Assembly: GCA_041664445.1 (NCBI GenBank)
Contig: JBAYKT010000007.1
Span: forward strand, 4,360-68,359
Length of the DNA: 64,000 nt
Source: Patescibacteria group bacterium
GTDB taxonomy: Bacteria; Patescibacteriota; Patescibacteriia; Patescibacteriales; UBA12465
Reading direction: 5' to 3'
Each line of letters starts with the position of its first letter. Positions within the stretch are counted from its first letter, which is position 1. Under the pieces are notes generated by a model. That model was not told the origin of the DNA. It searched no databases and saw nothing but the letters and a program-made list of their open reading frames with translations. Shown one piece after another: positions 1-64,000 of the stretch. The translations under genes were made by a program, and so were the position numbers.

Positions 1-2
1 AT

Positions 3-1181
3 ACGGATCTGTTGTTTAAAAATAGTTCCGGCACAACCATGAGTACTAATATGATAATTAAGGCGAACGGCAACGTCGGCATTGGTTCAGTCGCACCCAA
101 CCAAAAATTACACATCTTAGACAAAGTATCCAGCTATGCGACAATAAATATTGAAGGCAAAACTGATACCGCCGATGCCGGAGCAGCAATTCTGTTTAAT
201 GAAGGAAACAGCACCTCTGGGCAATGGGACGGCGGTCTTTATGGATTTAAAGCCGCCTATGATGGTGGTAATAATTATTTATATTTTGAAGGCTTTGCGA
301 ATGGAACCAGTCAAGGAAAACATTTAAATATCTTACGTACCGGTAATGTCGGTATCGGAACCACCGCTCCTAACGCAAAGTTATATGTCTCCGGTCAAAA
401 CGTTTCTTTTTTATCTGCCACCAGCTCTAACACGATGCTAATGGGCCGAAGCGCGTCAGAACATCTCTCCGTTTATGTTGAAGACACGGGTGTTCTTTTA
501 GAATCAGTTCAAGATGAGAATACTGCCGGATTTGGTAATATGATTTTTAGGACTGATAATGATGGAACGGCAGATGGTTATTTTGCTTTTCAAAACAAGG
601 CGGCTACTAATTTTATGAGAATAACCGCCACCGGCAGCGTCGCTATTGGCACCACTGCTCCAGTTTCCAGATTATCTGTGGTCACTTCTACCTTTCTGGA
701 TAATGCGCACGCAATTTCCTTTGGGGATAATTTAAACTATTACTACGGAATTGGCATTGCTGGAGGCTCCGGGACAGAAGGAGTCGGTATCTGGGGTGGC
801 TCGGAAGGCTCTGACAAATCCTTAACTAATCCCAATTTCTTTGTCAAAAGAGGTGGTAATGTTGGCATCGGCCTAACCGCTCCCGCGGCTAAATTAGATG
901 TCGCCGGAACCGTAAAGTTAGGAACTGCCGGCGGCGCTTTTACAGACATGGGAACTTGTACAATCGCTTCTACCGCCATCAGTACGACTAAAACAGCATA
1001 TACTTGCACCGGCGTTCCCGCCTCAACCGCGGTAGCGGTAAACTGTAGTGGCTCGACTACCCAAAGCGGTAGTGGAACAGTATATTGCCGTGCTACTGGA
1101 AATATCAACGAAGTTGCCTGCAACACCTCAGCCGCCAATACGACAGCAATGACCTGGACTTGCATGTGGATTCGACCATAA
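3..1181 (+). CDS. Surface/secreted repeat protein, N-terminus cut by window edge
   Basis: The frame is open back to position 3; the track start at 12 is only a TTG. Four copies of a G-N/S-V-G/A-I-G-x-x-A-P-x-x-K/R-L-x-V motif (e.g. GNVGIGTTAPNAKLYV). G/T/S/A-rich, with a Cys-rich last ~80 aa. Resembles tail-fibre-like repeat proteins, but no precise family assigned. Confidence 0.6.
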   Translation, partial: TDLLFKNSSGTTMSTNMIIKANGNVGIGSVAPNQKLHILDKVSSYATINIEGKTDTADAGAAILFNEGNSTSGQWDGGLYGFKAAYDGGNNYLYFEGFANGTSQGKHLNILRTGNVGIGTTAPNAKLYVSGQNVSFLSATSSNTMLMGRSASEHLSVYVEDTGVLLESVQDENTAGFGNMIFRTDNDGTADGYFAFQNKAATNFMRITATGSVAIGTTAPVSRLSVVTSTFLDNAHAISFGDNLNYYYGIGIAGGSGTEGVGIWGGSEGSDKSLTNPNFFVKRGGNVGIGLTAPAAKLDVAGTVKLGTAGGAFTDMGTCTIASTAISTTKTAYTCTGVPASTAVAVNCSGSTTQSGSGTVYCRATGNINEVACNTSAANTTAMTWTCMWIRP

Positions 1182-1198
1182 TCAATAATTATTAAAGT

Positions 1199-1558
1199 AT
1201 GGAAAGCAAACCTAAAAAAATGAGCAAAGTTCTAATTTTAATAATTGCCATTCTCTTACTCTTGATTCTTATGGCCGCCGCCTATTTGTTAACAATTAAT
1301 AATAAATCAACAAGTGAAAACGATATTCCCCAAACAAATACCGACGATTATCAGAATGCGGAGCCATTAACCACTGACATCCCAACTGCTAATAGCAACA
1401 TTACGACGACTGAAGCGGAACCACTTTCCGAATTAAGAACAACGGCCATCGCTACTAGCAGCTCTGAAACCATAAAACCGGAAGAGGCTAACGCCCCCGC
1501 GAATAATATTGAACAGCGCGACGATAGACTTAATAATAACCCGCGCCAGCATAACTAA
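1199..1558 (+). CDS. Small membrane-anchored protein, low-complexity T/N/E-rich ectodomain
   Basis: 119-aa ORF with one N-terminal TM helix (VLILIIAILLLLILMAAAYLL). Lies 18 nt after the preceding gene on the same strand. No recognisable domain. Confidence 0.5.
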   Translation: MESKPKKMSKVLILIIAILLLLILMAAAYLLTINNKSTSENDIPQTNTDDYQNAEPLTTDIPTANSNITTTEAEPLSELRTTAIATSSSETIKPEEANAPANNIEQRDDRLNNNPRQHN

Positions 1559-1606
1559 GGGTAAAACAAAATAATTAAATAAATCAAATATCTATAAAGT
1601 TATACT

Positions 1607-3043
1607 ATGCCTAACATCCAAGAAACCCCGAACTCTCAAGAAGAAGGGGTAATTAAAAAAACAAAAAGCGTCTTCCTGTCTCCCGTAAAATCAAAAGGGG
1701 TTCTGGCTTCGGTAGGGGTGGTTTTGATTTTCCTAATCGCCCTCATATTTGTGAACTACTTTTCACTCATGAAAACTCGCCAGGAACTACAAAATTATTC
1801 CGCTATTACTGCCAACCTAGAAAATGAACTAAAAACTATTTCTAAAAGATCGACCTTAGTTTCCAGCTGGCGTAGTTTTGGCGATAACTTTTCCTCCTAC
1901 GCCTATATATCCAAGGAAGAAACTGATATGTTTTTTGATGAAAGAGTAACTGCTTTTAATTTCCCGCCGGTTTATAATTTTGATTCTGTTTCCGGCTGTG
2001 AAGACTCTGCTTGCGGCCTAAAATCCTCTTCCCTTGTTGCAACCGATCAGGATGGCGGCCAACAAATAAGCAAAGTGCCTGCTGAATTAAAGGATAAAAA
2101 AATTATTTTTTCCCAGCTCAATAAATTGAATTCCCTGCAAGTAGCTTCCTTTATTGTAACTGACGGACCGGAAGAAAGGGCTTATGTTTATTTTTACGAC
2201 GGCAAAAAATTTACCCCGATTATTACTGAAAACACCGAAAACCAAATAATTACCAAATATAGCCGCGGTGGTGGCGCTATTGTCGCTGGCGGCGATGATA
2301 AAGATTTTATCATTCTCTATATCGGTTACGAAGGCTTGGGATTCCACTACAAAAATGGACAATTGAAAAATATTTCGGATTTCTTTGGTTTAAGAGTAGC
2401 TGATAATGGCTTCAAACCATATATAGTCAAGGAGGGTAAAGATAATAATGCCGTTTGGTATGTTTTAAGCCTAAACAGCAATAAACCAAAACTCATAAAA
2501 CTTTGGCAAAATAACACATCAGAAATAGTTGGCGCCGTTGATTTAAGCAATGTTTTTGATGCTAGCGAAGGATCTCTAGCCGCTTTCGCCCCCGGAGACA
2601 AGATGCAAGAAATTAAATTTATCTTTAAAAAAGACGGCAGCACTAATGTTAATGCCCCCGCGCAAATTTTAATTCCCGGCGCTTCATCACAGACAGAAGT
2701 GCAAATACCGGCTTCTTTGTCGCCTTATGAACTAAGATTATTCTCAGACAAGGGTTTTGATAACACCATTGACCGCTCCGTAGTATCGGTAAATCTCAAC
2801 GAGGCGCAAGGAAATGTTACTAAAGCTAAAATAAACGAAATTGGGGTAAATGGCGAAGCAAAATTATTTTTGTCCAATTCGGATAAAATATTTTTTGAAA
2901 CTAAAGAAAATGAGGAAATTGTCTTTACTCTGCATGGCCGTGATTTATTCTGGAGAGCTGATTTCCAAAAAGGTGACAGCAATCAATATTCGCCCTGGTT
3001 TGATAATATCAACTACTTAGACTATTACTTGCAGGTCGATTAA
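1607..3043 (+). CDS. Membrane-anchored hypothetical protein
   Basis: 478-aa ORF with an N-terminal TM helix (VLASVGVVLIFLIALIFVNYF) followed by a large, probably extracytoplasmic domain. No motif recognised. Confidence 0.6.
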   Translation: MPNIQETPNSQEEGVIKKTKSVFLSPVKSKGVLASVGVVLIFLIALIFVNYFSLMKTRQELQNYSAITANLENELKTISKRSTLVSSWRSFGDNFSSYAYISKEETDMFFDERVTAFNFPPVYNFDSVSGCEDSACGLKSSSLVATDQDGGQQISKVPAELKDKKIIFSQLNKLNSLQVASFIVTDGPEERAYVYFYDGKKFTPIITENTENQIITKYSRGGGAIVAGGDDKDFIILYIGYEGLGFHYKNGQLKNISDFFGLRVADNGFKPYIVKEGKDNNAVWYVLSLNSNKPKLIKLWQNNTSEIVGAVDLSNVFDASEGSLAAFAPGDKMQEIKFIFKKDGSTNVNAPAQILIPGASSQTEVQIPASLSPYELRLFSDKGFDNTIDRSVVSVNLNEAQGNVTKAKINEIGVNGEAKLFLSNSDKIFFETKENEEIVFTLHGRDLFWRADFQKGDSNQYSPWFDNINYLDYYLQVD

Positions 3044-3044
3044 A

Positions 3045-4268
3045 TTAATTATTACCCGCGATAAACCCGGTACTCCAAGCGACCTGAAGATTAAAGCCGC
3101 CAGTCGGACCGGCAATATCCAACACTTCCCCGGCTAAATACAAATTGGAAATTATTTTAGAACCCATAGTTTTAACATCGATCTCTTTCAAATTCAGACC
3201 GCCGACAGTAATCATCGCCCTGTCATAACCAGAAAAATTAATAATTGTTAGTTTAAAATCCTTGATGTTCTCAAGGATTTTTTTTCGATCGCTCCTAGTA
3301 ATTGTCTTGGCTTTTATATTTTCATCAATATCGGAAATCTTTAATAAAAAAACCGCTAAGCGGGCGGGAATAATTTCTTCCAAACTATTTTTAACAAATT
3401 TATTATCTTTAGAAAAAAGGGTAATCAATAATTTATCCAAATCTTCTAAAGCAATCTCCGGCTGAAAATCTAGGCGCAAGGCAAAATTTTGATATTGGTT
3501 AAAATCTAAAAAGCGGCTAATATTTAAAGCTGCCGGGCCGCTAAGACCGGAAGCAGTAAAGATTATTGGACCCTGCTCCGCCGCTATTTCTTTCTGAACG
3601 CCAACCAATTTAAGTCTGACATCGCTTAAACTTAGGCCCTCTAGCTCTTTAATACTCTGATTATTAACCAAAATTGGGGCTAAGCCGGGATATAAAGGGG
3701 TTACTGAGTGACCAAGCTGTTTGAGCCACCGATAAGCATCCCCGCTCGAGCCAGTGGCCGGATAAGACTTGCCACCAGTAGCAATTAAGAAACGAGCGGC
3801 GCTTATTTCTTCCCCGCTATGCAAAATAATTTTCTCAATTAAATTATTCTGAACAATAAAATCTTTAACTTCGCACTCGGTTCTAATCGTTCCGCCGGCG
3901 GCCGTTATTCCATTTACAAAAACTGCTAATATATCGGTAGCTGAATTACTCTCGGGAAAAACCTTATTATCAGCTTCGGTTTTTAAACGAATACCTCGGC
4001 TGGCAAAAAAATCCATTATTTCTGAAACTCCAAAACGGCTTAATATTGGGATTAAAAAATTAGCAGCCGGGCCATAACTTTTAGCAAGCACACGATAATC
4101 AGGGATATCATTAGTTAGGTTACAGCGCCCACCACCGCTAATTAGTAATTTAACCCCTAAACGCTTGTTTTTCTCCAAAAGTAATACCTGGCTCCCCTTT
4201 TCAGCCGCCTGTAAAGCAGCCATAAGCCCTGACGGACCGCCACCAATGATTACTAAATCATATTTCAT
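3045..4268 (-). CDS. NAD(P)/FAD-dependent oxidoreductase, HI0933/BaiN-like flavoprotein
   Basis: N-terminal dinucleotide fold MKYDLVIIGGGPSGLMAA, the family motif ISGGGRCNLTN, and a C-terminal GEVLDIAGPTGGFNLQVAWSTG. Confidence 0.85.
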   Translation of the reverse strand: MKYDLVIIGGGPSGLMAALQAAEKGSQVLLLEKNKRLGVKLLISGGGRCNLTNDIPDYRVLAKSYGPAANFLIPILSRFGVSEIMDFFASRGIRLKTEADNKVFPESNSATDILAVFVNGITAAGGTIRTECEVKDFIVQNNLIEKIILHSGEEISAARFLIATGGKSYPATGSSGDAYRWLKQLGHSVTPLYPGLAPILVNNQSIKELEGLSLSDVRLKLVGVQKEIAAEQGPIIFTASGLSGPAALNISRFLDFNQYQNFALRLDFQPEIALEDLDKLLITLFSKDNKFVKNSLEEIIPARLAVFLLKISDIDENIKAKTITRSDRKKILENIKDFKLTIINFSGYDRAMITVGGLNLKEIDVKTMGSKIISNLYLAGEVLDIAGPTGGFNLQVAWSTGFIAGNN

Positions 4269-4288
4269 ATTTATCTAAACAAGCGCTT

Positions 4289-5584
4289 TTAATAAGCAAG
4301 TTTCTTTAAGCTTTCCAAGTCTTTTTTTATGGCTTCAACCAGTAATTCCGGATTCGCAAACTTTTCTAGTTCCCGTATTTTGCCCAAGACTTCAACTTGA
4401 AGAATTTCACCGTAAATATCATTTGCAAAATCAACAATTAAAATCTCTAGTGAAACTTCTTCTTTAAAAACATCTTTAAAGCCAAAATGCATCAAACCGG
4501 AATATGATTTATTATCAAAAATTATCTTCACGGCATAAACGCCATGAACAATATCCAAATCGGTTTTATCCAAATTGGCCGTCGGATATCCCAATAGCTT
4601 TCCTCTCCCCTGGCCATGAATTACTTTAGCGGAAAAAATTGTTTTTTTAGTCCGACCTAAAACAGAAATTTTATAAAAAGCGAATAATAAAACCGCGAGC
4701 GCTGTCAGCTGCATCCAGTTTAAATAGTTATGATTAAAAACATAATCTAAAACTAAAGCGGAAAAGGGCCAAAATAATTCCAAAATGGTTGCCGCAGAAG
4801 CCGGAACGCGCCGCAAACCGAAATAATAAATAAACATGGAACCAGCACCGCTCGTTAAAACAATTAAGCCTAATAAGCTCCACTGCTTAACGCTCACCAG
4901 CGATAAGGAGCCAAAAGAACCACTAACTAAAACTAGGACAATTGCCAAAATTGAAGTTAAGCCAAAACGCAGAGCGGCGACCGCCTTGTAGTCAAGATGA
5001 TTAGAAATCCGCTTGCCAAAAACTGTGGACGAACCAAAAGCAAAGGCGGCAATAAACGCGAATAAGGCACCATTATGCAGCCAGTTTATTTCCCAAAAGT
5101 CAGCCCCCAAATTGGCAAAAGCAATAAAATAAGAAGCGGCAATGGCAGCCATCGCCCAGCCATAGAATTTTTTGGGAAGTTTCTCGCCCAAAATTAAACG
5201 CGCTAGCAATAGAGCAAAGATTGGTTGTAATTTTTGCAAGATGACGACGGTGGCAAAACTAACTTCCCCGTCCATTGCCGCAAAAAAAGCTTTAGTAATA
5301 AAAACCGTCCCAATTAAACCACCGAATAAACTAACCCAGCCAAGAGCTAGCCAACTTTTGCGGCTCAAAGTTTTTATCTTTGGCCAAAAAATAAAAACAA
5401 AAGGCGAAAGCACTATAAATCCTAAAAGATGCTCCAACATAACTACTAGTTCGGCCGGTAAAACGTAAAATTGCGGTCTAATAAATAAGCCGTCAATACT
5501 CCAAAACAAAGCAGCGAGCATAATCGCCAAAGAACCAGCTATTTGCCCAGGCCTAAACCTTAACTTTAAATTATTTACAGACAT
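4289..5584 (-). CDS. Fusion protein: EamA/DMT-type transporter (about 10 TM helices) + C-terminal riboflavin kinase domain
   Basis: The first ~300 aa are polytopic and hydrophobic with a two-EamA-repeat look. The last ~125 aa carry riboflavin kinase signatures (VIHGQGRGKLLGYPTANL, HGVYAV, LEILIVDFANDIYGE, KIRELEKFANPELL). No FMN adenylyltransferase domain is present. Confidence 0.8.
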   Translation of the reverse strand: MSVNNLKLRFRPGQIAGSLAIMLAALFWSIDGLFIRPQFYVLPAELVVMLEHLLGFIVLSPFVFIFWPKIKTLSRKSWLALGWVSLFGGLIGTVFITKAFFAAMDGEVSFATVVILQKLQPIFALLLARLILGEKLPKKFYGWAMAAIAASYFIAFANLGADFWEINWLHNGALFAFIAAFAFGSSTVFGKRISNHLDYKAVAALRFGLTSILAIVLVLVSGSFGSLSLVSVKQWSLLGLIVLTSGAGSMFIYYFGLRRVPASAATILELFWPFSALVLDYVFNHNYLNWMQLTALAVLLFAFYKISVLGRTKKTIFSAKVIHGQGRGKLLGYPTANLDKTDLDIVHGVYAVKIIFDNKSYSGLMHFGFKDVFKEEVSLEILIVDFANDIYGEILQVEVLGKIRELEKFANPELLVEAIKKDLESLKKLAY

Positions 5585-5588
5585 GTGT

Positions 5589-5882
5589 TTAACTGTTACT
5601 TATTAAGTATAGATATATTAACCAAGCGGTGGCTAAATTTTGCAAAAATAATAACGGGATGCCAACTAAAAAATACCATTTTCGGGTTTTATGACGAAAG
5701 ACGAACATTCCCAGATAAACCCCCAAACTGCCAAAAGCGGTCGCTAAAAAGAATAACAGACCTTCGGAAATTCGGGAAGAGCCGGGATTAGCAGATTTTA
5801 ATTTGTCTAAAAACATCAAGAAAAAGGCGATTAAATTAAGCGCCAGCAAAAAGGCTAAGATTAGAAGCAAAGTATTGTTCAT
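5589..5882 (-). CDS. DUF1294-family small membrane protein
   Basis: 97 aa with 3 TM helices. Family motifs FLDKLKS...RISEGLL and FRHKTRKWYF. Confidence 0.75.
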   Translation of the reverse strand: MNNTLLLILAFLLALNLIAFFLMFLDKLKSANPGSSRISEGLLFFLATAFGSLGVYLGMFVFRHKTRKWYFLVGIPLLFLQNLATAWLIYLYLISNS

Positions 5883-5923
5883 TTTTTTAATATTGCCTTA
5901 TAATTATAGCATAATTACCATAT

Positions 5924-7702
5924 ATGCCCATCCTCCTGCAAGTGAACAACTTAAGTAAGGAATATAGCGGTCAAAAAATATTTTCCGGCCTGTCTTTTGC
6001 CGTCTCGGAAAAACAGAAAATCGGTGTTATCGGCCGCAATGGCGCCGGCAAATCAACGCTATTCAAAATAATTAGCGGCGAAGAACAGGCGGATAATGGC
6101 GAAACCATTGTTCATGAAGAGGCCAGTATTGGCTATTTGAAGCAAAATCCTGATTGGCTAGATACAGAAAGTGCTTTAGATTATCTGATTAGACAAAGTG
6201 GCCGACCGGAATGGCGAGCGCGCCAGTTAGCCAGTAAATTTGAGCTAGATGCCGATAAACTAGCACAAGCCGCTAGTGGGCTCTCCGGAGGCTGGCGCAT
6301 GCGTCTACGTTTAACAGCTATGCTTCTTAAAGAACCGAACCTCTTCTTATTGGATGAGCCTAGCAACTATTTAGATTTAAACACGCTCATTCTTTTGGAA
6401 GATTATTTAAACTCTTATCGCGGCAGTTTTTTAATAATTTCCCATGACCGTGAATTCTTAAAACGAACTTGTAAGGAAACCATTGAAATTTCTAAAACTG
6501 GCTGTTATCACTACCCCGGTAATATTGAGGCTTATCTAGCGTTTAAAGAACAGAAGCTAAGCACTCTTATCAAAGCTAACGAAAGCTTAGAAAGGCAACA
6601 ACAACATTGGCAAGAATTTGTTGATCGCTTTCGCTACAAAGCGTCTAAAGCTAAGCAGGCACAAGCCGTAATCCGCAAAATCACTAAGCTGGAAGCTAAG
6701 CGCATAACCATTGAGCATGAGGCTGGCATTACTCGCATTATTATCCCGCCAATCGCGCGTAAAAATAATTTTGCCTTAAAAATAAACGAGCTCAGTATTG
6801 GTTACGGTAATCAGCGTGTGGTTACGAATATTGATTTCGACTGCCGTTCCGGAGAAAAATTAGCGATTTTGGGCCTCAACGGCAGCGGCAAAACCACTTT
6901 AATAAAAACCCTGACCGGAAAATTAAACCCTTTGGCCGGTTCTTTCCGTTTGGCCGCTAATAGCCGCTTAGCTTATCATGGCGAAGAAGAAATAAGTCAC
7001 ATGAACGGCCAAGAACAAGCCGGTGATTTTTTGCGGCGAATTGCGTCCGGCGATTTAAAGACTGAAGCGGTTCTAAAAATGGCTGGTGATTTTTTATTTT
7101 TCGAAGAAGACTTAAAAAAACCGATTTCTGTTCTTTCCGGCGGTGAACGTTCGCGCTTATTGCTCGCCGGACTGCTCTTGTCTAAACCGGATATTCTAAT
7201 TTTAGACGAACCGACTTGCCATCTGGATTTTGAAACTACCGAAGCGCTAGCCGGTGGCTTACATAAATTTAACGGCACCGTGCTCTTCGCTAGTCATGAT
7301 CGGACTTTTGCCAGCCTCATTGCCACCGGGATTGTAGAAATAAAAAATGGTCTGGCAAAAAGAAAGCATGAAGATTATGAAGATTACGTTATTGCCTTAG
7401 AAAAAGAGTTAGCCCAGAAACGTGTTCTGGAAAAAACTGCAGCACCGGAAATAAAGGCCGAACTGAAATCCGACGATAGAAAAAAGTATCTAGAAAATAG
7501 AGCTCGCCAAAAAGAAATCCAAGCTTTAGAAAAAGACTTAAGCAAAATGCAAGCTTATAAAAATGAGTTATTGGAATATTTTTTGGAACACTATGAAAAC
7601 TACCGGCCAGAAAAAGTAGCGGAACTAGAAGAACTTAAACGCCGCATCGCCGATAAAGAAGACTTGTGGCTAATGCTGAGCGAAGAAAATAAAGAAAACT
7701 AA
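5924..7702 (+). CDS. ABC-F family ATPase (two ABC domains, no TM domain)
   Basis: Two Walker A motifs (GRNGAGKST, GLNGSGKTT), two signature motifs (LSGGWRMRL, LSGGERSRL) and two Walker B motifs (LLDEPSNYLD, ILDEPTCHLD). Charged coiled-coil C-terminal tail. Confidence 0.9.
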   Translation: MPILLQVNNLSKEYSGQKIFSGLSFAVSEKQKIGVIGRNGAGKSTLFKIISGEEQADNGETIVHEEASIGYLKQNPDWLDTESALDYLIRQSGRPEWRARQLASKFELDADKLAQAASGLSGGWRMRLRLTAMLLKEPNLFLLDEPSNYLDLNTLILLEDYLNSYRGSFLIISHDREFLKRTCKETIEISKTGCYHYPGNIEAYLAFKEQKLSTLIKANESLERQQQHWQEFVDRFRYKASKAKQAQAVIRKITKLEAKRITIEHEAGITRIIIPPIARKNNFALKINELSIGYGNQRVVTNIDFDCRSGEKLAILGLNGSGKTTLIKTLTGKLNPLAGSFRLAANSRLAYHGEEEISHMNGQEQAGDFLRRIASGDLKTEAVLKMAGDFLFFEEDLKKPISVLSGGERSRLLLAGLLLSKPDILILDEPTCHLDFETTEALAGGLHKFNGTVLFASHDRTFASLIATGIVEIKNGLAKRKHEDYEDYVIALEKELAQKRVLEKTAAPEIKAELKSDDRKKYLENRARQKEIQALEKDLSKMQAYKNELLEYFLEHYENYRPEKVAELEELKRRIADKEDLWLMLSEENKEN

Positions 7703-7703
7703 A

Positions 7704-7728
7704 AGACTGGGCCAAACCCAGTCTTTTA
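7704..7728 (+). terminator. Rho-independent terminator after the ABC-F gene
   Basis: Stem AGACTGGG (7704-7711) pairs with CCCAGTCT (7717-7724), loop CCAAA, followed by TTTT. Confidence 0.7.
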
Positions 7729-7735
7729 ATATATG

Positions 7736-7806
7736 CACGGGATGAGGGAATCGAACCCCCGTCTGCTCTTTTGGAGAGAGATATGTTGCCACTACACCAA
7801 TCCCGC
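7736..7806 (-). tRNA. tRNA-Trp (anticodon CCA)
   Basis: The reverse complement folds by hand as GCGGGAT-TG-GTGT/ACAT D arm, anticodon arm TCTCT-CTCCAAA-AGAGC (U33, CCA, A37), T arm GGGGG-TTCGATT-CCCTC, acceptor ATCCCGT. 3' CCA is not encoded. Confidence 0.85.
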
Positions 7807-7866
7807 AAAAATACTCCGAACCGGAGTATTTGTATTATAACAATTTAAATACTCTTGTCTACTTTT

Positions 7867-8007
7867 TTACTCTTCCCCGTCAAAGCCCTCTTTCTTAATC
7901 CGCATCTCTTCATCGCAGCAAACTAATTTGCCGCCGCCGTCTTTGGTAAATTTGACTTCGTTGCCGCAGATGCGGCAAAAATAAACTCTGTCTACTCGGC
8001 TGCTCAT
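7867..8007 (-). CDS. Desulforedoxin-type small iron protein (46 aa)
   Basis: MSSRVDRVYFCRICGNEVKFTKDGGGKLVCCDEEMRIKKEGFDGEE matches the desulforedoxin / Dfx N-domain pattern C-x2-C-G...GGG-x-LVCC-x-E-x-M. ATG at 8007-8005. The 99-aa track ORF is an artefactual upstream extension that overlaps the rubrerythrin gene. Confidence 0.75.
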   Translation of the reverse strand: MSSRVDRVYFCRICGNEVKFTKDGGGKLVCCDEEMRIKKEGFDGEE

Positions 8008-8014
8008 ATATTTA

Positions 8015-8542
8015 TTAGTAAGTTTCCTCAAAGACCTCAAAATGCGCTTGCGGATGCAAACAAGCTGGGCAAACTTCTGGAGCCTCTTCGCCTTCATGAA
8101 TAAAGCCGCAATTAGCACATTTCCAACGCTTAACAGTTTTCTTTTTAAAGACTTCCCCGTTTTCAATATTTTCTAATAACTTACGATAGCGAGTTTCATG
8201 CGCTTTCTCCGCCTTGGCAACATTATCAAATAATTTAGCAATCGCTTCATGTCCTTCTTCGCGCGCTTCCGCAGCCATGCGTGGATACATTTCCGAATTT
8301 TCATAGAGTTCACCTTCAATCGCCGCTTTTAAGTCGGCTGGCAAATCACCAATCAGCTCCAGTTGTTTAGCCCAAAGCTTGGCATGTTCTTTTTCATTTA
8401 ACGCCGTTTCTTCAAAAATATTGGCAATCTGCATATAACCGGCCTTGCGGGCGATAGAGGCAAAATAATCATATTTATTGCGCGCCATTGATTCACCAGC
8501 AAAAGCGTCTTCCAAATTTTTTTTAGTCTTTGGTCCTAACAT
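8015..8542 (-). CDS. rbr: Rubrerythrin
   Basis: N-terminal diiron four-helix-bundle motifs (E..H pairs: LNEKEHAKLW, KAEKAHETRY). C-terminal rubredoxin-like CANCG...CPAC. Confidence 0.9.
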   Translation of the reverse strand: MLGPKTKKNLEDAFAGESMARNKYDYFASIARKAGYMQIANIFEETALNEKEHAKLWAKQLELIGDLPADLKAAIEGELYENSEMYPRMAAEAREEGHEAIAKLFDNVAKAEKAHETRYRKLLENIENGEVFKKKTVKRWKCANCGFIHEGEEAPEVCPACLHPQAHFEVFEETY

Positions 8543-8551
8543 ATTTTTTAT

Positions 8552-9661
8552 TTATTTTTTAACTTTTTTAACTTTATCATTATTATCTTTAAGCTCCTTA
8601 TCTTCAGCCTCCGGCACCTCGCAAAATTCTAACTGATAAATATGGAATACCGAGGCGGCAAGCGCGATAATGAGCGGGCCCAAAACCACTCCCCAAAAAC
8701 CAAACAGTGTAATTCCACCTAAAATTGAAAGGAGAACAAAAATGGGATTAACTTCCGCCTTCCCCTTAATCATATAGGCGCGGATAATATTATCAATCGA
8801 GCCGATTACCAGTAACCCCCAAAGCAGAATAAAAGCTCCCTGCCAAATATCGCCTACTAACAAATAATAGACGCCAACGGGAATATAAAATATCATTGAG
8901 CCAAGATATGGAATCAGAGATAAAATAGCGATCAAGACGCCGGCTAAAAATGGCGGGAAACCGACAATTGCAAAGCCGATAGCCCCGACCGCCCCCTGAG
9001 CGATGGCCGTGACAAAAGTAGAAATAAAGGTCGTGTAGCTCACCGCACGAAATTTTTGAAAAATCTGAATATCGTATTTGTCTGGTAGCGGTGACAGCAA
9101 CATCAGCTTTTCCAACATCTTTTTGCCATCCACGAAGAAGAAAAACATCGTCAAGATTATCATTAAGAGCGAAATAATAAAATTGGTGGTTTCCTTAACG
9201 GCGATGGTCGCTCCGGAAATCAACCAATTGCTGGAACTTTTCACGACGCTTAAAACAGTATTTTTAAAAGTTTCATGATTCTGTGTAAAACTAATAATAT
9301 CAAAATTATCTAAAAAGCTATATCTAAAGGCTTCGGTTTTAAAAATATCATTAACATCATGATTATTAAAAAATTCCATCGTCTGTGAATAAGCGGTAAC
9401 CGATTTTTCGCCGGCATAAATGAAAGCTTTGACTACCGGAACAACAATCACCAACATTAAGAACAAACACATGAAAAGCGCCGCTAAATTACGTCGCCCC
9501 TTCAAGCTCTTAACTAAAAATTCATACGGACGATAAAATATGGAGACCAAAATTACCGCGACAAAAATCTCCGTTAAAAATGGCCGAAACACAAAATAAC
9601 AGCCGATTAAAACCAAAAACACCAAAATCAGCAGAAACGGTTTGGTTAAACTTTTTGACAT
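8552..9661 (-). CDS. AI-2E family transporter (PerM/UPF0118-like permease)
   Basis: Polytopic membrane protein with the typical AI-2E C-terminal half (PYLGSMIFYIPV, GLLVIGSIDNIIRAYMIKG, HPIFVLLSILGG-like). Start placed at the internal ATG (MSKSLTKPF...), not at the longest ORF. Confidence 0.75.
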   Translation of the reverse strand: MSKSLTKPFLLILVFLVLIGCYFVFRPFLTEIFVAVILVSIFYRPYEFLVKSLKGRRNLAALFMCLFLMLVIVVPVVKAFIYAGEKSVTAYSQTMEFFNNHDVNDIFKTEAFRYSFLDNFDIISFTQNHETFKNTVLSVVKSSSNWLISGATIAVKETTNFIISLLMIILTMFFFFVDGKKMLEKLMLLSPLPDKYDIQIFQKFRAVSYTTFISTFVTAIAQGAVGAIGFAIVGFPPFLAGVLIAILSLIPYLGSMIFYIPVGVYYLLVGDIWQGAFILLWGLLVIGSIDNIIRAYMIKGKAEVNPIFVLLSILGGITLFGFWGVVLGPLIIALAASVFHIYQLEFCEVPEAEDKELKDNNDKVKKVKK

Positions 9662-9724
9662 ATTGATGTTAATTTTTGGCCGCGCTCCGTAAAATCGGAG
9701 TGACAAGAAACGGACAAAAAATTA

Positions 9725-9880
9725 TTATTTAGTCTCTTTATGAATAGTATGCGCTTTGCACTTATTGCAGTACTTTTTCATTTCTAAGCGCTCTTTCAAG
9801 GTTTTTTTGTTTTTGTGAGAATGGTAGTTAGTAGTCTTACAAACGGTACATTCCAACTTGATCATGTTGTCTTGTGACAT
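9725..9880 (-). CDS. rpmG: 50S ribosomal protein L33
   Basis: 51 aa, [51 protein letters not shown]. Shows the L33 CxxC...CxxC pattern and the K-E-T-K end. Confidence 0.9.
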
Positions 9881-9958
9881 ATTTATTAGTTCATTATTCT
9901 TACCCCCTAACAATATATAAAAACTCGTTAAAAGTCAACTATCAACCCTTAAATTAGG

Positions 9959-10855
9959 CTATTTCTGGCAATAATCGCAATAATGGGTGCCTCGGCCGGC
10001 CAATTTAGTCTTAACAAGCGGGCGGCGGCATTTAGAGCAAGGCAGCTTCCCGCGCCCATAAACCTTAAGCAGACGCGAAAAATTCCCCTTCTTCCCGGCT
10101 GAATCCACATAATTATTAAAGGTCGTTCCCCGATTTACAATCGCTTTTTTAATAACTTTATTAATCTCTTGATAGAGTTTTTTTATCTCTACTAGTTTTA
10201 AGCTGGCGGCAATACGCATCGGCTTAATGCCGGCTAAAAACAAAGATTCGTCCACGTAAATATTTCCCAAACCGGCAATTATTTTTTGGTCTAATAAAAA
10301 GGCTTTAATATTCTTCTTTTTATTTTTTAACTTCGCGCCTAAATAAGTGGCCGAAAATTGAGCAGTAAGCGGTTCGGGTCCATAGCCAGCGGCAATTATT
10401 TTTTCTAGTTCCTGTTCATTTACAATTTTAAGATAACCAAACTTGCGCAGGTCATTAAAAAATAATTTTGTCCCACCGGTAAATTCAATAATCGCCCGCG
10501 TATATTTATTTGGCAGTTCCCCGCCCACAGAATCGGCAAAAGAATTTCCTCCCAAACTATGGCCGCCGCCAATTTTTTTGGCACCTTTTACTAGAATCAA
10601 CTGACCGGTCATTTTAAGATGAACCAAGAGATAATTTTGCGTTTTTTCAGATGCCTTGGGTTTAATTTTTAAAATCAATAATTTGCCGACACGAGCAATT
10701 TCCGTAATTTTATGGTCCTTTAAGGCCCCAACAAAAAAAGCCGCCTCATTCTTAGCGGTTTTTGCAAATAATAATTGAACAGCCGTAATTTCCGGTCCGA
10801 CAATACTCGCGGCCAAATCACGGCGGATAGTTTCCACTTCCGGAAGTTCTGGCAT
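9959..10855 (-). CDS. mutM: Formamidopyrimidine-DNA glycosylase
   Basis: N-terminal MPELPEVETIRR, H2TH region, and a C-terminal zinc finger CSKC...CDYC. Confidence 0.9.
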   Translation of the reverse strand: MPELPEVETIRRDLAASIVGPEITAVQLLFAKTAKNEAAFFVGALKDHKITEIARVGKLLILKIKPKASEKTQNYLLVHLKMTGQLILVKGAKKIGGGHSLGGNSFADSVGGELPNKYTRAIIEFTGGTKLFFNDLRKFGYLKIVNEQELEKIIAAGYGPEPLTAQFSATYLGAKLKNKKKNIKAFLLDQKIIAGLGNIYVDESLFLAGIKPMRIAASLKLVEIKKLYQEINKVIKKAIVNRGTTFNNYVDSAGKKGNFSRLLKVYGRGKLPCSKCRRPLVKTKLAGRGTHYCDYCQK

Positions 10856-10866
10856 AAAAATAAATT

Positions 10867-10971
10867 TTAAAAAGCAAGCAGGAGAATGATGACAATCACT
10901 AAAGACAAGAGTCCAATCGCGAACATCTTAGCTAAACCGACTCCGATTTTATCAGGATTAATGATTGCCAT
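10867..10971 (-). CDS. Possible 34-aa hydrophobic peptide upstream of mutM
   Basis: My own translation gives MAIINPDKIGVGLAKMFAIGLLSLVIVIILLLAF*. One TM helix. Stop lies 11 nt before the mutM start. No Shine-Dalgarno seen. Below the ORF-track size cutoff. Confidence 0.3.
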   Translation of the reverse strand: MAIINPDKIGVGLAKMFAIGLLSLVIVIILLLAF

Positions 10972-11173
10972 ATAAAAATATTATAGCTCTTTGAAAATAA
11001 AAAAGGAAGACTAATATTTGTAGATAGTCTTATTTTAGTATAATTTAAACCGCAAAAGCCATCTTTATAAATTTAAATAATTGACATAATAACAATATAT
11101 TGGTATTGTATAGGGTTACTTTTATTAAAAAACAATAATTGAACATTAACAAATAATTAAAGGAGGATATATC

Positions 11174-11905
11174 ATGGATACAAAAATCATTAGAGGCAAC
11201 CTTTTAGGCGCGCCAATTTCGGCAAATTATGTAAGCATAAATGACGCTGATATCGGGACATTATTAAAAACAGCCTCTGGCTTAGCAAAAACATTATTTG
11301 TGGTAGGCGCTGCTGCCGGAATCATTCAAACTCTTCTTCATATTTACGCTAATGTAGAGACGGAAGAGGAAAGCGAAGAAAAAAGAATAAAAAGAGAGGA
11401 AAACGAAAAAAAAGAAAAAGCAGAGCGAGAACTCATCCCATGGGGGACTTTAGTGCAAGTAGTAAGCTGGCGACCTAAAGGTCTAAGAAAAATAAACCGT
11501 AAATTTTGCGGCACTTGTCTAAACGAAACCGTTACTATCGCCTGTGATTCGCACAATCTAATTATCCCGATTAACCAAATTAGAGGATACCAGAACTCTA
11601 TAAAAGAGCCATTCAAATTATTTAGCCTGCGGCGGCATTTTTACCACGAAGCTAAAATTACTCTTTTTGACGGCTCTATTTACATGGGTAAGATAGAATC
11701 TCCGGAAAAATTTGATTTTTTAACGCCAATTGGTAATCAGTCTATTTTAATTAATGATTTTCTAACAGAAACCTGCATAAAAAACATCGTAGTTAAAGAT
11801 GTTGAATTGCTCAGAATTAATATGATTAAGTTCATTGAAGAAAATCATAAAAAATTAGAGGATTACCTCGGGAAGGAAAATCTTGAACATTTTTTTCTCA
11901 CTTAA
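11174..11905 (+). CDS. Hypothetical protein
   Basis: 243-aa ORF with a strong SD (AAAGGAGGA, 7 nt before the ATG). One hydrophobic segment followed by an E/K-rich stretch. No motif recognised. Confidence 0.6.
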   Translation: MDTKIIRGNLLGAPISANYVSINDADIGTLLKTASGLAKTLFVVGAAAGIIQTLLHIYANVETEEESEEKRIKREENEKKEKAERELIPWGTLVQVVSWRPKGLRKINRKFCGTCLNETVTIACDSHNLIIPINQIRGYQNSIKEPFKLFSLRRHFYHEAKITLFDGSIYMGKIESPEKFDFLTPIGNQSILINDFLTETCIKNIVVKDVELLRINMIKFIEENHKKLEDYLGKENLEHFFLT

Positions 11906-11960
11906 CAAAACAAGCAAACAAAAAAGGCCTAACAACAGATAGGTCTTTTTTATTTAAATG

Positions 11961-12044
11961 TGGGCCGAGTAGGATTCGAACCTACGAAGGCACAAGGCCA
12001 GCAGATTTACAGTCTGCCCCAGTTGACCGCTTTGGTATCGACCC
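11961..12044 (-). tRNA. tRNA-Tyr (anticodon GTA), long variable arm
   Basis: Reverse complement GGGTCGA...GCAGA-CTGTAAA-TCTGC, variable arm GGC-CTTGT-GCC, T arm GTAGG-TTCGAAT-CCTAC, acceptor TCGGCCC-A. Confidence 0.85.
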
Positions 12045-12103
12045 GTTTATATTTGTTCTTATGATAAATAAAATATTTCTTTCTGTCAAACCATAAGAAA
12101 CAA

Positions 12104-12469
12104 CTACTTTTTAATGCCCTCAATGAGAACACGGACCAAACCGTAAGCGGAAAAAATAATGGCTAAACCGATGGCTGACCAAACAATTGTATCTCGGCCT
12201 TTCTTAACTTTATCGGCGCTACCGGAAGAAGTCATCCAGGTTATACCGCCATAGACAAACATTAATAAAGCAATAGAACCAACCACACCCAAAACCGTGT
12301 TAATAATCTTACCAATCAGCGCCTGAGGAGTATCAATGGAACCGAGAGGGTTGCATAAAGCAGTGCCGCCAGCAGGGCAAGTAGGCGTATTATCGGCTAA
12401 AACTGGGATAGCAACTAACATCGAAACGGTAATAATGCCAAGAGAAAGAAAAGATAATATTTTTTTCAT
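12104..12469 (-). CDS. TrbC/VirB2-like (T4SS-pilin-type) small secreted membrane protein
   Basis: Signal peptide (…AIPVLA/DN), a Cys pair, then two TM helices flanking YGGITWMTSSGSADKVKKGRDTIVWSAIGL. This architecture and motif are typical of the T4SS pilin-like family abundant in CPR genomes. Confidence 0.6.
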   Translation of the reverse strand: MKKILSFLSLGIITVSMLVAIPVLADNTPTCPAGGTALCNPLGSIDTPQALIGKIINTVLGVVGSIALLMFVYGGITWMTSSGSADKVKKGRDTIVWSAIGLAIIFSAYGLVRVLIEGIKK

Positions 12470-12561
12470 ATTTTTTATATATATTTAAATAATAACATTT
12501 TTGGATAAAAAAAAGAAGGGGTTACGACATTTATTGTCATTTCCCCTTCAAGCACATCCTT

Positions 12562-13320
12562 TTAATTAACCACCATTTTGACAGTAACTAATTCTGTGGA
12601 TTTTAATTTAAATCTTGGAGTCTCATAATATGGAGACTGGGTCTGGATACTTGGAGCATCATGAATTACTTTCCCGTCAGCAAATGCAATATCATAGCCA
12701 TTACTTGTTTGCGATGCTAATAAATATTTATTGCACTGCTGAGCACTAACTACACGTATAGTAAAAGGGGTTTCTCCTTTTACATCAATGTAATAAGTGC
12801 CTTTAGTAAAGACAGAATCTTTTGCCATACTAATTGATTTGGCTGTTTCTGGTTTAGTTGACGCCTGAAAAGTGATTGGTTTTTCTTTAACCTTTTGAGG
12901 GTAAAAAAGATTGTCAATACTATCCATCATTGCTTTGGCCTCTTCAACCTTTCCCTGTTTAAGAAGAACTGCGTATTTGCCAAGCAAATTATTTTTCTGC
13001 CGATTTTTCTCGGCTTCCAGAATTAAATCAGCTTTGACCTGTACAGAATCAACTGTTTTACCGATAAATAAATCGGTTTTCAAGGTTGCCCAAGGACTTT
13101 TGCTGGCCGTAATCGGTAAATAACTAGTGAATACTGCCCAACCAATAATCGCTACTGCGGGAATGTACAGCAAGCGGCTGTATTTTTCCGCGAACCAAAT
13201 AAAATTGATAACCAGAACTGTTGCCCAAACACTCCAATTAAAAACTAAATGGCACAGGATACCAATAACCACGGAAGCGATCATCAATTTCCAATACGAC
13301 AATTTTAATATTTCTTTCAT
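12562..13320 (-). CDS. Membrane-anchored hypothetical protein
   Basis: 252-aa ORF with 3 N-terminal TM helices and a soluble C-terminal domain. No motif recognised. Confidence 0.55.
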   Translation of the reverse strand: MKEILKLSYWKLMIASVVIGILCHLVFNWSVWATVLVINFIWFAEKYSRLLYIPAVAIIGWAVFTSYLPITASKSPWATLKTDLFIGKTVDSVQVKADLILEAEKNRQKNNLLGKYAVLLKQGKVEEAKAMMDSIDNLFYPQKVKEKPITFQASTKPETAKSISMAKDSVFTKGTYYIDVKGETPFTIRVVSAQQCNKYLLASQTSNGYDIAFADGKVIHDAPSIQTQSPYYETPRFKLKSTELVTVKMVVN

Positions 13321-13373
13321 GTTTTTATCCCGTCCTTACTTTACTCGGACAAGGTCTCTTTTTTTGTTTTTAA

Positions 13374-14741
13374 TTAACTACGAAATATCGCCCTAAAAAT
13401 TGCGGGCACAAATTCCACTATAGCATCGCTCGCTAAATGAACCGGAAACTCATTCCACATAGTATCCTTGTGAGCATGACTAGAAGCCGGGGTTGCGTCA
13501 GAGGAAGACGAGGATGAAGAAATGTTGGCCTTGTTTCGAGCTACTGAGTAAGCACCCGACCAAGTAACTAAACGCTCAAACCAAGGGTCTCCAGCTTGAG
13601 CATATTCCCTATCCATTAAACGTTCGACAACAATGCCAAACTCTTCAGCAATTTCCTCGCGTAAAGATAGCGGACCATAAATTAGAAGAATTAAAGTTAA
13701 AATAACTGCAATCTTCCAGATTAAATGATGCCAATGGCCAGGAACTTCGGTCGGCATAATTTGCGGGGTCAGAATTTTGTTATTGGCGATAGCTTTATCA
13801 CCAAAAACACTCTTCCAAGCCCTTTTATACCAAGGCTTAGGAGTTTCAGCAGGCTTAGCTTTTTCAAATGATTCAGCGGCATTAATACTAGTATAAGCAT
13901 CGGTCATCACTCTATTATAGACAAGTTCTTGTTTAGAGAACCCGTCATCATTCCGAAACCAACCTTGATTAAATAATGGTTGGCCGATACCGATAGCAAT
14001 AGACCAAATCCAGAAAAAAGCGACCATGCACATCAGAATAAAGGCACGCCCATTGTTAGTCCTAAAAAACCAGTCTAATGTCCACAAAGCCGGACCGCCT
14101 ATTCGAGGTGAACGTCGATGAATTTTCAGACGCGCGTGATCTTCAATTCCGCTAACAATCGCTTGGAGAGGAAATTCTTCTCCGGCAGCAATCACTCGCG
14201 GAACATCAAATACGGCAATACCCCTGTCATTAGTTTTCCTTAAATAGCGTCGACCATCAAAGATGATATCAACATTAACCGGCAAACCATAGCCCTGAGC
14301 CTTAATAACTCTAATAAAAATGCGGAAATTGCCCGCTCCATCGTGAGTGCGAATCAAAACAATTTTTTGAGGATCGTTTTTTGAAGAAGCAGCTTTTTCT
14401 TTTTCTGGTATTTCTACCGTAAGTAGAGATTTCTCGTTAGAATCTTTCATAAAGACTTCAAGCGTGAAAACCTGTTTTTTGTCCGTCTGAGTATATGGAA
14501 TTTTATATTCCAAGAACCCAATAATGTCAGTGTCAGTTTGCGCAACTTGTTTATAGTTGCTATGGATTATAACGTTCAGGGCGCACGGTGTGCCATCCTT
14601 ACTAGTCCTGATTCTTAAATTGATGTTTGAAGCATCAACAAAAGATGTTACATCTAAGCCAAATTTGGGCGTCGATGACTTTACTGGTTTAGGGGTTCCT
14701 GTTCCGGGACCACCGCCAGCGCCTGTACCTGTAGTTGCCAT
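13374..14741 (-). CDS. Hypothetical membrane protein with N-terminal beta-rich domains
   Basis: 455-aa ORF with an SD (AAAGGAGA) 7 nt upstream. Gly-rich N-terminus, central TM segments (FILMCMVAFFWIWSIAIGIG; IWKIAVILTLILLIYGPL), Ser-run near the C-terminus. Confidence 0.6.
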   Translation of the reverse strand: MATTGTGAGGGPGTGTPKPVKSSTPKFGLDVTSFVDASNINLRIRTSKDGTPCALNVIIHSNYKQVAQTDTDIIGFLEYKIPYTQTDKKQVFTLEVFMKDSNEKSLLTVEIPEKEKAASSKNDPQKIVLIRTHDGAGNFRIFIRVIKAQGYGLPVNVDIIFDGRRYLRKTNDRGIAVFDVPRVIAAGEEFPLQAIVSGIEDHARLKIHRRSPRIGGPALWTLDWFFRTNNGRAFILMCMVAFFWIWSIAIGIGQPLFNQGWFRNDDGFSKQELVYNRVMTDAYTSINAAESFEKAKPAETPKPWYKRAWKSVFGDKAIANNKILTPQIMPTEVPGHWHHLIWKIAVILTLILLIYGPLSLREEIAEEFGIVVERLMDREYAQAGDPWFERLVTWSGAYSVARNKANISSSSSSSDATPASSHAHKDTMWNEFPVHLASDAIVEFVPAIFRAIFRS

Positions 14742-14843
14742 GTTTTAATCTCCTTTTTACTTTAGTTTATACTGTTTTTATTTAATATTTTATTGTCAAC
14801 GAACAATAATTGCCATACACTCCTAGCTCTCATTGTTGAAAGA

Positions 14844-14872
14844 ATTATATCATATTTTTACAAGTTTGTCAA
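14844..14872 (-). promoter_or_regulatory. Consensus sigma70-type promoter (TTGACA-17 nt-TATAAT)
   Basis: The minus strand reads TTGACA aacttgtaaaaatatga TATAAT, a perfect match to both hexamers at optimal spacing. It lies about 100 nt upstream of the ATG at 14741. Confidence 0.6.
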
Positions 14873-14950
14873 TAAATGACAAGGCCTAAACATAAAAAAT
14901 GGCTAATATTAAAAAAATAAGGGGATATTATAAATCCCCTTTTTCCAATT

Positions 14951-15643
14951 TTAACTGTTAACCGCTTGCCCATTAAAATAAATGAGACATTTTCCAGTCT
15001 TAATGGCAAATTTTTTAAATGATTCCAATAATTTCGCTCTTATATTTATTGATTCTTTAAGTGCTTCTAAATAACTAGAAACGCTCAAGTCATAAATTAT
15101 AAAAAAATAGAAATTATCCAAATCATCAACAGAAGCGACGCTGCCCTCGCTCCTTTTGTGTACAATCTTTTTAAAACTCGGCTCAAAATTCAAAAGCTTA
15201 ACAATCACTTCTTCTGTCAAGACGCTAACAGAAAAAAATCCCTCAGACCATATCTCTGTATGAAATTCCCATACATCAGGTGGCTTAGAGGCTTCATCAT
15301 TTTGTTTATCTTCTGATGGAAAAAGATTGTCCCAACCAAAAACATCTGCCATAGAGTGGGCTAAATGGTTAATCCCAAATGTAGATAATTTTCTGTCAGT
15401 TTTGAATAAGAATCTAGCTCTTAACACAAGGGCCTTATCAATGTCATCGAAAATTGACTGCTGTTTTTTGTTAAATTTAATTATTCTTTTCAAACTGATA
15501 AGAGCCTGTTTAGCGGATAAAATATTCGCACTAGAAGAGTCGTTAATTTCCTCATACAAAACCGGCAATCTCTCTGATGTAGAATCAAAATCTCCTTTTT
15601 TGATATCAATCATCAATTTCTGCAATTCATCTAAATCAATCAT
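14951..15643 (-). CDS. Hypothetical acidic protein
   Basis: 230-aa ORF with no TM helix and no motif recognised. Confidence 0.5.
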   Translation of the reverse strand: MIDLDELQKLMIDIKKGDFDSTSERLPVLYEEINDSSSANILSAKQALISLKRIIKFNKKQQSIFDDIDKALVLRARFLFKTDRKLSTFGINHLAHSMADVFGWDNLFPSEDKQNDEASKPPDVWEFHTEIWSEGFFSVSVLTEEVIVKLLNFEPSFKKIVHKRSEGSVASVDDLDNFYFFIIYDLSVSSYLEALKESINIRAKLLESFKKFAIKTGKCLIYFNGQAVNS

Positions 15644-15753
15644 GTCGATAATTTTTTATTGTTAAAATACTGGGTTAAATTACTAAAATCTATTTATATT
15701 ACCATATTTATTCATAGACGTCAACTATTAATCATTAAACAACCTCACAAAAA

Positions 15754-15779
15754 ACAACCCCTTTCGGGGTTGTTTTTTT
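15754..15779. terminator. Bidirectional rho-independent terminator (downstream of tRNA-Thr)
   Basis: ACAACCCC (15754-15761) pairs with GGGGTTGT (15766-15773), loop TTTC, with an A-run on one side and a T-run on the other. Confidence 0.7.
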
Positions 15780-15783
15780 CTGA

Positions 15784-15856
15784 GCCGTTGACCGGGATTG
15801 AACCGGTGACCTTCTCCTTACCATGGAGATGCTCTACCAGCTGAGCTACAACGGCA
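15784..15856 (-). tRNA. tRNA-Thr (anticodon GGT)
   Basis: Reverse complement GCCGTTG-TA-GCTC-AGCTGGTA-GAGC-A-TCTCC-ATGGTAA-GGAGA-AGGTC-ACCGG-TTCAATC-CCGGT-CAACGGC-T. Confidence 0.9.
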
Positions 15857-15863
15857 CTCCTAA

Positions 15864-16727
15864 TTACATATTATTTATCTCTTCCCTCAACTCTTCCAAT
15901 TTCTGATTTTCGGGGTTAGCGGCGGCTAATTTTTCAAAATATCTCAGCGCCGATTCCTTATCTTTCCTTATTATACTTAAATCCAAAATTAAATCAAGAT
16001 AACGCGGGCTGCTCGCCTCAAACTCTAAAGCTTCCAAGACATTATCAAAGGCGGCATCGTAATGCCCGGCTAATTTTTCCAGCCAAGCCAAGGAAAAATA
16101 AATTTCCGGCAAACTTAAATCACCCAACATTTTTAAATCATCTTTAAACTGCTTTGCCAATTTTAAGGCATACTCATAAGTCTGGCGCGCTTCTGGGAAT
16201 TTCTTTAATTCTTCATAAATGCCTCCCAGCTTAAAAAAAGCCCCTAAATTTTTCTGATCCAGACTGATAACTTCCACCAGCTTCTCTTCCGCTTCATTAA
16301 ATTTTTCTTTCTTAATTAAATCTTCGGCCGCTGATAATAATTCTTTAATTTGTTTTTGTTTTTCCGGCCAAGGAATTTTAGAACTAACTTTATAACTGAG
16401 TTTCATCTTCTTCAAATTAATATGAGCGGCTTTTAAGGCTTTGGATAAACTAGAATTAATAAACAGAAAAATCCGCCCGAAAAATCCGCCCCATTTTGCC
16501 AGGTCTCTTTCCACGCGCGCCTTAATGATAGTATTTTTAAATTTAGCCTCTTTTTCTCCGGGCAAATTATTAACGTCTAAAATCGCCAAAGCCGGAAACT
16601 TTTTGATAACAATGGCGAGGATAACCGCCACCGAAATTAAAACCAAAATAATAGAAATAATAGTAAGCATGGGTTTAGAGTTTAACGATTGAAGCAAATT
16701 CTTGGACATTGAGACTAGCGCTGCCAA
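15864..16727 (-). CDS. TPR-repeat protein with N-terminal TM anchor
   Basis: TM helix LTIISIILVLISVAVILAIVI followed by TPR-like helical repeats (FNEAEEKLVEVISLDQKN, ARQTYEYALKLA, YDAAFDNVLEALEFE). Start uncertain: the longest ORF overlaps tpiA by 53 nt, and an ATG at 16670 would remove the overlap. Confidence 0.65.
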   Translation of the reverse strand: MAALVSMSKNLLQSLNSKPMLTIISIILVLISVAVILAIVIKKFPALAILDVNNLPGEKEAKFKNTIIKARVERDLAKWGGFFGRIFLFINSSLSKALKAAHINLKKMKLSYKVSSKIPWPEKQKQIKELLSAAEDLIKKEKFNEAEEKLVEVISLDQKNLGAFFKLGGIYEELKKFPEARQTYEYALKLAKQFKDDLKMLGDLSLPEIYFSLAWLEKLAGHYDAAFDNVLEALEFEASSPRYLDLILDLSIIRKDKESALRYFEKLAAANPENQKLEELREEINNM

Positions 16728-17406
16728 TCAGCAAACCATCAATATTTTTTTCTTGTAAAAATTGCGCCGCATTGCCGCCATTAACACTGCCGCCATAAAC
16801 GATTCTTATTTTTTTGCCCAAAATCTTAGCAACTTCGGCTTTCAAGAAAATATGAATTGCTTCCGCTTCTAGCGGAATTATCGGCTCACCGGTGCCAATC
16901 GCCCATAATGGTTCGTAAGCGATAATAATTCCGGAAGAATTTTTAATATTTACATCTTTTAAAGCGCCCTTAACTTGAGCTAATAAAACTTTTTTAGTTT
17001 GTCCGAGCTCTCTTTCATTTAAAGTTTCGCCCACGCAAATGATGGGAATTAATTTAGCTGCCAGGGCCGCTTTTATCTTGGCATTTATCAAATCAGAGTC
17101 TTCTTTCAGAATTAAGCGTCGTTCGCTGTGACCGACAATCACATATTTTACTCCCAATTCATTTAAAGTTTCCGGTGAAGTTTCGCCCGTTAAAGCACCG
17201 CGATTTTTAAGGGCGCAATTTTGAGCACCTAACAACAAATCGCCACCCCGTAAAATATCGACAACCGGTGCAATCGCCAAAAACCCCGGGCAAATAACCG
17301 TATCGTTTTTAGGATTTTTAATTTTTTTCTTCAATTCTTTAGCTAAAATCAAGCTATCTTTAAAGCTTAATTGCATCTTCCAGTTGGCAATAATAATTTT
17401 TTTCAT
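16675..17406 (-). CDS. tpiA: Triosephosphate isomerase
   Basis: IIANWKM (catalytic Lys), GHSERR (His) and AYEPLWAIGTG (Glu) are all present. Start placed at MKKIIIANWKM. Confidence 0.9.
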   Translation of the reverse strand: MKKIIIANWKMQLSFKDSLILAKELKKKIKNPKNDTVICPGFLAIAPVVDILRGGDLLLGAQNCALKNRGALTGETSPETLNELGVKYVIVGHSERRLILKEDSDLINAKIKAALAAKLIPIICVGETLNERELGQTKKVLLAQVKGALKDVNIKNSSGIIIAYEPLWAIGTGEPIIPLEAEAIHIFLKAEVAKILGKKIRIVYGGSVNGGNAAQFLQEKNIDGLLIGSASLNVQEFASIVKL

Positions 17407-17407
17407 A

Positions 17408-18337
17408 TTATTTGCGCTTATTATTTTTAGCCCAATCAATTGTTAGTTTAATTCCGCTCGTCAAATCAATTTTCGGTTCCCAATTTAAAACATCCTTGGC
17501 TCGCTGATGACTCAAACAGCTCCTTCTCTGCTCTCCGGCCTTAGCGGGTTCTTCTTTGATCTTAATTTTTTCGCCCAAGGCGGCTTCGATTCCGGAAATA
17601 ATATCCAACAAACTTGATTCTTGGCTGGTGCTAATATTTATTTCACCTCGACAATCAATTTCCTTGGCCGCACTCAAAGCCTCAACGACATCGGGTGCGC
17701 AAACAAAATCGCGTGTTTGCAGGCCATCACCAAACATTTTACTCTCTAATCCTTTAACCGCGTTATCAATAAAAATAGCAATTACCCCGGCTTCCCCGCC
17801 CTTAAATTGACGTGGGCCATAGACATTGGCAAAACGCAAAATTGTATAATTTAAACCGTAAACCTGATAATAATAATTTAAATATTTTTCAAAAGTTAAT
17901 TTATTGATTCCGTAAGGCGAAAGCGGATAGGTTGGTGCGTATTCGGTTGTCGGAATTTCTTCGGCTTCGCCATAAATCGCGCCGCCAGTGGAAGAAAAAA
18001 TAATTTTTTTGACTTTTTGTAGACGGCAATTTTCTAAAATATTTAAAGCACCGACAACATTAATATCATTATCAAGTTGCGGATTCGCTACGGAAACGCG
18101 CACATCAATTTGCGCCGCCAAATGATAAACAAAATCAAACTGTTCACGCTTAAAAATCTTGGCAATTTTAGCGGAACGAATATCTAATTTATATAACTTT
18201 GCTTTATTATTAACGTAATCTTTGCGTCCGGAAGATAAATTATCAAGCACAACTAGCTCATGTCCTTCGGAAATGAGTTTATCAACTAAATTAGAACCGA
18301 TAAAGCCGGCGCCGCCGGTCACAAGGATTTTAGCCAT
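17408..18337 (-). CDS. NAD-dependent epimerase/dehydratase (UDP-glucose 4-epimerase-like SDR)
   Basis: VTGGAGFIGSNLV Rossmann motif, catalytic Y-x3-K (SPYGINK), 309 aa. Confidence 0.85.
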   Translation of the reverse strand: MAKILVTGGAGFIGSNLVDKLISEGHELVVLDNLSSGRKDYVNNKAKLYKLDIRSAKIAKIFKREQFDFVYHLAAQIDVRVSVANPQLDNDINVVGALNILENCRLQKVKKIIFSSTGGAIYGEAEEIPTTEYAPTYPLSPYGINKLTFEKYLNYYYQVYGLNYTILRFANVYGPRQFKGGEAGVIAIFIDNAVKGLESKMFGDGLQTRDFVCAPDVVEALSAAKEIDCRGEINISTSQESSLLDIISGIEAALGEKIKIKEEPAKAGEQRRSCLSHQRAKDVLNWEPKIDLTSGIKLTIDWAKNNKRK

Positions 18338-18366
18338 ATAAAAACATCATAACACGATTTTTTGAT

Positions 18367-18405
18367 AAAAAAAAGTCCAGTTTCCGCGTTATACGAAAAC
18401 TGGAC
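18367..18405 (-). terminator. Rho-independent terminator after the 18413-18889 gene
   Basis: GTCCAGTTT (18375-18383) pairs with AAACTGGAC (18397-18405). An 8-nt T-run follows on the minus strand (plus-strand A-run 18367-18374). Confidence 0.7.
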
Positions 18406-18412
18406 AGCTATT

Positions 18413-18889
18413 TTATTTTTCAGTCTCTGAAACATGGCCGGAAAATATTAGCTCACCGAAAAGAATTGTGTCTTGACGATAGAGTTCTGCTTTCCAGCCA
18501 GCATTACGCGTTTTTAAAATTTGCGCGTGCCATATTCTGTCCGATCCGGCAGAAATTAAAACCGTATTGCAGGCTCCCTTGATTCTAAACTTGGTTTCTG
18601 AGTCTGTTTCATTCAAATTAAACAAACGCCAAATATCAGCTGGATCAAGTCCTTGGTCCAAATAAACACACCAATAGCTCAAACAGTTGCTGGTAATTTC
18701 CGCCTTAGCTCGGTAACAATCAACTTTTCTTTCCGGCAAATTAGTAATTAAACCTTCAAGAAACATGTTATTAAACAAGCGACTAGGAGTAATCCCAGCT
18801 TGATGAAAAGCGTCGGCGTAAGAAATAACGCCCACAAATTTCGGCAGCACTATCGTGCCGACGAATTCAATTTGTTCTGGATAATTCAT
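18413..18889 (-). CDS. Hypothetical protein
   Basis: 158-aa ORF, soluble, no motif recognised. Lies 3 nt downstream of the preceding membrane-protein gene. Confidence 0.5.
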   Translation of the reverse strand: MNYPEQIEFVGTIVLPKFVGVISYADAFHQAGITPSRLFNNMFLEGLITNLPERKVDCYRAKAEITSNCLSYWCVYLDQGLDPADIWRLFNLNETDSETKFRIKGACNTVLISAGSDRIWHAQILKTRNAGWKAELYRQDTILFGELIFSGHVSETEK

Positions 18890-18892
18890 GAT

Positions 18893-19309
18893 TTAGCCCT
18901 CTTTAATTACTCGTTTAGTTGATTTTGTTTCTTCTAAAACGTTCTGGGAATTTTCCATCCAAGATTTAAGCCAACGACGGTGATTAATCAAGCCAATAAA
19001 AAACACAACAACAAATATGGCAGCCTCAATAATAACAATAAGCGACGGCTGACCGGGAAACGCCGAATTAGCAGTCCAGAAAACTACGGCAACCACGACG
19101 GTTGGCGCTATCAGGCCAAAAATGGAAAAAATCCAAACATCTTCCACTAAATTAAAAGCGGAAAATAAGAAGCGCGGCGACATGGTCGCCAAACAGATTA
19201 GCAAATCTTCTTGCCTATGGCTACCGTTTTCTAAAAACACTACCACAGCAAAGAAAATTCCGAATACAAAAAGAATCCAGGAAAACATCCAAATCATTTT
19301 TTTAATCAT
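18893..19309 (-). CDS. Hypothetical membrane protein (4 TM)
   Basis: 138-aa ORF with four hydrophobic helices. Confidence 0.5.
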   Translation of the reverse strand: MIKKMIWMFSWILFVFGIFFAVVVFLENGSHRQEDLLICLATMSPRFLFSAFNLVEDVWIFSIFGLIAPTVVVAVVFWTANSAFPGQPSLIVIIEAAIFVVVFFIGLINHRRWLKSWMENSQNVLEETKSTKRVIKEG

Positions 19310-19569
19310 AGCAAACAGATTTTTTGGTTAATATTTAAAATTGTTAAATTACTTTTTTGGTTTCCAAATATGTTAGTATAAAAGTCGTTTTTAGTCAAAT
19401 TATTGCCTTATTTTAAAGCAAAAACAGGCTCTAACCCTCGCTGCCGAAGGCTTGCTTTTGCTTTATCTTTTTGCTAAAATAATAGTAGATAATTAATAAA
19501 CTTAGTCTAAATTAATTGGGCTAATCTAACTATAAAAACCCCCTATTAACCGGGAATTTTTGTTTTAAT

Positions 19570-21618
19570 ATGACAAAAGAAGATAACAAGAAACACAGTA
19601 ATTACGGTGCTGACCAAATTACCGTTTTGGAAGGTTTAGATCCAGTTCGAAAAAGACCGGGCATGTACATTGGCTCAACTTCTGCCGCCGGTTTGCACCA
19701 TTTAATTTGGGAAGTGGTTGATAATTGTATCGATGAAGCCATGGCCGGTTACGCCAATGAAATTTCGGTTTCCCTACTCCCGGACAGAATAGTCAGCGTC
19801 ACCGATAATGGCCGCGGCATTCCAGTTGAACAACATAAAGTAACCGGGGTCTCGGCCTTAGAAACAGTTTTAACCAAATTACATGCCGGCGGTAAATTTG
19901 GCGATGGCGGCTATAAAGTTTCCGGCGGTCTTCATGGCGTTGGTGTTTCCGTAGTTAACGCTCTAAGTGAATATTTAAAAGCGGAGATATATCGTGATGG
20001 TAAAGTCTGGGAACAGGAATATAAAATTGGTAAACCACTCAAGGCCATTAAATCTGTCGGCAAAACTGATAGAACCGGAACAACTATTACTTTCAAACCA
20101 GATGCCAGTATTTTTACAGAACTGGAATTTAGTTGGGGTAAAATTCTTGATCGCTTGCGCCAACAATCATATTTAACCAAAGCCATAACAATCAACGTCT
20201 TTGACAAACGCGAAGGACATCGAGCCAAAAGATATAAATTCCATTTTGAGGGCGGCATTAAATCTTATATCAAATCTTTACACCGCAACAAATCTGTGAA
20301 GAACGACACAATTTTTTATCTTGATAAAGATATAAATGGCTGCAAGGTAGAAGTTGCCCTGCAATACAATGACGAATATAACGAAACTGTTTTGACCTTC
20401 GCCAATAATATTCATAATCCTGAAGGCGGAACTCATTTAATCGGTTTTAAAACTGCTTTGACTAGAACTCTTAATAACTACGGCCGCAGCAAAAACCTGG
20501 TCAAAGAAAAACAAGAAAATCTGACCGGTGAAGATGTCCGCGAAGGCTTAACGGCAATTATTAGTGTTAAGCTCCCTGACCCGCAATTTGAAGGCCAAAC
20601 TAAAGGCAAGCTTGGAAACGCCGAAATGAAAGGTTATGTTGAACAATTGTTCGGCGAGGCTTTTAATACTTTTTTAGAAGAACATCCTAAAGAAGCGGAA
20701 GCGATAATCGGTAAATGTATTTTATCTTCTCAGGCCCGCTTAGCGGCTCGTTCCGCACGCGCTTCAATTTTAAGAAAAGGCGCCCTAGAAGGCATGACCT
20801 TGCCGGGAAAATTGGCTGATTGCTCCAGCCGTCATCCGGAAGAATGCGAACTTTATATCGTTGAGGGAGACTCTGCCGGCGGCAGCGCTAAACAAGGACG
20901 TAATCGCCGCTTTCAAGCGATTCTGCCTTTACGCGGTAAAATTTTAAATGTGGAAAGAGCGCGTCTTGATAAAATGCTCGCCAATAACGAAATCAAAAAT
21001 TTGGTTATTGCGATGGGAACTAACATTGATGAGCAATTTGATTTAGATAAATTAAGATACCACCGCATCATTATTATGACCGATGCCGATGTCGATGGTG
21101 CTCATATCAGAACTCTGCTCTTAACTTTATTTTTCCGCCACTTCACTCAACTCATCACCCAGGGACATGTTTATATCGCGCAACCGCCGCTCTATCAAGT
21201 TAAAAAAGGAACGGCCGTTCGTTATGCTTATAGCGACGTCGAGAAAGAAAAGGCAATTTTAGAATTTGGCGGCAGCGTTGAAGAAGCCGTGGAAATAGGC
21301 GAAGAAAATGACGAGGGCGAAGAAAATGAAATAGAAATGCCCGGCGAAGAAGAAAAAAATAAAAAGAAAAAGGACGATGAAGACAAAAAAAGAAATTCCC
21401 GCATTATTATCCAGCGCTATAAAGGTTTAGGTGAAATGAATCCAGAACAGCTTTGGGACACAACCATGGATCCGGATAAGCGCATCGTCAAACAAGTAAC
21501 CGTAGAAGACGCCGCGCAAGCCGATCAAATATTTGATATGCTGATGGGAGACAACGTGGCTCCGCGCAAAAACTTTATTCAAACCCACGCCAAAAAAGTT
21601 AAAAATCTTGATATCTAA
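19570..21618 (+). CDS. gyrB: DNA gyrase subunit B
   Basis: GHKL ATPase motifs (GLHHLIWEVVDNCIDE, DNGRGIP, GGLHGVG), Toprim motifs (ELYIVEGDSAGGSAK, IMTDADVDGAHI), and a C-terminal QRYKGLGEMNPEQLW. Confidence 0.95.
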   Translation: MTKEDNKKHSNYGADQITVLEGLDPVRKRPGMYIGSTSAAGLHHLIWEVVDNCIDEAMAGYANEISVSLLPDRIVSVTDNGRGIPVEQHKVTGVSALETVLTKLHAGGKFGDGGYKVSGGLHGVGVSVVNALSEYLKAEIYRDGKVWEQEYKIGKPLKAIKSVGKTDRTGTTITFKPDASIFTELEFSWGKILDRLRQQSYLTKAITINVFDKREGHRAKRYKFHFEGGIKSYIKSLHRNKSVKNDTIFYLDKDINGCKVEVALQYNDEYNETVLTFANNIHNPEGGTHLIGFKTALTRTLNNYGRSKNLVKEKQENLTGEDVREGLTAIISVKLPDPQFEGQTKGKLGNAEMKGYVEQLFGEAFNTFLEEHPKEAEAIIGKCILSSQARLAARSARASILRKGALEGMTLPGKLADCSSRHPEECELYIVEGDSAGGSAKQGRNRRFQAILPLRGKILNVERARLDKMLANNEIKNLVIAMGTNIDEQFDLDKLRYHRIIIMTDADVDGAHIRTLLLTLFFRHFTQLITQGHVYIAQPPLYQVKKGTAVRYAYSDVEKEKAILEFGGSVEEAVEIGEENDEGEENEIEMPGEEEKNKKKKDDEDKKRNSRIIIQRYKGLGEMNPEQLWDTTMDPDKRIVKQVTVEDAAQADQIFDMLMGDNVAPRKNFIQTHAKKVKNLDI

Positions 21619-21644
21619 AAACCTCTTACGAGGATTTAACATTT

Positions 21645-22076
21645 ATGTATATTTACATTCTGGCGCCGATTATCGCCTTTATAATCGCTCAGGGGACAAA
21701 AGTATTACTGCGCTCATTCAAAAGAAAAGTTACCTTGCACGATATTTTTGCTTATTCCGATATGCCCTCCGGACACACCTCGGTAGTAGTCGGGTTAACT
21801 TCCATTATCGGTTTTAAATTAGGGATTGCTTCCCCGATTTTCGCGGCTGCCTTTGTCTTTGCCACCATTGTTATCGTTGACGCTATCGGTTTACGTAATT
21901 ATTTAGGCCAGCACGGAAAAACGCTTAACGTTTTAGTTAAAGATTTAAAGGAGGATGATTTTTTGGACAACAGCTACCCCAAGCAGTTGGAAAAAATCGG
22001 CCACACGCCGTTACAGGTTTTAGTGGGCGGCACGATTGGCTTCTTAACCAGTTTTTTCGCTTGGTTATTATTTTAA
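21645..22076 (+). CDS. Divergent PAP2 family membrane protein (DUF212)
   Basis: 143 aa with TM helices. Family motifs SDMPSGHTS and DAIGLRNYLGQHGK. Confidence 0.75.
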   Translation: MYIYILAPIIAFIIAQGTKVLLRSFKRKVTLHDIFAYSDMPSGHTSVVVGLTSIIGFKLGIASPIFAAAFVFATIVIVDAIGLRNYLGQHGKTLNVLVKDLKEDDFLDNSYPKQLEKIGHTPLQVLVGGTIGFLTSFFAWLLF

Positions 22077-22101
22077 AATAAAAAAAATAATTATAAAAAA
22101 G

Positions 22102-22129
22102 CCGTTTCTGAAAAAGAAACGGTTTTTTT
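22102..22129. terminator. Bidirectional rho-independent terminator
   Basis: CCGTTTCT (22102-22109) pairs with AGAAACGG (22115-22122), loop GAAAA, T7 run downstream and A6 run upstream. Sits between convergent genes. Confidence 0.7.
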
Positions 22130-22152
22130 GTTAGTCGTCTCACTATTAGGTT

Positions 22153-22410
22153 TCAAGTAAACCAACCCTCGGTAAAACCAAGACCCAGTTTTTTTTCAAA
22201 TACGCAACCCCTATCTTTCATTTTTGGTTGCGAACGAATGAAATCCAATGGTTTGAAAAGATCAATTTGGTGGCCATTTTTGCCGTTATTCATAAACGAA
22301 CCAAGGCCGCCTCTCATAAAGATTTCAAAATCTACAATGGTCACGCCACCGCCGACCAGGATTCCTCCTTGAGGAATACCAAAGCCGATTTTTATATTTC
22401 TATTTTTCAT
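22153..22410 (-). CDS. Hypothetical Gly-rich small protein
   Basis: 85-aa ORF whose ATG overlaps the stop of the upstream iPGM-like gene by 11 nt, an operon-like arrangement. No motif recognised. Confidence 0.4.
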   Translation of the reverse strand: MKNRNIKIGFGIPQGGILVGGGVTIVDFEIFMRGGLGSFMNNGKNGHQIDLFKPLDFIRSQPKMKDRGCVFEKKLGLGFTEGWFT

Positions 22411-23302
22411 CTACTAAACTAATGCCAGACATGCCGGCGTCTTTTTCTATACCCATTAAATTTAAAATAGTCGGAGCAATATCTGATAAACTGCCGGCCG
22501 GAGCCAATAAACTCAAATCTCCGTTCGGAGCATCTTTAAAACCGATTGTTTTACCTTCAAAATCATGACCGATAATAATTAGAGGGACTGGATTGTCAGT
22601 AATGTTTTTATCAGGCAGGTCGGTCACCATATCCTTCAGGCGCTCGGCATTGCCGGCGCTAGAAGAGATAATTAATATGCCTTGATGGTCTAAAACTTCC
22701 GCGGCTAACGATTTAAGAGCTTTATCTAAAGCTTCGGCTGTTTTAACAGTTTCGGCAAAATCTCCACTAGCGGCCATAATATCTAAAGCTGAACAAGCGG
22801 CGACAATAAAATTATATTTTCTACTCTTAACAGCCTTCACTGATTCACGAAAAATTCTTTTTAAAGCCAGAAGAACATTAATCTCCTGTTTGTCGTCTTC
22901 CAGAGAAATAGAAAGCCAATCCTCGCCAATCAGACGTTCTTCGCGACGGCCATTAAAAAAACTGCTCAAAGCCGCCAAACGTTCACTATCAAAAATTTTC
23001 AATTGTTTTAAACCGGCATCGGAAATTATGGAACTTAAATCTTTGCCGACAGCCTGTGTTTCATCGCTAACGGCGAGTCCACTGCCTAAAATTAAATAAC
23101 GCGCATTAATATTAAGCGCGTTGGCTTCTAAAATAGCGGCCGGATATTCTTTAGCCATTTTAGAAAAATTAGGAATACGAGCGCTGCTAATAGCGTTGGC
23201 TTCATTTTTTTCAGCAATCCCCCAGCCATCAAGCAACAACAAAAAAACTAAATTGGATTTAGAACTTAAATCAGGATTGTCGGACGCTTCATTTTTTTCC
23301 AT
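22400..23302 (-). CDS. Truncated, degenerate cofactor-independent phosphoglycerate mutase (iPGM)-like protein
   Basis: LLLLDGWGIAEKNEANAIS..ARIPNF aligns to the iPGM N-terminus. GLKQLKIFDSERLAALSSFFNGRREE, NPVPLIIIG and DIAPTILNLMGI align to the iPGM C-terminal phosphatase half. At 300 aa it lacks the ~230-aa transferase insert of the ~510-aa canonical enzyme. Confidence 0.7.
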   Translation of the reverse strand: MEKNEASDNPDLSSKSNLVFLLLLDGWGIAEKNEANAISSARIPNFSKMAKEYPAAILEANALNINARYLILGSGLAVSDETQAVGKDLSSIISDAGLKQLKIFDSERLAALSSFFNGRREERLIGEDWLSISLEDDKQEINVLLALKRIFRESVKAVKSRKYNFIVAACSALDIMAASGDFAETVKTAEALDKALKSLAAEVLDHQGILIISSSAGNAERLKDMVTDLPDKNITDNPVPLIIIGHDFEGKTIGFKDAPNGDLSLLAPAGSLSDIAPTILNLMGIEKDAGMSGISLVDEK

Positions 23303-24554
23303 AATTTTCTAAAATATCAGCAATTTCCATTAAGCGATTATACTTTACTACCCGTTCTCCTCGAGATAAAGAACCGGCCTTAAGATAATCTGCCCCCAGA
23401 GCTACCGCTAAATCCACCAGGAAATCATCAGTAGTTTCCCCGCTGCGCTGAGAGACAATAATTTTAAAATTATGCTTATTGGCCAATTTTACACAATCCA
23501 CAGCCTCCGTCAAGGTGCCAACTTGATTTGGCTCAATAATAATGGAATTAGCAGCCTTTTCTTGAATGCCAAGACGCAAACGATCAATGTTAGTGGTAAA
23601 TAAGCTGTCGCCGGCAATCATTAACTTGTCTCCCATTTCGGAAGTTAAATTGCGCCAATTCTCCCAATCATTTTCAGCTAGCGGATCTTCTAAATAAATA
23701 ATCGGATATTTTCTTAACCAAGAATCATATAAACCGACAAGATTGGCGGCGCTAAAATAAGTTTTATCCAAGGGAAAAATATAACGCTTAGTTGTTTCTT
23801 CAAATAAAATATTGGAACCAATATCAATCCCTATCCACATATCTTTACCAGGGTTATAGCCAGCACGAATCGCAGCCGCTAACATAAATTCTATCGCTTC
23901 AATGCTAGAATCTAAATTAGGCGCATACCCGCCCTCAGAACCAGTGTCAGTATCATAACCGGCGGCCTGTAGTTCTTCTTTAAGGGCATAAAAAATCTCC
24001 GCGCCCTCGCGAATCATTTCCGCAGCGGTATTTTTTTTCGGAATAAGTAAGAATTCTTGAAAATCCAAATTAGTATCAGCATGAGTTGCGCCATTAAAAA
24101 TATTAAAAAACGGCACGGGAATCTTCGGCGCCGCTAAGGAGTAGGTTTCTTGTAAGTAGGAAAACAATTCTTGCTTCTGACTCAAGGCGCCAGCGCGGGC
24201 GCAAACCAAAGAAACGGCCAGAGTAGAATTGGCTCCCAAATGGCTCTTATCATTAGTGCCATCAAGTTCAATTAACTTTTTATCAATGGCTTCTTGTTTT
24301 AAAATATCAAATCCAATAAGCGCCGGGGCGATAATTTCCTTTATTTTAGTAAGCGCCTGCAAAACACCGCGGCCCTGATAACGTTTTTTATCGCCATCAC
24401 GCAACTCAAAGGCTTCATAAGTTCCGAGCGCCAAACCTCCAGGAACACTGGCCTTAGCCTGCAAGCCATTATCCAGCAGGATGCTAGCTTCAATCGTCGG
24501 CCAGCCGCGAGAATCTAAAATTTCTCTAGCACTTAAATTTTTTATTTTTGGCAT
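23289..24554 (-). CDS. eno: Enolase homologue (non-canonical active site)
   Basis: Full-length similarity to enolase: REILDSRGWPT, ELRDGD, QEF, SEGGYAPN, LEDPLAENDW, NQVGTLTE, RSGETTD, KYNRLMEI. Several catalytic positions are substituted (see findings). Confidence 0.85.
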   Translation of the reverse strand: MPKIKNLSAREILDSRGWPTIEASILLDNGLQAKASVPGGLALGTYEAFELRDGDKKRYQGRGVLQALTKIKEIIAPALIGFDILKQEAIDKKLIELDGTNDKSHLGANSTLAVSLVCARAGALSQKQELFSYLQETYSLAAPKIPVPFFNIFNGATHADTNLDFQEFLLIPKKNTAAEMIREGAEIFYALKEELQAAGYDTDTGSEGGYAPNLDSSIEAIEFMLAAAIRAGYNPGKDMWIGIDIGSNILFEETTKRYIFPLDKTYFSAANLVGLYDSWLRKYPIIYLEDPLAENDWENWRNLTSEMGDKLMIAGDSLFTTNIDRLRLGIQEKAANSIIIEPNQVGTLTEAVDCVKLANKHNFKIIVSQRSGETTDDFLVDLAVALGADYLKAGSLSRGERVVKYNRLMEIADILENYGKK

Positions 24555-24564
24555 AAAGAAAAAA

Positions 24565-25740
24565 TTAAACTACAATTTTTTTAAGTCCCGGCATTGGCGC
24601 TCCACCCAAATAGGAAAGCATGGCGCCACCGGCCGTTGAAACCCAATCGACATATTCCATCATCCCCGTCATCTTCAAAGCAGACACTGTTTCACCGCCG
24701 CCAGTAACGCCATAAGCGCGACCTCGAGAACGAGCGGCAATTATCATAGCTAAAGAAATGGTGCCATTTTTAAAATGGGGGTCTTCAAATTTACCCATCG
24801 GACCATTCCAAATAATAGTATTGGCTTCTTTGATATATTCGGCGTATAGACTGACGGTTTCTGGCCCAATATCAAAAATGCAATCGGTTTTGGTAACAGC
24901 ATCAGCCTTCTTGGATAATATTTTTCCATTTTTAGTTTTAACAACCACATCTAAAGGTAAAATAATTTTTTTATCGCGAGCCTTGCCGTTTAATAATTTC
25001 TTAACGACCAGCATTGAACCGGCATCAAATAATGATTTTCCAATTTCTAATTTTTTAAACTTTAAAAAATTATTAGCTAGACCGCCACCCAAAAGAATAT
25101 GGCTCGCCTGCGGATAAAGCTTGGCGATTAAAGCCGCTTTGGTTTCTATCTTAGCGCCGCCCATCATTACTACCAGAGGTTTTTTGGGAACTAATATTTT
25201 ATGCAAAGCTTTAAGTTCTTGTTCTAATAAAATTCCGGCATAAGCAGGCAGATAATCTTTGATAGCCGCAACCGAAGTCTGGGCGCGATGGGAAACAGCG
25301 AAAGCATCATTAACATAAATATCCGCTAAAGTGGCCAACTGTTTCGCAAAAGCCTTATCATTTTTAGTTTCTCCTGGATTAAATCTAACATTTTCTAAAA
25401 ATAATATTTCCCCGGCCTTCATTTCATTAACAGCCGCTTCAACCTTGGGCCCGACAATGGCGGGCACAAATTTAACCTTTAAATCCGCTATTTTGGCTAG
25501 ACGCGCCGCTAAAGGCGCGGTTGATAAAGATTTAAGAGTTTTACCGTTTGGCTCTCCCAAGTGCGTAATGATTATCAGCTTAGCGCCTTGAGACGATAAA
25601 TATTTTATTGTTTCCAAGCCAGCGCTTATTTTATAATCGTCTTTAATTTTTCCCTTTTCTAGTGGGACATTAAAATCAACCCGTACTAAAAATTTCTGAT
25701 TACTAATTTTTTTTAAACGGCTAATAGAATTAATTTTCAT
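24565..25740 (-). CDS. pgk: Phosphoglycerate kinase
   Basis: RVDFNVPL, LENVRFNPGE, DAFAVSHRA, GGAKIETK, WNGPMGKFE, GGGETVSA, STAGGAML. Confidence 0.9.
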   Translation of the reverse strand: MKINSISRLKKISNQKFLVRVDFNVPLEKGKIKDDYKISAGLETIKYLSSQGAKLIIITHLGEPNGKTLKSLSTAPLAARLAKIADLKVKFVPAIVGPKVEAAVNEMKAGEILFLENVRFNPGETKNDKAFAKQLATLADIYVNDAFAVSHRAQTSVAAIKDYLPAYAGILLEQELKALHKILVPKKPLVVMMGGAKIETKAALIAKLYPQASHILLGGGLANNFLKFKKLEIGKSLFDAGSMLVVKKLLNGKARDKKIILPLDVVVKTKNGKILSKKADAVTKTDCIFDIGPETVSLYAEYIKEANTIIWNGPMGKFEDPHFKNGTISLAMIIAARSRGRAYGVTGGGETVSALKMTGMMEYVDWVSTAGGAMLSYLGGAPMPGLKKIVV

Positions 25741-25752
25741 ATTAAATAAAAT

Positions 25753-26910
25753 TTATTTTTCTTCTCCTAACTTGAGGGTTACCTCTTTTTCGACACCGTC
25801 TCTAATATAAGTTAATGTAATATTGTCTCCAGGATTAAAAGAAGCGACAATATCAGCTAAATCATTATTGGCGTCCAGCGCCTGATTATTAACCCAGCTA
25901 ATAACATCCCCCTCTTGCAAGCCGGCGCTAGCGGCCGGACTGTTTTTAACAACGGCCGGCAAGGCCTCTGAACTATGGAGCCAGGCGCCCTTCTCTAAAT
26001 TTAAGCTTAAAGATTTGGTAGTGCTTAAATCTAAATAATTGACTCCCAATAAAGGCTGGGAAGCGGACCCGGTTTTAAAGAAACTCTGCCAATAAGAATT
26101 ATAGGAAAAAGCGGGAACGATTTCTTTGTCTTCACCAATAATCGCCACCAAATCTCCGGCTAAATTAAAGACAAAAGAATTTTTAAATTGATCTTCCGGT
26201 GTTCCGGCTAACGTGAATCTAGTGTTTAAGGAATCGCTGCTAAGTACGGTCGGCGTTTTTTTAAACGAAGAAAGCGATGTTAACAGCACATTGCTAAAAT
26301 CGTTAATCGCTAAAACAGACTGCCCCAAAGAAACATCGGTGCGCGCAACAATTTTTTTAACCGTTAAATTATTGGCGGCTTCCAAATGAAAGAAAATTAA
26401 ATCGCCCGGTAAGTTATCGAAATCCGAAATTTTATCTATTTTATAAACTTTGCGGTCACTGGTAATAGCCACAAAGTTTTTAACATTAAAGTTTTTCTTA
26501 AAATCTGCCGGCGCGGAAATAGCTATCCAGCCGTCAGCGGTAACTGCTAAGCCGACCAGCAGCGGTTCATCCAATTTATAATATTGCGTGGAGGTAGATT
26601 TTTCATTAGTCGTGAGTGTCTTGAAAACACCGACTAAAGACGGCCGCAACGAGCCGATAGTCTCGCCAACCTTAACATCTTGATTAACTACCACTTTTTT
26701 AGCGTCTTGAATGATTAAATTGGAACGGTTGTTGTTTAGGCTGGCTAAATTAACTTCGTTGTTAAAATAAGGAACGGAAAAATCTTTCAAAAAATAAACT
26801 CGGGTCACAATTTCTCCGGCCGCGCCGGCGATTAGTCCCAAAAAAATCGCTAAAATAATTACCGGCAACAGTCGATGCTTGTTATCTTTTGTAGTAACTG
26901 GGGTGTTCAT
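25753..26910 (-). CDS. Membrane-anchored HtrA-like protein with C-terminal PDZ domain (protease triad apparently degenerate)
   Basis: N-terminal TM helix (LLPVIILAIFLGLIAGAAG), a trypsin-fold-like middle region, and a PDZ domain (AGLQEGDVISWVNNQAL...GDNITLTYIRDGVEKEVTLKLG). No GNSGGP or TNxHV motifs are visible. Confidence 0.6.
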   Translation of the reverse strand: MNTPVTTKDNKHRLLPVIILAIFLGLIAGAAGEIVTRVYFLKDFSVPYFNNEVNLASLNNNRSNLIIQDAKKVVVNQDVKVGETIGSLRPSLVGVFKTLTTNEKSTSTQYYKLDEPLLVGLAVTADGWIAISAPADFKKNFNVKNFVAITSDRKVYKIDKISDFDNLPGDLIFFHLEAANNLTVKKIVARTDVSLGQSVLAINDFSNVLLTSLSSFKKTPTVLSSDSLNTRFTLAGTPEDQFKNSFVFNLAGDLVAIIGEDKEIVPAFSYNSYWQSFFKTGSASQPLLGVNYLDLSTTKSLSLNLEKGAWLHSSEALPAVVKNSPAASAGLQEGDVISWVNNQALDANNDLADIVASFNPGDNITLTYIRDGVEKEVTLKLGEEK

Positions 26911-26935
26911 AATAAAAATGTTATTTGTTCTAAAA

Positions 26936-27700
26936 TTAAAACCAACGTGAACTTAAAAGTAAAATTATAATCAAAATAATACCAAAACTTAAAGGCCAAC
27001 GTAAATTATTTCCGGAAAAATTATTTTTTAAAAAAAGCCGCAACACCAACAAAATAAAGTAATAAAAAATCGCGGTAAAAAATCCTAAAATATTAAAACT
27101 AAGCGGCAAAAAATAAATTACCGCCGTCATCTCCGCCAAAACTAAAGAAGCGCTTAAAAATAACGGCCAATTATCTCTAATATTTATTCTTCCCAAAACA
27201 AAAGATTGAAAAAATAGCGGGGACACCAGAATCACAAACAACGGCAGTAGGCCCCAAAAATTCCAACTTAAAAATGTTGGCAAACCATAAAGAGAGGAAG
27301 CTAAAGCGAACACCGACAAGAATCCGCCGGAAAGCATTAAACCGTCCAGCCTCTCCGCGCGTTCCGAGGCGCCATAATGAAAAAAGTAATAAATGTTTCT
27401 CAAATAAGAGAAAGAAAAATAAGCCGATAACAATAAAATAATTTGAATCCAATAATAATTGGGAAGAAAGGTTATATACAAAGAAACCGACAAAAAGAAT
27501 AAAGCTGGAAAAAAGAAAAACAGCGGCCAATTCTGATTCTGTTTATTTTTTTCGCTCCCTCTAACAACTAAGGCTAAAAGTAAAAATCCGGCAGTAATGA
27601 CTAAAAAGAAAAATTGCGGACGCGCTAAAAATAACTGGCTTAAGAGCCATAAGACTACAGGGGTTATAAAAATAGCTTTTTTACTTTTAAAAAAATTCAT
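26936..27700 (-). CDS. Polytopic membrane protein, unknown function
   Basis: 254-aa ORF with about 8 hydrophobic helices and no motif recognised. Confidence 0.55.
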   Translation of the reverse strand: MNFFKSKKAIFITPVVLWLLSQLFLARPQFFFLVITAGFLLLALVVRGSEKNKQNQNWPLFFFFPALFFLSVSLYITFLPNYYWIQIILLLSAYFSFSYLRNIYYFFHYGASERAERLDGLMLSGGFLSVFALASSLYGLPTFLSWNFWGLLPLFVILVSPLFFQSFVLGRINIRDNWPLFLSASLVLAEMTAVIYFLPLSFNILGFFTAIFYYFILLVLRLFLKNNFSGNNLRWPLSFGIILIIILLLSSRWF

Positions 27701-27702
27701 AA

Positions 27703-30084
27703 TTATCTAGAATTATTAGCCGGCTCAGTAGTTTCCGTCATAGTTGATGTAGTTGTGGCCGGTGTAGTCGTAGCCGGAGTTGTCTCTGGTATTGTAGTTG
27801 TCGCTGGCGTAGTCGTAGCCGGAGTTGTCTCTGGTATTGTAGTTGTCGCTGGCGTGGTTGTGGCTGGCGTTGTAGTTGCGCTTGTCTCTATAGTTGGCGT
27901 GGTTGTCGCCGTTCCGCCATCTTGAATAGTTGTTTCAGTCATCGAAGATTCAGAGCCTTCTGATTCTATCGGCATTTCTTCGGATCCAATCGAATCAGTG
28001 TTTTCCGGAACATCATCCGTGGTAATGATATAGTCCTCGACGCTCGGAGTCAATAACAAAGAACCAACTTCACTTAGATTATCAATTTTATTAATCTTTA
28101 AAAATTTATTGGAAAATGTCAATAAATTATTATCCGCTAGTGTGCTGTAACGGACGGTGTTGTCATAATAGCTAAATCCTCCCCAAGAATCAGCCGTTGA
28201 CATCAAGCCGCCACGAGAATGGTCAATCCTCCCTTTAAGATTTAGGACGCCACCATCAGTAGAAAAAACTAAAGCCCCGGAAAACGACAAACGACCGCTA
28301 TCATAAAGCGACACCGGCACCGAAACAATATTGCCGCTAATTGAATTATAAAGCGCTTCATAGTTATCCAGCGCCATAGAATTACTGCTCGCATCGCCGA
28401 TAACATAACCGCTAAGCTCTTTGGGGCTTTGTAAATCAGAAAAATCAAACAGTGATAATTTTAAACCAGTTTTTATTAATGATGATTCGGCTCCGGTTTC
28501 CAGATTACGACCAAAACTTAATAAAATATTCCCTTTATCATCTGCTTGGTAAATTTGCGCGGAAGAATTTGGTATTTGCACCGCCCCTAAAATTCCCGGC
28601 TTAGCGCTATCAGAAAAATCAGCGACATAGAGAGCGTCACTCACTTTGGCAGTTTTTAAATAAGCCCGATTACCCATAAATTTTACTGAATGGATTTTAG
28701 CGCCGGTAGCAATATTTTCCAATTTACCAAGCGACCGCAGGCCGTCGTCCAGCACATAAAGGTTATTGTATACTTTAGTAGTATCTTTAAAAAGTTTAGA
28801 CCACATTTCATTGCGTGAAGCTACTAATCTAACTTGGCCGTCGCTCTCACTCAAACCTGAGCCTTTAATAATCTGCCCGAAGATGTTCCCTTTGGCTTGG
28901 TAAACTGTTTTACCGGCATCAAAAATAATTTTATAGATTGTCGTTTTTTCAATTTCATTCATGTTGGCTTTTATTTTTTCAACCAAGGAGCCATCAACAG
29001 CGGCCTGCAAACTATCTTTCTCCGAACTCGATAACGAGGCGATGTGGGCGTTAACAATGGCGGCCACTTTAGCGACTTTCTCCGAAGAACTCAAAAGAGT
29101 TTCCGACAAGGCCTCAATTTCTTCAATTTGTTGCTGATCAGCGGCGCTTAAATTATTAAAAACTTGGTCACGCTTCAACTGATTTTGTAAATCATACTCG
29201 CTAATCGAGTTGGTATAAGTTAAATAAAGACTATTCGTCGGGGCATAAGCTTCTTGATTGATATCCAATAAATAGTCATTAACATTTAAGGCCTTGCTGG
29301 TATCAGATAAACTAATGGCCGCGACTGATAGAAAATAATAATTACTATAAGAATAATCAAAATAATATACTTCCGGAACCAAGCAATTATTAGTATCTTG
29401 GCAGTCGCCGCTGACAACTTGTCCGGCCTCAAAAATTCTCGGGGTTAAAGGTTCGTCTTCAATATAATTAATATTAGCGGCCGTCATCAAATAAGCGTGG
29501 CTGCCAATCAATTTCACCCCGGTATACTTACCTTCAAATGATAAGGACCTAACTTCTTTAGGGCTAGCCGGATCGGCAACATCATATATTTTGAAAAATA
29601 CATAATCGCTTTCTCGCTTGAAAGAGTTCCAGGCGGAACTAGATTTTATTTCTGTATCAACGCCATAAACGGCCACCCGCTGTCCGGAAACTAAAATCCC
29701 CGATGGCCTAGTCGCTAAAGAAATTTTACCGACAACTTTAGCTTGCGGCGCATATAAAGAATTGGTGATAAGAATATCGTTCTTAACTAAGGTATAAATA
29801 TAGTTTCCCTCAACCGCCAACACCTCTTCATTATCAGCCCCGGGTATTGTGTTTATTATTGAAGTGGCGGCCGAATGAGAAAACATAAAATCTTTCAAAA
29901 ATGCCACATCAGAAATTTTTTTAAGGTCACCGCTTGAACCGGCGCTCTTTTGATCATTGGGAGCATAGCTAACAAGCGGCGCATCTTGAATCACCCGGTT
30001 TTTTTCCCAAGGAAAAGTACAGGCGCTGACGGTAAGCGCTACCAAGGTTAGCAAAAAAATTGCTTTAAAAGTTGATTTTAACAT
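27703..30084 (-). CDS. Secreted beta-propeller domain lipoprotein with Thr/Pro-rich C-terminal tail
   Basis: Start placed at MLKSTFKAIFLLTLVALTVSAC (lipobox-like VSAC). The segment IHSVKFMGNRAYLKTAKVSDALYVADFSDSAKPGILGAVQIPNSSAQIY resembles the bacterial Beta_propel family. The tail is (TTPATTTIPE)-type repeats. Confidence 0.7.
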   Translation of the reverse strand: MLKSTFKAIFLLTLVALTVSACTFPWEKNRVIQDAPLVSYAPNDQKSAGSSGDLKKISDVAFLKDFMFSHSAATSIINTIPGADNEEVLAVEGNYIYTLVKNDILITNSLYAPQAKVVGKISLATRPSGILVSGQRVAVYGVDTEIKSSSAWNSFKRESDYVFFKIYDVADPASPKEVRSLSFEGKYTGVKLIGSHAYLMTAANINYIEDEPLTPRIFEAGQVVSGDCQDTNNCLVPEVYYFDYSYSNYYFLSVAAISLSDTSKALNVNDYLLDINQEAYAPTNSLYLTYTNSISEYDLQNQLKRDQVFNNLSAADQQQIEEIEALSETLLSSSEKVAKVAAIVNAHIASLSSSEKDSLQAAVDGSLVEKIKANMNEIEKTTIYKIIFDAGKTVYQAKGNIFGQIIKGSGLSESDGQVRLVASRNEMWSKLFKDTTKVYNNLYVLDDGLRSLGKLENIATGAKIHSVKFMGNRAYLKTAKVSDALYVADFSDSAKPGILGAVQIPNSSAQIYQADDKGNILLSFGRNLETGAESSLIKTGLKLSLFDFSDLQSPKELSGYVIGDASSNSMALDNYEALYNSISGNIVSVPVSLYDSGRLSFSGALVFSTDGGVLNLKGRIDHSRGGLMSTADSWGGFSYYDNTVRYSTLADNNLLTFSNKFLKINKIDNLSEVGSLLLTPSVEDYIITTDDVPENTDSIGSEEMPIESEGSESSMTETTIQDGGTATTTPTIETSATTTPATTTPATTTIPETTPATTTPATTTIPETTPATTTPATTTSTMTETTEPANNSR
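27764..27853 (-). repeat. 45-bp tandem direct repeat x2 (coding, Thr/Pro-rich tail)
   Basis: gtagtcgtagccggagttgtctctggtattgtagttgtcgctggc occurs at 27764-27808 and again exactly at 27809-27853, with degenerate copies on both sides. Confidence 0.9.
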
Positions 30085-30166
30085 ATGAATGTTAGAAAAA
30101 TAATCATGCACCAAGATTATAACATATTTATCGTTTATTTTCACGGGCAAAAACTAATAAGCGATA

Positions 30167-30859
30167 TTATTTGTGAATAAAAACTTGCAGGCCGACATCT
30201 ACCCGATCAAATAAATATTGTGCCGGTCCGACGCCCAAGCGAATGCAGCCGTGAGAAACTGCTTTTCCTAAATGATTTTCGCCCTCACGATAGCCGCTAG
30301 GCCAAACCGGAAGTTCATGAATGCCGATACGGCCACGGTCCAGACCTAGCCAAAAAGGCATCCAGAGACTATAAGTTTTAGACCACGCTTTTTTAATCCG
30401 ACTCACAACCGTAAAAGTCCCCGTGGGTGTCGGCATACTGGGCTTACCGGTAGAAACCGTAAATTCTTTCCAAGCTATTCCGGAAACAAAATAAGTAAGC
30501 TTTTGCTCTTTTAGAGATATATCTACTTTTTGAGTTAACTTCTTAGTGGAGGTGGAGAGCGGGTCAAAGGCGAAATCAATTTCTGCAAAATCAGAATAGC
30601 CGTCAGCATCGGTATCGGCTAAAAGTGGATTGGTCTTAAATTTAATTTCCAAATCATCACTCAAGCTATCCTTATCAACATCGCTCTCGGTAATTTTTAT
30701 CGACTCAACATTAAAAGGCGACCAACCATTTTTTATTTCTATGTCATCAGTATAACCATCGCCGTCGGAATCGACGGCTTCTTCGGCTTTTAGGGTTTTT
30801 GGCCCTAAGACAAAAAACGCCAGCAACAACAAATAAATTATAAATTTTCGATATTTCAT
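30167..30859 (-). CDS. L,D-transpeptidase (YkuD domain) with thrombospondin-type-3-like Ca-binding repeats
   Basis: Signal peptide MKYRKFIIYLLLLAFFVL. Repeats DSDGDGYTDDIE, DVDKDSLSDDLE and DTDADGYSDFAE. Catalytic HELP...SHGCIRL. The ATG overlaps the upstream stop (TAATG). Confidence 0.8.
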   Translation of the reverse strand: MKYRKFIIYLLLLAFFVLGPKTLKAEEAVDSDGDGYTDDIEIKNGWSPFNVESIKITESDVDKDSLSDDLEIKFKTNPLLADTDADGYSDFAEIDFAFDPLSTSTKKLTQKVDISLKEQKLTYFVSGIAWKEFTVSTGKPSMPTPTGTFTVVSRIKKAWSKTYSLWMPFWLGLDRGRIGIHELPVWPSGYREGENHLGKAVSHGCIRLGVGPAQYLFDRVDVGLQVFIHK

Positions 30860-32439
30860 TATTTTTGTTTTTTGATAATTGAATATTCGCAGCCGCAAAA
30901 TTTTTGACGATACATTTTTAATTCCTTGGCTAATTCTTGCGAGCGTCGATAAGCATCATCAGCTTGAAAATCTTCATCTAAAAATTTAATTCCCTTCTCG
31001 GCGGCTAACTTCCGCGACATCTTAACAATCGCTTCTTTATCTTTATAAGGACTAACGGTTAAGGAGGTGGCAAAAAAATCAAATTTTTTAGCGACCGCCA
31101 AATTAACGGTCGCGCGCAGGCGGTCTAAATAACAAATTTGGCAACGGGCGCCGCGCTCCGGGTCTGCTTCCCGCCCCTTTACCAACTCACACCAATTCTG
31201 ATGTTCATACGGAACGACGATTAACGGAATGGAAAATTTGGCCGCCATTAATTTTACATATTGTAGGCGTTTATCATATTCCTCTTGGGAAACTAAATTA
31301 GGGTTATAAAAAAACCAAGTTAAGCGGTAACGCGGCAACAAGCGGACGCTACTGATATAAGTTGCGCAGGGCGCACAGCAAATATGCAAGAGCAAAGATG
31401 GTTTCAATTTTTCCTGGCGCTTATCCAAAAATTGAAAAATAATAACAATCGCCAACATAATTAATAACAGTAGCAGCAACACCAAAAGCTTTCCTCGGCT
31501 CTGAAGAAATAAACCGCTTAAACCGAAAACTAGAGAGAAAAAATAAAATACCAAAACTGTTTGCCGCTGATTTAAACCTAAATTTAAAAGCCGATGATGA
31601 AGATGTTTATTGTCGGCAAAACGAAAAGGGTTTTTACCTTGAAAAAGACGCCTCATAATTGTCCAGGCGACATCTAAAATGGGGATACCCATGATTAATA
31701 AGGCAATCGCAATCTTTCCGCCGGAAATAATTGCCAAAACACCCAAGGCATAACCAAAAAATAAAGAACCGCCTTCGCCCAAGAAAATTTTAGCCGGGTA
31801 AAAATTAAAAATTAAAAATCCGAGCGCGGAACCCAATAAAATCACGGCCGCCAAGGCAATATCCGGTTGAAAATATTTAGTGGTCAGCGTAAATAAAAAA
31901 ATCACTAGTGCACCAATCGCTCCGACCCCGCTTACTAAACCATCAACTCCATCTAAAAGTTTAGTGGTGTACATCATTCCTAAAAGCCATAAAGCGATTA
32001 AAGCCGGTCCGACAATTACCAAATCTTTAAGATAAATAAAACCACCCAAAGGATTGGTAATTTTTTCAATTTCGACGCCGCCAATAACGATAGCTAAAAT
32101 GGCCAGTAACGGAAAAATGATTTGCCATTTGGCTGACAAATTATATTTGTCATCCAAAATACCGCCGCTAATAATGAGTAGCGCGCCAATAAAAAATCCC
32201 AGCAAATGCCGCCAGTCTAAATTTCCTGCTAAAAAACGGTCGGCATATAAAAATAAAATGGCAAAAAAAGACAAAAAAACAGCCACCCCGCCCAAGAGCG
32301 GTGTCGCCTTAACATGAATCTTGCGCTCCCCTGGTTTATCAACCAAATTAAAACGAAGCGCGATTTTTTTAACGCCCACTGTCAAAATCAGAGCTAAAAT
32401 AAAACTGGCTAAAAATGGCAGAATATAAGTTGAAAACAT
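30859..32439 (-). CDS. Fusion protein: polyprenyl-phosphate sugar-1-phosphate transferase (WecA/MraY, GT4 family) + QueH (DUF208) epoxyqueuosine reductase domain
   Basis: N-terminal ~340 aa: LVDKPGERKIHVKATPLLGG, DDKYNLS, NFYPAKIFLGEGGS and multiple TM helices. C-terminal ~185 aa: LLLHICCAPCATY, FFYNPNLVSQEEY, ERGARCQICY, MYRQKFCGCEYS. Single uninterrupted 526-codon frame. Confidence 0.8.
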   Translation of the reverse strand: MFSTYILPFLASFILALILTVGVKKIALRFNLVDKPGERKIHVKATPLLGGVAVFLSFFAILFLYADRFLAGNLDWRHLLGFFIGALLIISGGILDDKYNLSAKWQIIFPLLAILAIVIGGVEIEKITNPLGGFIYLKDLVIVGPALIALWLLGMMYTTKLLDGVDGLVSGVGAIGALVIFLFTLTTKYFQPDIALAAVILLGSALGFLIFNFYPAKIFLGEGGSLFFGYALGVLAIISGGKIAIALLIMGIPILDVAWTIMRRLFQGKNPFRFADNKHLHHRLLNLGLNQRQTVLVFYFFSLVFGLSGLFLQSRGKLLVLLLLLLIMLAIVIIFQFLDKRQEKLKPSLLLHICCAPCATYISSVRLLPRYRLTWFFYNPNLVSQEEYDKRLQYVKLMAAKFSIPLIVVPYEHQNWCELVKGREADPERGARCQICYLDRLRATVNLAVAKKFDFFATSLTVSPYKDKEAIVKMSRKLAAEKGIKFLDEDFQADDAYRRSQELAKELKMYRQKFCGCEYSIIKKQK

Positions 32440-32537
32440 CTTAAGGTGTTATTGACTACTTAAAAAATAAATGATAATTTAAATAATACTAATTTTCTTT
32501 TAAATACAAATAATTAACAACAGGAGGACAAAGCATC

Positions 32538-32720
32538 ATGAATGACCTATCTCACATCGAAGCTAAAGCGATGGCTCAATCAGAAAACATCGCTGGCATC
32601 AAGAACAGCATTAACCGAGAGCTAAAAAAGGAGAATCCTAATCCACAAAAATTGGAAAATCTCAAAAAAACGCTCCGCCTCACAGAAAATGCGTTTTCTC
32701 GAACGCAATTAATGGTCTAA
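32538..32720 (+). CDS. Small hypothetical protein (60 aa)
   Basis: Strong SD (ACAGGAGGA) 8 nt before the ATG, followed by a terminator. Helical and charged sequence. Confidence 0.5.
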   Translation: MNDLSHIEAKAMAQSENIAGIKNSINRELKKENPNPQKLENLKKTLRLTENAFSRTQLMV

Positions 32721-32740
32721 CTGTTAAAATAACCTGAACA

Positions 32741-32770
32741 AAAGCGCGCCCTAAACCAGCGCGTTTTTTT
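32741..32770. terminator. Bidirectional rho-independent terminator
   Basis: AAAGCGCGC ... GCGCGTTTTTTT, a GC stem with a CCTAAACCA loop, A-run upstream and T7 run downstream. Sits between convergent genes. Confidence 0.65.
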
Positions 32771-32773
32771 ATT

Positions 32774-35461
32774 TTATAATTCTGCGGCCTTCTCAATGAT
32801 TATTTCCGCTTTATTATTAATTACCACCTGGTCTCTTCTTTTTAACTCACCGGCTAAAATTTTATTAGCCACCGCATCTTCAACCCGTTCCTGCAACAAG
32901 CGACGTAAAGGACGCGCGCCAAATTTAGGATCATATCCGGCCTTGGCTAAAATAGTGACTCCGTCTTTATCGGCCTTTAGTCCGATTCCCTTGTCCGCCA
33001 GTATCTTTTTAATCTTCTTGAGCATCAAGGTCGTAATCGTAAAAATATTTTCCTCATTTAGAGGCTTAAAGACGATGATGCCGTCAAAACGATTAATAAG
33101 TTCCGGGCGCATATGCTCGCGCAACTGATTATCAATCAATTCCTGCTTAATAATATTTAGGCTGGTCTGAGCTTTAATCTGATCTTGAATAAAGATGGCG
33201 CCGATATTGGAAGTGGCGATAATGATTGATTCCGCAAAACTGATAGTTCTCCCCTGCCCGTCGGTCAATCGACCATCGTCCAACATTTGTAAAAATAAAT
33301 TTAAAATATCGGGATGAGCTTTTTCTACTTCATCCAACAAAACCAAAGAAAAAGGCTTTTTCCGAACAGCCTCCGTTAGATATCCTAAAGTCCCATCAAC
33401 ATCGCCAATCATTTTACGAACACTGTCTTGATTTTGATATTCACTCATATCCAAGCGAATCAGATAATCCTCACTACCAAAATAAATCGCCGAAACCGCT
33501 TTAGCGAGCTCAGTCTTACCGACACCGGTCGGGCCTAAGAATAAGAAGCTAGCAATCGGTCGCTTGCTATCTTTCATCGCTGCGCGCGCTCGGCGCAAAC
33601 TGGCTGAAACCGCCTTCACCGCCTCTTCTTGACCGACTAAACGTTCGTGAATTTCTACTTCTAAATTGAGCAATTTTTGACCCTCATCCGCGCTCACTTT
33701 ATTAACCGGGATGCCAGTCATCTCCGAAATAGCGGAAGCAATATCTTCTTTGGAACAAAAAGTTTTTTCCGGATTGTTTTTACTGGCTACAGCCGCAATC
33801 ATTGCTGCTTTTTCCAATAAGTCGATAGCCTTTGAAGGTAAAAACTTATCATGCAGATAACGCGCAGACATTTTCACGGCCTGTTCAATGGCACTATAGA
33901 CGATGTAGGTATCATACTTTGACTCCAAAAATCCGACGCGGCTTTCCAAAATTTGAATAGCGGCGTTAGTATCTGGCTCACTGATGCCAATCGTTGTCAT
34001 CACCTCTCCCAAAGATTTTTTCTCAATGTAGCGCGTATAGTTTTCAGCTGTGGCGGTCGCAATACATAGAATATGATTCTTAGATAAAGCTTCGGCTAAA
34101 ACTTCCGATAAGTCCAAACTTTCCTGACTGCCGGCGCTAATGCCAATTAAATTTTCAATATTATCAATAAATAAAATAACATTTCCAGAACGGTTAGCCT
34201 CATTAATACAATCCAATAGCCTTTCTTCGGCCACCGAAGGATTCGCTCCACTAACCAATTTGGAAACCTCCAGCTCCACCAAACGCTTATCTCTCATAAA
34301 ATCAGGCACATTTTCCTCAACCATCATCTGCGCGACACCACCGACAATTGTACTTTTACCAATACCAGTTGGCGCCACTAATAAAACGCCATTATGGCCG
34401 CCGGTAAAAATATCAAAAATTGCTTGAATTTCCTTATTGCGGCCGACGCATAAATCTAGATGCCCAAATTTAGCTTTTAAAGTTAAGTCAACGGCGAAGT
34501 GATCTAAAACCGGAGTAGCAATAGCGGTATAAGAACGATTCATCCCCGAACTGGGCTTAAAGAGCGCCAGCTGGCGATAAGCATGATAACGAGCGACTAA
34601 TAATTTATTGACCCTAAACCATTCCACGGCATTGGTAATTTTATCGGCATCAACTTCCAAATCATACATAATTTCCGCGAGCGCCGGGTCCCGTTCATAA
34701 CAAAATAAAATTATATTTAAAACATCAATGCTTTTTTGTTTCAAATTAAAGGCGTCTTGAAAAGCTAACATAAAAACTTCTTGAAGCCTATCGGAAATTT
34801 GATCATCGCCTACAGGATCTTTAGCGCTCTTAACTAACTGACGGTCAATCATCTCAATCATTTTTTTAGCATCAACATTTAGACGAATAAAGAGACTTTG
34901 AATCTCTTTGGTTCGAAGCGCCGCTCTAAAAAAATGAATAATGTCTATTTGTTTGCGATGTAATTTGCCGGCCAAAAGGAAAGCCTCTTCCAGGATTCTA
35001 TTTGTCTCGTCAGAAAAAGCGCGCGCGGCATTATAACGCTGTCTTGATTCGCGTTTAATCTTTTTATCTTCCCTAAAAAATCGATAATTTATTTTTTTAG
35101 CGCCGGCCACCGCCAAACTAAATTTATAAAAAAGAAATAAATCAAACCATAAAGACAGGAGAAAAAAAGCCACCAAAATATCCGGGCTGGACCAAAAAAA
35201 TAATATTTTTAAAGGATCGGCTTCCAAACTAGCGCGATTCAAAAATATCCAAGCCGCGAAAGCAAACCAGCCAGCAAAAATAATCAACCAAGAAAAAAAG
35301 CCTAAAATTTTATTAATCTGTTTTTCGGCCCGTTCCAAGGCGATTACCGATTTCTTAATTTTTTTATCCCAATATAAAAAGCGACCTAAAAACCAGGCCC
35401 CCCGCCCCTTAGCGGCGGTATCTTTCACAAATTCCAATTGTTCCCTGTTTCTCAAGTCCAT
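32774..35461 (-). CDS. Membrane-anchored Hsp100/Clp-family double AAA+ ATPase (no M-domain, degenerate D1)
   Basis: N-terminal ~120 aa with 2-3 TM helices (FFSWLIIFAGWFAFAAWIFL; ILVAFFLLSLWFDLFLFY). D1 has Walker A APTGIGKS and Walker B LFIDNIEN. D2 has [31 protein letters not shown] and GARPLRRLLQ. Confidence 0.8.
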   Translation of the reverse strand: MDLRNREQLEFVKDTAAKGRGAWFLGRFLYWDKKIKKSVIALERAEKQINKILGFFSWLIIFAGWFAFAAWIFLNRASLEADPLKILFFWSSPDILVAFFLLSLWFDLFLFYKFSLAVAGAKKINYRFFREDKKIKRESRQRYNAARAFSDETNRILEEAFLLAGKLHRKQIDIIHFFRAALRTKEIQSLFIRLNVDAKKMIEMIDRQLVKSAKDPVGDDQISDRLQEVFMLAFQDAFNLKQKSIDVLNIILFCYERDPALAEIMYDLEVDADKITNAVEWFRVNKLLVARYHAYRQLALFKPSSGMNRSYTAIATPVLDHFAVDLTLKAKFGHLDLCVGRNKEIQAIFDIFTGGHNGVLLVAPTGIGKSTIVGGVAQMMVEENVPDFMRDKRLVELEVSKLVSGANPSVAEERLLDCINEANRSGNVILFIDNIENLIGISAGSQESLDLSEVLAEALSKNHILCIATATAENYTRYIEKKSLGEVMTTIGISEPDTNAAIQILESRVGFLESKYDTYIVYSAIEQAVKMSARYLHDKFLPSKAIDLLEKAAMIAAVASKNNPEKTFCSKEDIASAISEMTGIPVNKVSADEGQKLLNLEVEIHERLVGQEEAVKAVSASLRRARAAMKDSKRPIASFLFLGPTGVGKTELAKAVSAIYFGSEDYLIRLDMSEYQNQDSVRKMIGDVDGTLGYLTEAVRKKPFSLVLLDEVEKAHPDILNLFLQMLDDGRLTDGQGRTISFAESIIIATSNIGAIFIQDQIKAQTSLNIIKQELIDNQLREHMRPELINRFDGIIVFKPLNEENIFTITTLMLKKIKKILADKGIGLKADKDGVTILAKAGYDPKFGARPLRRLLQERVEDAVANKILAGELKRRDQVVINNKAEIIIEKAAEL

Positions 35462-35463
35462 AT

Positions 35464-35832
35464 TTAAGCTTTAGCTTGAAAAAATAAAGCCACTAATATT
35501 AATAGCGGCAAAGCTAACCACAAAATCGCGCCGGCGATAACCAGCGCCAACCAAAAAAGTAAAGCGAGGCCACGGACGATAATTTGAATTAAGCGAATAA
35601 AAAAACTGATAACGCGTCCGGCGGCATCATACTGGCCATACATCGGTACAAAAATATTAGCGAGCCACACCCGAAAACCAAGGATTTTTTCTTGATTGCT
35701 AAAAAAAATCCATTCTTTCTTCAAGGTCTCCACAAAACCGACGCTATACCACCAAAAAGGAAAATAAATAATACTACCCAGGGTTTGAAAAATTATTTTT
35801 AGTCCGTAAGTAAAAAAATTATGTGATTGCAT
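35464..35832 (-). CDS. Small polytopic membrane protein, first gene of the operon with the membrane Clp ATPase
   Basis: 122-aa ORF with 3-4 TM helices. Its stop lies 2 nt before the ATPase start. Confidence 0.55.
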   Translation of the reverse strand: MQSHNFFTYGLKIIFQTLGSIIYFPFWWYSVGFVETLKKEWIFFSNQEKILGFRVWLANIFVPMYGQYDAAGRVISFFIRLIQIIVRGLALLFWLALVIAGAILWLALPLLILVALFFQAKA

Positions 35833-35945
35833 AAATCATTTTAATAATTTTATTTTATCATAAAATTAAAATAATCACAATTAAATTTTAGCTTAATCTA
35901 GGCGCGGAAATCTCAAAAAATGCCGAATTATAACCCGCTAAACAA

Positions 35946-35974
35946 TTGACAAGTAATGCGCCTTATATTAAGAT
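35946..35974 (+). promoter_or_regulatory. Putative clpB promoter
   Basis: TTGACA (35946-35951), 17-nt spacer, TAAGAT (35969-35974), directly abutting the CIRCE element. Confidence 0.45.
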
Positions 35975-35978
35975 GTAA

Positions 35979-36005
35979 TTAGCACTCTAATATTAGGACT
36001 GCTAA
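35979..36005 (+). promoter_or_regulatory. CIRCE operator (HrcA binding site)
   Basis: TTAGCACTC-taatattag-GACTGCTAA compared with consensus TTAGCACTC-N9-GAGTGCTAA gives 17 of 18 positions. It lies 28 nt upstream of the clpB ATG. Confidence 0.8.
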
Positions 36006-36032
36006 AATTTAAAAACTCAAAAAATACTATAT

Positions 36033-38672
36033 ATGTTTAATAAATTTACCGATAAATCCCAGGAAGTAATTATTAATTCCCAGGCAATCGCCTCTAATTA
36101 CGGCCAACCAAATATTGAAGCGGTTCATATTCTGCTAGCGCTTCTAGAGCAAAATGAGGGCTTAGTAAAACCGATTCTAGAAAAAATGAAAATTGACCCG
36201 GAGTTAATGGAAGAAAAAATTATCAAAACTATTAAAACTCTGCCCCAAAGCCGAATAAACCAAACGCCCGGACCGGTGCAAGCCGTATCCGGAACCGCCG
36301 AAACGGCCGCCGTTTTAGAAAGAGCGCAAAAAGAAGCAGATGGCATGAGTGATGAGTTCATCTCCACCGAACATATTTTACTCGCGCTTATCGGCGTCTC
36401 TTCCCCGGCCCAAAGAATTTTGCTGGATTTTAAAGTTGAGTACCAAGAAGTTAAAAATATTTTAAAGGAATTACGCGGCTCACAAACCATTACCGATCCT
36501 TTTCCGGAAAATAAATTCCGCGTCTTAGAAAAATATACCACCAATCTTACCGAATTAGCTCGCCAAGAAAAATTAGATCCAGTTATCGGACGTGATATGG
36601 AAATCCGCCGCATTATGCAAGTTCTGCTGCGTCGCACTAAAAACAATCCGGTACTTATCGGCGAAGCCGGAACCGGCAAAACCGCGGTGGTAGAAGGTCT
36701 AGCGCAAAGAATCGTGTCTGGCGATGTTCCAGAAAATTTAAAAAATAAAGAAATTATTGCTTTGGATTTAGGCTCAATCGTTGCTGGCGCTAAGTTTCGC
36801 GGCGAATTTGAAGACCGCTTAAAAGCAATTTTAAAAGAAGTTAAATCGCAAAATGGCCGCTTAATCTTATTTATTGATGAACTGCATACTTTAATCGGTG
36901 CCGGCGCCTCTGAAGGCTCCATGGATGCTTCTAACATGTTAAAACCGGCTCTCGCCCGTGGTGAACTGCGAACTATCGGCGCCACCACCACTAAAGAATA
37001 CCAAAAATATATTGAAAAAGATGCTGCTCTCGAAAGACGCTTCCAGCCGATTTATGTTTCCGAACCCAGCATTGAAGATACTATCAGCATGCTCCGTGGC
37101 CTCAAAGAAAAATATGAGGTTCATCATGGTGTTAGAATTACCGATAATGCCTTGATTGCCGCCGCCAAGCTGTCGCATCGCTATATCAGCGACCGTTTTT
37201 TACCGGACAAAGCTGTAGATTTAATTGATGAGGCGACTTCTTCCCTACGTATGGAAATTGATTCCATGCCGGATGAACTCGACCAATTAAAGCGTAAAAT
37301 AAACCAACTAGAGCTTAACAAAGCGGGTCTCATGACGACCGATAAAAAATCATCAAAAATCCGTGCTATTAATCAAGAACTTGCTAAAATTAAAGAAAAA
37401 TCAACACAATTAGAACTTCACTGGAACAACGAAAAAAATATTATTTCTCAAATCAGAACTTCCAAAAAAGAAATGGAAGACTTAAAAATCAAAGCTGAAA
37501 TTGCTCAAAGACAAGGAGCTGACTTAACTGAAGTTGCTAAAATAAAATATGGCCTAATTCCTGAGTTGGAACACGGAATAGACAACTTGCAAGAAGAGCT
37601 GTTGAAAATTCAAAAAAAGGGACAACGAATTCTTAAAGAAGAGGTGGATGAGGAAGATATTGCTAAAGTAGTTGCTCGCTGGACCGGAATTCCGGTCAAC
37701 AAAATGTTGCAGGATGAAATTAAAAAATTAAGCGATGCCGAAAAAGAACTCAATCAAGAAGTAGTCGGGCAAGAAGAAGCCATCAAGGCGGTTGCTAACG
37801 CCTTAAGAAGATCGCGTGCCGGCATCAACGAAGAAAAACGCCCCATTGGTTCTTTTCTATTTGTCGGACCGACCGGTGTCGGCAAAACCGAACTCGCCAA
37901 AACCTTGGCCAAGTTTATGTTTGACGACGAAAAATCATTAGTTCGTTTAGATATGAGCGAATTCATGGAAAAGCATTCGGTTGCTAAACTGATTGGCTCG
38001 CCTCCGGGTTATGTCGGCCATGACGATGGCGGCCAACTAACCGACAAAGTCCGCCGCCACCCTTACAGCGTTGTCTTGTTTGATGAAATCGAAAAGGCAC
38101 ATCCGGATATGTTTAACATCCTGCTGCAAATCTTAGACGATGGCCGGCTGACTGATTCCAAGGGACGAATGATTAATTTCAAAAACACCATCGTCATTAT
38201 GACCTCCAACCTCGGCAACGAAGTAATTAAACATTATTCCATCGGTTTTAATGACGAAAGCGATAAAAAAGAGGCCTCCAAGCTACGTGAAGGAGAAATG
38301 AAAGAAAAAATAGATAAGATTCTTAAAGAAAATTTCAAACTGGAATTTTTAAATAGAATCGATGAGATTGTTCTCTTCCATAGCTTGTCGCCGGAAGCGC
38401 TAGAGAAAATAGTTGATTTAGAATTGAATAAAGTTGAGAAACGACTGGCCAATAAAAATATCAGCGTTAAAGTCGGCCCGAAAGTCAAAAAAATGTTGGC
38501 GCAAAAAGGTTATGACATCACTTACGGTGCCCGACCGTTAAAGCGCATCATCCAAAATTTGATTTTAGATGAACTAGCGCTAGAAATTATTGAAGGTAAA
38601 ATCAAAGAAGGCGCCAAAGTAAAAATAGACTTGGGGGAACCGGAAAAAATAATTATTAAAGCCTTAAAATAA
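36033..38672 (+). CDS. clpB: Chaperone ClpB (Hsp100 disaggregase with full-length M-domain)
   Basis: Clp_N repeats, [25 protein letters not shown]1 [15 protein letters not shown], a ~130-aa coiled-coil M-domain, D2 [31 protein letters not shown]. Confidence 0.93.
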
Positions 38673-38683
38673 AAAAATAAAAA

Positions 38684-38705
38684 CCCGTGCTAGCGCGGGT
38701 TTTTT
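38684..38705 (+). terminator. Rho-independent terminator after clpB
   Basis: CCCGTGC (38684-38690) pairs with GCGCGGG (38693-38699) with one G-U pair, followed by TTTTTT. Confidence 0.7.
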
Positions 38706-38781
38706 GGTTGCCGAAGACCTAAAAATATATTATAATGAAAATCAACTAGTGTATAAAAAATCATTTAAAAATACAGCTACC

Positions 38782-40272
38782 ATGAAAAATCAAAAAATAA
38801 GCACAGTCTCTTTAATATTAGCGGTTTTTTCTCTTTCTTTGGCCATTTCGACGCATTTTGTAAAGGCCCAAACTGAAATAGAAGCTAATTTTAATCCTAA
38901 CAACATAATCTCCGATAATGACTTACTGAATGCTCGTTCGATGACGCTATCGGAAATCCAAAATTTTCTACAAAGCAAGAAGAGCTATTTAGCCAATTAC
39001 AGTGCCCCTAACAATAGCGGCGTCACCAAAACAGCGGCCGAAATAATTTACGATGCCACTAATCGTAACTTTGATTGTGATGGCGTCTCTTTAAGTGAAT
39101 CTCCGACTGAGGAAGAAAAACGTTTAAAGTGCAAAACTATTACCACGGTCAACCCTAAATTTATCTTAGTTCTCCTGCAAAAAGAAGCGAGCTTAATTGA
39201 GGACACTAGCCCCGCGCAAGCACGTTTAGACTGGGCTACTGGATATGGCTGTCCTGATAACTGGACCTGCAATCCTTATTACAAAGGTTTTGGCAAACAG
39301 GTAAACAGCGCTTCCCTGCAATTTTTAGCTTACATGCAAGAACAAGAAAAATATAAATACCAGGCCGGAAAAGCCTACACCTTTACCAACCCCTACGGTA
39401 CAATCTCTAACGCGCCCATGACTGTTATTCCGGAAAATAAAGCGACTGCCGCTTTATATAACTACACCCCCCATGTTTTTAACGGCAATTATAATGTCTA
39501 CAAACTTTTTAATCGTTATTTTCCCGATTCAACTTTTGTGGCCACTTACCCCGACGGTTCAGTTTTAAAAGTAGACGGCGACCCGGGAGTTTGGCTGATT
39601 GAAAAAGGTCAAAAAAGATTATTCTTAAATTATTCTTCTTTTATTTCTCGCTTCAGCCCCCAACAAATAATCAGCGTTTCCTCTAGTGCCCTGGATGGCT
39701 ACCCGATCGGAGAAGGCATTAAATTTTCCAATTACTCTTTAGTCCAGACACCGGATAAAAAAATATATATGCTAGTCGGCTCCGAAAAAAGACAATTTGA
39801 CAGCTTAACGTCCTTTAAAGCTATCGGCTTTAATGTCGCCGAGATTGAAAGCGCCAGCAGCGCCGAATTAGCCAGCTACAACGACGGGAAAACGATCACT
39901 GCGACCTCCACTTACGTAACCGGTGCCCTGCTCCAAGACACTAAAACTGGAGGTGTATTTTATGTAGAAAATAACACTAAAGCCCCGCTACTAGATAAAA
40001 TTCTATTAACAACCAGATTTAAAGATAAAAAAATAGTTAGAGTTTCCAGTACTATCTTAAATAAATACACCACCGTCGCCCCCGCCTTATTTAATGACGG
40101 AACCTTATTAAAAACTGATTCGTTCCCAACCGTCTATCTGATATCCAACGGACAAAAACGACCGTTTGCCAATGAGACCGCCTTCAAAACTTTAGGTTAT
40201 GATATGACCAATGTGATAACCATCTCTTCCAAGTTAATGTCTAATTATTCTCAAGGAGATCCGATACAATAA
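38782..40272 (+). CDS. Secreted hypothetical protein
   Basis: Start placed at the ATG giving the signal peptide MKNQKISTVSLILAVFSLSLAISTHFVKAQ; the track start is a non-ATG extension through the clpB terminator. The C-terminal half contains repeated ~60-aa modules (…VWLIEKGQKRLF…, …IYMLVGSEKRQF…, …VFYVENNTKAPL…, …VYLISNGQKRPF…). Confidence 0.65.
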   Translation: MKNQKISTVSLILAVFSLSLAISTHFVKAQTEIEANFNPNNIISDNDLLNARSMTLSEIQNFLQSKKSYLANYSAPNNSGVTKTAAEIIYDATNRNFDCDGVSLSESPTEEEKRLKCKTITTVNPKFILVLLQKEASLIEDTSPAQARLDWATGYGCPDNWTCNPYYKGFGKQVNSASLQFLAYMQEQEKYKYQAGKAYTFTNPYGTISNAPMTVIPENKATAALYNYTPHVFNGNYNVYKLFNRYFPDSTFVATYPDGSVLKVDGDPGVWLIEKGQKRLFLNYSSFISRFSPQQIISVSSSALDGYPIGEGIKFSNYSLVQTPDKKIYMLVGSEKRQFDSLTSFKAIGFNVAEIESASSAELASYNDGKTITATSTYVTGALLQDTKTGGVFYVENNTKAPLLDKILLTTRFKDKKIVRVSSTILNKYTTVAPALFNDGTLLKTDSFPTVYLISNGQKRPFANETAFKTLGYDMTNVITISSKLMSNYSQGDPIQ

Positions 40273-40276
40273 AAAT

Positions 40277-41098
40277 ATGCCCCTTATAAAAGCCTTTTTA
40301 CTGCCACATTCGCCACTTTTAGTTCCGGAAATTGGTCGCGCTAATCATGAATTTCTTGCCAAGACTGCTGCCGCCTACCAAAAAGTCAAGACCGACTTCA
40401 TAGAAGCCGGCGTGGAAACACTAATTATAATTTCTCCTCACAATAAAATCCGAGAAAATTTTTTCATTGTTAACTCCGCCCCGGAAATGGAAATCAGTTT
40501 TCCGGATTTTGGCTTTATTCCTCCAAAAAATTTTTTGAAAGGTGATATTATTTTTTCCGATAAAATAAAAAACAACCTTAAAAATGAAGTGCCTTTAAGG
40601 ATCTTGTCGGATAGCGCGTTAGATTACGGCAGCGCTATTCCCTTATACTTATTAAAAACTGCGGAAACTAATTTTAAAATTCTGGTAATTTCTCCAGCTG
40701 ATGATTTTAGTTTAGAAGAAAATTTTAATTTCGGCTTAAAGCTGTCAGAAACCATTGAAACTGAAGCTAAAAAAATTGCCATCATTGTTTCCGGAGATTT
40801 ATCGCATCGCCTGAAGCGAAAGTCTCCAGGCGGCTATTCTCCCAAAGGCGCTAAGTTTGACAACAAATTAATTGAATATCTCAGCGACCCGGAAAATGCT
40901 AAAAAAAATATTCTGAATATGGACAAGCGCTTAATCTCAGAAGCCAGCGAATGCGGTCTAAAGCCGCTAGTAATTCTCTTGGGTATTTTGGACAAGCTAA
41001 AATGGGAACCGGATATTTTAGCTTACCAAACTGACTTCGGTATTGGTTATTTAAGTTTAGAATTTTTACTTCCCGAAAGTAAAATCGAGACCGCCTAA
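40277..41098 (+). CDS. Class III extradiol dioxygenase (LigB/MEMO-like) family protein
   Basis: FLLPHSPLLVPEIG, IIISPHN, VSGDLSHRL. Subfamily not resolvable by eye. Confidence 0.55.
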   Translation: MPLIKAFLLPHSPLLVPEIGRANHEFLAKTAAAYQKVKTDFIEAGVETLIIISPHNKIRENFFIVNSAPEMEISFPDFGFIPPKNFLKGDIIFSDKIKNNLKNEVPLRILSDSALDYGSAIPLYLLKTAETNFKILVISPADDFSLEENFNFGLKLSETIETEAKKIAIIVSGDLSHRLKRKSPGGYSPKGAKFDNKLIEYLSDPENAKKNILNMDKRLISEASECGLKPLVILLGILDKLKWEPDILAYQTDFGIGYLSLEFLLPESKIETA

Positions 41099-41104
41099 AA
41101 TTAT

Positions 41105-41383
41105 ATGAAAGACAGCTTCCAATCTTTCTCGGATATCTTCAAAAATCGTAAGCCGGTTAAAGCGCCGGCCTATCCTTGGCAAGATTTAGCTTTACGCGTC
41201 ATCAAAGATTTAGGAATACCAGACTTTAAACGCTCTTCGGTTTTTAAGGCTTGTAAAGATTTACCTATTAATATCATAGAAATGGCTCTCAACGACACTA
41301 AAGAATTATGTAAAACCGGAGCCAGGTGGAAATACTTTTTTAAAATAGTAGATGAAAGAAAAGAAAATAAAATAGAAAAATAA
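41105..41383 (+). CDS. Hypothetical protein
   Basis: 92-aa ORF, 6 nt after the preceding gene. No motif recognised. Confidence 0.45.
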   Translation: MKDSFQSFSDIFKNRKPVKAPAYPWQDLALRVIKDLGIPDFKRSSVFKACKDLPINIIEMALNDTKELCKTGARWKYFFKIVDERKENKIEK

Positions 41384-41400
41384 AATTTAGCTAATAATAT

Positions 41401-41904
41401 ATGGCCAAACAATTAAATATTCTTATAAATCCTCACCCGATTTTAAGAAAAAAATCATTAGAGATAGAGCCGAAGGAGCTTTTGAGCAAACAAATGAAAA
41501 CGCTGCTCTTGGATATGGAAGAAACCATGAAAAAGAAAGACGGCGCTGGCTTAGCAGCGCCACAAATCGGCAAAAATATCCGCATGATTGTCGTCAGCGA
41601 CGAAAACAAAACCATCTTTTTGATTAATCCGAAAATAACTAAAAAATCCTGGGCCAGAAAAGTGGAAGACGAAGGCTGCTTGTCAGTTTTAAATGACAAG
41701 GGAGAAATAATCTACGCACCAATTTCGCGCCACAAAAAAATAAATTGTGTCTATCTTGATGAAAAAGGCAATAAAAAAACTCTCGCCGCGGAGAACTTGC
41801 TGGCCAGAGTCATTCAACACGAAATCGATCATTTAGACGGAATTCTTTTTATTGATTATCTTAAAAATTTTCCAAATAATCCAGAGTCCACCAAAAATAA
41901 GTAA
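41401..41904 (+). CDS. def: Peptide deformylase
   Basis: All three motifs are present: GAGLAAPQIG, EGCLS, QHEIDHLDG. Confidence 0.92.
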   Translation: MAKQLNILINPHPILRKKSLEIEPKELLSKQMKTLLLDMEETMKKKDGAGLAAPQIGKNIRMIVVSDENKTIFLINPKITKKSWARKVEDEGCLSVLNDKGEIIYAPISRHKKINCVYLDEKGNKKTLAAENLLARVIQHEIDHLDGILFIDYLKNFPNNPESTKNK

Positions 41905-42456
41905 GCCCCAAGATATTTCGTTGTAATATTGAGAAAGGAGCTCTTTATTAGAACCGATAAAATAGCCGAGAGCAGCCAAAACGGACACCCAAAGCAGCGA
42001 GCCTAGAGTTGTATAAAATATGAAGGGCCAAAAAGGCATTTTTGAAAATCCCGCCGGTAAAGAAACAAGTTGTCTGATAACGGGAATTAAGCGACCGATA
42101 AAAGTTGCGGCCACCGAATTTTCCAAAAAATATTTTTCTGCTCGCTCCAAGCTTTCAGGATTGATTAATAAAAATTTAGCAAAACGATGGCGCGATAACT
42201 TATAAATAAGCGGTCGTCCTAAAAAATAAGCAAAATAATAATTAAATATAGCGCCGACCACACTCCCGACTACTCCAGCCAATATTATTAACCAAATATT
42301 TAAGGAACCCTGGCTGGCTAAATAAGCCGCTGGCGGAACAATAATTTCTGAAGGCATCGGAATAAATGAGCTTTCAATCGCCATTAAAATACCAATACCA
42401 AAATAGCCCATACCCTGGGCGATGCTCAACAAAAAATTAAAAAATCCAGTTAACAT
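41833..42456 (-). CDS. DedA family membrane protein
   Basis: 207 aa. SFIPMPSEIIVPPAGYLA-like N-terminus, GRLIPVIRQLVSLPAG motif, and TM helices. Confidence 0.8.
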   Translation of the reverse strand: MLTGFFNFLLSIAQGMGYFGIGILMAIESSFIPMPSEIIVPPAAYLASQGSLNIWLIILAGVVGSVVGAIFNYYFAYFLGRPLIYKLSRHRFAKFLLINPESLERAEKYFLENSVAATFIGRLIPVIRQLVSLPAGFSKMPFWPFIFYTTLGSLLWVSVLAALGYFIGSNKELLSQYYNEISWGLLIFGGLWIIWKIFKIINKKNSV

Positions 42457-42483
42457 AATCTAAATATACCACACTCGCTAACT

Positions 42484-43434
42484 ATGTCCAGCCAAGAAAA
42501 GAAAAAAATTATCTTCATGGGGACGCCTGAATTTTCCCTGCCCGGCTTAAGCGCTTTGATTCAAAGCGCTGATTTTGAAGTTGTCGGTGTTTTCACTCAA
42601 CCAGACAAACCCGTGGGGCGCAAGCAACTGTTAACACTACCGCCGGTTAAAGTTTTGGCCCTAGAAAATAACATAAAAGTATTTCAACCGGAAAAGATAA
42701 AAACCGAAATAGATAATATCCGTTCTTTGGCACCTGACTTAATTGTGGTGATTGCTTATGGAAAAATAATTCCTCAGGAAATTTTAGACATTCCAAAATA
42801 TGGCTGCATCAACGTCCATGCTTCCCTGCTACCAAAATATCGCGGCGCCGCTTGTCTTAACGCGCCAATTTTAAACGGCGACTCAGAAACCGGGGTGACT
42901 ATCATGAAAATGGAAGCCGGCTTAGATACTGGCCCTATTTTACGCCAAGGATTAATGACGCTTAAGGGACAAGAAACTTTAAGTGATGTCCATGATTTTC
43001 TTTCTAATTTAGGAGCCGAGATTTTACCGGAAACTTTAAAGTCTTGGATGAATGGAAAAATAGAACCACAAATTCAAAACGACGCCCAGGCCACTTATGT
43101 CAAAACTTTGAATAAAGAAGACGGCAAAATTGATTGGACCAAATCCGCTATCGAAATTGAGAGTCAAATTCGCGCTTATAACCCTTGGCCGGGAACTTTT
43201 TGTTATGATAAAAATGGTAAAATTATAAAGATATTGGCAGCCGAAATATCGCCCGATAAGCCCGCTTCAGAAGCCCGGGCGGGCGTGGTTTCTTGGGCAC
43301 AAAACCAATTGACAGTCGCTTGCGGACAAGGTAGTATAATTATATTAAAATTACAAACTGAGGGCGGTAAGGCCTTGGATACTAAGAGTTTTATGAGCGG
43401 CCACCAAGATTTCAGCGCAGAAATTTTAAAATAA
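42484..43434 (+). CDS. fmt: Methionyl-tRNA formyltransferase
   Basis: IIFMGTPEFS, NVHASLLPKYRGAA, YNPWPG, and a C-terminal beta-barrel domain. 316 aa. Confidence 0.92.
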   Translation: MSSQEKKKIIFMGTPEFSLPGLSALIQSADFEVVGVFTQPDKPVGRKQLLTLPPVKVLALENNIKVFQPEKIKTEIDNIRSLAPDLIVVIAYGKIIPQEILDIPKYGCINVHASLLPKYRGAACLNAPILNGDSETGVTIMKMEAGLDTGPILRQGLMTLKGQETLSDVHDFLSNLGAEILPETLKSWMNGKIEPQIQNDAQATYVKTLNKEDGKIDWTKSAIEIESQIRAYNPWPGTFCYDKNGKIIKILAAEISPDKPASEARAGVVSWAQNQLTVACGQGSIIILKLQTEGGKALDTKSFMSGHQDFSAEILK

Positions 43435-43440
43435 AATTAC

Positions 43441-43512
43441 GGTCTCTTCGTCTAACGGCTAGGACGCCAGGTTCTCATCCTGGTAATAGGGGTTCGATTC
43501 CCCTAGGGACTA
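43441..43512 (+). tRNA. tRNA-Glu (anticodon CTC), integration target
   Basis: GGTCTCT-TC-GTCT-AACGGCTA-GGAC-G-CCAGG-TTCTCAT-CCTGG-TAAT-AGGGG-TTCGATT-CCCCT-AGGGACT-A. The acceptor stem has two G-U pairs. Confidence 0.85.
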
Positions 43513-43513
43513 C
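43468..43513 (+). repeat. attL core (within the intact tRNA-Glu)
   Basis: caggttctcatcctggtaataggggttcgattcccctagggactac is identical to 58546-58591. Confidence 0.9.
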
Positions 43514-43543
43514 AGAATAAGAAATGGGCTAAAAGCCTGTTTT

Positions 43544-44659
43544 TTATTGGGTTTTTTGAAGTATTTTAGTTTCCAGTAAATCAGAAACTAAAATATTTTT
43601 ATCATTAATTATCGGAGCGGTGACTAAATGTTGACCAAAATTATTAGCCAAGGTCTCAACCGCACCCCTTACAGCTTGAGCGGTTAGGTGAGAATAGCGC
43701 ATTGTTGTCTTAATGTCAGCATGTCCCAGTAACTCTTTAATTAGAACAATAGAAACCCCATTCTGAGCTAAGTGAGAGGCAAAGGTATGTCTTAAGGTGT
43801 GCCAACCTATTTTACGCAACCCAGCTCGGTTACAGGCTCGGTGCAACCAGTTTAAACATAAAACTGGATTAAGATGATTGCCGTCTTTATCAAAGGCTAT
43901 CCCATGCTTTTTGGCCCTTAAAATAATAAGCTCTTTAACATCTCCCAATAATGGGACATATCTAATCTTGTTACTCTTAGGACTTCCCAAATGCCCCCTA
44001 GCGATTGATTTCTGAACAGTTAATAGATTGCCCTTAAAATCAATATCATTCCATTCTAAGGCAATTAACTCTCCAAAACGAAGCCCAGTTTTAAGACCAA
44101 AAAGAATCATCTCTTTTAACATCCCGTCAGAATTATCTAATAATAACTGACATTCCTCTGAACTAAGAAAATCAAATTTTTGCGGCTGAACCTTTAGAAG
44201 TTTAACTTTAGGAGTATTTTGAATTATTCCCCATTCTTGAGCAGTATTAAAACATTTGTTTAGAACAATTAAATGATTGTTAACACTTTTATTAGACTGG
44301 CCTGACTGTATTTTATTAGCCTTATAGTTTTCAATATCTAGGTTACTAATTTTATCTAATTGTTTTTGGCCAAAGAATGGATTTAAATGGGCCCTAAGTA
44401 AACTTTCTTTATTTAGAATTTCTGAATATTTATTATTGTTCTTAACATACACTTCAAGCCAATTATCAGAGAATTCTTTAAAAGTTGGGACTGCCTTTTG
44501 CTCTTCTACTATAGGCTCTCCGCGTGCTAGCTTCTGTCGCAATAAAGCCTCATAAGCCTTAGCCCCGGCCTGAGTATTCTGCGGGCTAAGTTTACGATAT
44601 CTTTTATTTTGGCAATAAATACTTACCCAGTATTTATTCTTATTTTTATAAACGCTCAT
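43544..44659 (-). CDS. int: Tyrosine recombinase / phage-type integrase
   Basis: N-terminal SAM-like domain. Catalytic domain with GLRFGEL (Arg), HTLRHTFASHL (H-x-x-R) and LLGHADIKTTMRYSHL (His/Tyr). Confidence 0.92.
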   Translation of the reverse strand: MSVYKNKNKYWVSIYCQNKRYRKLSPQNTQAGAKAYEALLRQKLARGEPIVEEQKAVPTFKEFSDNWLEVYVKNNNKYSEILNKESLLRAHLNPFFGQKQLDKISNLDIENYKANKIQSGQSNKSVNNHLIVLNKCFNTAQEWGIIQNTPKVKLLKVQPQKFDFLSSEECQLLLDNSDGMLKEMILFGLKTGLRFGELIALEWNDIDFKGNLLTVQKSIARGHLGSPKSNKIRYVPLLGDVKELIILRAKKHGIAFDKDGNHLNPVLCLNWLHRACNRAGLRKIGWHTLRHTFASHLAQNGVSIVLIKELLGHADIKTTMRYSHLTAQAVRGAVETLANNFGQHLVTAPIINDKNILVSDLLETKILQKTQ

Positions 44660-44667
44660 ATAATTTA

Positions 44668-44865
44668 TTAGACGACTGCATCAATACGAGCATTATCTAT
44701 ATACTTTTCAATATCAGATATTTTAAATCTCAAACTGCCACTTATTTTATAAAATGGTATTTTGCGTTTTTCTATTAATCTATACACCGAAGGCTTGGAC
44801 ATTCTTAAAATTGAAGCCAGCTCATCAGGTGTTATTAAGTTGTTCGTATTGGAAACGTCGTTCAT
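44668..44865 (-). CDS. xis: Excisionase-family HTH DNA-binding protein
   Basis: 65 aa. LITPDELASILRMSKPSVYRLIEKRKIPFYKISGSLRFKISDIEKYI is the HTH_17/excisionase pattern. Located directly upstream of int. Confidence 0.8.
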   Translation of the reverse strand: MNDVSNTNNLITPDELASILRMSKPSVYRLIEKRKIPFYKISGSLRFKISDIEKYIDNARIDAVV

Positions 44866-44966
44866 TTAGTTATTAAGGAGCGATATAAGGCGAGTTAATT
44901 AAAACTCGTAGACAATATCGATCCTAACATATTTTTATGAGAATTTACATATTTTTGTTTTCCAGC

Positions 44967-45410
44967 TTAGTATTGACTTAGCTGTTTTTGGTCTGAATCA
45001 CCGTGTTTTAAAAAGGTATTTTTAAAATATTCATTAACATAAGCATTGCGAGCCGCGTATTCTGATGCTGGGTCAATTGTCTGATTATCATTAAACATCC
45101 CTAAAGACTTACCTATCGCAATAATGGCTTGGAGTTTGGTGCTGTCTGATTTAGCTTCCTCGGCTAGTTGTTTTAATTTTGCTAAAACATAGTTGGCATC
45201 TAGCTCTAAAACAGCAAATCTCTCCTTTAGATACTCCCGGATCTTAGCGTTCCTGAGCAATCTTGAAGCGTTAACGGCTGCCGTATTATCATCAAGTTCT
45301 TGACCATACACGGCCTTATAAGCAATCGTCCCATTTCGATTGGAGATTATATACTGCTCGGCAAATATGATTTGCTTATCAACTATTTTTGGTTTATTAA
45401 TCTGATTCAT
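44967..45410 (-). CDS. Terminase small subunit-like protein (P27-family-like)
   Basis: 147 aa. KQIIFAEQYIISNRNGTIAYKAVYG...AAVNASRLLRNAKIREYL matches the N-terminal HTH pattern of small terminases. Confidence 0.55.
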   Translation of the reverse strand: MNQINKPKIVDKQIIFAEQYIISNRNGTIAYKAVYGQELDDNTAAVNASRLLRNAKIREYLKERFAVLELDANYVLAKLKQLAEEAKSDSTKLQAIIAIGKSLGMFNDNQTIDPASEYAARNAYVNEYFKNTFLKHGDSDQKQLSQY

Positions 45411-45413
45411 AAC

Positions 45414-45599
45414 CTTGTTATTTGTTAACTGCTTGTTAAATATTCTTTAACAAATAAATTTGTTTAATATTAGTTAATTACGATTTCAGGTTATTAAAAT
45501 TCCCCAGAAGAAGGTGATATATCTTGGTTTACTAATAAACCAAGAATATTCTTCTTGTTAACTTGTTAACCTATATATAGATATTAACAAGTAACAAGC
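45414..45599. repeat. Iteron-like repeat cluster ((C/T)TTGTTAA(C) in both orientations) plus a 9-bp-stem hairpin
   Basis: Direct copies of TTGTTA(A) start at 45415, 45422, 45433, 45555 and 45563; TTGTTTAA starts at 45461. Inverted copies lie at 45447-45454 and 45583-45599 (two adjacent). Hairpin CTTGGTTTA-CTAA-TAAACCAAG at 45523-45544. Confidence 0.6.
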
Positions 45600-45601
45600 T
45601 G

Positions 45602-46696
45602 CTAAGAGTTTATAAAATAGTATTTAGCCTTGCCTTGTTGGCTGACATCAATTTTATTCTCTGAAACTAATTCTTTTAGGGCAATTCTGATATTACTAAT
45701 ACCCGCATTTGATTTTTCTTCTAAGTCCTTAACAGTGGCTCCCTGGCTAGAACTCAAGGATTCCATAATATAAATTTTAGCCTCTTCAACCTTTTTCCCT
45801 TTCTCCTCAACTTCTCCCAAATATTCCCAATTTATCTGGTCCGTTTCTTGGTTATTAAAAACTTTAAATGATATCTTACCGTCCAAACGAAGTGAACTTC
45901 TGGCTTTCTCCTGGCTAACGGTAACCTCTAAAACTTTATTACCTAATTCATCTTTATAATTTTTACTATCCAAAAGAAGATGAGAGGAAACTTTGGCAAT
46001 TATTTCCGAACTCCCACGGCTAGATGATTGGCTCAATTTTTCGCCCTTTTGTGGCTTGCGATGATGATGAAGGTAAATCACGGAGACTTTAGTTAGCCTA
46101 ATTAATTTTAGTATCTGCTTATTTACAGCCTTCATCGCGCCAGAGTCATTTTCTTCCTTGTCATGAATCTCTGTAAAAGTATCAAAAATAATCACCTTAT
46201 ACTCATTTTTAACTATTAAAACAACTAAGCGAGCAAAATCTGAGGGGTCCGTTATCATAAACCTTTGATCAATAATGTAATTTATGGGAATATCCTTATC
46301 TATTAACTTTTTGAATCTTGTTACGATTTCATTCTTATTCATCTCTTGATCAATAATAAGAATACGGCTTTGCTCGACTTCATATTTGTTAAATAGCGGT
46401 AATCCTGCAGCTATATGATATGCCAGAATAAGGGCAAACAAACTTTTACCTTTACCGGAGTCAGCCGTAATTGAAGTAACCGCTTCTTTAGGAATTAATG
46501 GATTAATTACAAAAAACTCTGGCTGAACTTCATATGCTAATAATTCTTGGCAAGTAGAAATTACGAGTTCATTTTCGCTTTCTCCTAAATTATTATCTTC
46601 TTTATCAATATCAACCGATTCATCGAAACCTTCTTGCTCAAGAATATTCTCACCTTTAGGCACTTCATAATTATTTAAATTGGTAATTATTTCCAT
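45602..46696 (-). CDS. RepA-like RecA-fold ATPase (AAA_25 type) with C-terminal winged-helix domain
   Basis: Walker A ADSGKGKSLFAL, Walker B RILIIDQE, VIYLHHHRKP, and a C-terminal wHTH-like ATVKDLEEKSNAGISNIRIALKELVSENKI. Confidence 0.7.
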   Translation of the reverse strand: MEIITNLNNYEVPKGENILEQEGFDESVDIDKEDNNLGESENELVISTCQELLAYEVQPEFFVINPLIPKEAVTSITADSGKGKSLFALILAYHIAAGLPLFNKYEVEQSRILIIDQEMNKNEIVTRFKKLIDKDIPINYIIDQRFMITDPSDFARLVVLIVKNEYKVIIFDTFTEIHDKEENDSGAMKAVNKQILKLIRLTKVSVIYLHHHRKPQKGEKLSQSSSRGSSEIIAKVSSHLLLDSKNYKDELGNKVLEVTVSQEKARSSLRLDGKISFKVFNNQETDQINWEYLGEVEEKGKKVEEAKIYIMESLSSSQGATVKDLEEKSNAGISNIRIALKELVSENKIDVSQQGKAKYYFINS

Positions 46697-46756
46697 ATAA
46701 GTCTCTAATCACGCGGCAGAGAACGGATTAATACCGCCCTCTGCCGAAAAATTATT

Positions 46757-47014
46757 TTACTCCTCGGTACCATAGAATATGCTCGTCACCTCTCTGTCTG
46801 GTAAATCTAAAAATTTTCCACAAATAATATCATCCAAATGGCTCCGAAGTGATCCAAATGAATTTTCTGAAACAAACCACTTTTTCTCCCAAAACATTTT
46901 TGGAAGTTTTTCCTTTAGTACTGAGAAAAGCTTATTATTTGCTTTAATGACTTCTTTAGTTGCATCTCCTATAATTTTCCACTCCTCTAAACTTAGCTCT
47001 ATATTTTTATTCAT
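46757..47014 (-). CDS. Hypothetical small protein (island)
   Basis: 85-aa ORF upstream of the RepA-like gene on the same strand. Confidence 0.45.
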   Translation of the reverse strand: MNKNIELSLEEWKIIGDATKEVIKANNKLFSVLKEKLPKMFWEKKWFVSENSFGSLRSHLDDIICGKFLDLPDREVTSIFYGTEE

Positions 47015-47330
47015 ATATTTATGAAATTAATAATTAATTTGTTATTCGAGAGGCTTCGCAACCTATCGATAGACCGCGAAGCCTAGTTGTCTCGAATGGA
47101 AACATTTTGTTTCCTTTGTATAGACCTCGTCAGCTAAATAGATATTTCCAAAATGAGTTAAATTTCTAAAATACACAGAACTTTAGAGATTCAGCATTCA
47201 TTCCAGAAATTATAAATTCATGGGCCTCGATATGTAATCCTATCCTTCATAAAGTAATTTAGCTCGTTTATAAACAATTCAATAATTTCGTTAGTCTTCA
47301 TACTATATATGCACGAAATTTCGCTTAAAT

Positions 47331-47365
47331 AAAAAAAATCCACTAATTTTAAATGAATTAGTGGA
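47331..47365 (-). terminator. Rho-independent terminator of the 48867-47398 operon
   Basis: TCCACTAATT (47339-47348) pairs with AATTAGTGGA (47356-47365). A T8 run follows on the minus strand (plus-strand A-run 47331-47338). Confidence 0.75.
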
Positions 47366-47397
47366 ATTATACTCGAAAAAACGCAGGCGAAATTTCG

Positions 47398-48228
47398 TCA
47401 ATGATTATTTAAATAAGTCTTTGGGTTTATTTCTGATATATTTCTATCTTGCCAGGATTCTCTAAATTCAGGAGATGGAGAAAGTTTTATTTTTATCTGA
47501 TATGCATCGTTATCTTTAAGATATATTATAGGGCTATCTTTAAGGCCAAAATATTTCCTTAATCTTTTTGATAAATCCTGTATATCCTTTTTAAATGTTT
47601 CTTTCTTAGTTTTATTACCAGAAAAAGAATTTAATTTTATACAGCCATTCTGAGTAGAAAACAAAATAAGGGCCCCCCAGCTTTTTACATAAGCCATTTT
47701 TTGAGAACTATCCTGTCTAGTATCAGCAAAACCGAGCTTATCATAGCTAGAGTCTTCTTCTTTGCCATCTACCGTTAACTTAACATCGCACTTATTTTTA
47801 AACGTAATACTTACATTTTCCCATTCTTTTGTTAATTCTTTCACATAAGCCGCTCTGTCTTTAATCGAATATTTATTATAAATATTATAAAAATCTTTAT
47901 TAACATTAACCGAGTAGCGATGCATCGGGGTTGCATATCCCTCGTCAGGTCTTGGCCAATTATCACACTCGACATCAAGGCTTATATCTCTTGAATTTTC
48001 TTTTATAATATGAATAATTTTTTCATCAAATAGCTTTTTAAGCGCAAGACAAAAAACATGAGTAGTTATTTTACACATTTCTATATCACCCATGCTCAAT
48101 GCGATGTCAACATGATCCAATCCCTTGTCGTCATTCAAAAAATGACGCTTGTTAGCATCAAGCTTTATTTTTATAATATTTAAAACAGATAGAACCTGCT
48201 TATCAAAATTAAAATCCATATTTGGCAA
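47398..48228 (-). CDS. Hypothetical protein (island orphan, 276 aa)
   Basis: Long ORF, last gene of a tightly spaced 3-gene operon. No motif recognised. Confidence 0.55.
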   Translation of the reverse strand: MPNMDFNFDKQVLSVLNIIKIKLDANKRHFLNDDKGLDHVDIALSMGDIEMCKITTHVFCLALKKLFDEKIIHIIKENSRDISLDVECDNWPRPDEGYATPMHRYSVNVNKDFYNIYNKYSIKDRAAYVKELTKEWENVSITFKNKCDVKLTVDGKEEDSSYDKLGFADTRQDSSQKMAYVKSWGALILFSTQNGCIKLNSFSGNKTKKETFKKDIQDLSKRLRKYFGLKDSPIIYLKDNDAYQIKIKLSPSPEFRESWQDRNISEINPKTYLNNH

Positions 48229-48232
48229 CTAA

Positions 48233-48535
48233 CTAACCTTCATTTCTATGTTTAATAGAATAGATTAATAAAGCTCCACATAGAAATATTATAGCATCAT
48301 ATGTCCAAATTTTCCTATACAGCGATCGGCTTGAGTTTGCGTCCATTTGAGTAGCCATATTAATCATTGAGACTGTGGCTGCTCCAGGAGTTTCAGATAC
48401 TATAGAAAAAACCGTTGGTTTTTTACTATATTCGGCTCTCAAATAGCTTGTTATGAAAATCATCGATGTAAAAACTAATAACGTGATAATAATTAATAAA
48501 TATTGAAAAATTATTCTTTTAATTTTTTTAAACAT
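48233..48535 (-). CDS. Small membrane protein, 2 TM (island orphan)
   Basis: 100 aa. TM helices IIFQYLLIIITLLVFTSMIFITS and AIIFLCGALLIYSI. Confidence 0.5.
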   Translation of the reverse strand: MFKKIKRIIFQYLLIIITLLVFTSMIFITSYLRAEYSKKPTVFSIVSETPGAATVSMINMATQMDANSSRSLYRKIWTYDAIIFLCGALLIYSIKHRNEG

Positions 48536-48561
48536 ATTTTTATAAATAGAGTCTTTTATTG

Positions 48562-48867
48562 TTAATTTTTAAGTAATAGCTGATCAAGGCCAATAGAGTC
48601 TTCTATTTTCTTCTTTAATTCTTTCGCCAAATTCTCAGGAACTAATAAATCTAACTCTCGCTCATAGTAAATGCTTAGAACAAAACGGGCATTACTAACA
48701 TTGGCAATATTCATCCACTCAATCTCACCGTCTTTATCTGTTATATTTTTGCCATTACAAAGAAACGTTTCAATAAAACTCTCGACATCCTTTTGAATAG
48801 CCTCATTATACGTTAGGCCTTTTCCATTTAGCCCATCAAATTTAGTTATTGGTATGTATCTAACCAT
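48562..48867 (-). CDS. Hypothetical protein (island orphan, 101 aa)
   Basis: First gene of the 3-gene operon. No motif recognised. Confidence 0.5.
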   Translation of the reverse strand: MVRYIPITKFDGLNGKGLTYNEAIQKDVESFIETFLCNGKNITDKDGEIEWMNIANVSNARFVLSIYYERELDLLVPENLAKELKKKIEDSIGLDQLLLKN

Positions 48868-49111
48868 AAAAATAAATATTAAAATAACACAAAAGGTCCC
48901 CCGACACGATTAACACACCCTTTCGGATATGCGCCTAGATAGCGAAAATCGGTCAGAAGACCATCTCTGCTATCTAGGACTTTAAACCATGCCTTAATAA
49001 ATTAAGGTTTAGGTTAATTCAATTGTTCTTTTATTATCCAATAAAATTGGGTAATAGTCAATTTTTATTAAATATATTTAATTTTAAAAATCTTTATTAT
49101 ATAATATATTT

Positions 49112-49318
49112 ATGAGTAAAATTTCTATACAAGATACAAAGCTTCTATCATTAAATGATTTAATGCGGATATTTAGTATATCAAAAACAACTGCCTACAG
49201 AATTGTTTATGGCAGAAAAATACCTTTTTATAAAATAAATCGCAATATCAGATTTGCCGAAGAGGATGTTATTAATTATTTAAATAACAATCGTGTTGAA
49301 CAGATAAAGAATAGATAA
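49112..49318 (+). CDS. Second excisionase-family HTH protein
   Basis: 68 aa. LSLNDLMRIFSISKTTAYRIVYGRKIPFYKINRNIRFAEEDVINYL is a paralogue of the 44668-44865 product. Divergent from the 3-gene operon. Confidence 0.75.
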   Translation: MSKISIQDTKLLSLNDLMRIFSISKTTAYRIVYGRKIPFYKINRNIRFAEEDVINYLNNNRVEQIKNR

Positions 49319-49460
49319 ATTATTCTATACTATTTTGCGGTCACAACGCAGAAATGCGTGGCAATACAGGGCAAAATGTTTTAGAATTTTTTAATAAAAT
49401 ACCGCCTAGGTCGAGGGTGGTATTTTTTTAATTATTTAATATAACAACCCGATCAATAAT

Positions 49461-49676
49461 CTAGCGTTTGCTTAAAGTAACCAAAAATATCAATATAATC
49501 CCAACAAATATAAGAATCCCTAAAAATTTAACAAATCTTTTATATACCGCTTCTAACACATCATGGGCTATAGTTTTTAGTAATATAAGAATCCGTTTAA
49601 TCAGCTTAAACGGGGCCAATATAATTATGAGTATAATATCTATCCAGCCATAACCAGTTGTATAACTTTTTTTCAT
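49461..49676 (-). CDS. Small 2-TM membrane protein
   Basis: 71 aa with two hydrophobic helices and a basic C-terminus. Confidence 0.4.
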   Translation of the reverse strand: MKKSYTTGYGWIDIILIIILAPFKLIKRILILLKTIAHDVLEAVYKRFVKFLGILIFVGIILIFLVTLSKR

Positions 49677-49782
49677 ATATGCAATTAAAATTTAAATAAC
49701 AAAAAAATATAGCATAATTACTATATTTTTACAAGTTAACTATAAATATATTTGCAAAAATGCCAGCAAGACCGACTAGGCT

Positions 49783-49950
49783 TTAATTTTTATGTTTTGT
49801 CTTATCGACTAACGTAAATTTCTTAGCTTCGCCTTCGTAAGGAGGAACGCGATCTCCTCGTGAAAGAGTAATCTCTTTTCGAGAACTGGCCGGTCGATAT
49901 TGACCCGACACTTTCGCTACCCCTCCAGTACTTACCTGTACTTTAGGCAT
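49783..49950 (-). CDS. Possible 55-aa small protein (below track cutoff)
   Basis: My own translation gives MPKVQVSTGGVAKVSGQYRPASSRKEITLSRGDRVPPYEGEAKKFTLVDKTKHKN*. Locally GC-richer, non-low-complexity sequence, reminiscent of YjzC-like small proteins (weak recollection). No SD seen. Confidence 0.35.
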   Translation of the reverse strand: MPKVQVSTGGVAKVSGQYRPASSRKEITLSRGDRVPPYEGEAKKFTLVDKTKHKN

Positions 49951-50345
49951 ATGACTTGAAGTTAACTAATGAATTAATAGAAGCGTCTGACCTTTAATCC
50001 GCCTCCCCAACTACAAACCTTAGTGAGATTTGCAAGTGGAGAGCGATTAAAGTGAGCTAGACTAAAAATTCAAAAGAATGGCTTCGATCTTTTTCTTGCT
50101 GGCGTTTTTATAAACAAAATTAATTAAACATACCTTTAACGATTATTCTTTATTTTTCAAAGCATCTATGACGTCATTTGTATTATGATCCCCCCATCAG
50201 AAAGAATTTTTAACATCGGGAGCATTATTGTTTCAAAACTATTTGGAATTGGCATATATTTATTTTTTATATACTAATTAAATCTTTATCTCTATATAGC
50301 GTTATACGTTTTGTGAAGCTGGCAATACAAAAGAAAGTGGTGAAA

Positions 50346-50924
50346 CTAAAAATTAAAGGCTTTTTCGGTATATTCAAACATCGCATTAATTAAACTATTA
50401 ACTTGAATGTTTTTTTCTTTAAACATTTTGGTGGTTAGTTTAATTTTTTTGAATTTTATATAACCGTCATTATTGTCCACAACAATCTTTATTCTTACAA
50501 AACCATCTCTAGTCATGGATTGCCAATTAGCATGCGCTATATTATTTCTAAATTGATTTATCTCACGCATAGAAATAATGATATTATGTAATTCTTTTTT
50601 ACTTTTATTTTCACGCGCCTGGGCTTCAAGTTGAGAATACATTTTAATAAATAAATCAATTTTATTATACATAGTTAGCCCTTCTATTATTAAATATCCC
50701 ATATCATGGGAACGTTGACTTATAAATTCGGCTATTGCTATGTTTAAATCGTGCTCAAAAAAACTAAAATTTATTAAAAACGATCCCATCAGATTACCAA
50801 ATGTCTTTTTTATTTCTGTTATTTCAAGTTGGTTATCGTCAACTAAATAATCATACTGCTCTAGCTTATCAACTGATTTATTACTTTTTGCCATACTATT
50901 ATTTTTTTGAAATTTTTCTATCAT
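50346..50924 (-). CDS. HEPN-domain protein (Rx4H motif), putative RNase effector
   Basis: All-helical-looking 182-192 aa. QFRNNIAHANW contains R-N-x-x-A-H (R codon 50547-50549, H codon 50532-50534). Alternative ATG at 50894 lies 4 nt after the upstream stop. Confidence 0.65.
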   Translation of the reverse strand: MIEKFQKNNSMAKSNKSVDKLEQYDYLVDDNQLEITEIKKTFGNLMGSFLINFSFFEHDLNIAIAEFISQRSHDMGYLIIEGLTMYNKIDLFIKMYSQLEAQARENKSKKELHNIIISMREINQFRNNIAHANWQSMTRDGFVRIKIVVDNNDGYIKFKKIKLTTKMFKEKNIQVNSLINAMFEYTEKAFNF

Positions 50925-51543
50925 ATGGAATGCATATCTGCCTATTCGTCCTCAGCCCCGTACTTACCGCTTTTCGTAATGAATATTGCAACATAACATC
51001 AGCGTTTCCCGAATGCCAACCAAGAGCACGTTGTTCTACATGAAAACCATTTAAATCTATATTAATATTTTGGCTTATCAATGGCGTTTCCTTGCCGCTA
51101 TAGTGAGCGACTATTAACTTGCCGGATACCATAGAATATTTAAAAATTACTGGGCCATGATAATTATCAACATTAAAAACAACATCTAGAGGAATCACAT
51201 TTTTTAAATAAACTGGCAATTTACTATAGTCTATAATTGTATCATCAATTAAATCTTGAAAGCCTATCTCGGAAATTTTTTGCCTATCTTCTTTCCGCTG
51301 AACAATTAAATACTCATTATTTTTATATTTTACACTAACACGACCAGATTGATGCCAAGAAATATGATCAATTTCTTTATTAAATGAATTTTCAAGATTA
51401 TGAAAATTAGTTGATGGTATGTATAATAAATCTCCTGAATAAGTTTTTATAATAACAGATCCTACCTTATAATATTTATCATTGCTTTTAATCAAAATCT
51501 TATAACAAACGGATTTTTTTATTTTACTTTCATCGGTAAGCAC
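50899..51543 (-). CDS. Hypothetical protein (214 aa orphan in R-M-linked cassette)
   Basis: Uninterrupted ORF with a GTG start and no internal Met until late in the sequence. No motif recognised. Confidence 0.5.
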   Translation of the reverse strand: MLTDESKIKKSVCYKILIKSNDKYYKVGSVIIKTYSGDLLYIPSTNFHNLENSFNKEIDHISWHQSGRVSVKYKNNEYLIVQRKEDRQKISEIGFQDLIDDTIIDYSKLPVYLKNVIPLDVVFNVDNYHGPVIFKYSMVSGKLIVAHYSGKETPLISQNINIDLNGFHVEQRALGWHSGNADVMLQYSLRKAVSTGLRTNRQICIPYDRKISKK

Positions 51544-51580
51544 TTTATTTTATATAGTAACTTATATATTTTTAAAAAGA

Positions 51581-52450
51581 TTATAAATTGGAAGGAAATA
51601 AATGAGAAAATGTGTACTCTTCTAAGACATCCCCACTTAATTTATAAAATTTAAAAACTATATTTTGTTTTTTATTTTTTTCTATAACGCGCTGAGCAAC
51701 TGCCCGATCAATATTTTCAGACACAACAATAAAAAGTAATGGTTTATTTATAAATATATATCTCATTTTTTCTAAAACTCTTCGAGTCATAAAATCAACT
51801 TGAAATCTTACGTTTTCTGAAAAATTTGATATATATTTTATTTCTACAATTCGTGAAATTTCTTCTTGATTTGATTTTTTATAAATTACTCCATCTAGAA
51901 TAATATGACCATATTCGTTAGAAATTTTTACACCCTTTCTAAATAAGTCACCATACACCTTCTCCAAATATACAAAAACTTTATTTTCAATTTGAGTATT
52001 TTTCTCTCTTATCGCTTTAAAATCATGATTTGAATGAATATTATTATTTGTGCCAGGAGCCATCTCATTTTTTATAATTTTTTCTTCAACGATTTTTTCA
52101 GTCGCTAGCTCTTCGGACGTAGCATCTTGAGTTATTTGTTTTAAATTTTCAGCAATATCTTTACTTTCACTTCTAAATATGATTGCTAATTTTTTCATAA
52201 AATCCTCGCTTGCTATCACTAGCCCTCCTATAAATAAAGAAGCAAAAATTGTATATGAGTTATTCGAAATAATAGCAAATATAAAAACCATTGATCCCCC
52301 CGTAAGTCTCGCAAATCGTTCTTGTTTATCACTTTTTTTGAAAAATAAAAGTGGAATAATTGAGAACAGCATTAATAGAAGAAAACAATACATGGCAACG
52401 CCCCTTACGTTGTTAAATTCAAAAATATTTTGAATATATTGGTTATTCAT
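51581..52450 (-). CDS. Membrane-anchored protein with C-terminal PD-(D/E)xK-nuclease-like motif
   Basis: Three N-terminal TM segments. The C-terminal domain shows E(…YLEKVYG)…GHIILDGVIY…RIVEIKY, a D…E-x-K arrangement typical of restriction-endonuclease-fold proteins. Its ATG overlaps the upstream stop by 8 nt. Confidence 0.55.
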   Translation of the reverse strand: MNNQYIQNIFEFNNVRGVAMYCFLLLMLFSIIPLLFFKKSDKQERFARLTGGSMVFIFAIISNNSYTIFASLFIGGLVIASEDFMKKLAIIFRSESKDIAENLKQITQDATSEELATEKIVEEKIIKNEMAPGTNNNIHSNHDFKAIREKNTQIENKVFVYLEKVYGDLFRKGVKISNEYGHIILDGVIYKKSNQEEISRIVEIKYISNFSENVRFQVDFMTRRVLEKMRYIFINKPLLFIVVSENIDRAVAQRVIEKNKKQNIVFKFYKLSGDVLEEYTFSHLFPSNL

Positions 52451-52643
52451 ATTTATTTTTTTTAACTATTTGAAATTCTTTTTGCAAAAATATTAAATCT
52501 TTTTCTAGGTTTTTTAATATATTAATATTAGTTTTTTCTAATTCTTTTTTATTAATATTTTGTTTAACTAAACTTAAAATAGTCGCAATTGTTCCAAAAT
52601 AATCTTTTGATTCTATGTGAAATTTTATAGACTTTATGCTCAT
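52443..52643 (-). CDS. Small helical protein (66 aa) immediately downstream of hsdS
   Basis: ATG lies 25 nt after the hsdS stop. Coiled-coil-like K/E/L-rich sequence. Confidence 0.45.
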   Translation of the reverse strand: MSIKSIKFHIESKDYFGTIATILSLVKQNINKKELEKTNINILKNLEKDLIFLQKEFQIVKKNKYE

Positions 52644-52668
52644 TCTTTTAACATTTTATTTTAAATAA

Positions 52669-54270
52669 TTATTTTTTAGGTCTTCCTCTTCCTTGAGATT
52701 TACTTCCACCAATTACATCACGCAGTTGATTAATTAAAACCATTATTTCTTCTACTTTTTTAACAATGCGTTTTTGTTCACCTTGCGGTGGTAACGGTAT
52801 CAATGTATTTTTTAGATTATCTTGTGTAATCTGATTTATTGTCATTGTATTTACTCCTTCCAATAAATTTCTGAAAATTGTTGATTTCAAAAAAACCTCC
52901 ACATAAGGATTACATTCACTACGAAATACAGACATAAATGCACCAAAAGCCATCTTTTCTTCTAAATCTTTAATCATGGCAGTCTTGCCAACCAATGACT
53001 TACTCCCATTTCTAACACAAATTAAAAGGTCTCCTTCTTGCACCACTACGCTACTCTTTACCTCTTTTTTTACCCTAACTAAATCATTAAAATCTAATTG
53101 TCCTTTTTGAATATTTGTAGAACGCAGCACTGGAATCCCTTCAGTAGAAATATCATTTGGGGAATATGTTAATCCAATATTTGTCTCTCCAATATCATTA
53201 AATTTTACCCACTTCCAAGTATTTGGAATTTCAAACGGTATTTCGTTTTCTAATATATCAGGTATGGATTTTTTCTTTTTAACATTAATTTGTTCGGTTT
53301 TTTCTTTTTTAATTTTTTTATATAATTCTTCAGCTGTACCATCCTTTCTATCCTGTTTAACTAATTTTCCTGATACAGCTAAAGAGAGAAGAGCATTTTC
53401 GAGTTCCTTTATGTCATCAGATGTTTTTATGAGCTCAGTAATATTTTCAAAGGCTATTTTATATTTTCCATTTCCAAGAGAATACATCGCACTATGAACA
53501 AGAAGTGTTCGTATTTTGTCACTTTGTTGTTTTCTAATTTCAAGTTCGTCAAGTTGCTTTATAACTTCATTCACTTTCTTTATTATTCTTTTTTGTTCTG
53601 CGAGTGGTGGAAGAGAAATTAAAATTTTTTCCAAAATACCTATGTTTAAGGCTGGAATAGCGCCACCAATTTGATACTTAGCTAAATCAATATTTGTTAA
53701 ATGAAGGAACATCCATTCATTAAAGATTTTTGAGCTCGGAAGATATCCTAAACAATTATTATCAATACAACTAGGTTTAATAAGTATCCTACGTTTATTT
53801 GTCGCAATAGCCCCACCAATTTTAGGGAAAATGATTGTGTTTATTGGCAACACTTTAGCCCTCATTTTTTTTACAATTTCTTCCGAAATCCAGTTTTCAG
53901 AGTCTATCATCTCTTTAATATTTCTATTCATATCACTAACTTTAAAAAAAGGTATCTCTCCTCCCTTTTTTATTTGATATTCTTTAGGGAATCCAGTGCC
54001 ACCCATAAAATTACCAACTTCACCTAATTTTACCCATTTCCATGATTTTGGAATTTCAAAAGGAGCAACCTCTGAAGTAGTTAATTGTTTATATTCATTT
54101 TTTATTTGAGCATAAAGCTGTTCTGCAGTGCCATCTGTTTTATTTTGAGAAACTAATTTCCCCGCAATGGCAAGAGTAAAAACTGCTTTGCGCAGTCGCT
54201 GAATAGCATCGGGAACCTCTATAAAATCGCCAATATTATCAGCGACAATTTTAACTTCATTTGGAGTCAT
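52669..54270 (-). CDS. hsdS: Type I restriction-modification specificity subunit HsdS
   Basis: Two target-recognition halves, each preceded by GKLV(S/K)Q.(K/R).DGTAE(Q/E)LY and PFEIP(K/N).WKWVK, and each followed by a conserved helix LPP(L/Q).EQKRI(I/V)KKV. ATG at 54270; the longest ORF uses a TTG at 54288. Confidence 0.9.
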   Translation of the reverse strand: MTPNEVKIVADNIGDFIEVPDAIQRLRKAVFTLAIAGKLVSQNKTDGTAEQLYAQIKNEYKQLTTSEVAPFEIPKSWKWVKLGEVGNFMGGTGFPKEYQIKKGGEIPFFKVSDMNRNIKEMIDSENWISEEIVKKMRAKVLPINTIIFPKIGGAIATNKRRILIKPSCIDNNCLGYLPSSKIFNEWMFLHLTNIDLAKYQIGGAIPALNIGILEKILISLPPLAEQKRIIKKVNEVIKQLDELEIRKQQSDKIRTLLVHSAMYSLGNGKYKIAFENITELIKTSDDIKELENALLSLAVSGKLVKQDRKDGTAEELYKKIKKEKTEQINVKKKKSIPDILENEIPFEIPNTWKWVKFNDIGETNIGLTYSPNDISTEGIPVLRSTNIQKGQLDFNDLVRVKKEVKSSVVVQEGDLLICVRNGSKSLVGKTAMIKDLEEKMAFGAFMSVFRSECNPYVEVFLKSTIFRNLLEGVNTMTINQITQDNLKNTLIPLPPQGEQKRIVKKVEEIMVLINQLRDVIGGSKSQGRGRPKK

Positions 54271-55702
54271 GATGAGATAGTGCTTCAATTATAATATTAC
54301 GAATTTTTATTAGGACTTCTTTTGTTTCTTTTTGTTTAGAAAGATACGTCTTTAATAATTCTTCAGGTGATTCTATGATATCAACTGGTGTACGTGGATT
54401 TTTAATATCTAAATTGTAATTACGGTTTATTATTTCATCTATAGAAACTTTCCATGCATGTTCATTTTCCTCACGATTATTCCACCATTTTTTTTCAGCA
54501 TCAAATTCTTCAACAGTAATTGGATTTGATGTTGAATAACTTGTTTTTCCTTCAGGATATGGATGCTCGTAGTACCAAATTTCTTTTGTTGGTTCTCCTT
54601 TTGTAAAGAAAAGAAGGTTTGTATTAATACTTGTGTATGGAGAAAAAACATTTTTAGGTAAACGTACAATTGTATGCAAATTACATTCTTCAAGCAGCAT
54701 CTTCTTCAGTACCGTTTTCATTCCTTCCCCAAAAAGAGTTCCATCTGGAAGAACAATACCCGCTCTACCGTGTTTCTTTAATAGGCGAACAATAAGAACA
54801 AGAAAAAGGTCCTCTGTGGCACGAGTCTGAAATTCCTTAGGAAAGTTTGATTCGATACCTGGTTCTTCTGTACCTCCAAAAGGAGGGTTTGTTATAACAC
54901 AATCTATTTTGTCTGCATCGGTATACTCACGAAGAGGTTTTTCTAAAGTATTTCCACGTCTCATTGTTACTGGCTCTTCAATACCATGAAGCATCATATT
55001 CGTAATTAGAAGCATGAAAGGAAGTGGCTTCTTCTCTACCCCATGAATACTTTCTTGAATTTTTTGTTCATCCTTTACTGATTTAACTTGTTTTCTCATA
55101 TGCTCCAAGGCATGAACTAGAAATCCTCCTGTTCCAACTGCTGGGTCAAGAATTGATTCACCAACCTTGGGGTTTACCATTTCAACAATAAATTCTGTTA
55201 AGGCTCGCGGAGTATACATCTCTCCAAAATTTCCAGCACTTTGAAGCCCCTTCAAAAGTCTTTCGTATATCTCATTAAATGCGTGTCTATCTTTGGAAGC
55301 ATTAAAATCAATTTCATTTATTTTGTTTATGACTTGTTTTAAAAGTGTACCCTTACGCATAAAGTTATACACATCTTTAAAGGCCATACGTGTAAGATCT
55401 GTTCTTTTATTATCTCCTTTGGGGAGATTACGTAATCCTGGCAATAAATCATTATTTACAAATTCAATAAGCTTATCTCCTGTCATCCCGTCCATTGAAC
55501 CAGCCCAAATACTCCACTGATACTTTTTGGGTAGAGTTGATATAAATTTATCTTTACGAATTTCTAATGCTTTATCTTCATCATCAAGTATTTTTAAATA
55601 AATAAGCCAAACCATTTGTGAAAGTCGTGTTGCGTCACCATCTAGACCAATATCTTGACGCATGATATCTTGAATTGCTTTTATTGTTGATGGCGTAAAC
55701 AT
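54257..55702 (-). CDS. hsdM: Type I restriction-modification methyltransferase subunit HsdM (N6-adenine)
   Basis: HsdM_N-like N-terminus, the AdoMet motif DPAVGTGGFL, and the catalytic motif VITNPPFGG. Confidence 0.92.
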   Translation of the reverse strand: MFTPSTIKAIQDIMRQDIGLDGDATRLSQMVWLIYLKILDDEDKALEIRKDKFISTLPKKYQWSIWAGSMDGMTGDKLIEFVNNDLLPGLRNLPKGDNKRTDLTRMAFKDVYNFMRKGTLLKQVINKINEIDFNASKDRHAFNEIYERLLKGLQSAGNFGEMYTPRALTEFIVEMVNPKVGESILDPAVGTGGFLVHALEHMRKQVKSVKDEQKIQESIHGVEKKPLPFMLLITNMMLHGIEEPVTMRRGNTLEKPLREYTDADKIDCVITNPPFGGTEEPGIESNFPKEFQTRATEDLFLVLIVRLLKKHGRAGIVLPDGTLFGEGMKTVLKKMLLEECNLHTIVRLPKNVFSPYTSINTNLLFFTKGEPTKEIWYYEHPYPEGKTSYSTSNPITVEEFDAEKKWWNNREENEHAWKVSIDEIINRNYNLDIKNPRTPVDIIESPEELLKTYLSKQKETKEVLIKIRNIIIEALSHHDSK

Positions 55703-55703
55703 A

Positions 55704-58073
55704 TTATTGAGTATATATTACATCAAGTAATTTATCGACTGTTTCAAAGTATCCTTCTTTTCCGCCAAATAAAGAAACCAGTTCGTAATCAGTACCAAGA
55801 GAGCGAAGCGGTTCAAGAGTAAGAATACGAACACTTTCAATATCTTTTAGGGCAACATCGGCATATTTAGAAATTAATGCTTCTAGCACTTCTCGTGCCT
55901 TACCATTATATTTATCTAAATAATTAGAGCGACGAAGAGCTTCTATCCTTTCGTTTTTTTTCATCATTTTTTTATCGTACGCAACATGCATGATAAGGTC
56001 AAATAAATCAAATTCTGCCCCTATTTGTTTCTGTAATTCTTCAAGAGGAATACCGCTTTCATTTATTTGGTCAATTATCACTTGGCGTCTTTCGGCCGAC
56101 TGCCAAGCAGTAAAAAAACTTTCAAGGGTTGGATAATGTGTCAGAATATTTTTTCTAGTAAAGTCGGTTAATGATTGAGTAAGAAGTTTTCCATCTGGGC
56201 CAAGATATTGTATTTGTTCTTTTACAACTGCATATGGCACTCCACTTAATGTAAATACAGGAGGTCTATCTGTAATTTCTAAAGATGAGCCTTTTGAAAG
56301 TATTACATCAATTAGTTTATCTTCATCTTCTTTTTCTTCAATAGTAACATCCGGAGGATCTTGTTCTTTTAATGTTTTAGCAATATCTGCATCTTCAGTT
56401 ACTTCGAATACACGCTCAGCGACACCATCAAATCTAGGGTCAGCAAAAAGTTTTGTAACTCCTTGAAAATCCATAATAGTAAACCACATCTTTCCCTTAT
56501 CTTCTCTAACACGAGTACCACGTCCAATAATTTGTTTGAACTCCGTCATGCTTTCTATTGGTTTATCAAGTACTATTAGTTTACATGTTTGAGCATCAAC
56601 TCCCGTGGAGAGCAATTGTGAGGTAGTAACTAAAGTAGGAAATTTTTCTTCCGGATCAATAAAACGGTCAAGTTGATTTTTTCCTTCTTCATCATCACCA
56701 GTAATTCTCATGACATAACGAGAATCCTCTAATGCTCTATCTCCAGAAGCATTCACTAACGCTGAGCGCATACGTTCAGCATGAGCAGTTGTTCTACAAA
56801 AAATAATTGATTTTGCATATTGATCATCAATTGCGTTTAAATATTCAACAATCTTTTCAGCAACAACTTTATCACGTTGCGGGAAAATAACTGATTTATT
56901 AATATCTCGAAGTTCAAAAAGACGGTCTTCAACAATATTTCCACCATCATCTAACGTGCCGATAGATGGGCGCCATCCTGTAATATCATTATCAAGCAAA
57001 ACCCTTAATACTTTATATGGAGCTAAAAATCCATCATCTATTCCCTGTTTAAGGGAGTATGTATAAATTGAATCTCCAAAATAATGTGAAGTGCTAGTAT
57101 CTATTGTTTCTTTTGGTGTTGCAGTAAGACCGAGGTGAGTAGCACTTGTAAAGTGGTCTAGAATTTCATGCCATTCACTGTCTTGCGAAGCGCTACCACG
57201 GTGACACTCGTCTATAATGATTAAATCAAAAAAATCTTTTGGAAGTTTTTTAAAAAGTTTGTCTTCCTCAGTAACCCCGCTCATGGCCTGATAAAGTCCT
57301 AAAAAAATTTCATAAGACATTAGAGAGCCTATGTCATTAAAATTGTGTCGAGAAATTTTTGTAAGAGCATCACCAAAATGTTTCAAGTCATTTATACGAG
57401 CTTGGTCTACTAAAATATTTCTATCAGCAAGAAAGAGTATCCTCTTCGCATTCCCTGATTTCCAAAGGCGCCACATTATTTGCCCTGCTGTATACGTTTT
57501 TCCCGTACCGGTAGCCATTACTAATAATAAACGTTTTTTTCCACTGGCAATAGCCTCAACAGAACGATCAACAGCAATTCTCTGAAAATAACGAGGTGAT
57601 TTGGTTGGGTCATCAGAATAGAAGGGCGTCTCAACAACTGCACGTAAAAGAGGGGCTTCCCCTTTCCATTTAAGATAGCGCTCATAAAGTTCTTCTGGGG
57701 ATGGGAATGCGTCTGGAGTAAGAATTGTTTCTGTTATTGTTGATAAACCTGTTTTATCATGAAAAAGAAATCCACTTCCATTTGCAGAAAAAACGAAAGG
57801 AATATCGAGAGCGTTTGCATATCCCAGAGCTTGTTGCATCCCCATACCAAGGTCTTTGTCTGAGTGTTTAGCCTCAATTATTGCTAGTGGTAAATTAGGT
57901 TTATATTCAAGAAGAAAATCTACTTTCTTCTTTTCTCCACGCTTTGTTGTTTTTCCACTAACATGAATACGCCCCATTGTGTATGGATACTCTTCTCTAA
58001 TCTGATGGTCCTTCCAACCAGAATTTATTATTGATGGTCTGATTAATCTATTTCGTGTTTCTTCTTCGTTCAT
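55704..58073 (-). CDS. hsdR: Type I restriction enzyme endonuclease/translocase subunit HsdR
   Basis: N-terminal nuclease region (DFLLEY...IIEAKH, a D…E-x-K arrangement). SF2 motor motifs VMATGTGKT and IIDECHRG, helicase C motifs. C-terminal region resembling the EcoEI R C-terminal domain. Confidence 0.92.
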   Translation of the reverse strand: MNEEETRNRLIRPSIINSGWKDHQIREEYPYTMGRIHVSGKTTKRGEKKKVDFLLEYKPNLPLAIIEAKHSDKDLGMGMQQALGYANALDIPFVFSANGSGFLFHDKTGLSTITETILTPDAFPSPEELYERYLKWKGEAPLLRAVVETPFYSDDPTKSPRYFQRIAVDRSVEAIASGKKRLLLVMATGTGKTYTAGQIMWRLWKSGNAKRILFLADRNILVDQARINDLKHFGDALTKISRHNFNDIGSLMSYEIFLGLYQAMSGVTEEDKLFKKLPKDFFDLIIIDECHRGSASQDSEWHEILDHFTSATHLGLTATPKETIDTSTSHYFGDSIYTYSLKQGIDDGFLAPYKVLRVLLDNDITGWRPSIGTLDDGGNIVEDRLFELRDINKSVIFPQRDKVVAEKIVEYLNAIDDQYAKSIIFCRTTAHAERMRSALVNASGDRALEDSRYVMRITGDDEEGKNQLDRFIDPEEKFPTLVTTSQLLSTGVDAQTCKLIVLDKPIESMTEFKQIIGRGTRVREDKGKMWFTIMDFQGVTKLFADPRFDGVAERVFEVTEDADIAKTLKEQDPPDVTIEEKEDEDKLIDVILSKGSSLEITDRPPVFTLSGVPYAVVKEQIQYLGPDGKLLTQSLTDFTRKNILTHYPTLESFFTAWQSAERRQVIIDQINESGIPLEELQKQIGAEFDLFDLIMHVAYDKKMMKKNERIEALRRSNYLDKYNGKAREVLEALISKYADVALKDIESVRILTLEPLRSLGTDYELVSLFGGKEGYFETVDKLLDVIYTQ

Positions 58074-58545
58074 AAAAAATATTTAGTTTTGTTTTCGCTA
58101 AAAACTATACTATTTTAACAAATCATCAATTTTGAGGGTTTATTTATTCTTTAGATATATTCTATCTTTACTTCATAATCCCATAAATTAACCCAAAAGT
58201 CAAAAATACTGATTTTTAAGATTAGCCAAAAAAGAAGCCTAAAATATACCCATTATTTCCCTCAGGTTAACCCCCAAATTTTACCAAAAATTTAGGGATG
58301 CATTCTATATTAATTAAACTGCCAGGAGGTAAAGCCGAAGGTGGTCATAATCGGCCGGGGGGCGTCCATCACCTTCCCTCATATCGCCGCCGCCAAAGTG
58401 GTGACTAAATGGTGTCTAAAAAGTGATGGAATACGATTAATCATTGGTATAGATAATAACAGATAATAACACTAGAAACCCTTGTTTATTGTGTTATAAT
58501 GGTATATAGTACCGAATTAATTATCTATAATAAAAACGGTCCTTA

Positions 58546-58591
58546 CAGGTTCTCATCCTGGTAATAGGGGTTCGATTCCCCTAGGGACTAC
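58546..58591 (+). repeat. attR core (3' fragment of tRNA-Glu, no 5' half)
   Basis: Identical to 43468-43513. The upstream sequence (…acggtccttac) cannot form the D arm or acceptor stem. Confidence 0.9.
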
Positions 58592-58600
58592 GTAATAAAA

Positions 58601-58630
58601 ATACTACAACAAAGTTGTAGTATTTTTATT
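58601..58630. terminator. Bidirectional terminator hairpin following attR (probably the original tRNA-Glu terminator)
   Basis: ATACTACAAC (58601-58610) pairs with GTTGTAGTAT (58614-58623), loop AAA, with A-run and T-run flanks. Confidence 0.7.
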
Positions 58631-58632
58631 AT

Positions 58633-58808
58633 GCCGGCGTTAGCCGAGGGGGATCGAACAGGTTGGAAGCGATTCTTGAGCGACGGCGGGAGCCGGAGCG
58701 AAAAGAAGAGCGTCGGACGAAGCTCTGGGGGAGCTTCGGACGCCAACCAAGGACAAGTGAGTCCGCCAGCTGGCGGACGAGCGCGATAATTCCCCCGGGG
58801 ACCACGCT
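58633..58808. ncRNA. Unassigned GC-rich structured element (candidate ncRNA)
   Basis: Strikingly GC-rich patch in an AT-rich genome. Nested helices: GCGTC/GACGC enclosing CGAAGCTC/GAGCTTCG (58710-58743); GTCCGCC/GGCGGAC (58761-58778); long-range GGTTGG (58661-58666) with CCAACC (58743-58748); and GGGGGA (58648-58653) with TCCCCC (58791-58796). Strand and family unknown. Confidence 0.35.
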
Positions 58809-58882
58809 TTCATTTAACGTATCATAAATTGTGATTAAAAATAATAAATGATACAATATTTATATATAAATAATCTTCAAAT

Positions 58883-59713
58883 ATGTCTAAAGTTAAAAAA
58901 ATATTTATTATTTTTAGTTTATTTCTGATACTTTTAGTTTTAGTTTGGTTTGCATTTATTATCTGGTCTCAGCAGAATAGCGCCGAGAATTACCCACCAC
59001 TTGTCGGCTCGGTTATTGAAATTGGTGAACAGATTGCTAGCCCTAAATCAAGGGCCGTTGGATTTGATCATTATGTAAAGGGAAATTCTGCTTACCTTTA
59101 TTCCGCGAGTCACGATGGTCTTAATTATAGAAGTTGTTCAATAGAGAAAGTTGATTCAAAAACATTTATAGCAATTAACCCGATATATACCAAAGACAAA
59201 GATAGAGTTTTTGCTGTCTGTAAAGAAATTATAGGCGCTGATCCAGAAACATTTGAATTAATTTCTGGTTATGCAAAAGACAAAAATTACGCCTATATAT
59301 ATGAAAATAGAATAGAAGGTAGTGACGGAAAAACATTTGAAGTTTTAAGCAATGGTTTCAATAAAGATAAAAATAATTTTTATCTTGGAGCCAAGCGTAT
59401 AGACGTCGATTACTTAACTTTTACAATTGGACAATGTTATAGTAAAGACAAAAACAATGTTTATTATAATAGTAATTTTAATTCTCAAGTTCAAGTTAAT
59501 CCAATAATTAAAGTTGCAGATGTAAAAAGTTTCAAAGAACTTGGTGATTGTTACGCTAACGATGCTTATAATGTATTTTTTATAGGACGCGTAATAGAAG
59601 GCGCCGATACTAATTCGTTCGAAATTGCAAATACTGATAAAACATATATCCATAGAACATATGATGCCGTGGATAATAATTTTAAATATAAATCTGGAAA
59701 AAGAATAGACTAA
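58883..59713 (+). CDS. DKNYY-repeat family protein with N-terminal TM anchor
   Basis: TM helix IFIIFSLFLILLVLVWFAFIIW. Repeated DK(D/N)-x-(V/A/F)(F/Y) units spaced ~30 aa apart, each followed by D..(T/S)F(E/K). Confidence 0.65.
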   Translation: MSKVKKIFIIFSLFLILLVLVWFAFIIWSQQNSAENYPPLVGSVIEIGEQIASPKSRAVGFDHYVKGNSAYLYSASHDGLNYRSCSIEKVDSKTFIAINPIYTKDKDRVFAVCKEIIGADPETFELISGYAKDKNYAYIYENRIEGSDGKTFEVLSNGFNKDKNNFYLGAKRIDVDYLTFTIGQCYSKDKNNVYYNSNFNSQVQVNPIIKVADVKSFKELGDCYANDAYNVFFIGRVIEGADTNSFEIANTDKTYIHRTYDAVDNNFKYKSGKRID

Positions 59714-59803
59714 AATAATTCCAAAATTCCCGCCCACTTTTCAATTCCCCCAATAATCTCTACTATTTTTTCGAAAACTTACGACTTTAAGGCTACTAAA
59801 CAA

Positions 59804-59830
59804 AAACTCTAACGTATGCTAGAGTTTTTT
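59804..59830. terminator. Bidirectional rho-independent terminator
   Basis: AAACTCTA (59804-59811) pairs with TAGAGTTT (59820-59827), followed by a T-run. Sits between convergent genes. Confidence 0.7.
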
Positions 59831-59856
59831 ATTACGTAAATTGTACCACATCATCT

Positions 59857-61341
59857 TTAACCTTTTAAAATCCGCACAGTCCCTTTATCCGCATCGACTT
59901 CAACAAAATCACCATCTTTTAAATTATGCATCGCATTTTTAAGAGCAATTATACAAGGAATTCTAAATTCCCTGGAAACAACAGCCGCATGGCAAGTTAA
60001 GCCCCCAACCTCAGTAATAATTGCTACCGCTCGTTTCATTGCCGGTAAATAATCAACAGTTGTCGCATGAGTAACCAAAATATCGCCGTCTTTAACCTTA
60101 TTATTTTCATCGGGCGAAGAAACTATTTTAATCTTTCCCCTAGCTCTTCCAGGACTCGCGCAAATTCCTTGAGATTCATCATTACCCTGAGCATTGGCAG
60201 AATTTTTTTCAATATATTTAAACATTTTTACGGCCTCTTGTTCTAAAAAAATAAAACGCTTAGACATACTTTTGTTAAAACCAAAACCGCGCATCTTTCC
60301 GGCGGCCTGAAGCAACTGGCCGATATCTTTTTTACCCAATAAACAAGCGACTAGCTCGTCTTCAAATAAAAGCCTGATTTGATTAATGGAAGCATTTAAT
60401 CTTTTAGCAATTTCCCGGTATAGTGGCAAAAGATAAAATCCAGAAAAACTAACAAAATACTCAGCCTCATTGCGTCCATCGAGCGCCAAGCCAAAATCAA
60501 TAAATTTTTGCAAATCTTGAGATTGAATATTATATTTTTTTACAATTTGCGCAATATCATTATTTCTATTCTGACGATAATTTTTCAATAAAAAATATTC
60601 TTTCTCTACTTCTTTTAAATTTTTGCTAATCAGACTTTTTAATTCCTGATGATAATATTCTTCATCCCAAGGCTCGCCATAACAAAAAACTGGCATCCAG
60701 CCATAACTTTTAGCCATTTTTTTACTCGCCCGCTCTAAGTTAATTTTTTTACGTTTAATTTCAATGGCCTGTTTTAAGGTGTCTCTTTTTTCCGACAAAG
60801 TAGTGGAAATTTTTTCCGGCTTAGTTAAAACAAATAACACTCGATTGTATTCGGATGAATTTTTTAACAAACCGAGTTTATTAACTAAGACCTCTTCCGC
60901 TAAAGAAAGTAAAAAGTCCTCACCAACAAAACCAAATTGATCAAAAATAGTAACTCTTCGGATACAATCTCGCACAAACAAAAAACGATTAGCCAGTTTT
61001 TTATTTGACAGCTCCGAATATTTTAATTTAGAAACCGGAGCAATGGCTATTTTAGAAGCTTTTTTAAGAGAATAAAAAAATTTTAACTTTTTCTCTAAAG
61101 ATTTATAGTCTCTTTTATTGATATTTAAAATTCTTTGTTTAAGATTTTGAAATAAATCTTTAGTAAGGTAGCCGTGGAAAAGCCCCTCAGAAAAAACATA
61201 AAGCCCTCCCTTGTAAATACCAAAATGCTCTTTAAAATAATCCGATGATTTATTTCCGAACCAAGTCTCGCCGTCTAAGGGCAGCAAGGCCCATTTCCCA
61301 ACTTTGACGACCTCGGTTTTATAGTAATGGTTTTTATTCAT
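59857..61341 (-). CDS. PEP-utilising-enzyme mobile (swivelling phospho-His) domain protein with uncharacterised N-terminal region
   Basis: The C-terminal ~90 aa read GICASPGRARGKIKIV…DGDILVTHATTVDYLPAMKRAVAIITEVGGLTCHAAVVSREFRIPCI…DGDFVEVDADKGTVRIL. The N-terminal ~390 aa are not recognisable as a PPDK_N ATP-grasp by eye. Confidence 0.7.
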   Translation of the reverse strand: MNKNHYYKTEVVKVGKWALLPLDGETWFGNKSSDYFKEHFGIYKGGLYVFSEGLFHGYLTKDLFQNLKQRILNINKRDYKSLEKKLKFFYSLKKASKIAIAPVSKLKYSELSNKKLANRFLFVRDCIRRVTIFDQFGFVGEDFLLSLAEEVLVNKLGLLKNSSEYNRVLFVLTKPEKISTTLSEKRDTLKQAIEIKRKKINLERASKKMAKSYGWMPVFCYGEPWDEEYYHQELKSLISKNLKEVEKEYFLLKNYRQNRNNDIAQIVKKYNIQSQDLQKFIDFGLALDGRNEAEYFVSFSGFYLLPLYREIAKRLNASINQIRLLFEDELVACLLGKKDIGQLLQAAGKMRGFGFNKSMSKRFIFLEQEAVKMFKYIEKNSANAQGNDESQGICASPGRARGKIKIVSSPDENNKVKDGDILVTHATTVDYLPAMKRAVAIITEVGGLTCHAAVVSREFRIPCIIALKNAMHNLKDGDFVEVDADKGTVRILKG

Positions 61342-61506
61342 GATTTTATAATAATGTTTTTCTTTGATTTTGTCAAAAATAAAAGATATTTACTTATCTA
61401 AAATTCCCGCTTACTTTTCAATTTTCCCAATAGTCCTCTCAAACTTGAAAACGTTGTCCAATTGCTAAAATTATGATATTTTAACTATATAAAGATAATT
61501 AAATTT

Positions 61507-62754
61507 ATGCCAACAATTCAACATTTTGTCAGCCACGTTAAGCAATATGGCAACAAACACAAAGCCTTATATCTATTATCCTTGATGATATTATTTTGGG
61601 CGACATACGATGGCATAATCACCTTTATTTCCCCGCTAATTATGACTGCCAGCGGACTCTCAGGGACACAGATGGGTATTATTATCGGCACCTCATCAAT
61701 CAGCGGCGCCTTTTTTGATTTTATCGCCTGTCGTATTTTTAAAAACATGTTTTTTAGAAGAATGTTTTTAATAATGTTCATTCTCTGTTTCTTTTATCCG
61801 CTGATTCTGTTCCAGGCCAACACTTTTTTAATTTACCTGATAGCGATGGCGATGTGGGGAGTCTATTATGACCTTAAAAACTTTGCGGAATTTGATTTTG
61901 TCGCCCGTCATATAGAGCCCAAAGAGCACGCCTCCAGTTTTGGAATAATTCAAGTTTTTACATCTTTGGGATATTTAATTGCTCCAATAATCGCTGGGCT
62001 AGCTATCGGCGAAGCCATCGATTGGAAACCATTTTTAATTAGCTGGATATTTTTAGGAATTTCGATAATTTTTTTCATCTATTTAATAATACTAACCAAA
62101 AAATACAAAAACAAAACCAGTGATTTAGAAACCATACCAAAAAAAGTTAGTTTCTTAAAAGAAATAAATCTCTGGGAAAAAATTGGCCGCACAATCTTGC
62201 CAGTGCTAATTCTAACTCTAGTTCTTAATTTCATTGATGCTTTTTTCTGGACTATCGGCCCCTTGTTGGCTGAAAGCTTTAGAGACGCGCCGCAATTTTC
62301 CGGCTTCTTTATGACCGCCTATTCTCTGCCCGTTCTCTTGGCTGGTTGGTTTGTCGGCTCCATAACCGCTAAATACGGAAAAAAGAAAACTGCTTTTATA
62401 AGCTTGCTTCTAGGCTCTCTATTATTAAGCACTTTATTTTTATTTGAAAACTTCTTACCAATAATCGGAGTAATCTTCTTGTCTTCTATTCTAATGTCTT
62501 TGTCTTGGCCGGCAATTAACGGCGCTTATGCCGACTATATTGATGAGACAAAGCGTGCCGCCAAAGAGATTTCCGGCTTACAAGACTTATTCACCAACAT
62601 CGGTTATATTATCGGCCCAATATTCGCCGGCATTTTATTCGACGCGATTGGCGGAGCAGCCGCCTTCTCGATTCTTGGTTTATTTGGAACAATAATCGCC
62701 ATTGTCCTGTTGATTATTACACCCAAGCATATAAAGATTAAATTGGTGTCTTAA
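61507..62754 (+). CDS. MFS-type transporter
   Basis: 415 aa with about 12 TM helices in a 6+6 arrangement separated by a basic central loop (TKKYKNKTSD). Confidence 0.65.
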   Translation: MPTIQHFVSHVKQYGNKHKALYLLSLMILFWATYDGIITFISPLIMTASGLSGTQMGIIIGTSSISGAFFDFIACRIFKNMFFRRMFLIMFILCFFYPLILFQANTFLIYLIAMAMWGVYYDLKNFAEFDFVARHIEPKEHASSFGIIQVFTSLGYLIAPIIAGLAIGEAIDWKPFLISWIFLGISIIFFIYLIILTKKYKNKTSDLETIPKKVSFLKEINLWEKIGRTILPVLILTLVLNFIDAFFWTIGPLLAESFRDAPQFSGFFMTAYSLPVLLAGWFVGSITAKYGKKKTAFISLLLGSLLLSTLFLFENFLPIIGVIFLSSILMSLSWPAINGAYADYIDETKRAAKEISGLQDLFTNIGYIIGPIFAGILFDAIGGAAAFSILGLFGTIIAIVLLIITPKHIKIKLVS

Positions 62755-62816
62755 AACTACTTCAAAACCAAAAAGGCTGGAGAAAATCCAGCCTTTTTTA
62801 TTTCTTTATCTTAATT

Positions 62817-64000
62817 TTATTTAAACCATTTATCAACTTGGTCCAAACCGTCTTCGATTGCCTTCTTGATTTTTTTCTCTTCTCTTGTGAGCATGCGGCG
62901 ATGACGAATGTTATGGATTAAACCTAAATTATTTTCCAGAATATTTTTTACAAAGGATAATATTTTAGCATTATTTCGCTTAATGGTGGTGAGACCAATT
63001 TTAGATTTAACCGGAGGCTTAGAAAAAATTCGGCCCAGATAAAAAGCGGCGGAGATTAATATTAGAATAATCAATATCAATAAGCCAACTAATGGCAGGG
63101 TTTTGAAAGTTGAGGAGCCAATGGTAGTTATTAATCTCGGAGTCGCCTCAAGCTGTAAATGCTTGGAGGCAGCCACGCTATTACCCGCACCGATTTCCGA
63201 CCATATCTCATAATTACCAGCCTTTAAATTTGGTATTAGAGCAAAGAAATTTTTCTCATAATTTGACTTGGTTTTAAATACCACGAGTTCACCATTTTCA
63301 TTTTTAATATTAATAGTCACCTCGGTATCCGGCTCTTGCGTACTTCCTTGGATAATCAATTTATCATCAGCAGAAATTAAAGACGGTAAAGCGCCGAGTT
63401 GAGGAGCTATCAATTCCGGTTCCAGCTGTGGAACTACCGGTTCAAGCGGCGGCACCAGCATCCCAGTGGCATAAAAACTACCCAAAGCCTCGACACTATT
63501 TTTAGCCTTGTCATATGCAATTAATTTAATATTATTTTCACCAAGCGCATATAACTCTAGGCTGTATTTGCCATCGACAAACTCTCCCGCCGGAATATTT
63601 TTAATTAAACTGTCATTAAGGAATAATTCATAATGGTCGAGTCCGGAAGTCGCGTCTAAAATATCGGCTGTGATATTTAAGCGCTTACTATTTTCATCAT
63701 AGCTAAATTCAACTTTTTTCTTTTCCGGAGCCAAGGAATCAATCTTAACAACATAAGTAGCGATTGGCCCCCAAGTTTTATCTTTACGCGCTCTCGCTTT
63801 GAAATACCAAGTGCCGTCCTCTAAATTTTGAACTGCTTTTTTACTAATTGCTGGCGCATAAATAACGCTGGGGCTAAAAGAATTATTATTGTTAATTCCG
63901 GTTTGAACAGCGTTAATATCTTTTGGCAAATTCCATTGGAAAATCGGATTCTGATCTTTATACCACTCTTCACGATTTGGATGAGTCAAAGAAGTAATTT
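62817..64000 (-). CDS. Surface protein with Ig-like/beta-rich ectodomain and C-terminal TM anchor; N-terminus beyond window
   Basis: The frame stays open to position 64000; the track start at 63989 is a TTG. TM helix LPLVGLLILIILILISAAFYL lies near the C-terminus, followed by a basic cytoplasmic tail. Confidence 0.55.
   Translation of the reverse strand, partial: ITSLTHPNREEWYKDQNPIFQWNLPKDINAVQTGINNNNSFSPSVIYAPAISKKAVQNLEDGTWYFKARARKDKTWGPIATYVVKIDSLAPEKKKVEFSYDENSKRLNITADILDATSGLDHYELFLNDSLIKNIPAGEFVDGKYSLELYALGENNIKLIAYDKAKNSVEALGSFYATGMLVPPLEPVVPQLEPELIAPQLGALPSLISADDKLIIQGSTQEPDTEVTINIKNENGELVVFKTKSNYEKNFFALIPNLKAGNYEIWSEIGAGNSVAASKHLQLEATPRLITTIGSSTFKTLPLVGLLILIILILISAAFYLGRIFSKPPVKSKIGLTTIKRNNAKILSFVKNILENNLGLIHNIRHRRMLTREEKKIKKAIEDGLDQVDKWFK

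What the first reader, a model, noticed from the sequence alone, without database searches (positions are those of the whole stretch)
32774..35832. Two-gene operon: small polytopic membrane protein + membrane-anchored ClpA/B-like double AAA+ ATPase with a hydrolysis-dead-looking D1 ring
Seen in sequence: the 895-aa ATPase begins with 2-3 TM helices, unlike soluble Hsp100s, and has Clp_N-like repeats and no coiled-coil M-domain. In D1, Walker A is intact (APTGIGKS). Walker B, however, is LFIDNIEN (Glu -> Asn, codon 34160-34162), and the ERRF arginine-finger block is replaced (SLGEVMT). D2 is canonical. A 122-aa 3-4-TM protein is encoded 2 nt upstream. The operon is divergent from clpB and shares its 200-bp control region, which contains CIRCE. 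Inference: a membrane-associated unfoldase or extraction machine, possibly stress-regulated. I do not recognise it as a named Clp subfamily.
Basis: partly seen in the sequence, partly recalled or inferred. Interest (0 to 1): 0.55.

Follow-up and report, generated by a model that had tools for sequence, protein, structure and literature searches.

The report
Membrane-anchored Hsp100 ATPase with small partner
A group of tiny uncultured bacteria (Patescibacteria) encodes a ClpB/ClpC-like protein-remodelling motor anchored in the membrane, with one of its two engines dead and its substrate-gripping loops trimmed, always next to a small unknown membrane protein, and no such combination has been described.

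Summary
ORFs 35464-35832(-) (122 aa) and 32774-35461(-) (895 aa) form a tightly coupled pair. The 895-aa protein is a class-I Clp/Hsp100 with an N-terminal two-helix membrane hairpin, a Clp_N-like domain, no M-domain and no ClpP-docking loop. D1 has lost the Walker-B Glu, both arginine fingers and the pore-loop Tyr.

Its pore loop is 5 residues shorter and lacks the GYVG tyrosine.

The pair is conserved. The small protein occurs in at least 574 GTDB species genomes. The ATPase follows it in 79 of 79 testable loci and in all 9 distant contexts examined. A WecA-like glycosyltransferase follows the ATPase in 63 of 64 loci.

Distant members carry an extra N-terminal 2x CxxCxGxG zinc-finger-like motif. 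One, from Kerfeldbacteria, keeps the arginine fingers and a full-length aromatic D2 pore loop.

CIRCE belongs to clpB, not to this operon.

Best reading: a D2-driven, protease-free membrane dislocase or remodeller working with its 2-TM partner, confidence 0.4. I found no described family that matches, so I rate it a new variant of a known kind.

The parts
35464..35832 (-). Gene for the 122-aa partner protein. It has two long helices (6-51 and 70-121), each a TM segment with a cytoplasmic extension, joined by an invariant loop W56-x-x-N59-x-F-V-P63-M64-Y-G-Q67-x-D. Further invariant residues are F24, P25, W27, W28, Y29, G32, R80, Q83 and R87.
   Evidence: ORF. No Pfam, NCBIfam or PADLOC hit. 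173 homologues. 494 clusters at 50% identity, all about 120 aa. Alignment A1. AF2 pLDDT 91.6. No PDB fold match, best E = 1.5.
32774..35461 (-). Gene for the 895-aa membrane-anchored Clp/Hsp100-type double AAA+ protein.
35108..35305 (-). TM helical hairpin of the ATPase (about aa 53-74 and 93-118) with a short external loop. The flanks are K/R-rich, which gives an N-in/C-in topology.
   Evidence: Hydropathy (two segments in 65 of 71 members). Conservation. AF2 helices 37-74 and 95-121.
34559..35017 (-). Clp_N-like helical N-domain (about aa 149-301).
   Evidence: Aligns to the ClpB N-domain and to ClpA model positions 2 onward. Precomputed Pfam Clp_N hit. Significant Clp_N hits in distant members. 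Eight helices in the AF2 model.
33767..34504 (-). D1 pseudo-ATPase module (about aa 320-565). Walker A is GIGKS. Walker B is D433-N434 (codon 34160-34162). There are no arginine fingers (GEVMT) and no pore-loop aromatic residue.
32777..33694 (-). D2 active ATPase module plus the D2-small domain (about aa 590-895). Walker A GPTGVGKT, Walker B LLDEVE, sensor 1 TSN, arginine finger GQGR and sensor 2 GARPLRR are intact. There is no IGF/ClpP loop.
33380..33406 (-). Truncated D2 pore loop G686-D-V-D-G-T-L-G-Y694. It is 5 residues shorter than in ClpB/ClpC, with Thr at the canonical Tyr position. Tyr694 falls in the first turn of the following helix.
   Evidence: AF2 shows the loop at 686-690 and helix 691-701, with low local pLDDT.
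35852..35880 (-). Best sigma-70-like promoter match for the operon (TTGTGA-17-TAAAAT with an extended TG), about 20 nt upstream of the small gene.
   Evidence: This is a consensus match only, and the count of such sites in the region is not above the shuffled background.
32745..32763 (-). Terminator-like hairpin plus T-run immediately after the ATPase stop codon. In the window this separates the pair from the downstream GT4-QueH gene.
30859..32439 (-). Conserved downstream neighbour: a WecA-like polyprenyl-phosphate HexNAc-1-P transferase (Glycos_transf_4) fused to QueH.
   Evidence: It is on the same strand downstream of the ATPase in 63 of 64 loci, with an estimated gap of 60 nt or less in 39. 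It is also present in distant loci L084 and L086.
35979..36005 (+). CIRCE operator (TTAGCACTC-N9-GACTGCTAA). This is context only: it belongs to clpB, not to this operon.
36033..38672 (+). Divergent clpB. This is a lineage-specific neighbour and not part of the system.

Best explanation
The two genes encode a housekeeping membrane complex specific to Patescibacteria.

Shown:
- The ATPase is a Clp/Hsp100 double-ring AAA+ protein. An N-terminal helical hairpin holds it in the cytoplasmic membrane, with both ends of the hairpin in the cytoplasm.
- D1 is a degenerate ring that cannot hydrolyse ATP. D2 keeps every catalytic motif.
- It has no M-domain, so it lacks the element ClpB uses for DnaK coupling. 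It has no ClpP-docking loop, so it does not feed a protease.
- It is always encoded directly after a 2-TM protein. That protein's invariant FVPMYGQxD loop and its R80/Q83/R87 face are cytoplasmic by charge distribution and by the AF2 model.

Inferred:
- As in other Hsp100s it forms a hexamer. Because the anchor is N-terminal, the N-domain/D1 entry face looks at the membrane, as in FtsH and Msp1.
- D2 is the only motor, and D1 is a nucleotide-stabilised scaffold.
- The machine engages membrane-embedded or membrane-proximal proteins and pulls or remodels them towards the cytoplasm. This would make it a protease-free dislocase or assembly and quality-control factor.
- The partner acts as a co-embedded adaptor or scaffold that contacts the TM hairpin and the N-domain face.
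- The ancestral form had a cytoplasmic DnaJ-type zinc-finger-like client-binding module and a normal aromatic D2 pore loop.
- In the window's lineage the zinc finger is lost and the pore loop is shortened. This suggests weak or specialised grip on a narrow client set, possibly the envelope-biosynthesis machinery encoded downstream (the WecA-like transferase), rather than general unfolding.
For: - Domain content and motif states.
- TM hairpin and topology.
- No M-domain.
- No IGF loop, and the site is 10 aa shorter than in the neighbouring ClpB.
- Obligate pairing: 79 of 79 loci; distant contexts; reverse direction.
- Typical gene gap of 1-15 nt or overlap, which implies translational coupling.
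- At least 574 GTDB species carry the small protein, in 494 clusters at 50% identity.
- The region is chromosomal, single-copy, and syntenic with def/fmt, TGT and clpB.
- The small protein is absent from the plasmid and phage collections, and there is no PADLOC system membership.
- The Kerfeldbacteria member keeps LRRF and a GFSG full-length D2 loop. Distant members carry 2x CxxCxGxG.
- The WecA-like GT4 follows in 63 of 64 loci.
- From established knowledge, not tested here: substrate enters Hsp100 hexamers at the N-domain/D1 face and exits at D2. FtsH and Msp1 are N-terminally anchored and extract membrane proteins. FtsH with LapB controls LpxC, which is a precedent for a membrane AAA+ protein regulating envelope synthesis.
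Against: - In the window's lineage and in most branches neither ring has the aromatic-hydrophobic-Gly pore loop that all characterised threading Hsp100s, FtsH and Msp1 use. Processive extraction is therefore doubtful there.
- No substrate, oligomeric state, partner contact or expression data exist.
- The partner contact is inferred only from gene linkage and topology. No multimer model could be run.
- Synteny with GT4 is mostly within one large lineage plus two distant loci. It could be inherited gene order rather than a functional link.
- The AF2 model of D2 is of modest confidence (pLDDT 50-68).
Confidence: 0.4

Rival explanations
1. Non-threading conformational motor or regulator. ATP turnover in D2 drives a concerted movement, transmitted through the rigid D1/N-domain to the TM hairpins and the partner. 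This would gate, assemble or regulate a membrane complex such as the WecA-like transferase or another envelope machine, without pulling a polypeptide through the pore. The analogy is to Bcs1 or torsin-type AAA+ action.
For: - The D2 pore loop is 5 aa shorter. The residue at the canonical Tyr position is variable (T, S, A, L, Q, G, V) across branches.
- The D1 pore loop is non-aromatic everywhere.
- The truncated loop itself is strongly conserved, so it is under selection rather than decaying.
- There is a tight, near-universal link to the GT4 gene.
- The partner has invariant polar residues at the membrane-cytoplasm interface.
Against: - The Kerfeldbacteria member keeps a normal aromatic D2 loop and arginine fingers, so the ancestral mode was probably threading.
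- A Tyr three positions downstream (GY-LTE) is mostly conserved and could substitute at the pore.
- No characterised Hsp100 works this way.
Confidence: 0.25
2. Protein-conducting translocon. Six TM hairpins plus six partners (24 helices) form a membrane conduit coaxial with the AAA+ pore. Proteins would move across the membrane as in PTEX (HSP101-EXP2). Given the N-terminal anchoring, the direction would be import or retro-translocation into the cytoplasm.
For: - Membrane anchoring plus an obligate TM partner.
- The entry face points at the membrane (inference).
- From general knowledge, not tested here: Patescibacteria are reduced and often episymbiotic, with unexplained uptake needs.
Against: - The external loop is only about 6-20 residues.
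- The TM segments are strongly hydrophobic, with no evident polar pore lining.
- The pore loops are reduced.
- No secretion or pilus genes are conserved nearby.
Confidence: 0.1
3. Membrane tether or hetero-oligomer partner for the neighbouring ClpB. The D1-dead paralogue would co-assemble with or recruit ClpB to the membrane, as inactive subunits do in Pex1/Pex6 or FtsH/FtsHi.
For: Divergent clpB is adjacent in about 50 of 80 loci. D2 is 45% identical to that ClpB.
Against: - The pair exists without clpB nearby in about 30 Falkowbacteria-type loci and in all distant lineages examined.
- It lacks an M-domain, so the ring geometry differs from ClpB.
- CIRCE tracks clpB only.
Confidence: 0.05
4. 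Two-gene anti-phage or toxin-like system, with an AAA+ sensor or motor plus a small TM effector.
For: The architecture superficially resembles ATPase plus TM-effector defence pairs. There are weak PADLOC hits to DolB and PDC-M37B over the AAA_2 domain only.
Against: - The synteny is chromosomal, core-like and conserved across hundreds of species.
- Sequence conservation is high.
- The small protein has no PADLOC hit.
- It is absent from phages and plasmids.
- The window's actual mobile island (43.4-58 kb) is elsewhere.
Confidence: 0.03
5. Annotation artefact: the true start lies downstream and the protein is a soluble Clp.
For: There is no obvious Shine-Dalgarno sequence before the ATG.
Against: - The N-terminal 130 residues are conserved at protein level across the family, including distant branches.
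- The start abuts the partner's stop codon in 79 loci.
- The next Met is at residue 201, inside the N-domain.
Confidence: 0.01

Closest known systems
ClpC / ClpB (class-I Clp/Hsp100 AAA+ unfoldases and disaggregases)
   Same: - Same fold and domain order: Clp_N, D1 (AAA + AAA_lid_9), D2 (AAA_2 + ClpB_D2-small).
- These are the best PDB sequence hits, at 449 bits (ClpC) and 438 bits (ClpB), and the best fold hits.
- D2 is 45% identical to the genome's own ClpB.
   Different: - It has an N-terminal TM hairpin.
- It has no M-domain.
- It has no IGF loop.
- D1 lacks the Walker-B Glu, the arginine fingers and the pore Tyr.
- The D2 pore loop is truncated.
- It has an obligate small membrane partner.
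- NCBIfam scores are far below the cut-offs: 564 against 1232 for ClpB and 479.5 against 993 for ClpA.
ClpA
   Same: It is collinear end to end with the ClpA model without an M-domain insertion: residues 150-881 match model positions 2-732 of 734.
   Different: It has no IGL ClpP-docking loop, a dead D1 and a TM anchor. Sequence similarity is lower than to ClpC or ClpB (308 bits).
FtsH
   Same: From general knowledge: FtsH is a bacterial AAA+ hexamer anchored by two N-terminal TM helices per subunit, with its entry face towards the membrane. It is often modulated by small membrane proteins and it controls the envelope-biosynthesis enzyme LpxC.
   Different: FtsH has a single AAA ring, a fused M41 protease, an aromatic pore loop and a sizeable periplasmic domain. 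None of these is present here, and no Peptidase_M41 hit was found.
Msp1/ATAD1 and Pex1-Pex6/Pex15(26)
   Same: From general knowledge: these are protease-free AAA+ dislocases acting at a membrane. Pex1/Pex6 has an inactive D1 ring and an active D2 ring, and needs a small membrane-anchor protein.
   Different: They are eukaryotic and unrelated in lineage. They retain aromatic pore loops. In Pex1/6 the anchor is the partner rather than the ATPase itself.
PTEX HSP101-EXP2
   Same: This is the only well-characterised case of a ClpB-type Hsp100 coupled to a membrane pore (general knowledge; HSP101 is a PDB hit at 296 bits).
   Different: HSP101 is soluble and docks to the pore through its D2 face to export proteins. 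Here the anchor is N-terminal, which implies the opposite orientation.

Membership tests
Clp/Hsp100 class I (double-ring AAA+) | Two tandem AAA+ modules with AAA_lid_9 and ClpB_D2-small domains | tested here: met
   Pfam: AAA 71 bits, AAA_lid_9 53 bits, AAA_2 176 bits, ClpB_D2-small 78 bits. Fold hits to ClpC, ClpB and Hsp104.
Clp/Hsp100 class I (double-ring AAA+) | Clp_N N-terminal domain | tested here: met
   The window protein did not reach E <= 0.01 in my hmmscan. It does carry a precomputed Clp_N hit. It aligns to the ClpB and ClpA N-domains. Distant members score 25-37 bits, above the 20.7 cut-off.
ClpB (TIGR03346) | Long coiled-coil M-domain inserted in the D1 small subdomain | tested here: not met
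   The alignment to the window's ClpB breaks into two blocks that skip the M-domain. There are no residues available between 553 and 566.
ClpB (TIGR03346) | Equivalog score at or above the cut-off | tested here: not met
   564 bits against a cut-off of 1232.1.
ClpB (TIGR03346) | Both rings hydrolysis-competent, with Tyr pore loops (KYRG in D1, GYVG in D2) | tested here: not met
   D1 has D-N and no RR. Neither canonical Tyr is present.
ClpA / ClpC / ClpE (ClpP-coupled unfoldases) | IG(F/L) ClpP-docking loop after sensor 1 of D2 | tested here: not met
   The segment is 10 aa shorter than in the window's ClpB and contains no hydrophobic-Gly-hydrophobic tripeptide in any branch.
ClpA / ClpC / ClpE (ClpP-coupled unfoldases) | Equivalog score (ClpA TIGR02639) | tested here: not met
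   479.5 bits against a cut-off of 993.15.
ClpV / TssH (type VI secretion) | Equivalog score and a T6SS gene neighbourhood | tested here: not met
   443 bits against a cut-off of 885. There are no T6SS genes in 20 kb of context.
FtsH | Single AAA module fused to an M41 zinc protease | tested here: not met
   No Peptidase_M41 hit, and two AAA modules are present.
FtsH | Two N-terminal TM helices per protomer | tested here: met
   This is an analogy of architecture only.
Known anti-phage defence systems (PADLOC) | Both components match models of one system | tested here: not met
   Only generic AAA_2-level hits of about 110 bits for the ATPase, and none for the partner.
DnaJ-type zinc finger (CxxCxGxG), distant family members only | Paired CxxCxGxG motifs recognised by PF00684 | tested here: inconclusive
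   The motifs are present by inspection in L083, L085, L086, L087 and L088. The Pfam DnaJ_CXXCXGXG, Anti-TRAP and BSD2_CRD hits have E = 0.02-0.16, below the cut-offs. The motifs are absent from the window protein.
HrcA/CIRCE heat-shock regulon | CIRCE operator overlapping or just downstream of the gene's own promoter | tested here: not met
   CIRCE follows the clpB promoter and lies about 100 bp upstream of the -35 hexamer of the operon's promoter-like site. It tracks clpB in 48 of 48 loci and is absent in 34 loci without an adjacent clpB.

The most novel reading that the evidence does not exclude
This would be a previously unrecognised class of bacterial membrane machine: an Hsp100 hexamer whose own 12 TM helices, together with 12 from an obligate partner, form an integral-membrane assembly. 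It would be driven by a single active ring that has abandoned the aromatic pore-loop threading mechanism. It would act on membrane or envelope-biogenesis components such as the WecA-like transferase or its lipid-linked pathway by a non-canonical mechanism, and it would be a core feature of a major Patescibacteria lineage.
Probability: 0.25. Interest if true: 0.8.

Novelty: new variant of a known kind. Interest (0 to 1): 0.6.

Why it matters
All characterised Clp/Hsp100 proteins are soluble, and they grip substrates with conserved pore-loop tyrosines. This family differs in being natural, widespread (at least 574 species) and strongly conserved while combining four unusual features:
- It is membrane-integral.
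- It runs on D2 alone.
- It has trimmed pore loops.
- It is locked to an unknown 2-TM partner.

It therefore offers a new test case for how AAA+ rings couple to membranes, and for what a pore-loop-reduced Hsp100 can do.

The family also contains an internal evolutionary series. The Kerfeldbacteria form keeps a zinc-finger-like motif, arginine fingers and an aromatic loop. The Falkowbacteria form has lost all three. That series could be used to dissect which features matter.

For Patescibacteria biology it assigns a candidate role to two conserved 'hypothetical' or generically annotated genes. These sit next to cell-envelope genes in organisms whose envelope and membrane proteostasis are essentially unstudied.

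Tried and rejected
- Third homologue search, using the Kerfeldbacteria N-terminal region, returned nothing. The word filter was swamped. I reached distant branches through small-protein representatives and context look-ups instead.
- The afdb50 fold library was unavailable.
- Foldseek of the small-protein model against the PDB gave no hit better than E = 1.5. I drew no fold-based inference for the partner.
- Foldseek of the ATPase model returned only ClpC, ClpB and Hsp104, which added nothing beyond the sequence comparison.
- PADLOC and the plasmid and phage collections were negative. I rejected the defence or mobile-element reading.
- Four literature searches found no description of a TM-anchored Clp/Hsp100. 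The library lacks most subscription-journal papers, so prior description cannot be fully excluded.
- I rejected regulation of the operon by CIRCE/HrcA as a family trait.
- I rejected the 60-aa ORF at 32538-32720(+) as part of the system. It is conserved only in the two closest relatives.
Placement rests on HMM and phmmer score ranking only.
Every conclusion drawn from it is independently supported by the window's own ClpB and by PDB ClpC.


Full report
**1. Observation**

The window holds ORFs at 35464-35832(-) (122 aa) and 32774-35461(-) (895 aa), separated by 2 nt. clpB lies at 36033-38672(+), 200 bp upstream and divergent.

Pfam finds AAA, AAA_lid_9, AAA_2 and ClpB_D2-small in the 895-aa protein and nothing in the 122-aa protein. 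NCBIfam scores are far below every equivalog cut-off: ClpB 564 against 1232, ClpA 479.5 against 993, and ClpV 443 against 885. By contrast, the neighbouring gene scores 1202 for ClpB.

BLASTP against that ClpB gives 45% identity over D2 and 25% over the N-domain plus D1. It skips the M-domain entirely. In that alignment:
- the D1 Walker A is intact (APTGIGKS)
- the D1 Walker B reads FIDNIEN against FIDELHT, with Asn434 at codon 34160-34162
- ALERRFQ becomes SLGEVMT
- the D1 pore loop [10 protein letters not shown] becomes SGAN-PSVAE

**2.

D2 keeps Walker A, Walker B (LLDEVEKAH), sensor 1, the arginine finger and sensor 2. Its pore loop, however, is GDVDGTLGY-LTE where ClpB and ClpC have GSPPGYVG(H/Y)-5 residues-LTE.

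The loop is 5 residues shorter, and Thr occupies the position of the substrate-gripping Tyr. In the AF2 model the loop is residues 686-690. Tyr694 lies in the first turn of helix 691-701, although local confidence there is low.

The site where ClpC carries its ClpP-docking VGF loop is 10 residues shorter than in the neighbouring ClpB and has no such tripeptide.

**3. The N-terminus is real and forms a membrane hairpin**

Hydropathy gives two segments, at about 53-74 and 93-118. The flanks are K/R-rich and the connecting loop is 6-20 residues, so the topology is N-in/C-in.

Two such segments occur in 65 of 71 family members. Residues 19-31 (GRGAWFLGRFLYW) and the second TM segment (SLWFDLFL.YK) are among the best-conserved parts of the N-terminal region in 119 homologues.

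AF2 models helices 37-74 and 95-121 at pLDDT about 80-89. They are followed by an eight-helix Clp_N-like domain. The next in-frame Met is residue 201. The 'mispredicted start' refutation therefore fails.

**4. The partner**

The 122-aa protein has 173 close homologues, all unannotated and all about 120 aa. A profile search finds 494 clusters at 50% identity, again stand-alone proteins of about 120 aa.

Invariant residues cluster in three places:
- FPxWWYxxG (residues 24-32)
- WxxNxFVPMYGQxD (residues 56-69)
- ISFxxRxxQxxxR (residues 75-87)

AF2 gives a helical hairpin of two very long helices, 6-51 and 70-121, with mean pLDDT 91.6. From the hydropathy and the positive charge of the central part, I read this as two TM segments whose cytoplasmic extensions carry the invariant loop at their tip (inference).

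Foldseek against the PDB finds nothing significant.

**5. Conservation of the pair**

The best 80 loci are mostly Candidatus Falkowbacteria.

In 79 of the 80 loci, an ORF with the homologous TM-plus-N-domain region follows directly, typically 1-15 nt away or overlapping. In the remaining locus the contig ends 147 nt after the small gene.

Divergent small-protein representatives led to distant lineages. These include Candidatus Kerfeldbacteria (L083) and loci L084-L090. In every case a Clp-like gene follows the small gene.

In the reverse direction, three ATPase homologues (P0001, P0016 and P0098) are each preceded by a 122-aa gene.

The small protein is absent from the plasmid and phage collections. 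Neither protein fits a PADLOC defence system.

**6. Motif states across the family**

D1:
- The Walker A residue after Lys is S, T, R, K, N or M.
- Walker B is never D-E. It reads DN, NN, AN, PD, EN, QG or SD, and DD in the Kerfeldbacteria protein.
- The arginine fingers are present only in the Kerfeldbacteria protein (LRRF).
- The pore loop is never aromatic.

D2:
- All catalytic motifs are intact in every member.
- The pore loop is short in every branch except the Kerfeldbacteria protein, which has the full-length GPPPGFSGASQGGELTD with an aromatic residue.
- In the short-loop forms the residue at the canonical Tyr position varies (T, S, A, L, Q, G, V).
- The downstream GY-LTE Tyr is mostly kept. 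It is His in L088 and Leu in L090.

Within the Falkowbacteria-type members the truncated loop is nearly invariant. It is therefore selected rather than decaying.

Distant members also carry two CxxCxGxG motifs before the TM hairpin, for example CPQCGGIG...CGRCGGRA in L086. These resemble the DnaJ zinc finger, but Pfam support is below threshold, with E = 0.02-0.16. The window protein lacks the cysteines but keeps three short beta-strands there.

**7. Neighbourhood and regulation**

CIRCE is at 35979-36005 with 1 mismatch, against 0.01 expected by chance. It lies immediately after the best promoter match for clpB (TTGACA-17-TAAGAT, 35946-35974). It is about 100 bp upstream of the -35 hexamer of the best promoter-like site for the divergent operon (35880-35852).

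Across loci, CIRCE lies 10-118 nt upstream of clpB in 48 of 48 cases. It is absent upstream of the small gene in all 34 loci where clpB is not adjacent. clpB adjacency holds in about 50 of 80 loci and in none of the distant lineages, where TGT or another gene lies upstream. CIRCE-based stress regulation is therefore a property of clpB.

A Glycos_transf_4 gene, by contrast, is closely linked. It is nearest to WecA (127 bits) and is not MraY. It follows the ATPase on the same strand in 63 of 64 testable loci, at an estimated 60 nt or less in 39 of them. It also follows in distant loci L084 and L086. It is fused to QueH in 37 loci and adjacent to a separate QueH in 20 loci.

In the window itself there is a 334-nt gap with a terminator-like hairpin after the ATPase. 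Further downstream in the Falkowbacteria block lie a YkuD L,D-transpeptidase and a beta-propeller protein.

**8. Mechanism**

Shown:
- The protein is anchored in the membrane.
- Both ends of the anchor are cytoplasmic.
- D1 is dead and D2 is catalytically competent.
- There is no M-domain and no ClpP loop.
- There is an obligate partner.
- The pair is housekeeping-like in distribution.

Inferred from established Hsp100 architecture: the protein forms a hexamer, substrate enters at the N/D1 face and exits at D2, and so an N-terminal anchor puts the entry face against the membrane, as in FtsH and Msp1. This geometry suits pulling or remodelling membrane-embedded or membrane-proximal clients towards the cytoplasm. 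It is the opposite of the export geometry of PTEX HSP101.

The less-derived Kerfeldbacteria form argues that threading through D2 is ancestral. It has a zinc-finger-like module, arginine fingers and an aromatic D2 loop.

The trimmed loop in the window's lineage argues for a weak-grip or specialised mode, or for a non-threading mode. I therefore give 0.40 to a protease-free, D2-driven membrane dislocase or remodeller acting with its partner. The narrow client set possibly includes the envelope-biosynthesis machinery encoded downstream.

The rivals are:
- 0.25 for a non-threading conformational regulator
- 0.10 for a translocon
- 0.05 for a ClpB tether or hetero-oligomer
- 0.03 for a defence system
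- 0.01 for an artefact

**9. Comparison and novelty**

By sequence and fold, the closest relatives are ClpC and ClpB. By collinearity it is ClpA. By architecture the closest analogues are FtsH, Msp1 and Pex1/Pex6 with their membrane anchor.

The protein fails defining features of each:
- the M-domain and two active rings for ClpB
- the IGF loop for ClpA, ClpC and ClpE
- the fused protease and single ring for FtsH

It meets the definition of a class-I Clp/Hsp100.

Sources annotate it only as 'ATP-dependent Clp protease ATP-binding subunit (ClpC)' or 'AAA family ATPase', and the partner as 'hypothetical'. Four full-text searches found no description.

I rate it a new variant of a known kind, with interest 0.6. 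It would be surprising to AAA+ specialists and it can be tested directly, but no functional data exist.

Noticed in passing
window 36033-38672 (+), and the clpB neighbours in 48 loci (for example L003 5161-7800): The neighbouring 'ClpB' has a full-length ClpB-type M-domain. Its TIGR03346 score is 1202 bits, just under the 1232 cut-off. It also carries a ClpC-like SIGF tripeptide loop directly after sensor 1 of D2 ([19 protein letters not shown]). The IGF is present in 48 of 48 Falkowbacteria clpB genes. This looks like a natural counterpart of the engineered ClpP-binding ClpB ('BAP'). It suggests that this one protein may serve as both disaggregase and ClpP partner in these reduced genomes.
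   Followed up: partly
window 30859-32439 (-); L092 6680-8290; L083 6049-7134; L086 1782-2882: A WecA-like Glycos_transf_4 is fused to the queuosine enzyme QueH in 37 loci and sits next to a separate QueH in 20 loci. In distant lineages the other queuosine-pathway gene, TGT, lies upstream of the small gene. The recurring proximity of queuosine genes to this operon is unexplained.
   Followed up: partly
window 43441-58073: A low-GC island (0.28-0.34 against 0.38-0.42) is inserted next to tRNA-Glu (43441-43513). It carries a tyrosine integrase (43544-44659), a Terminase_2-like small protein (44967-45410), an AAA_25 protein (45602-46696) and a complete type I restriction-modification system, hsdS/M/R (52669-58073).
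   Followed up: partly
L083 8393-8520; L085 1243-1400; L086 6426-6540; L087 501-590; L088 6508-6610: Distant family members have two CxxCxGxG motifs (DnaJ, Anti-TRAP or BSD2-type zinc-finger-like) at the extreme N-terminus, before the TM hairpin. The cysteines are lost in the window's lineage, which retains only short beta-strands there.
   Followed up: partly
window 32538-32720 (+): A 60-aa ORF lies on the opposite strand in the 334-nt gap between the ATPase and the GT4-QueH gene. It is conserved only in the two closest relatives, L003 and L004. It is probably not a gene, or it is very lineage-specific.
   Followed up: partly
L084 (ENA contig_6296): This long-read-style contig has the whole region broken into many short ORFs, including the ATPase split into at least 6 pieces and a 414-aa 'fusion' containing the small protein. 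The most likely cause is frameshift errors in the assembly rather than real pseudogenes.
   Followed up: no
window 38704-40272 (+) and 27703-30150 (-): A conserved 522-aa protein with a signal/TM-like N-terminus and no Pfam hit lies downstream of clpB and is found in 49 loci. An 815-aa Beta_propel (PF09826) protein has a Thr/Pro-rich repeat tail (TTPATTTPATTT...). Both belong to the conserved envelope-related block.
   Followed up: no
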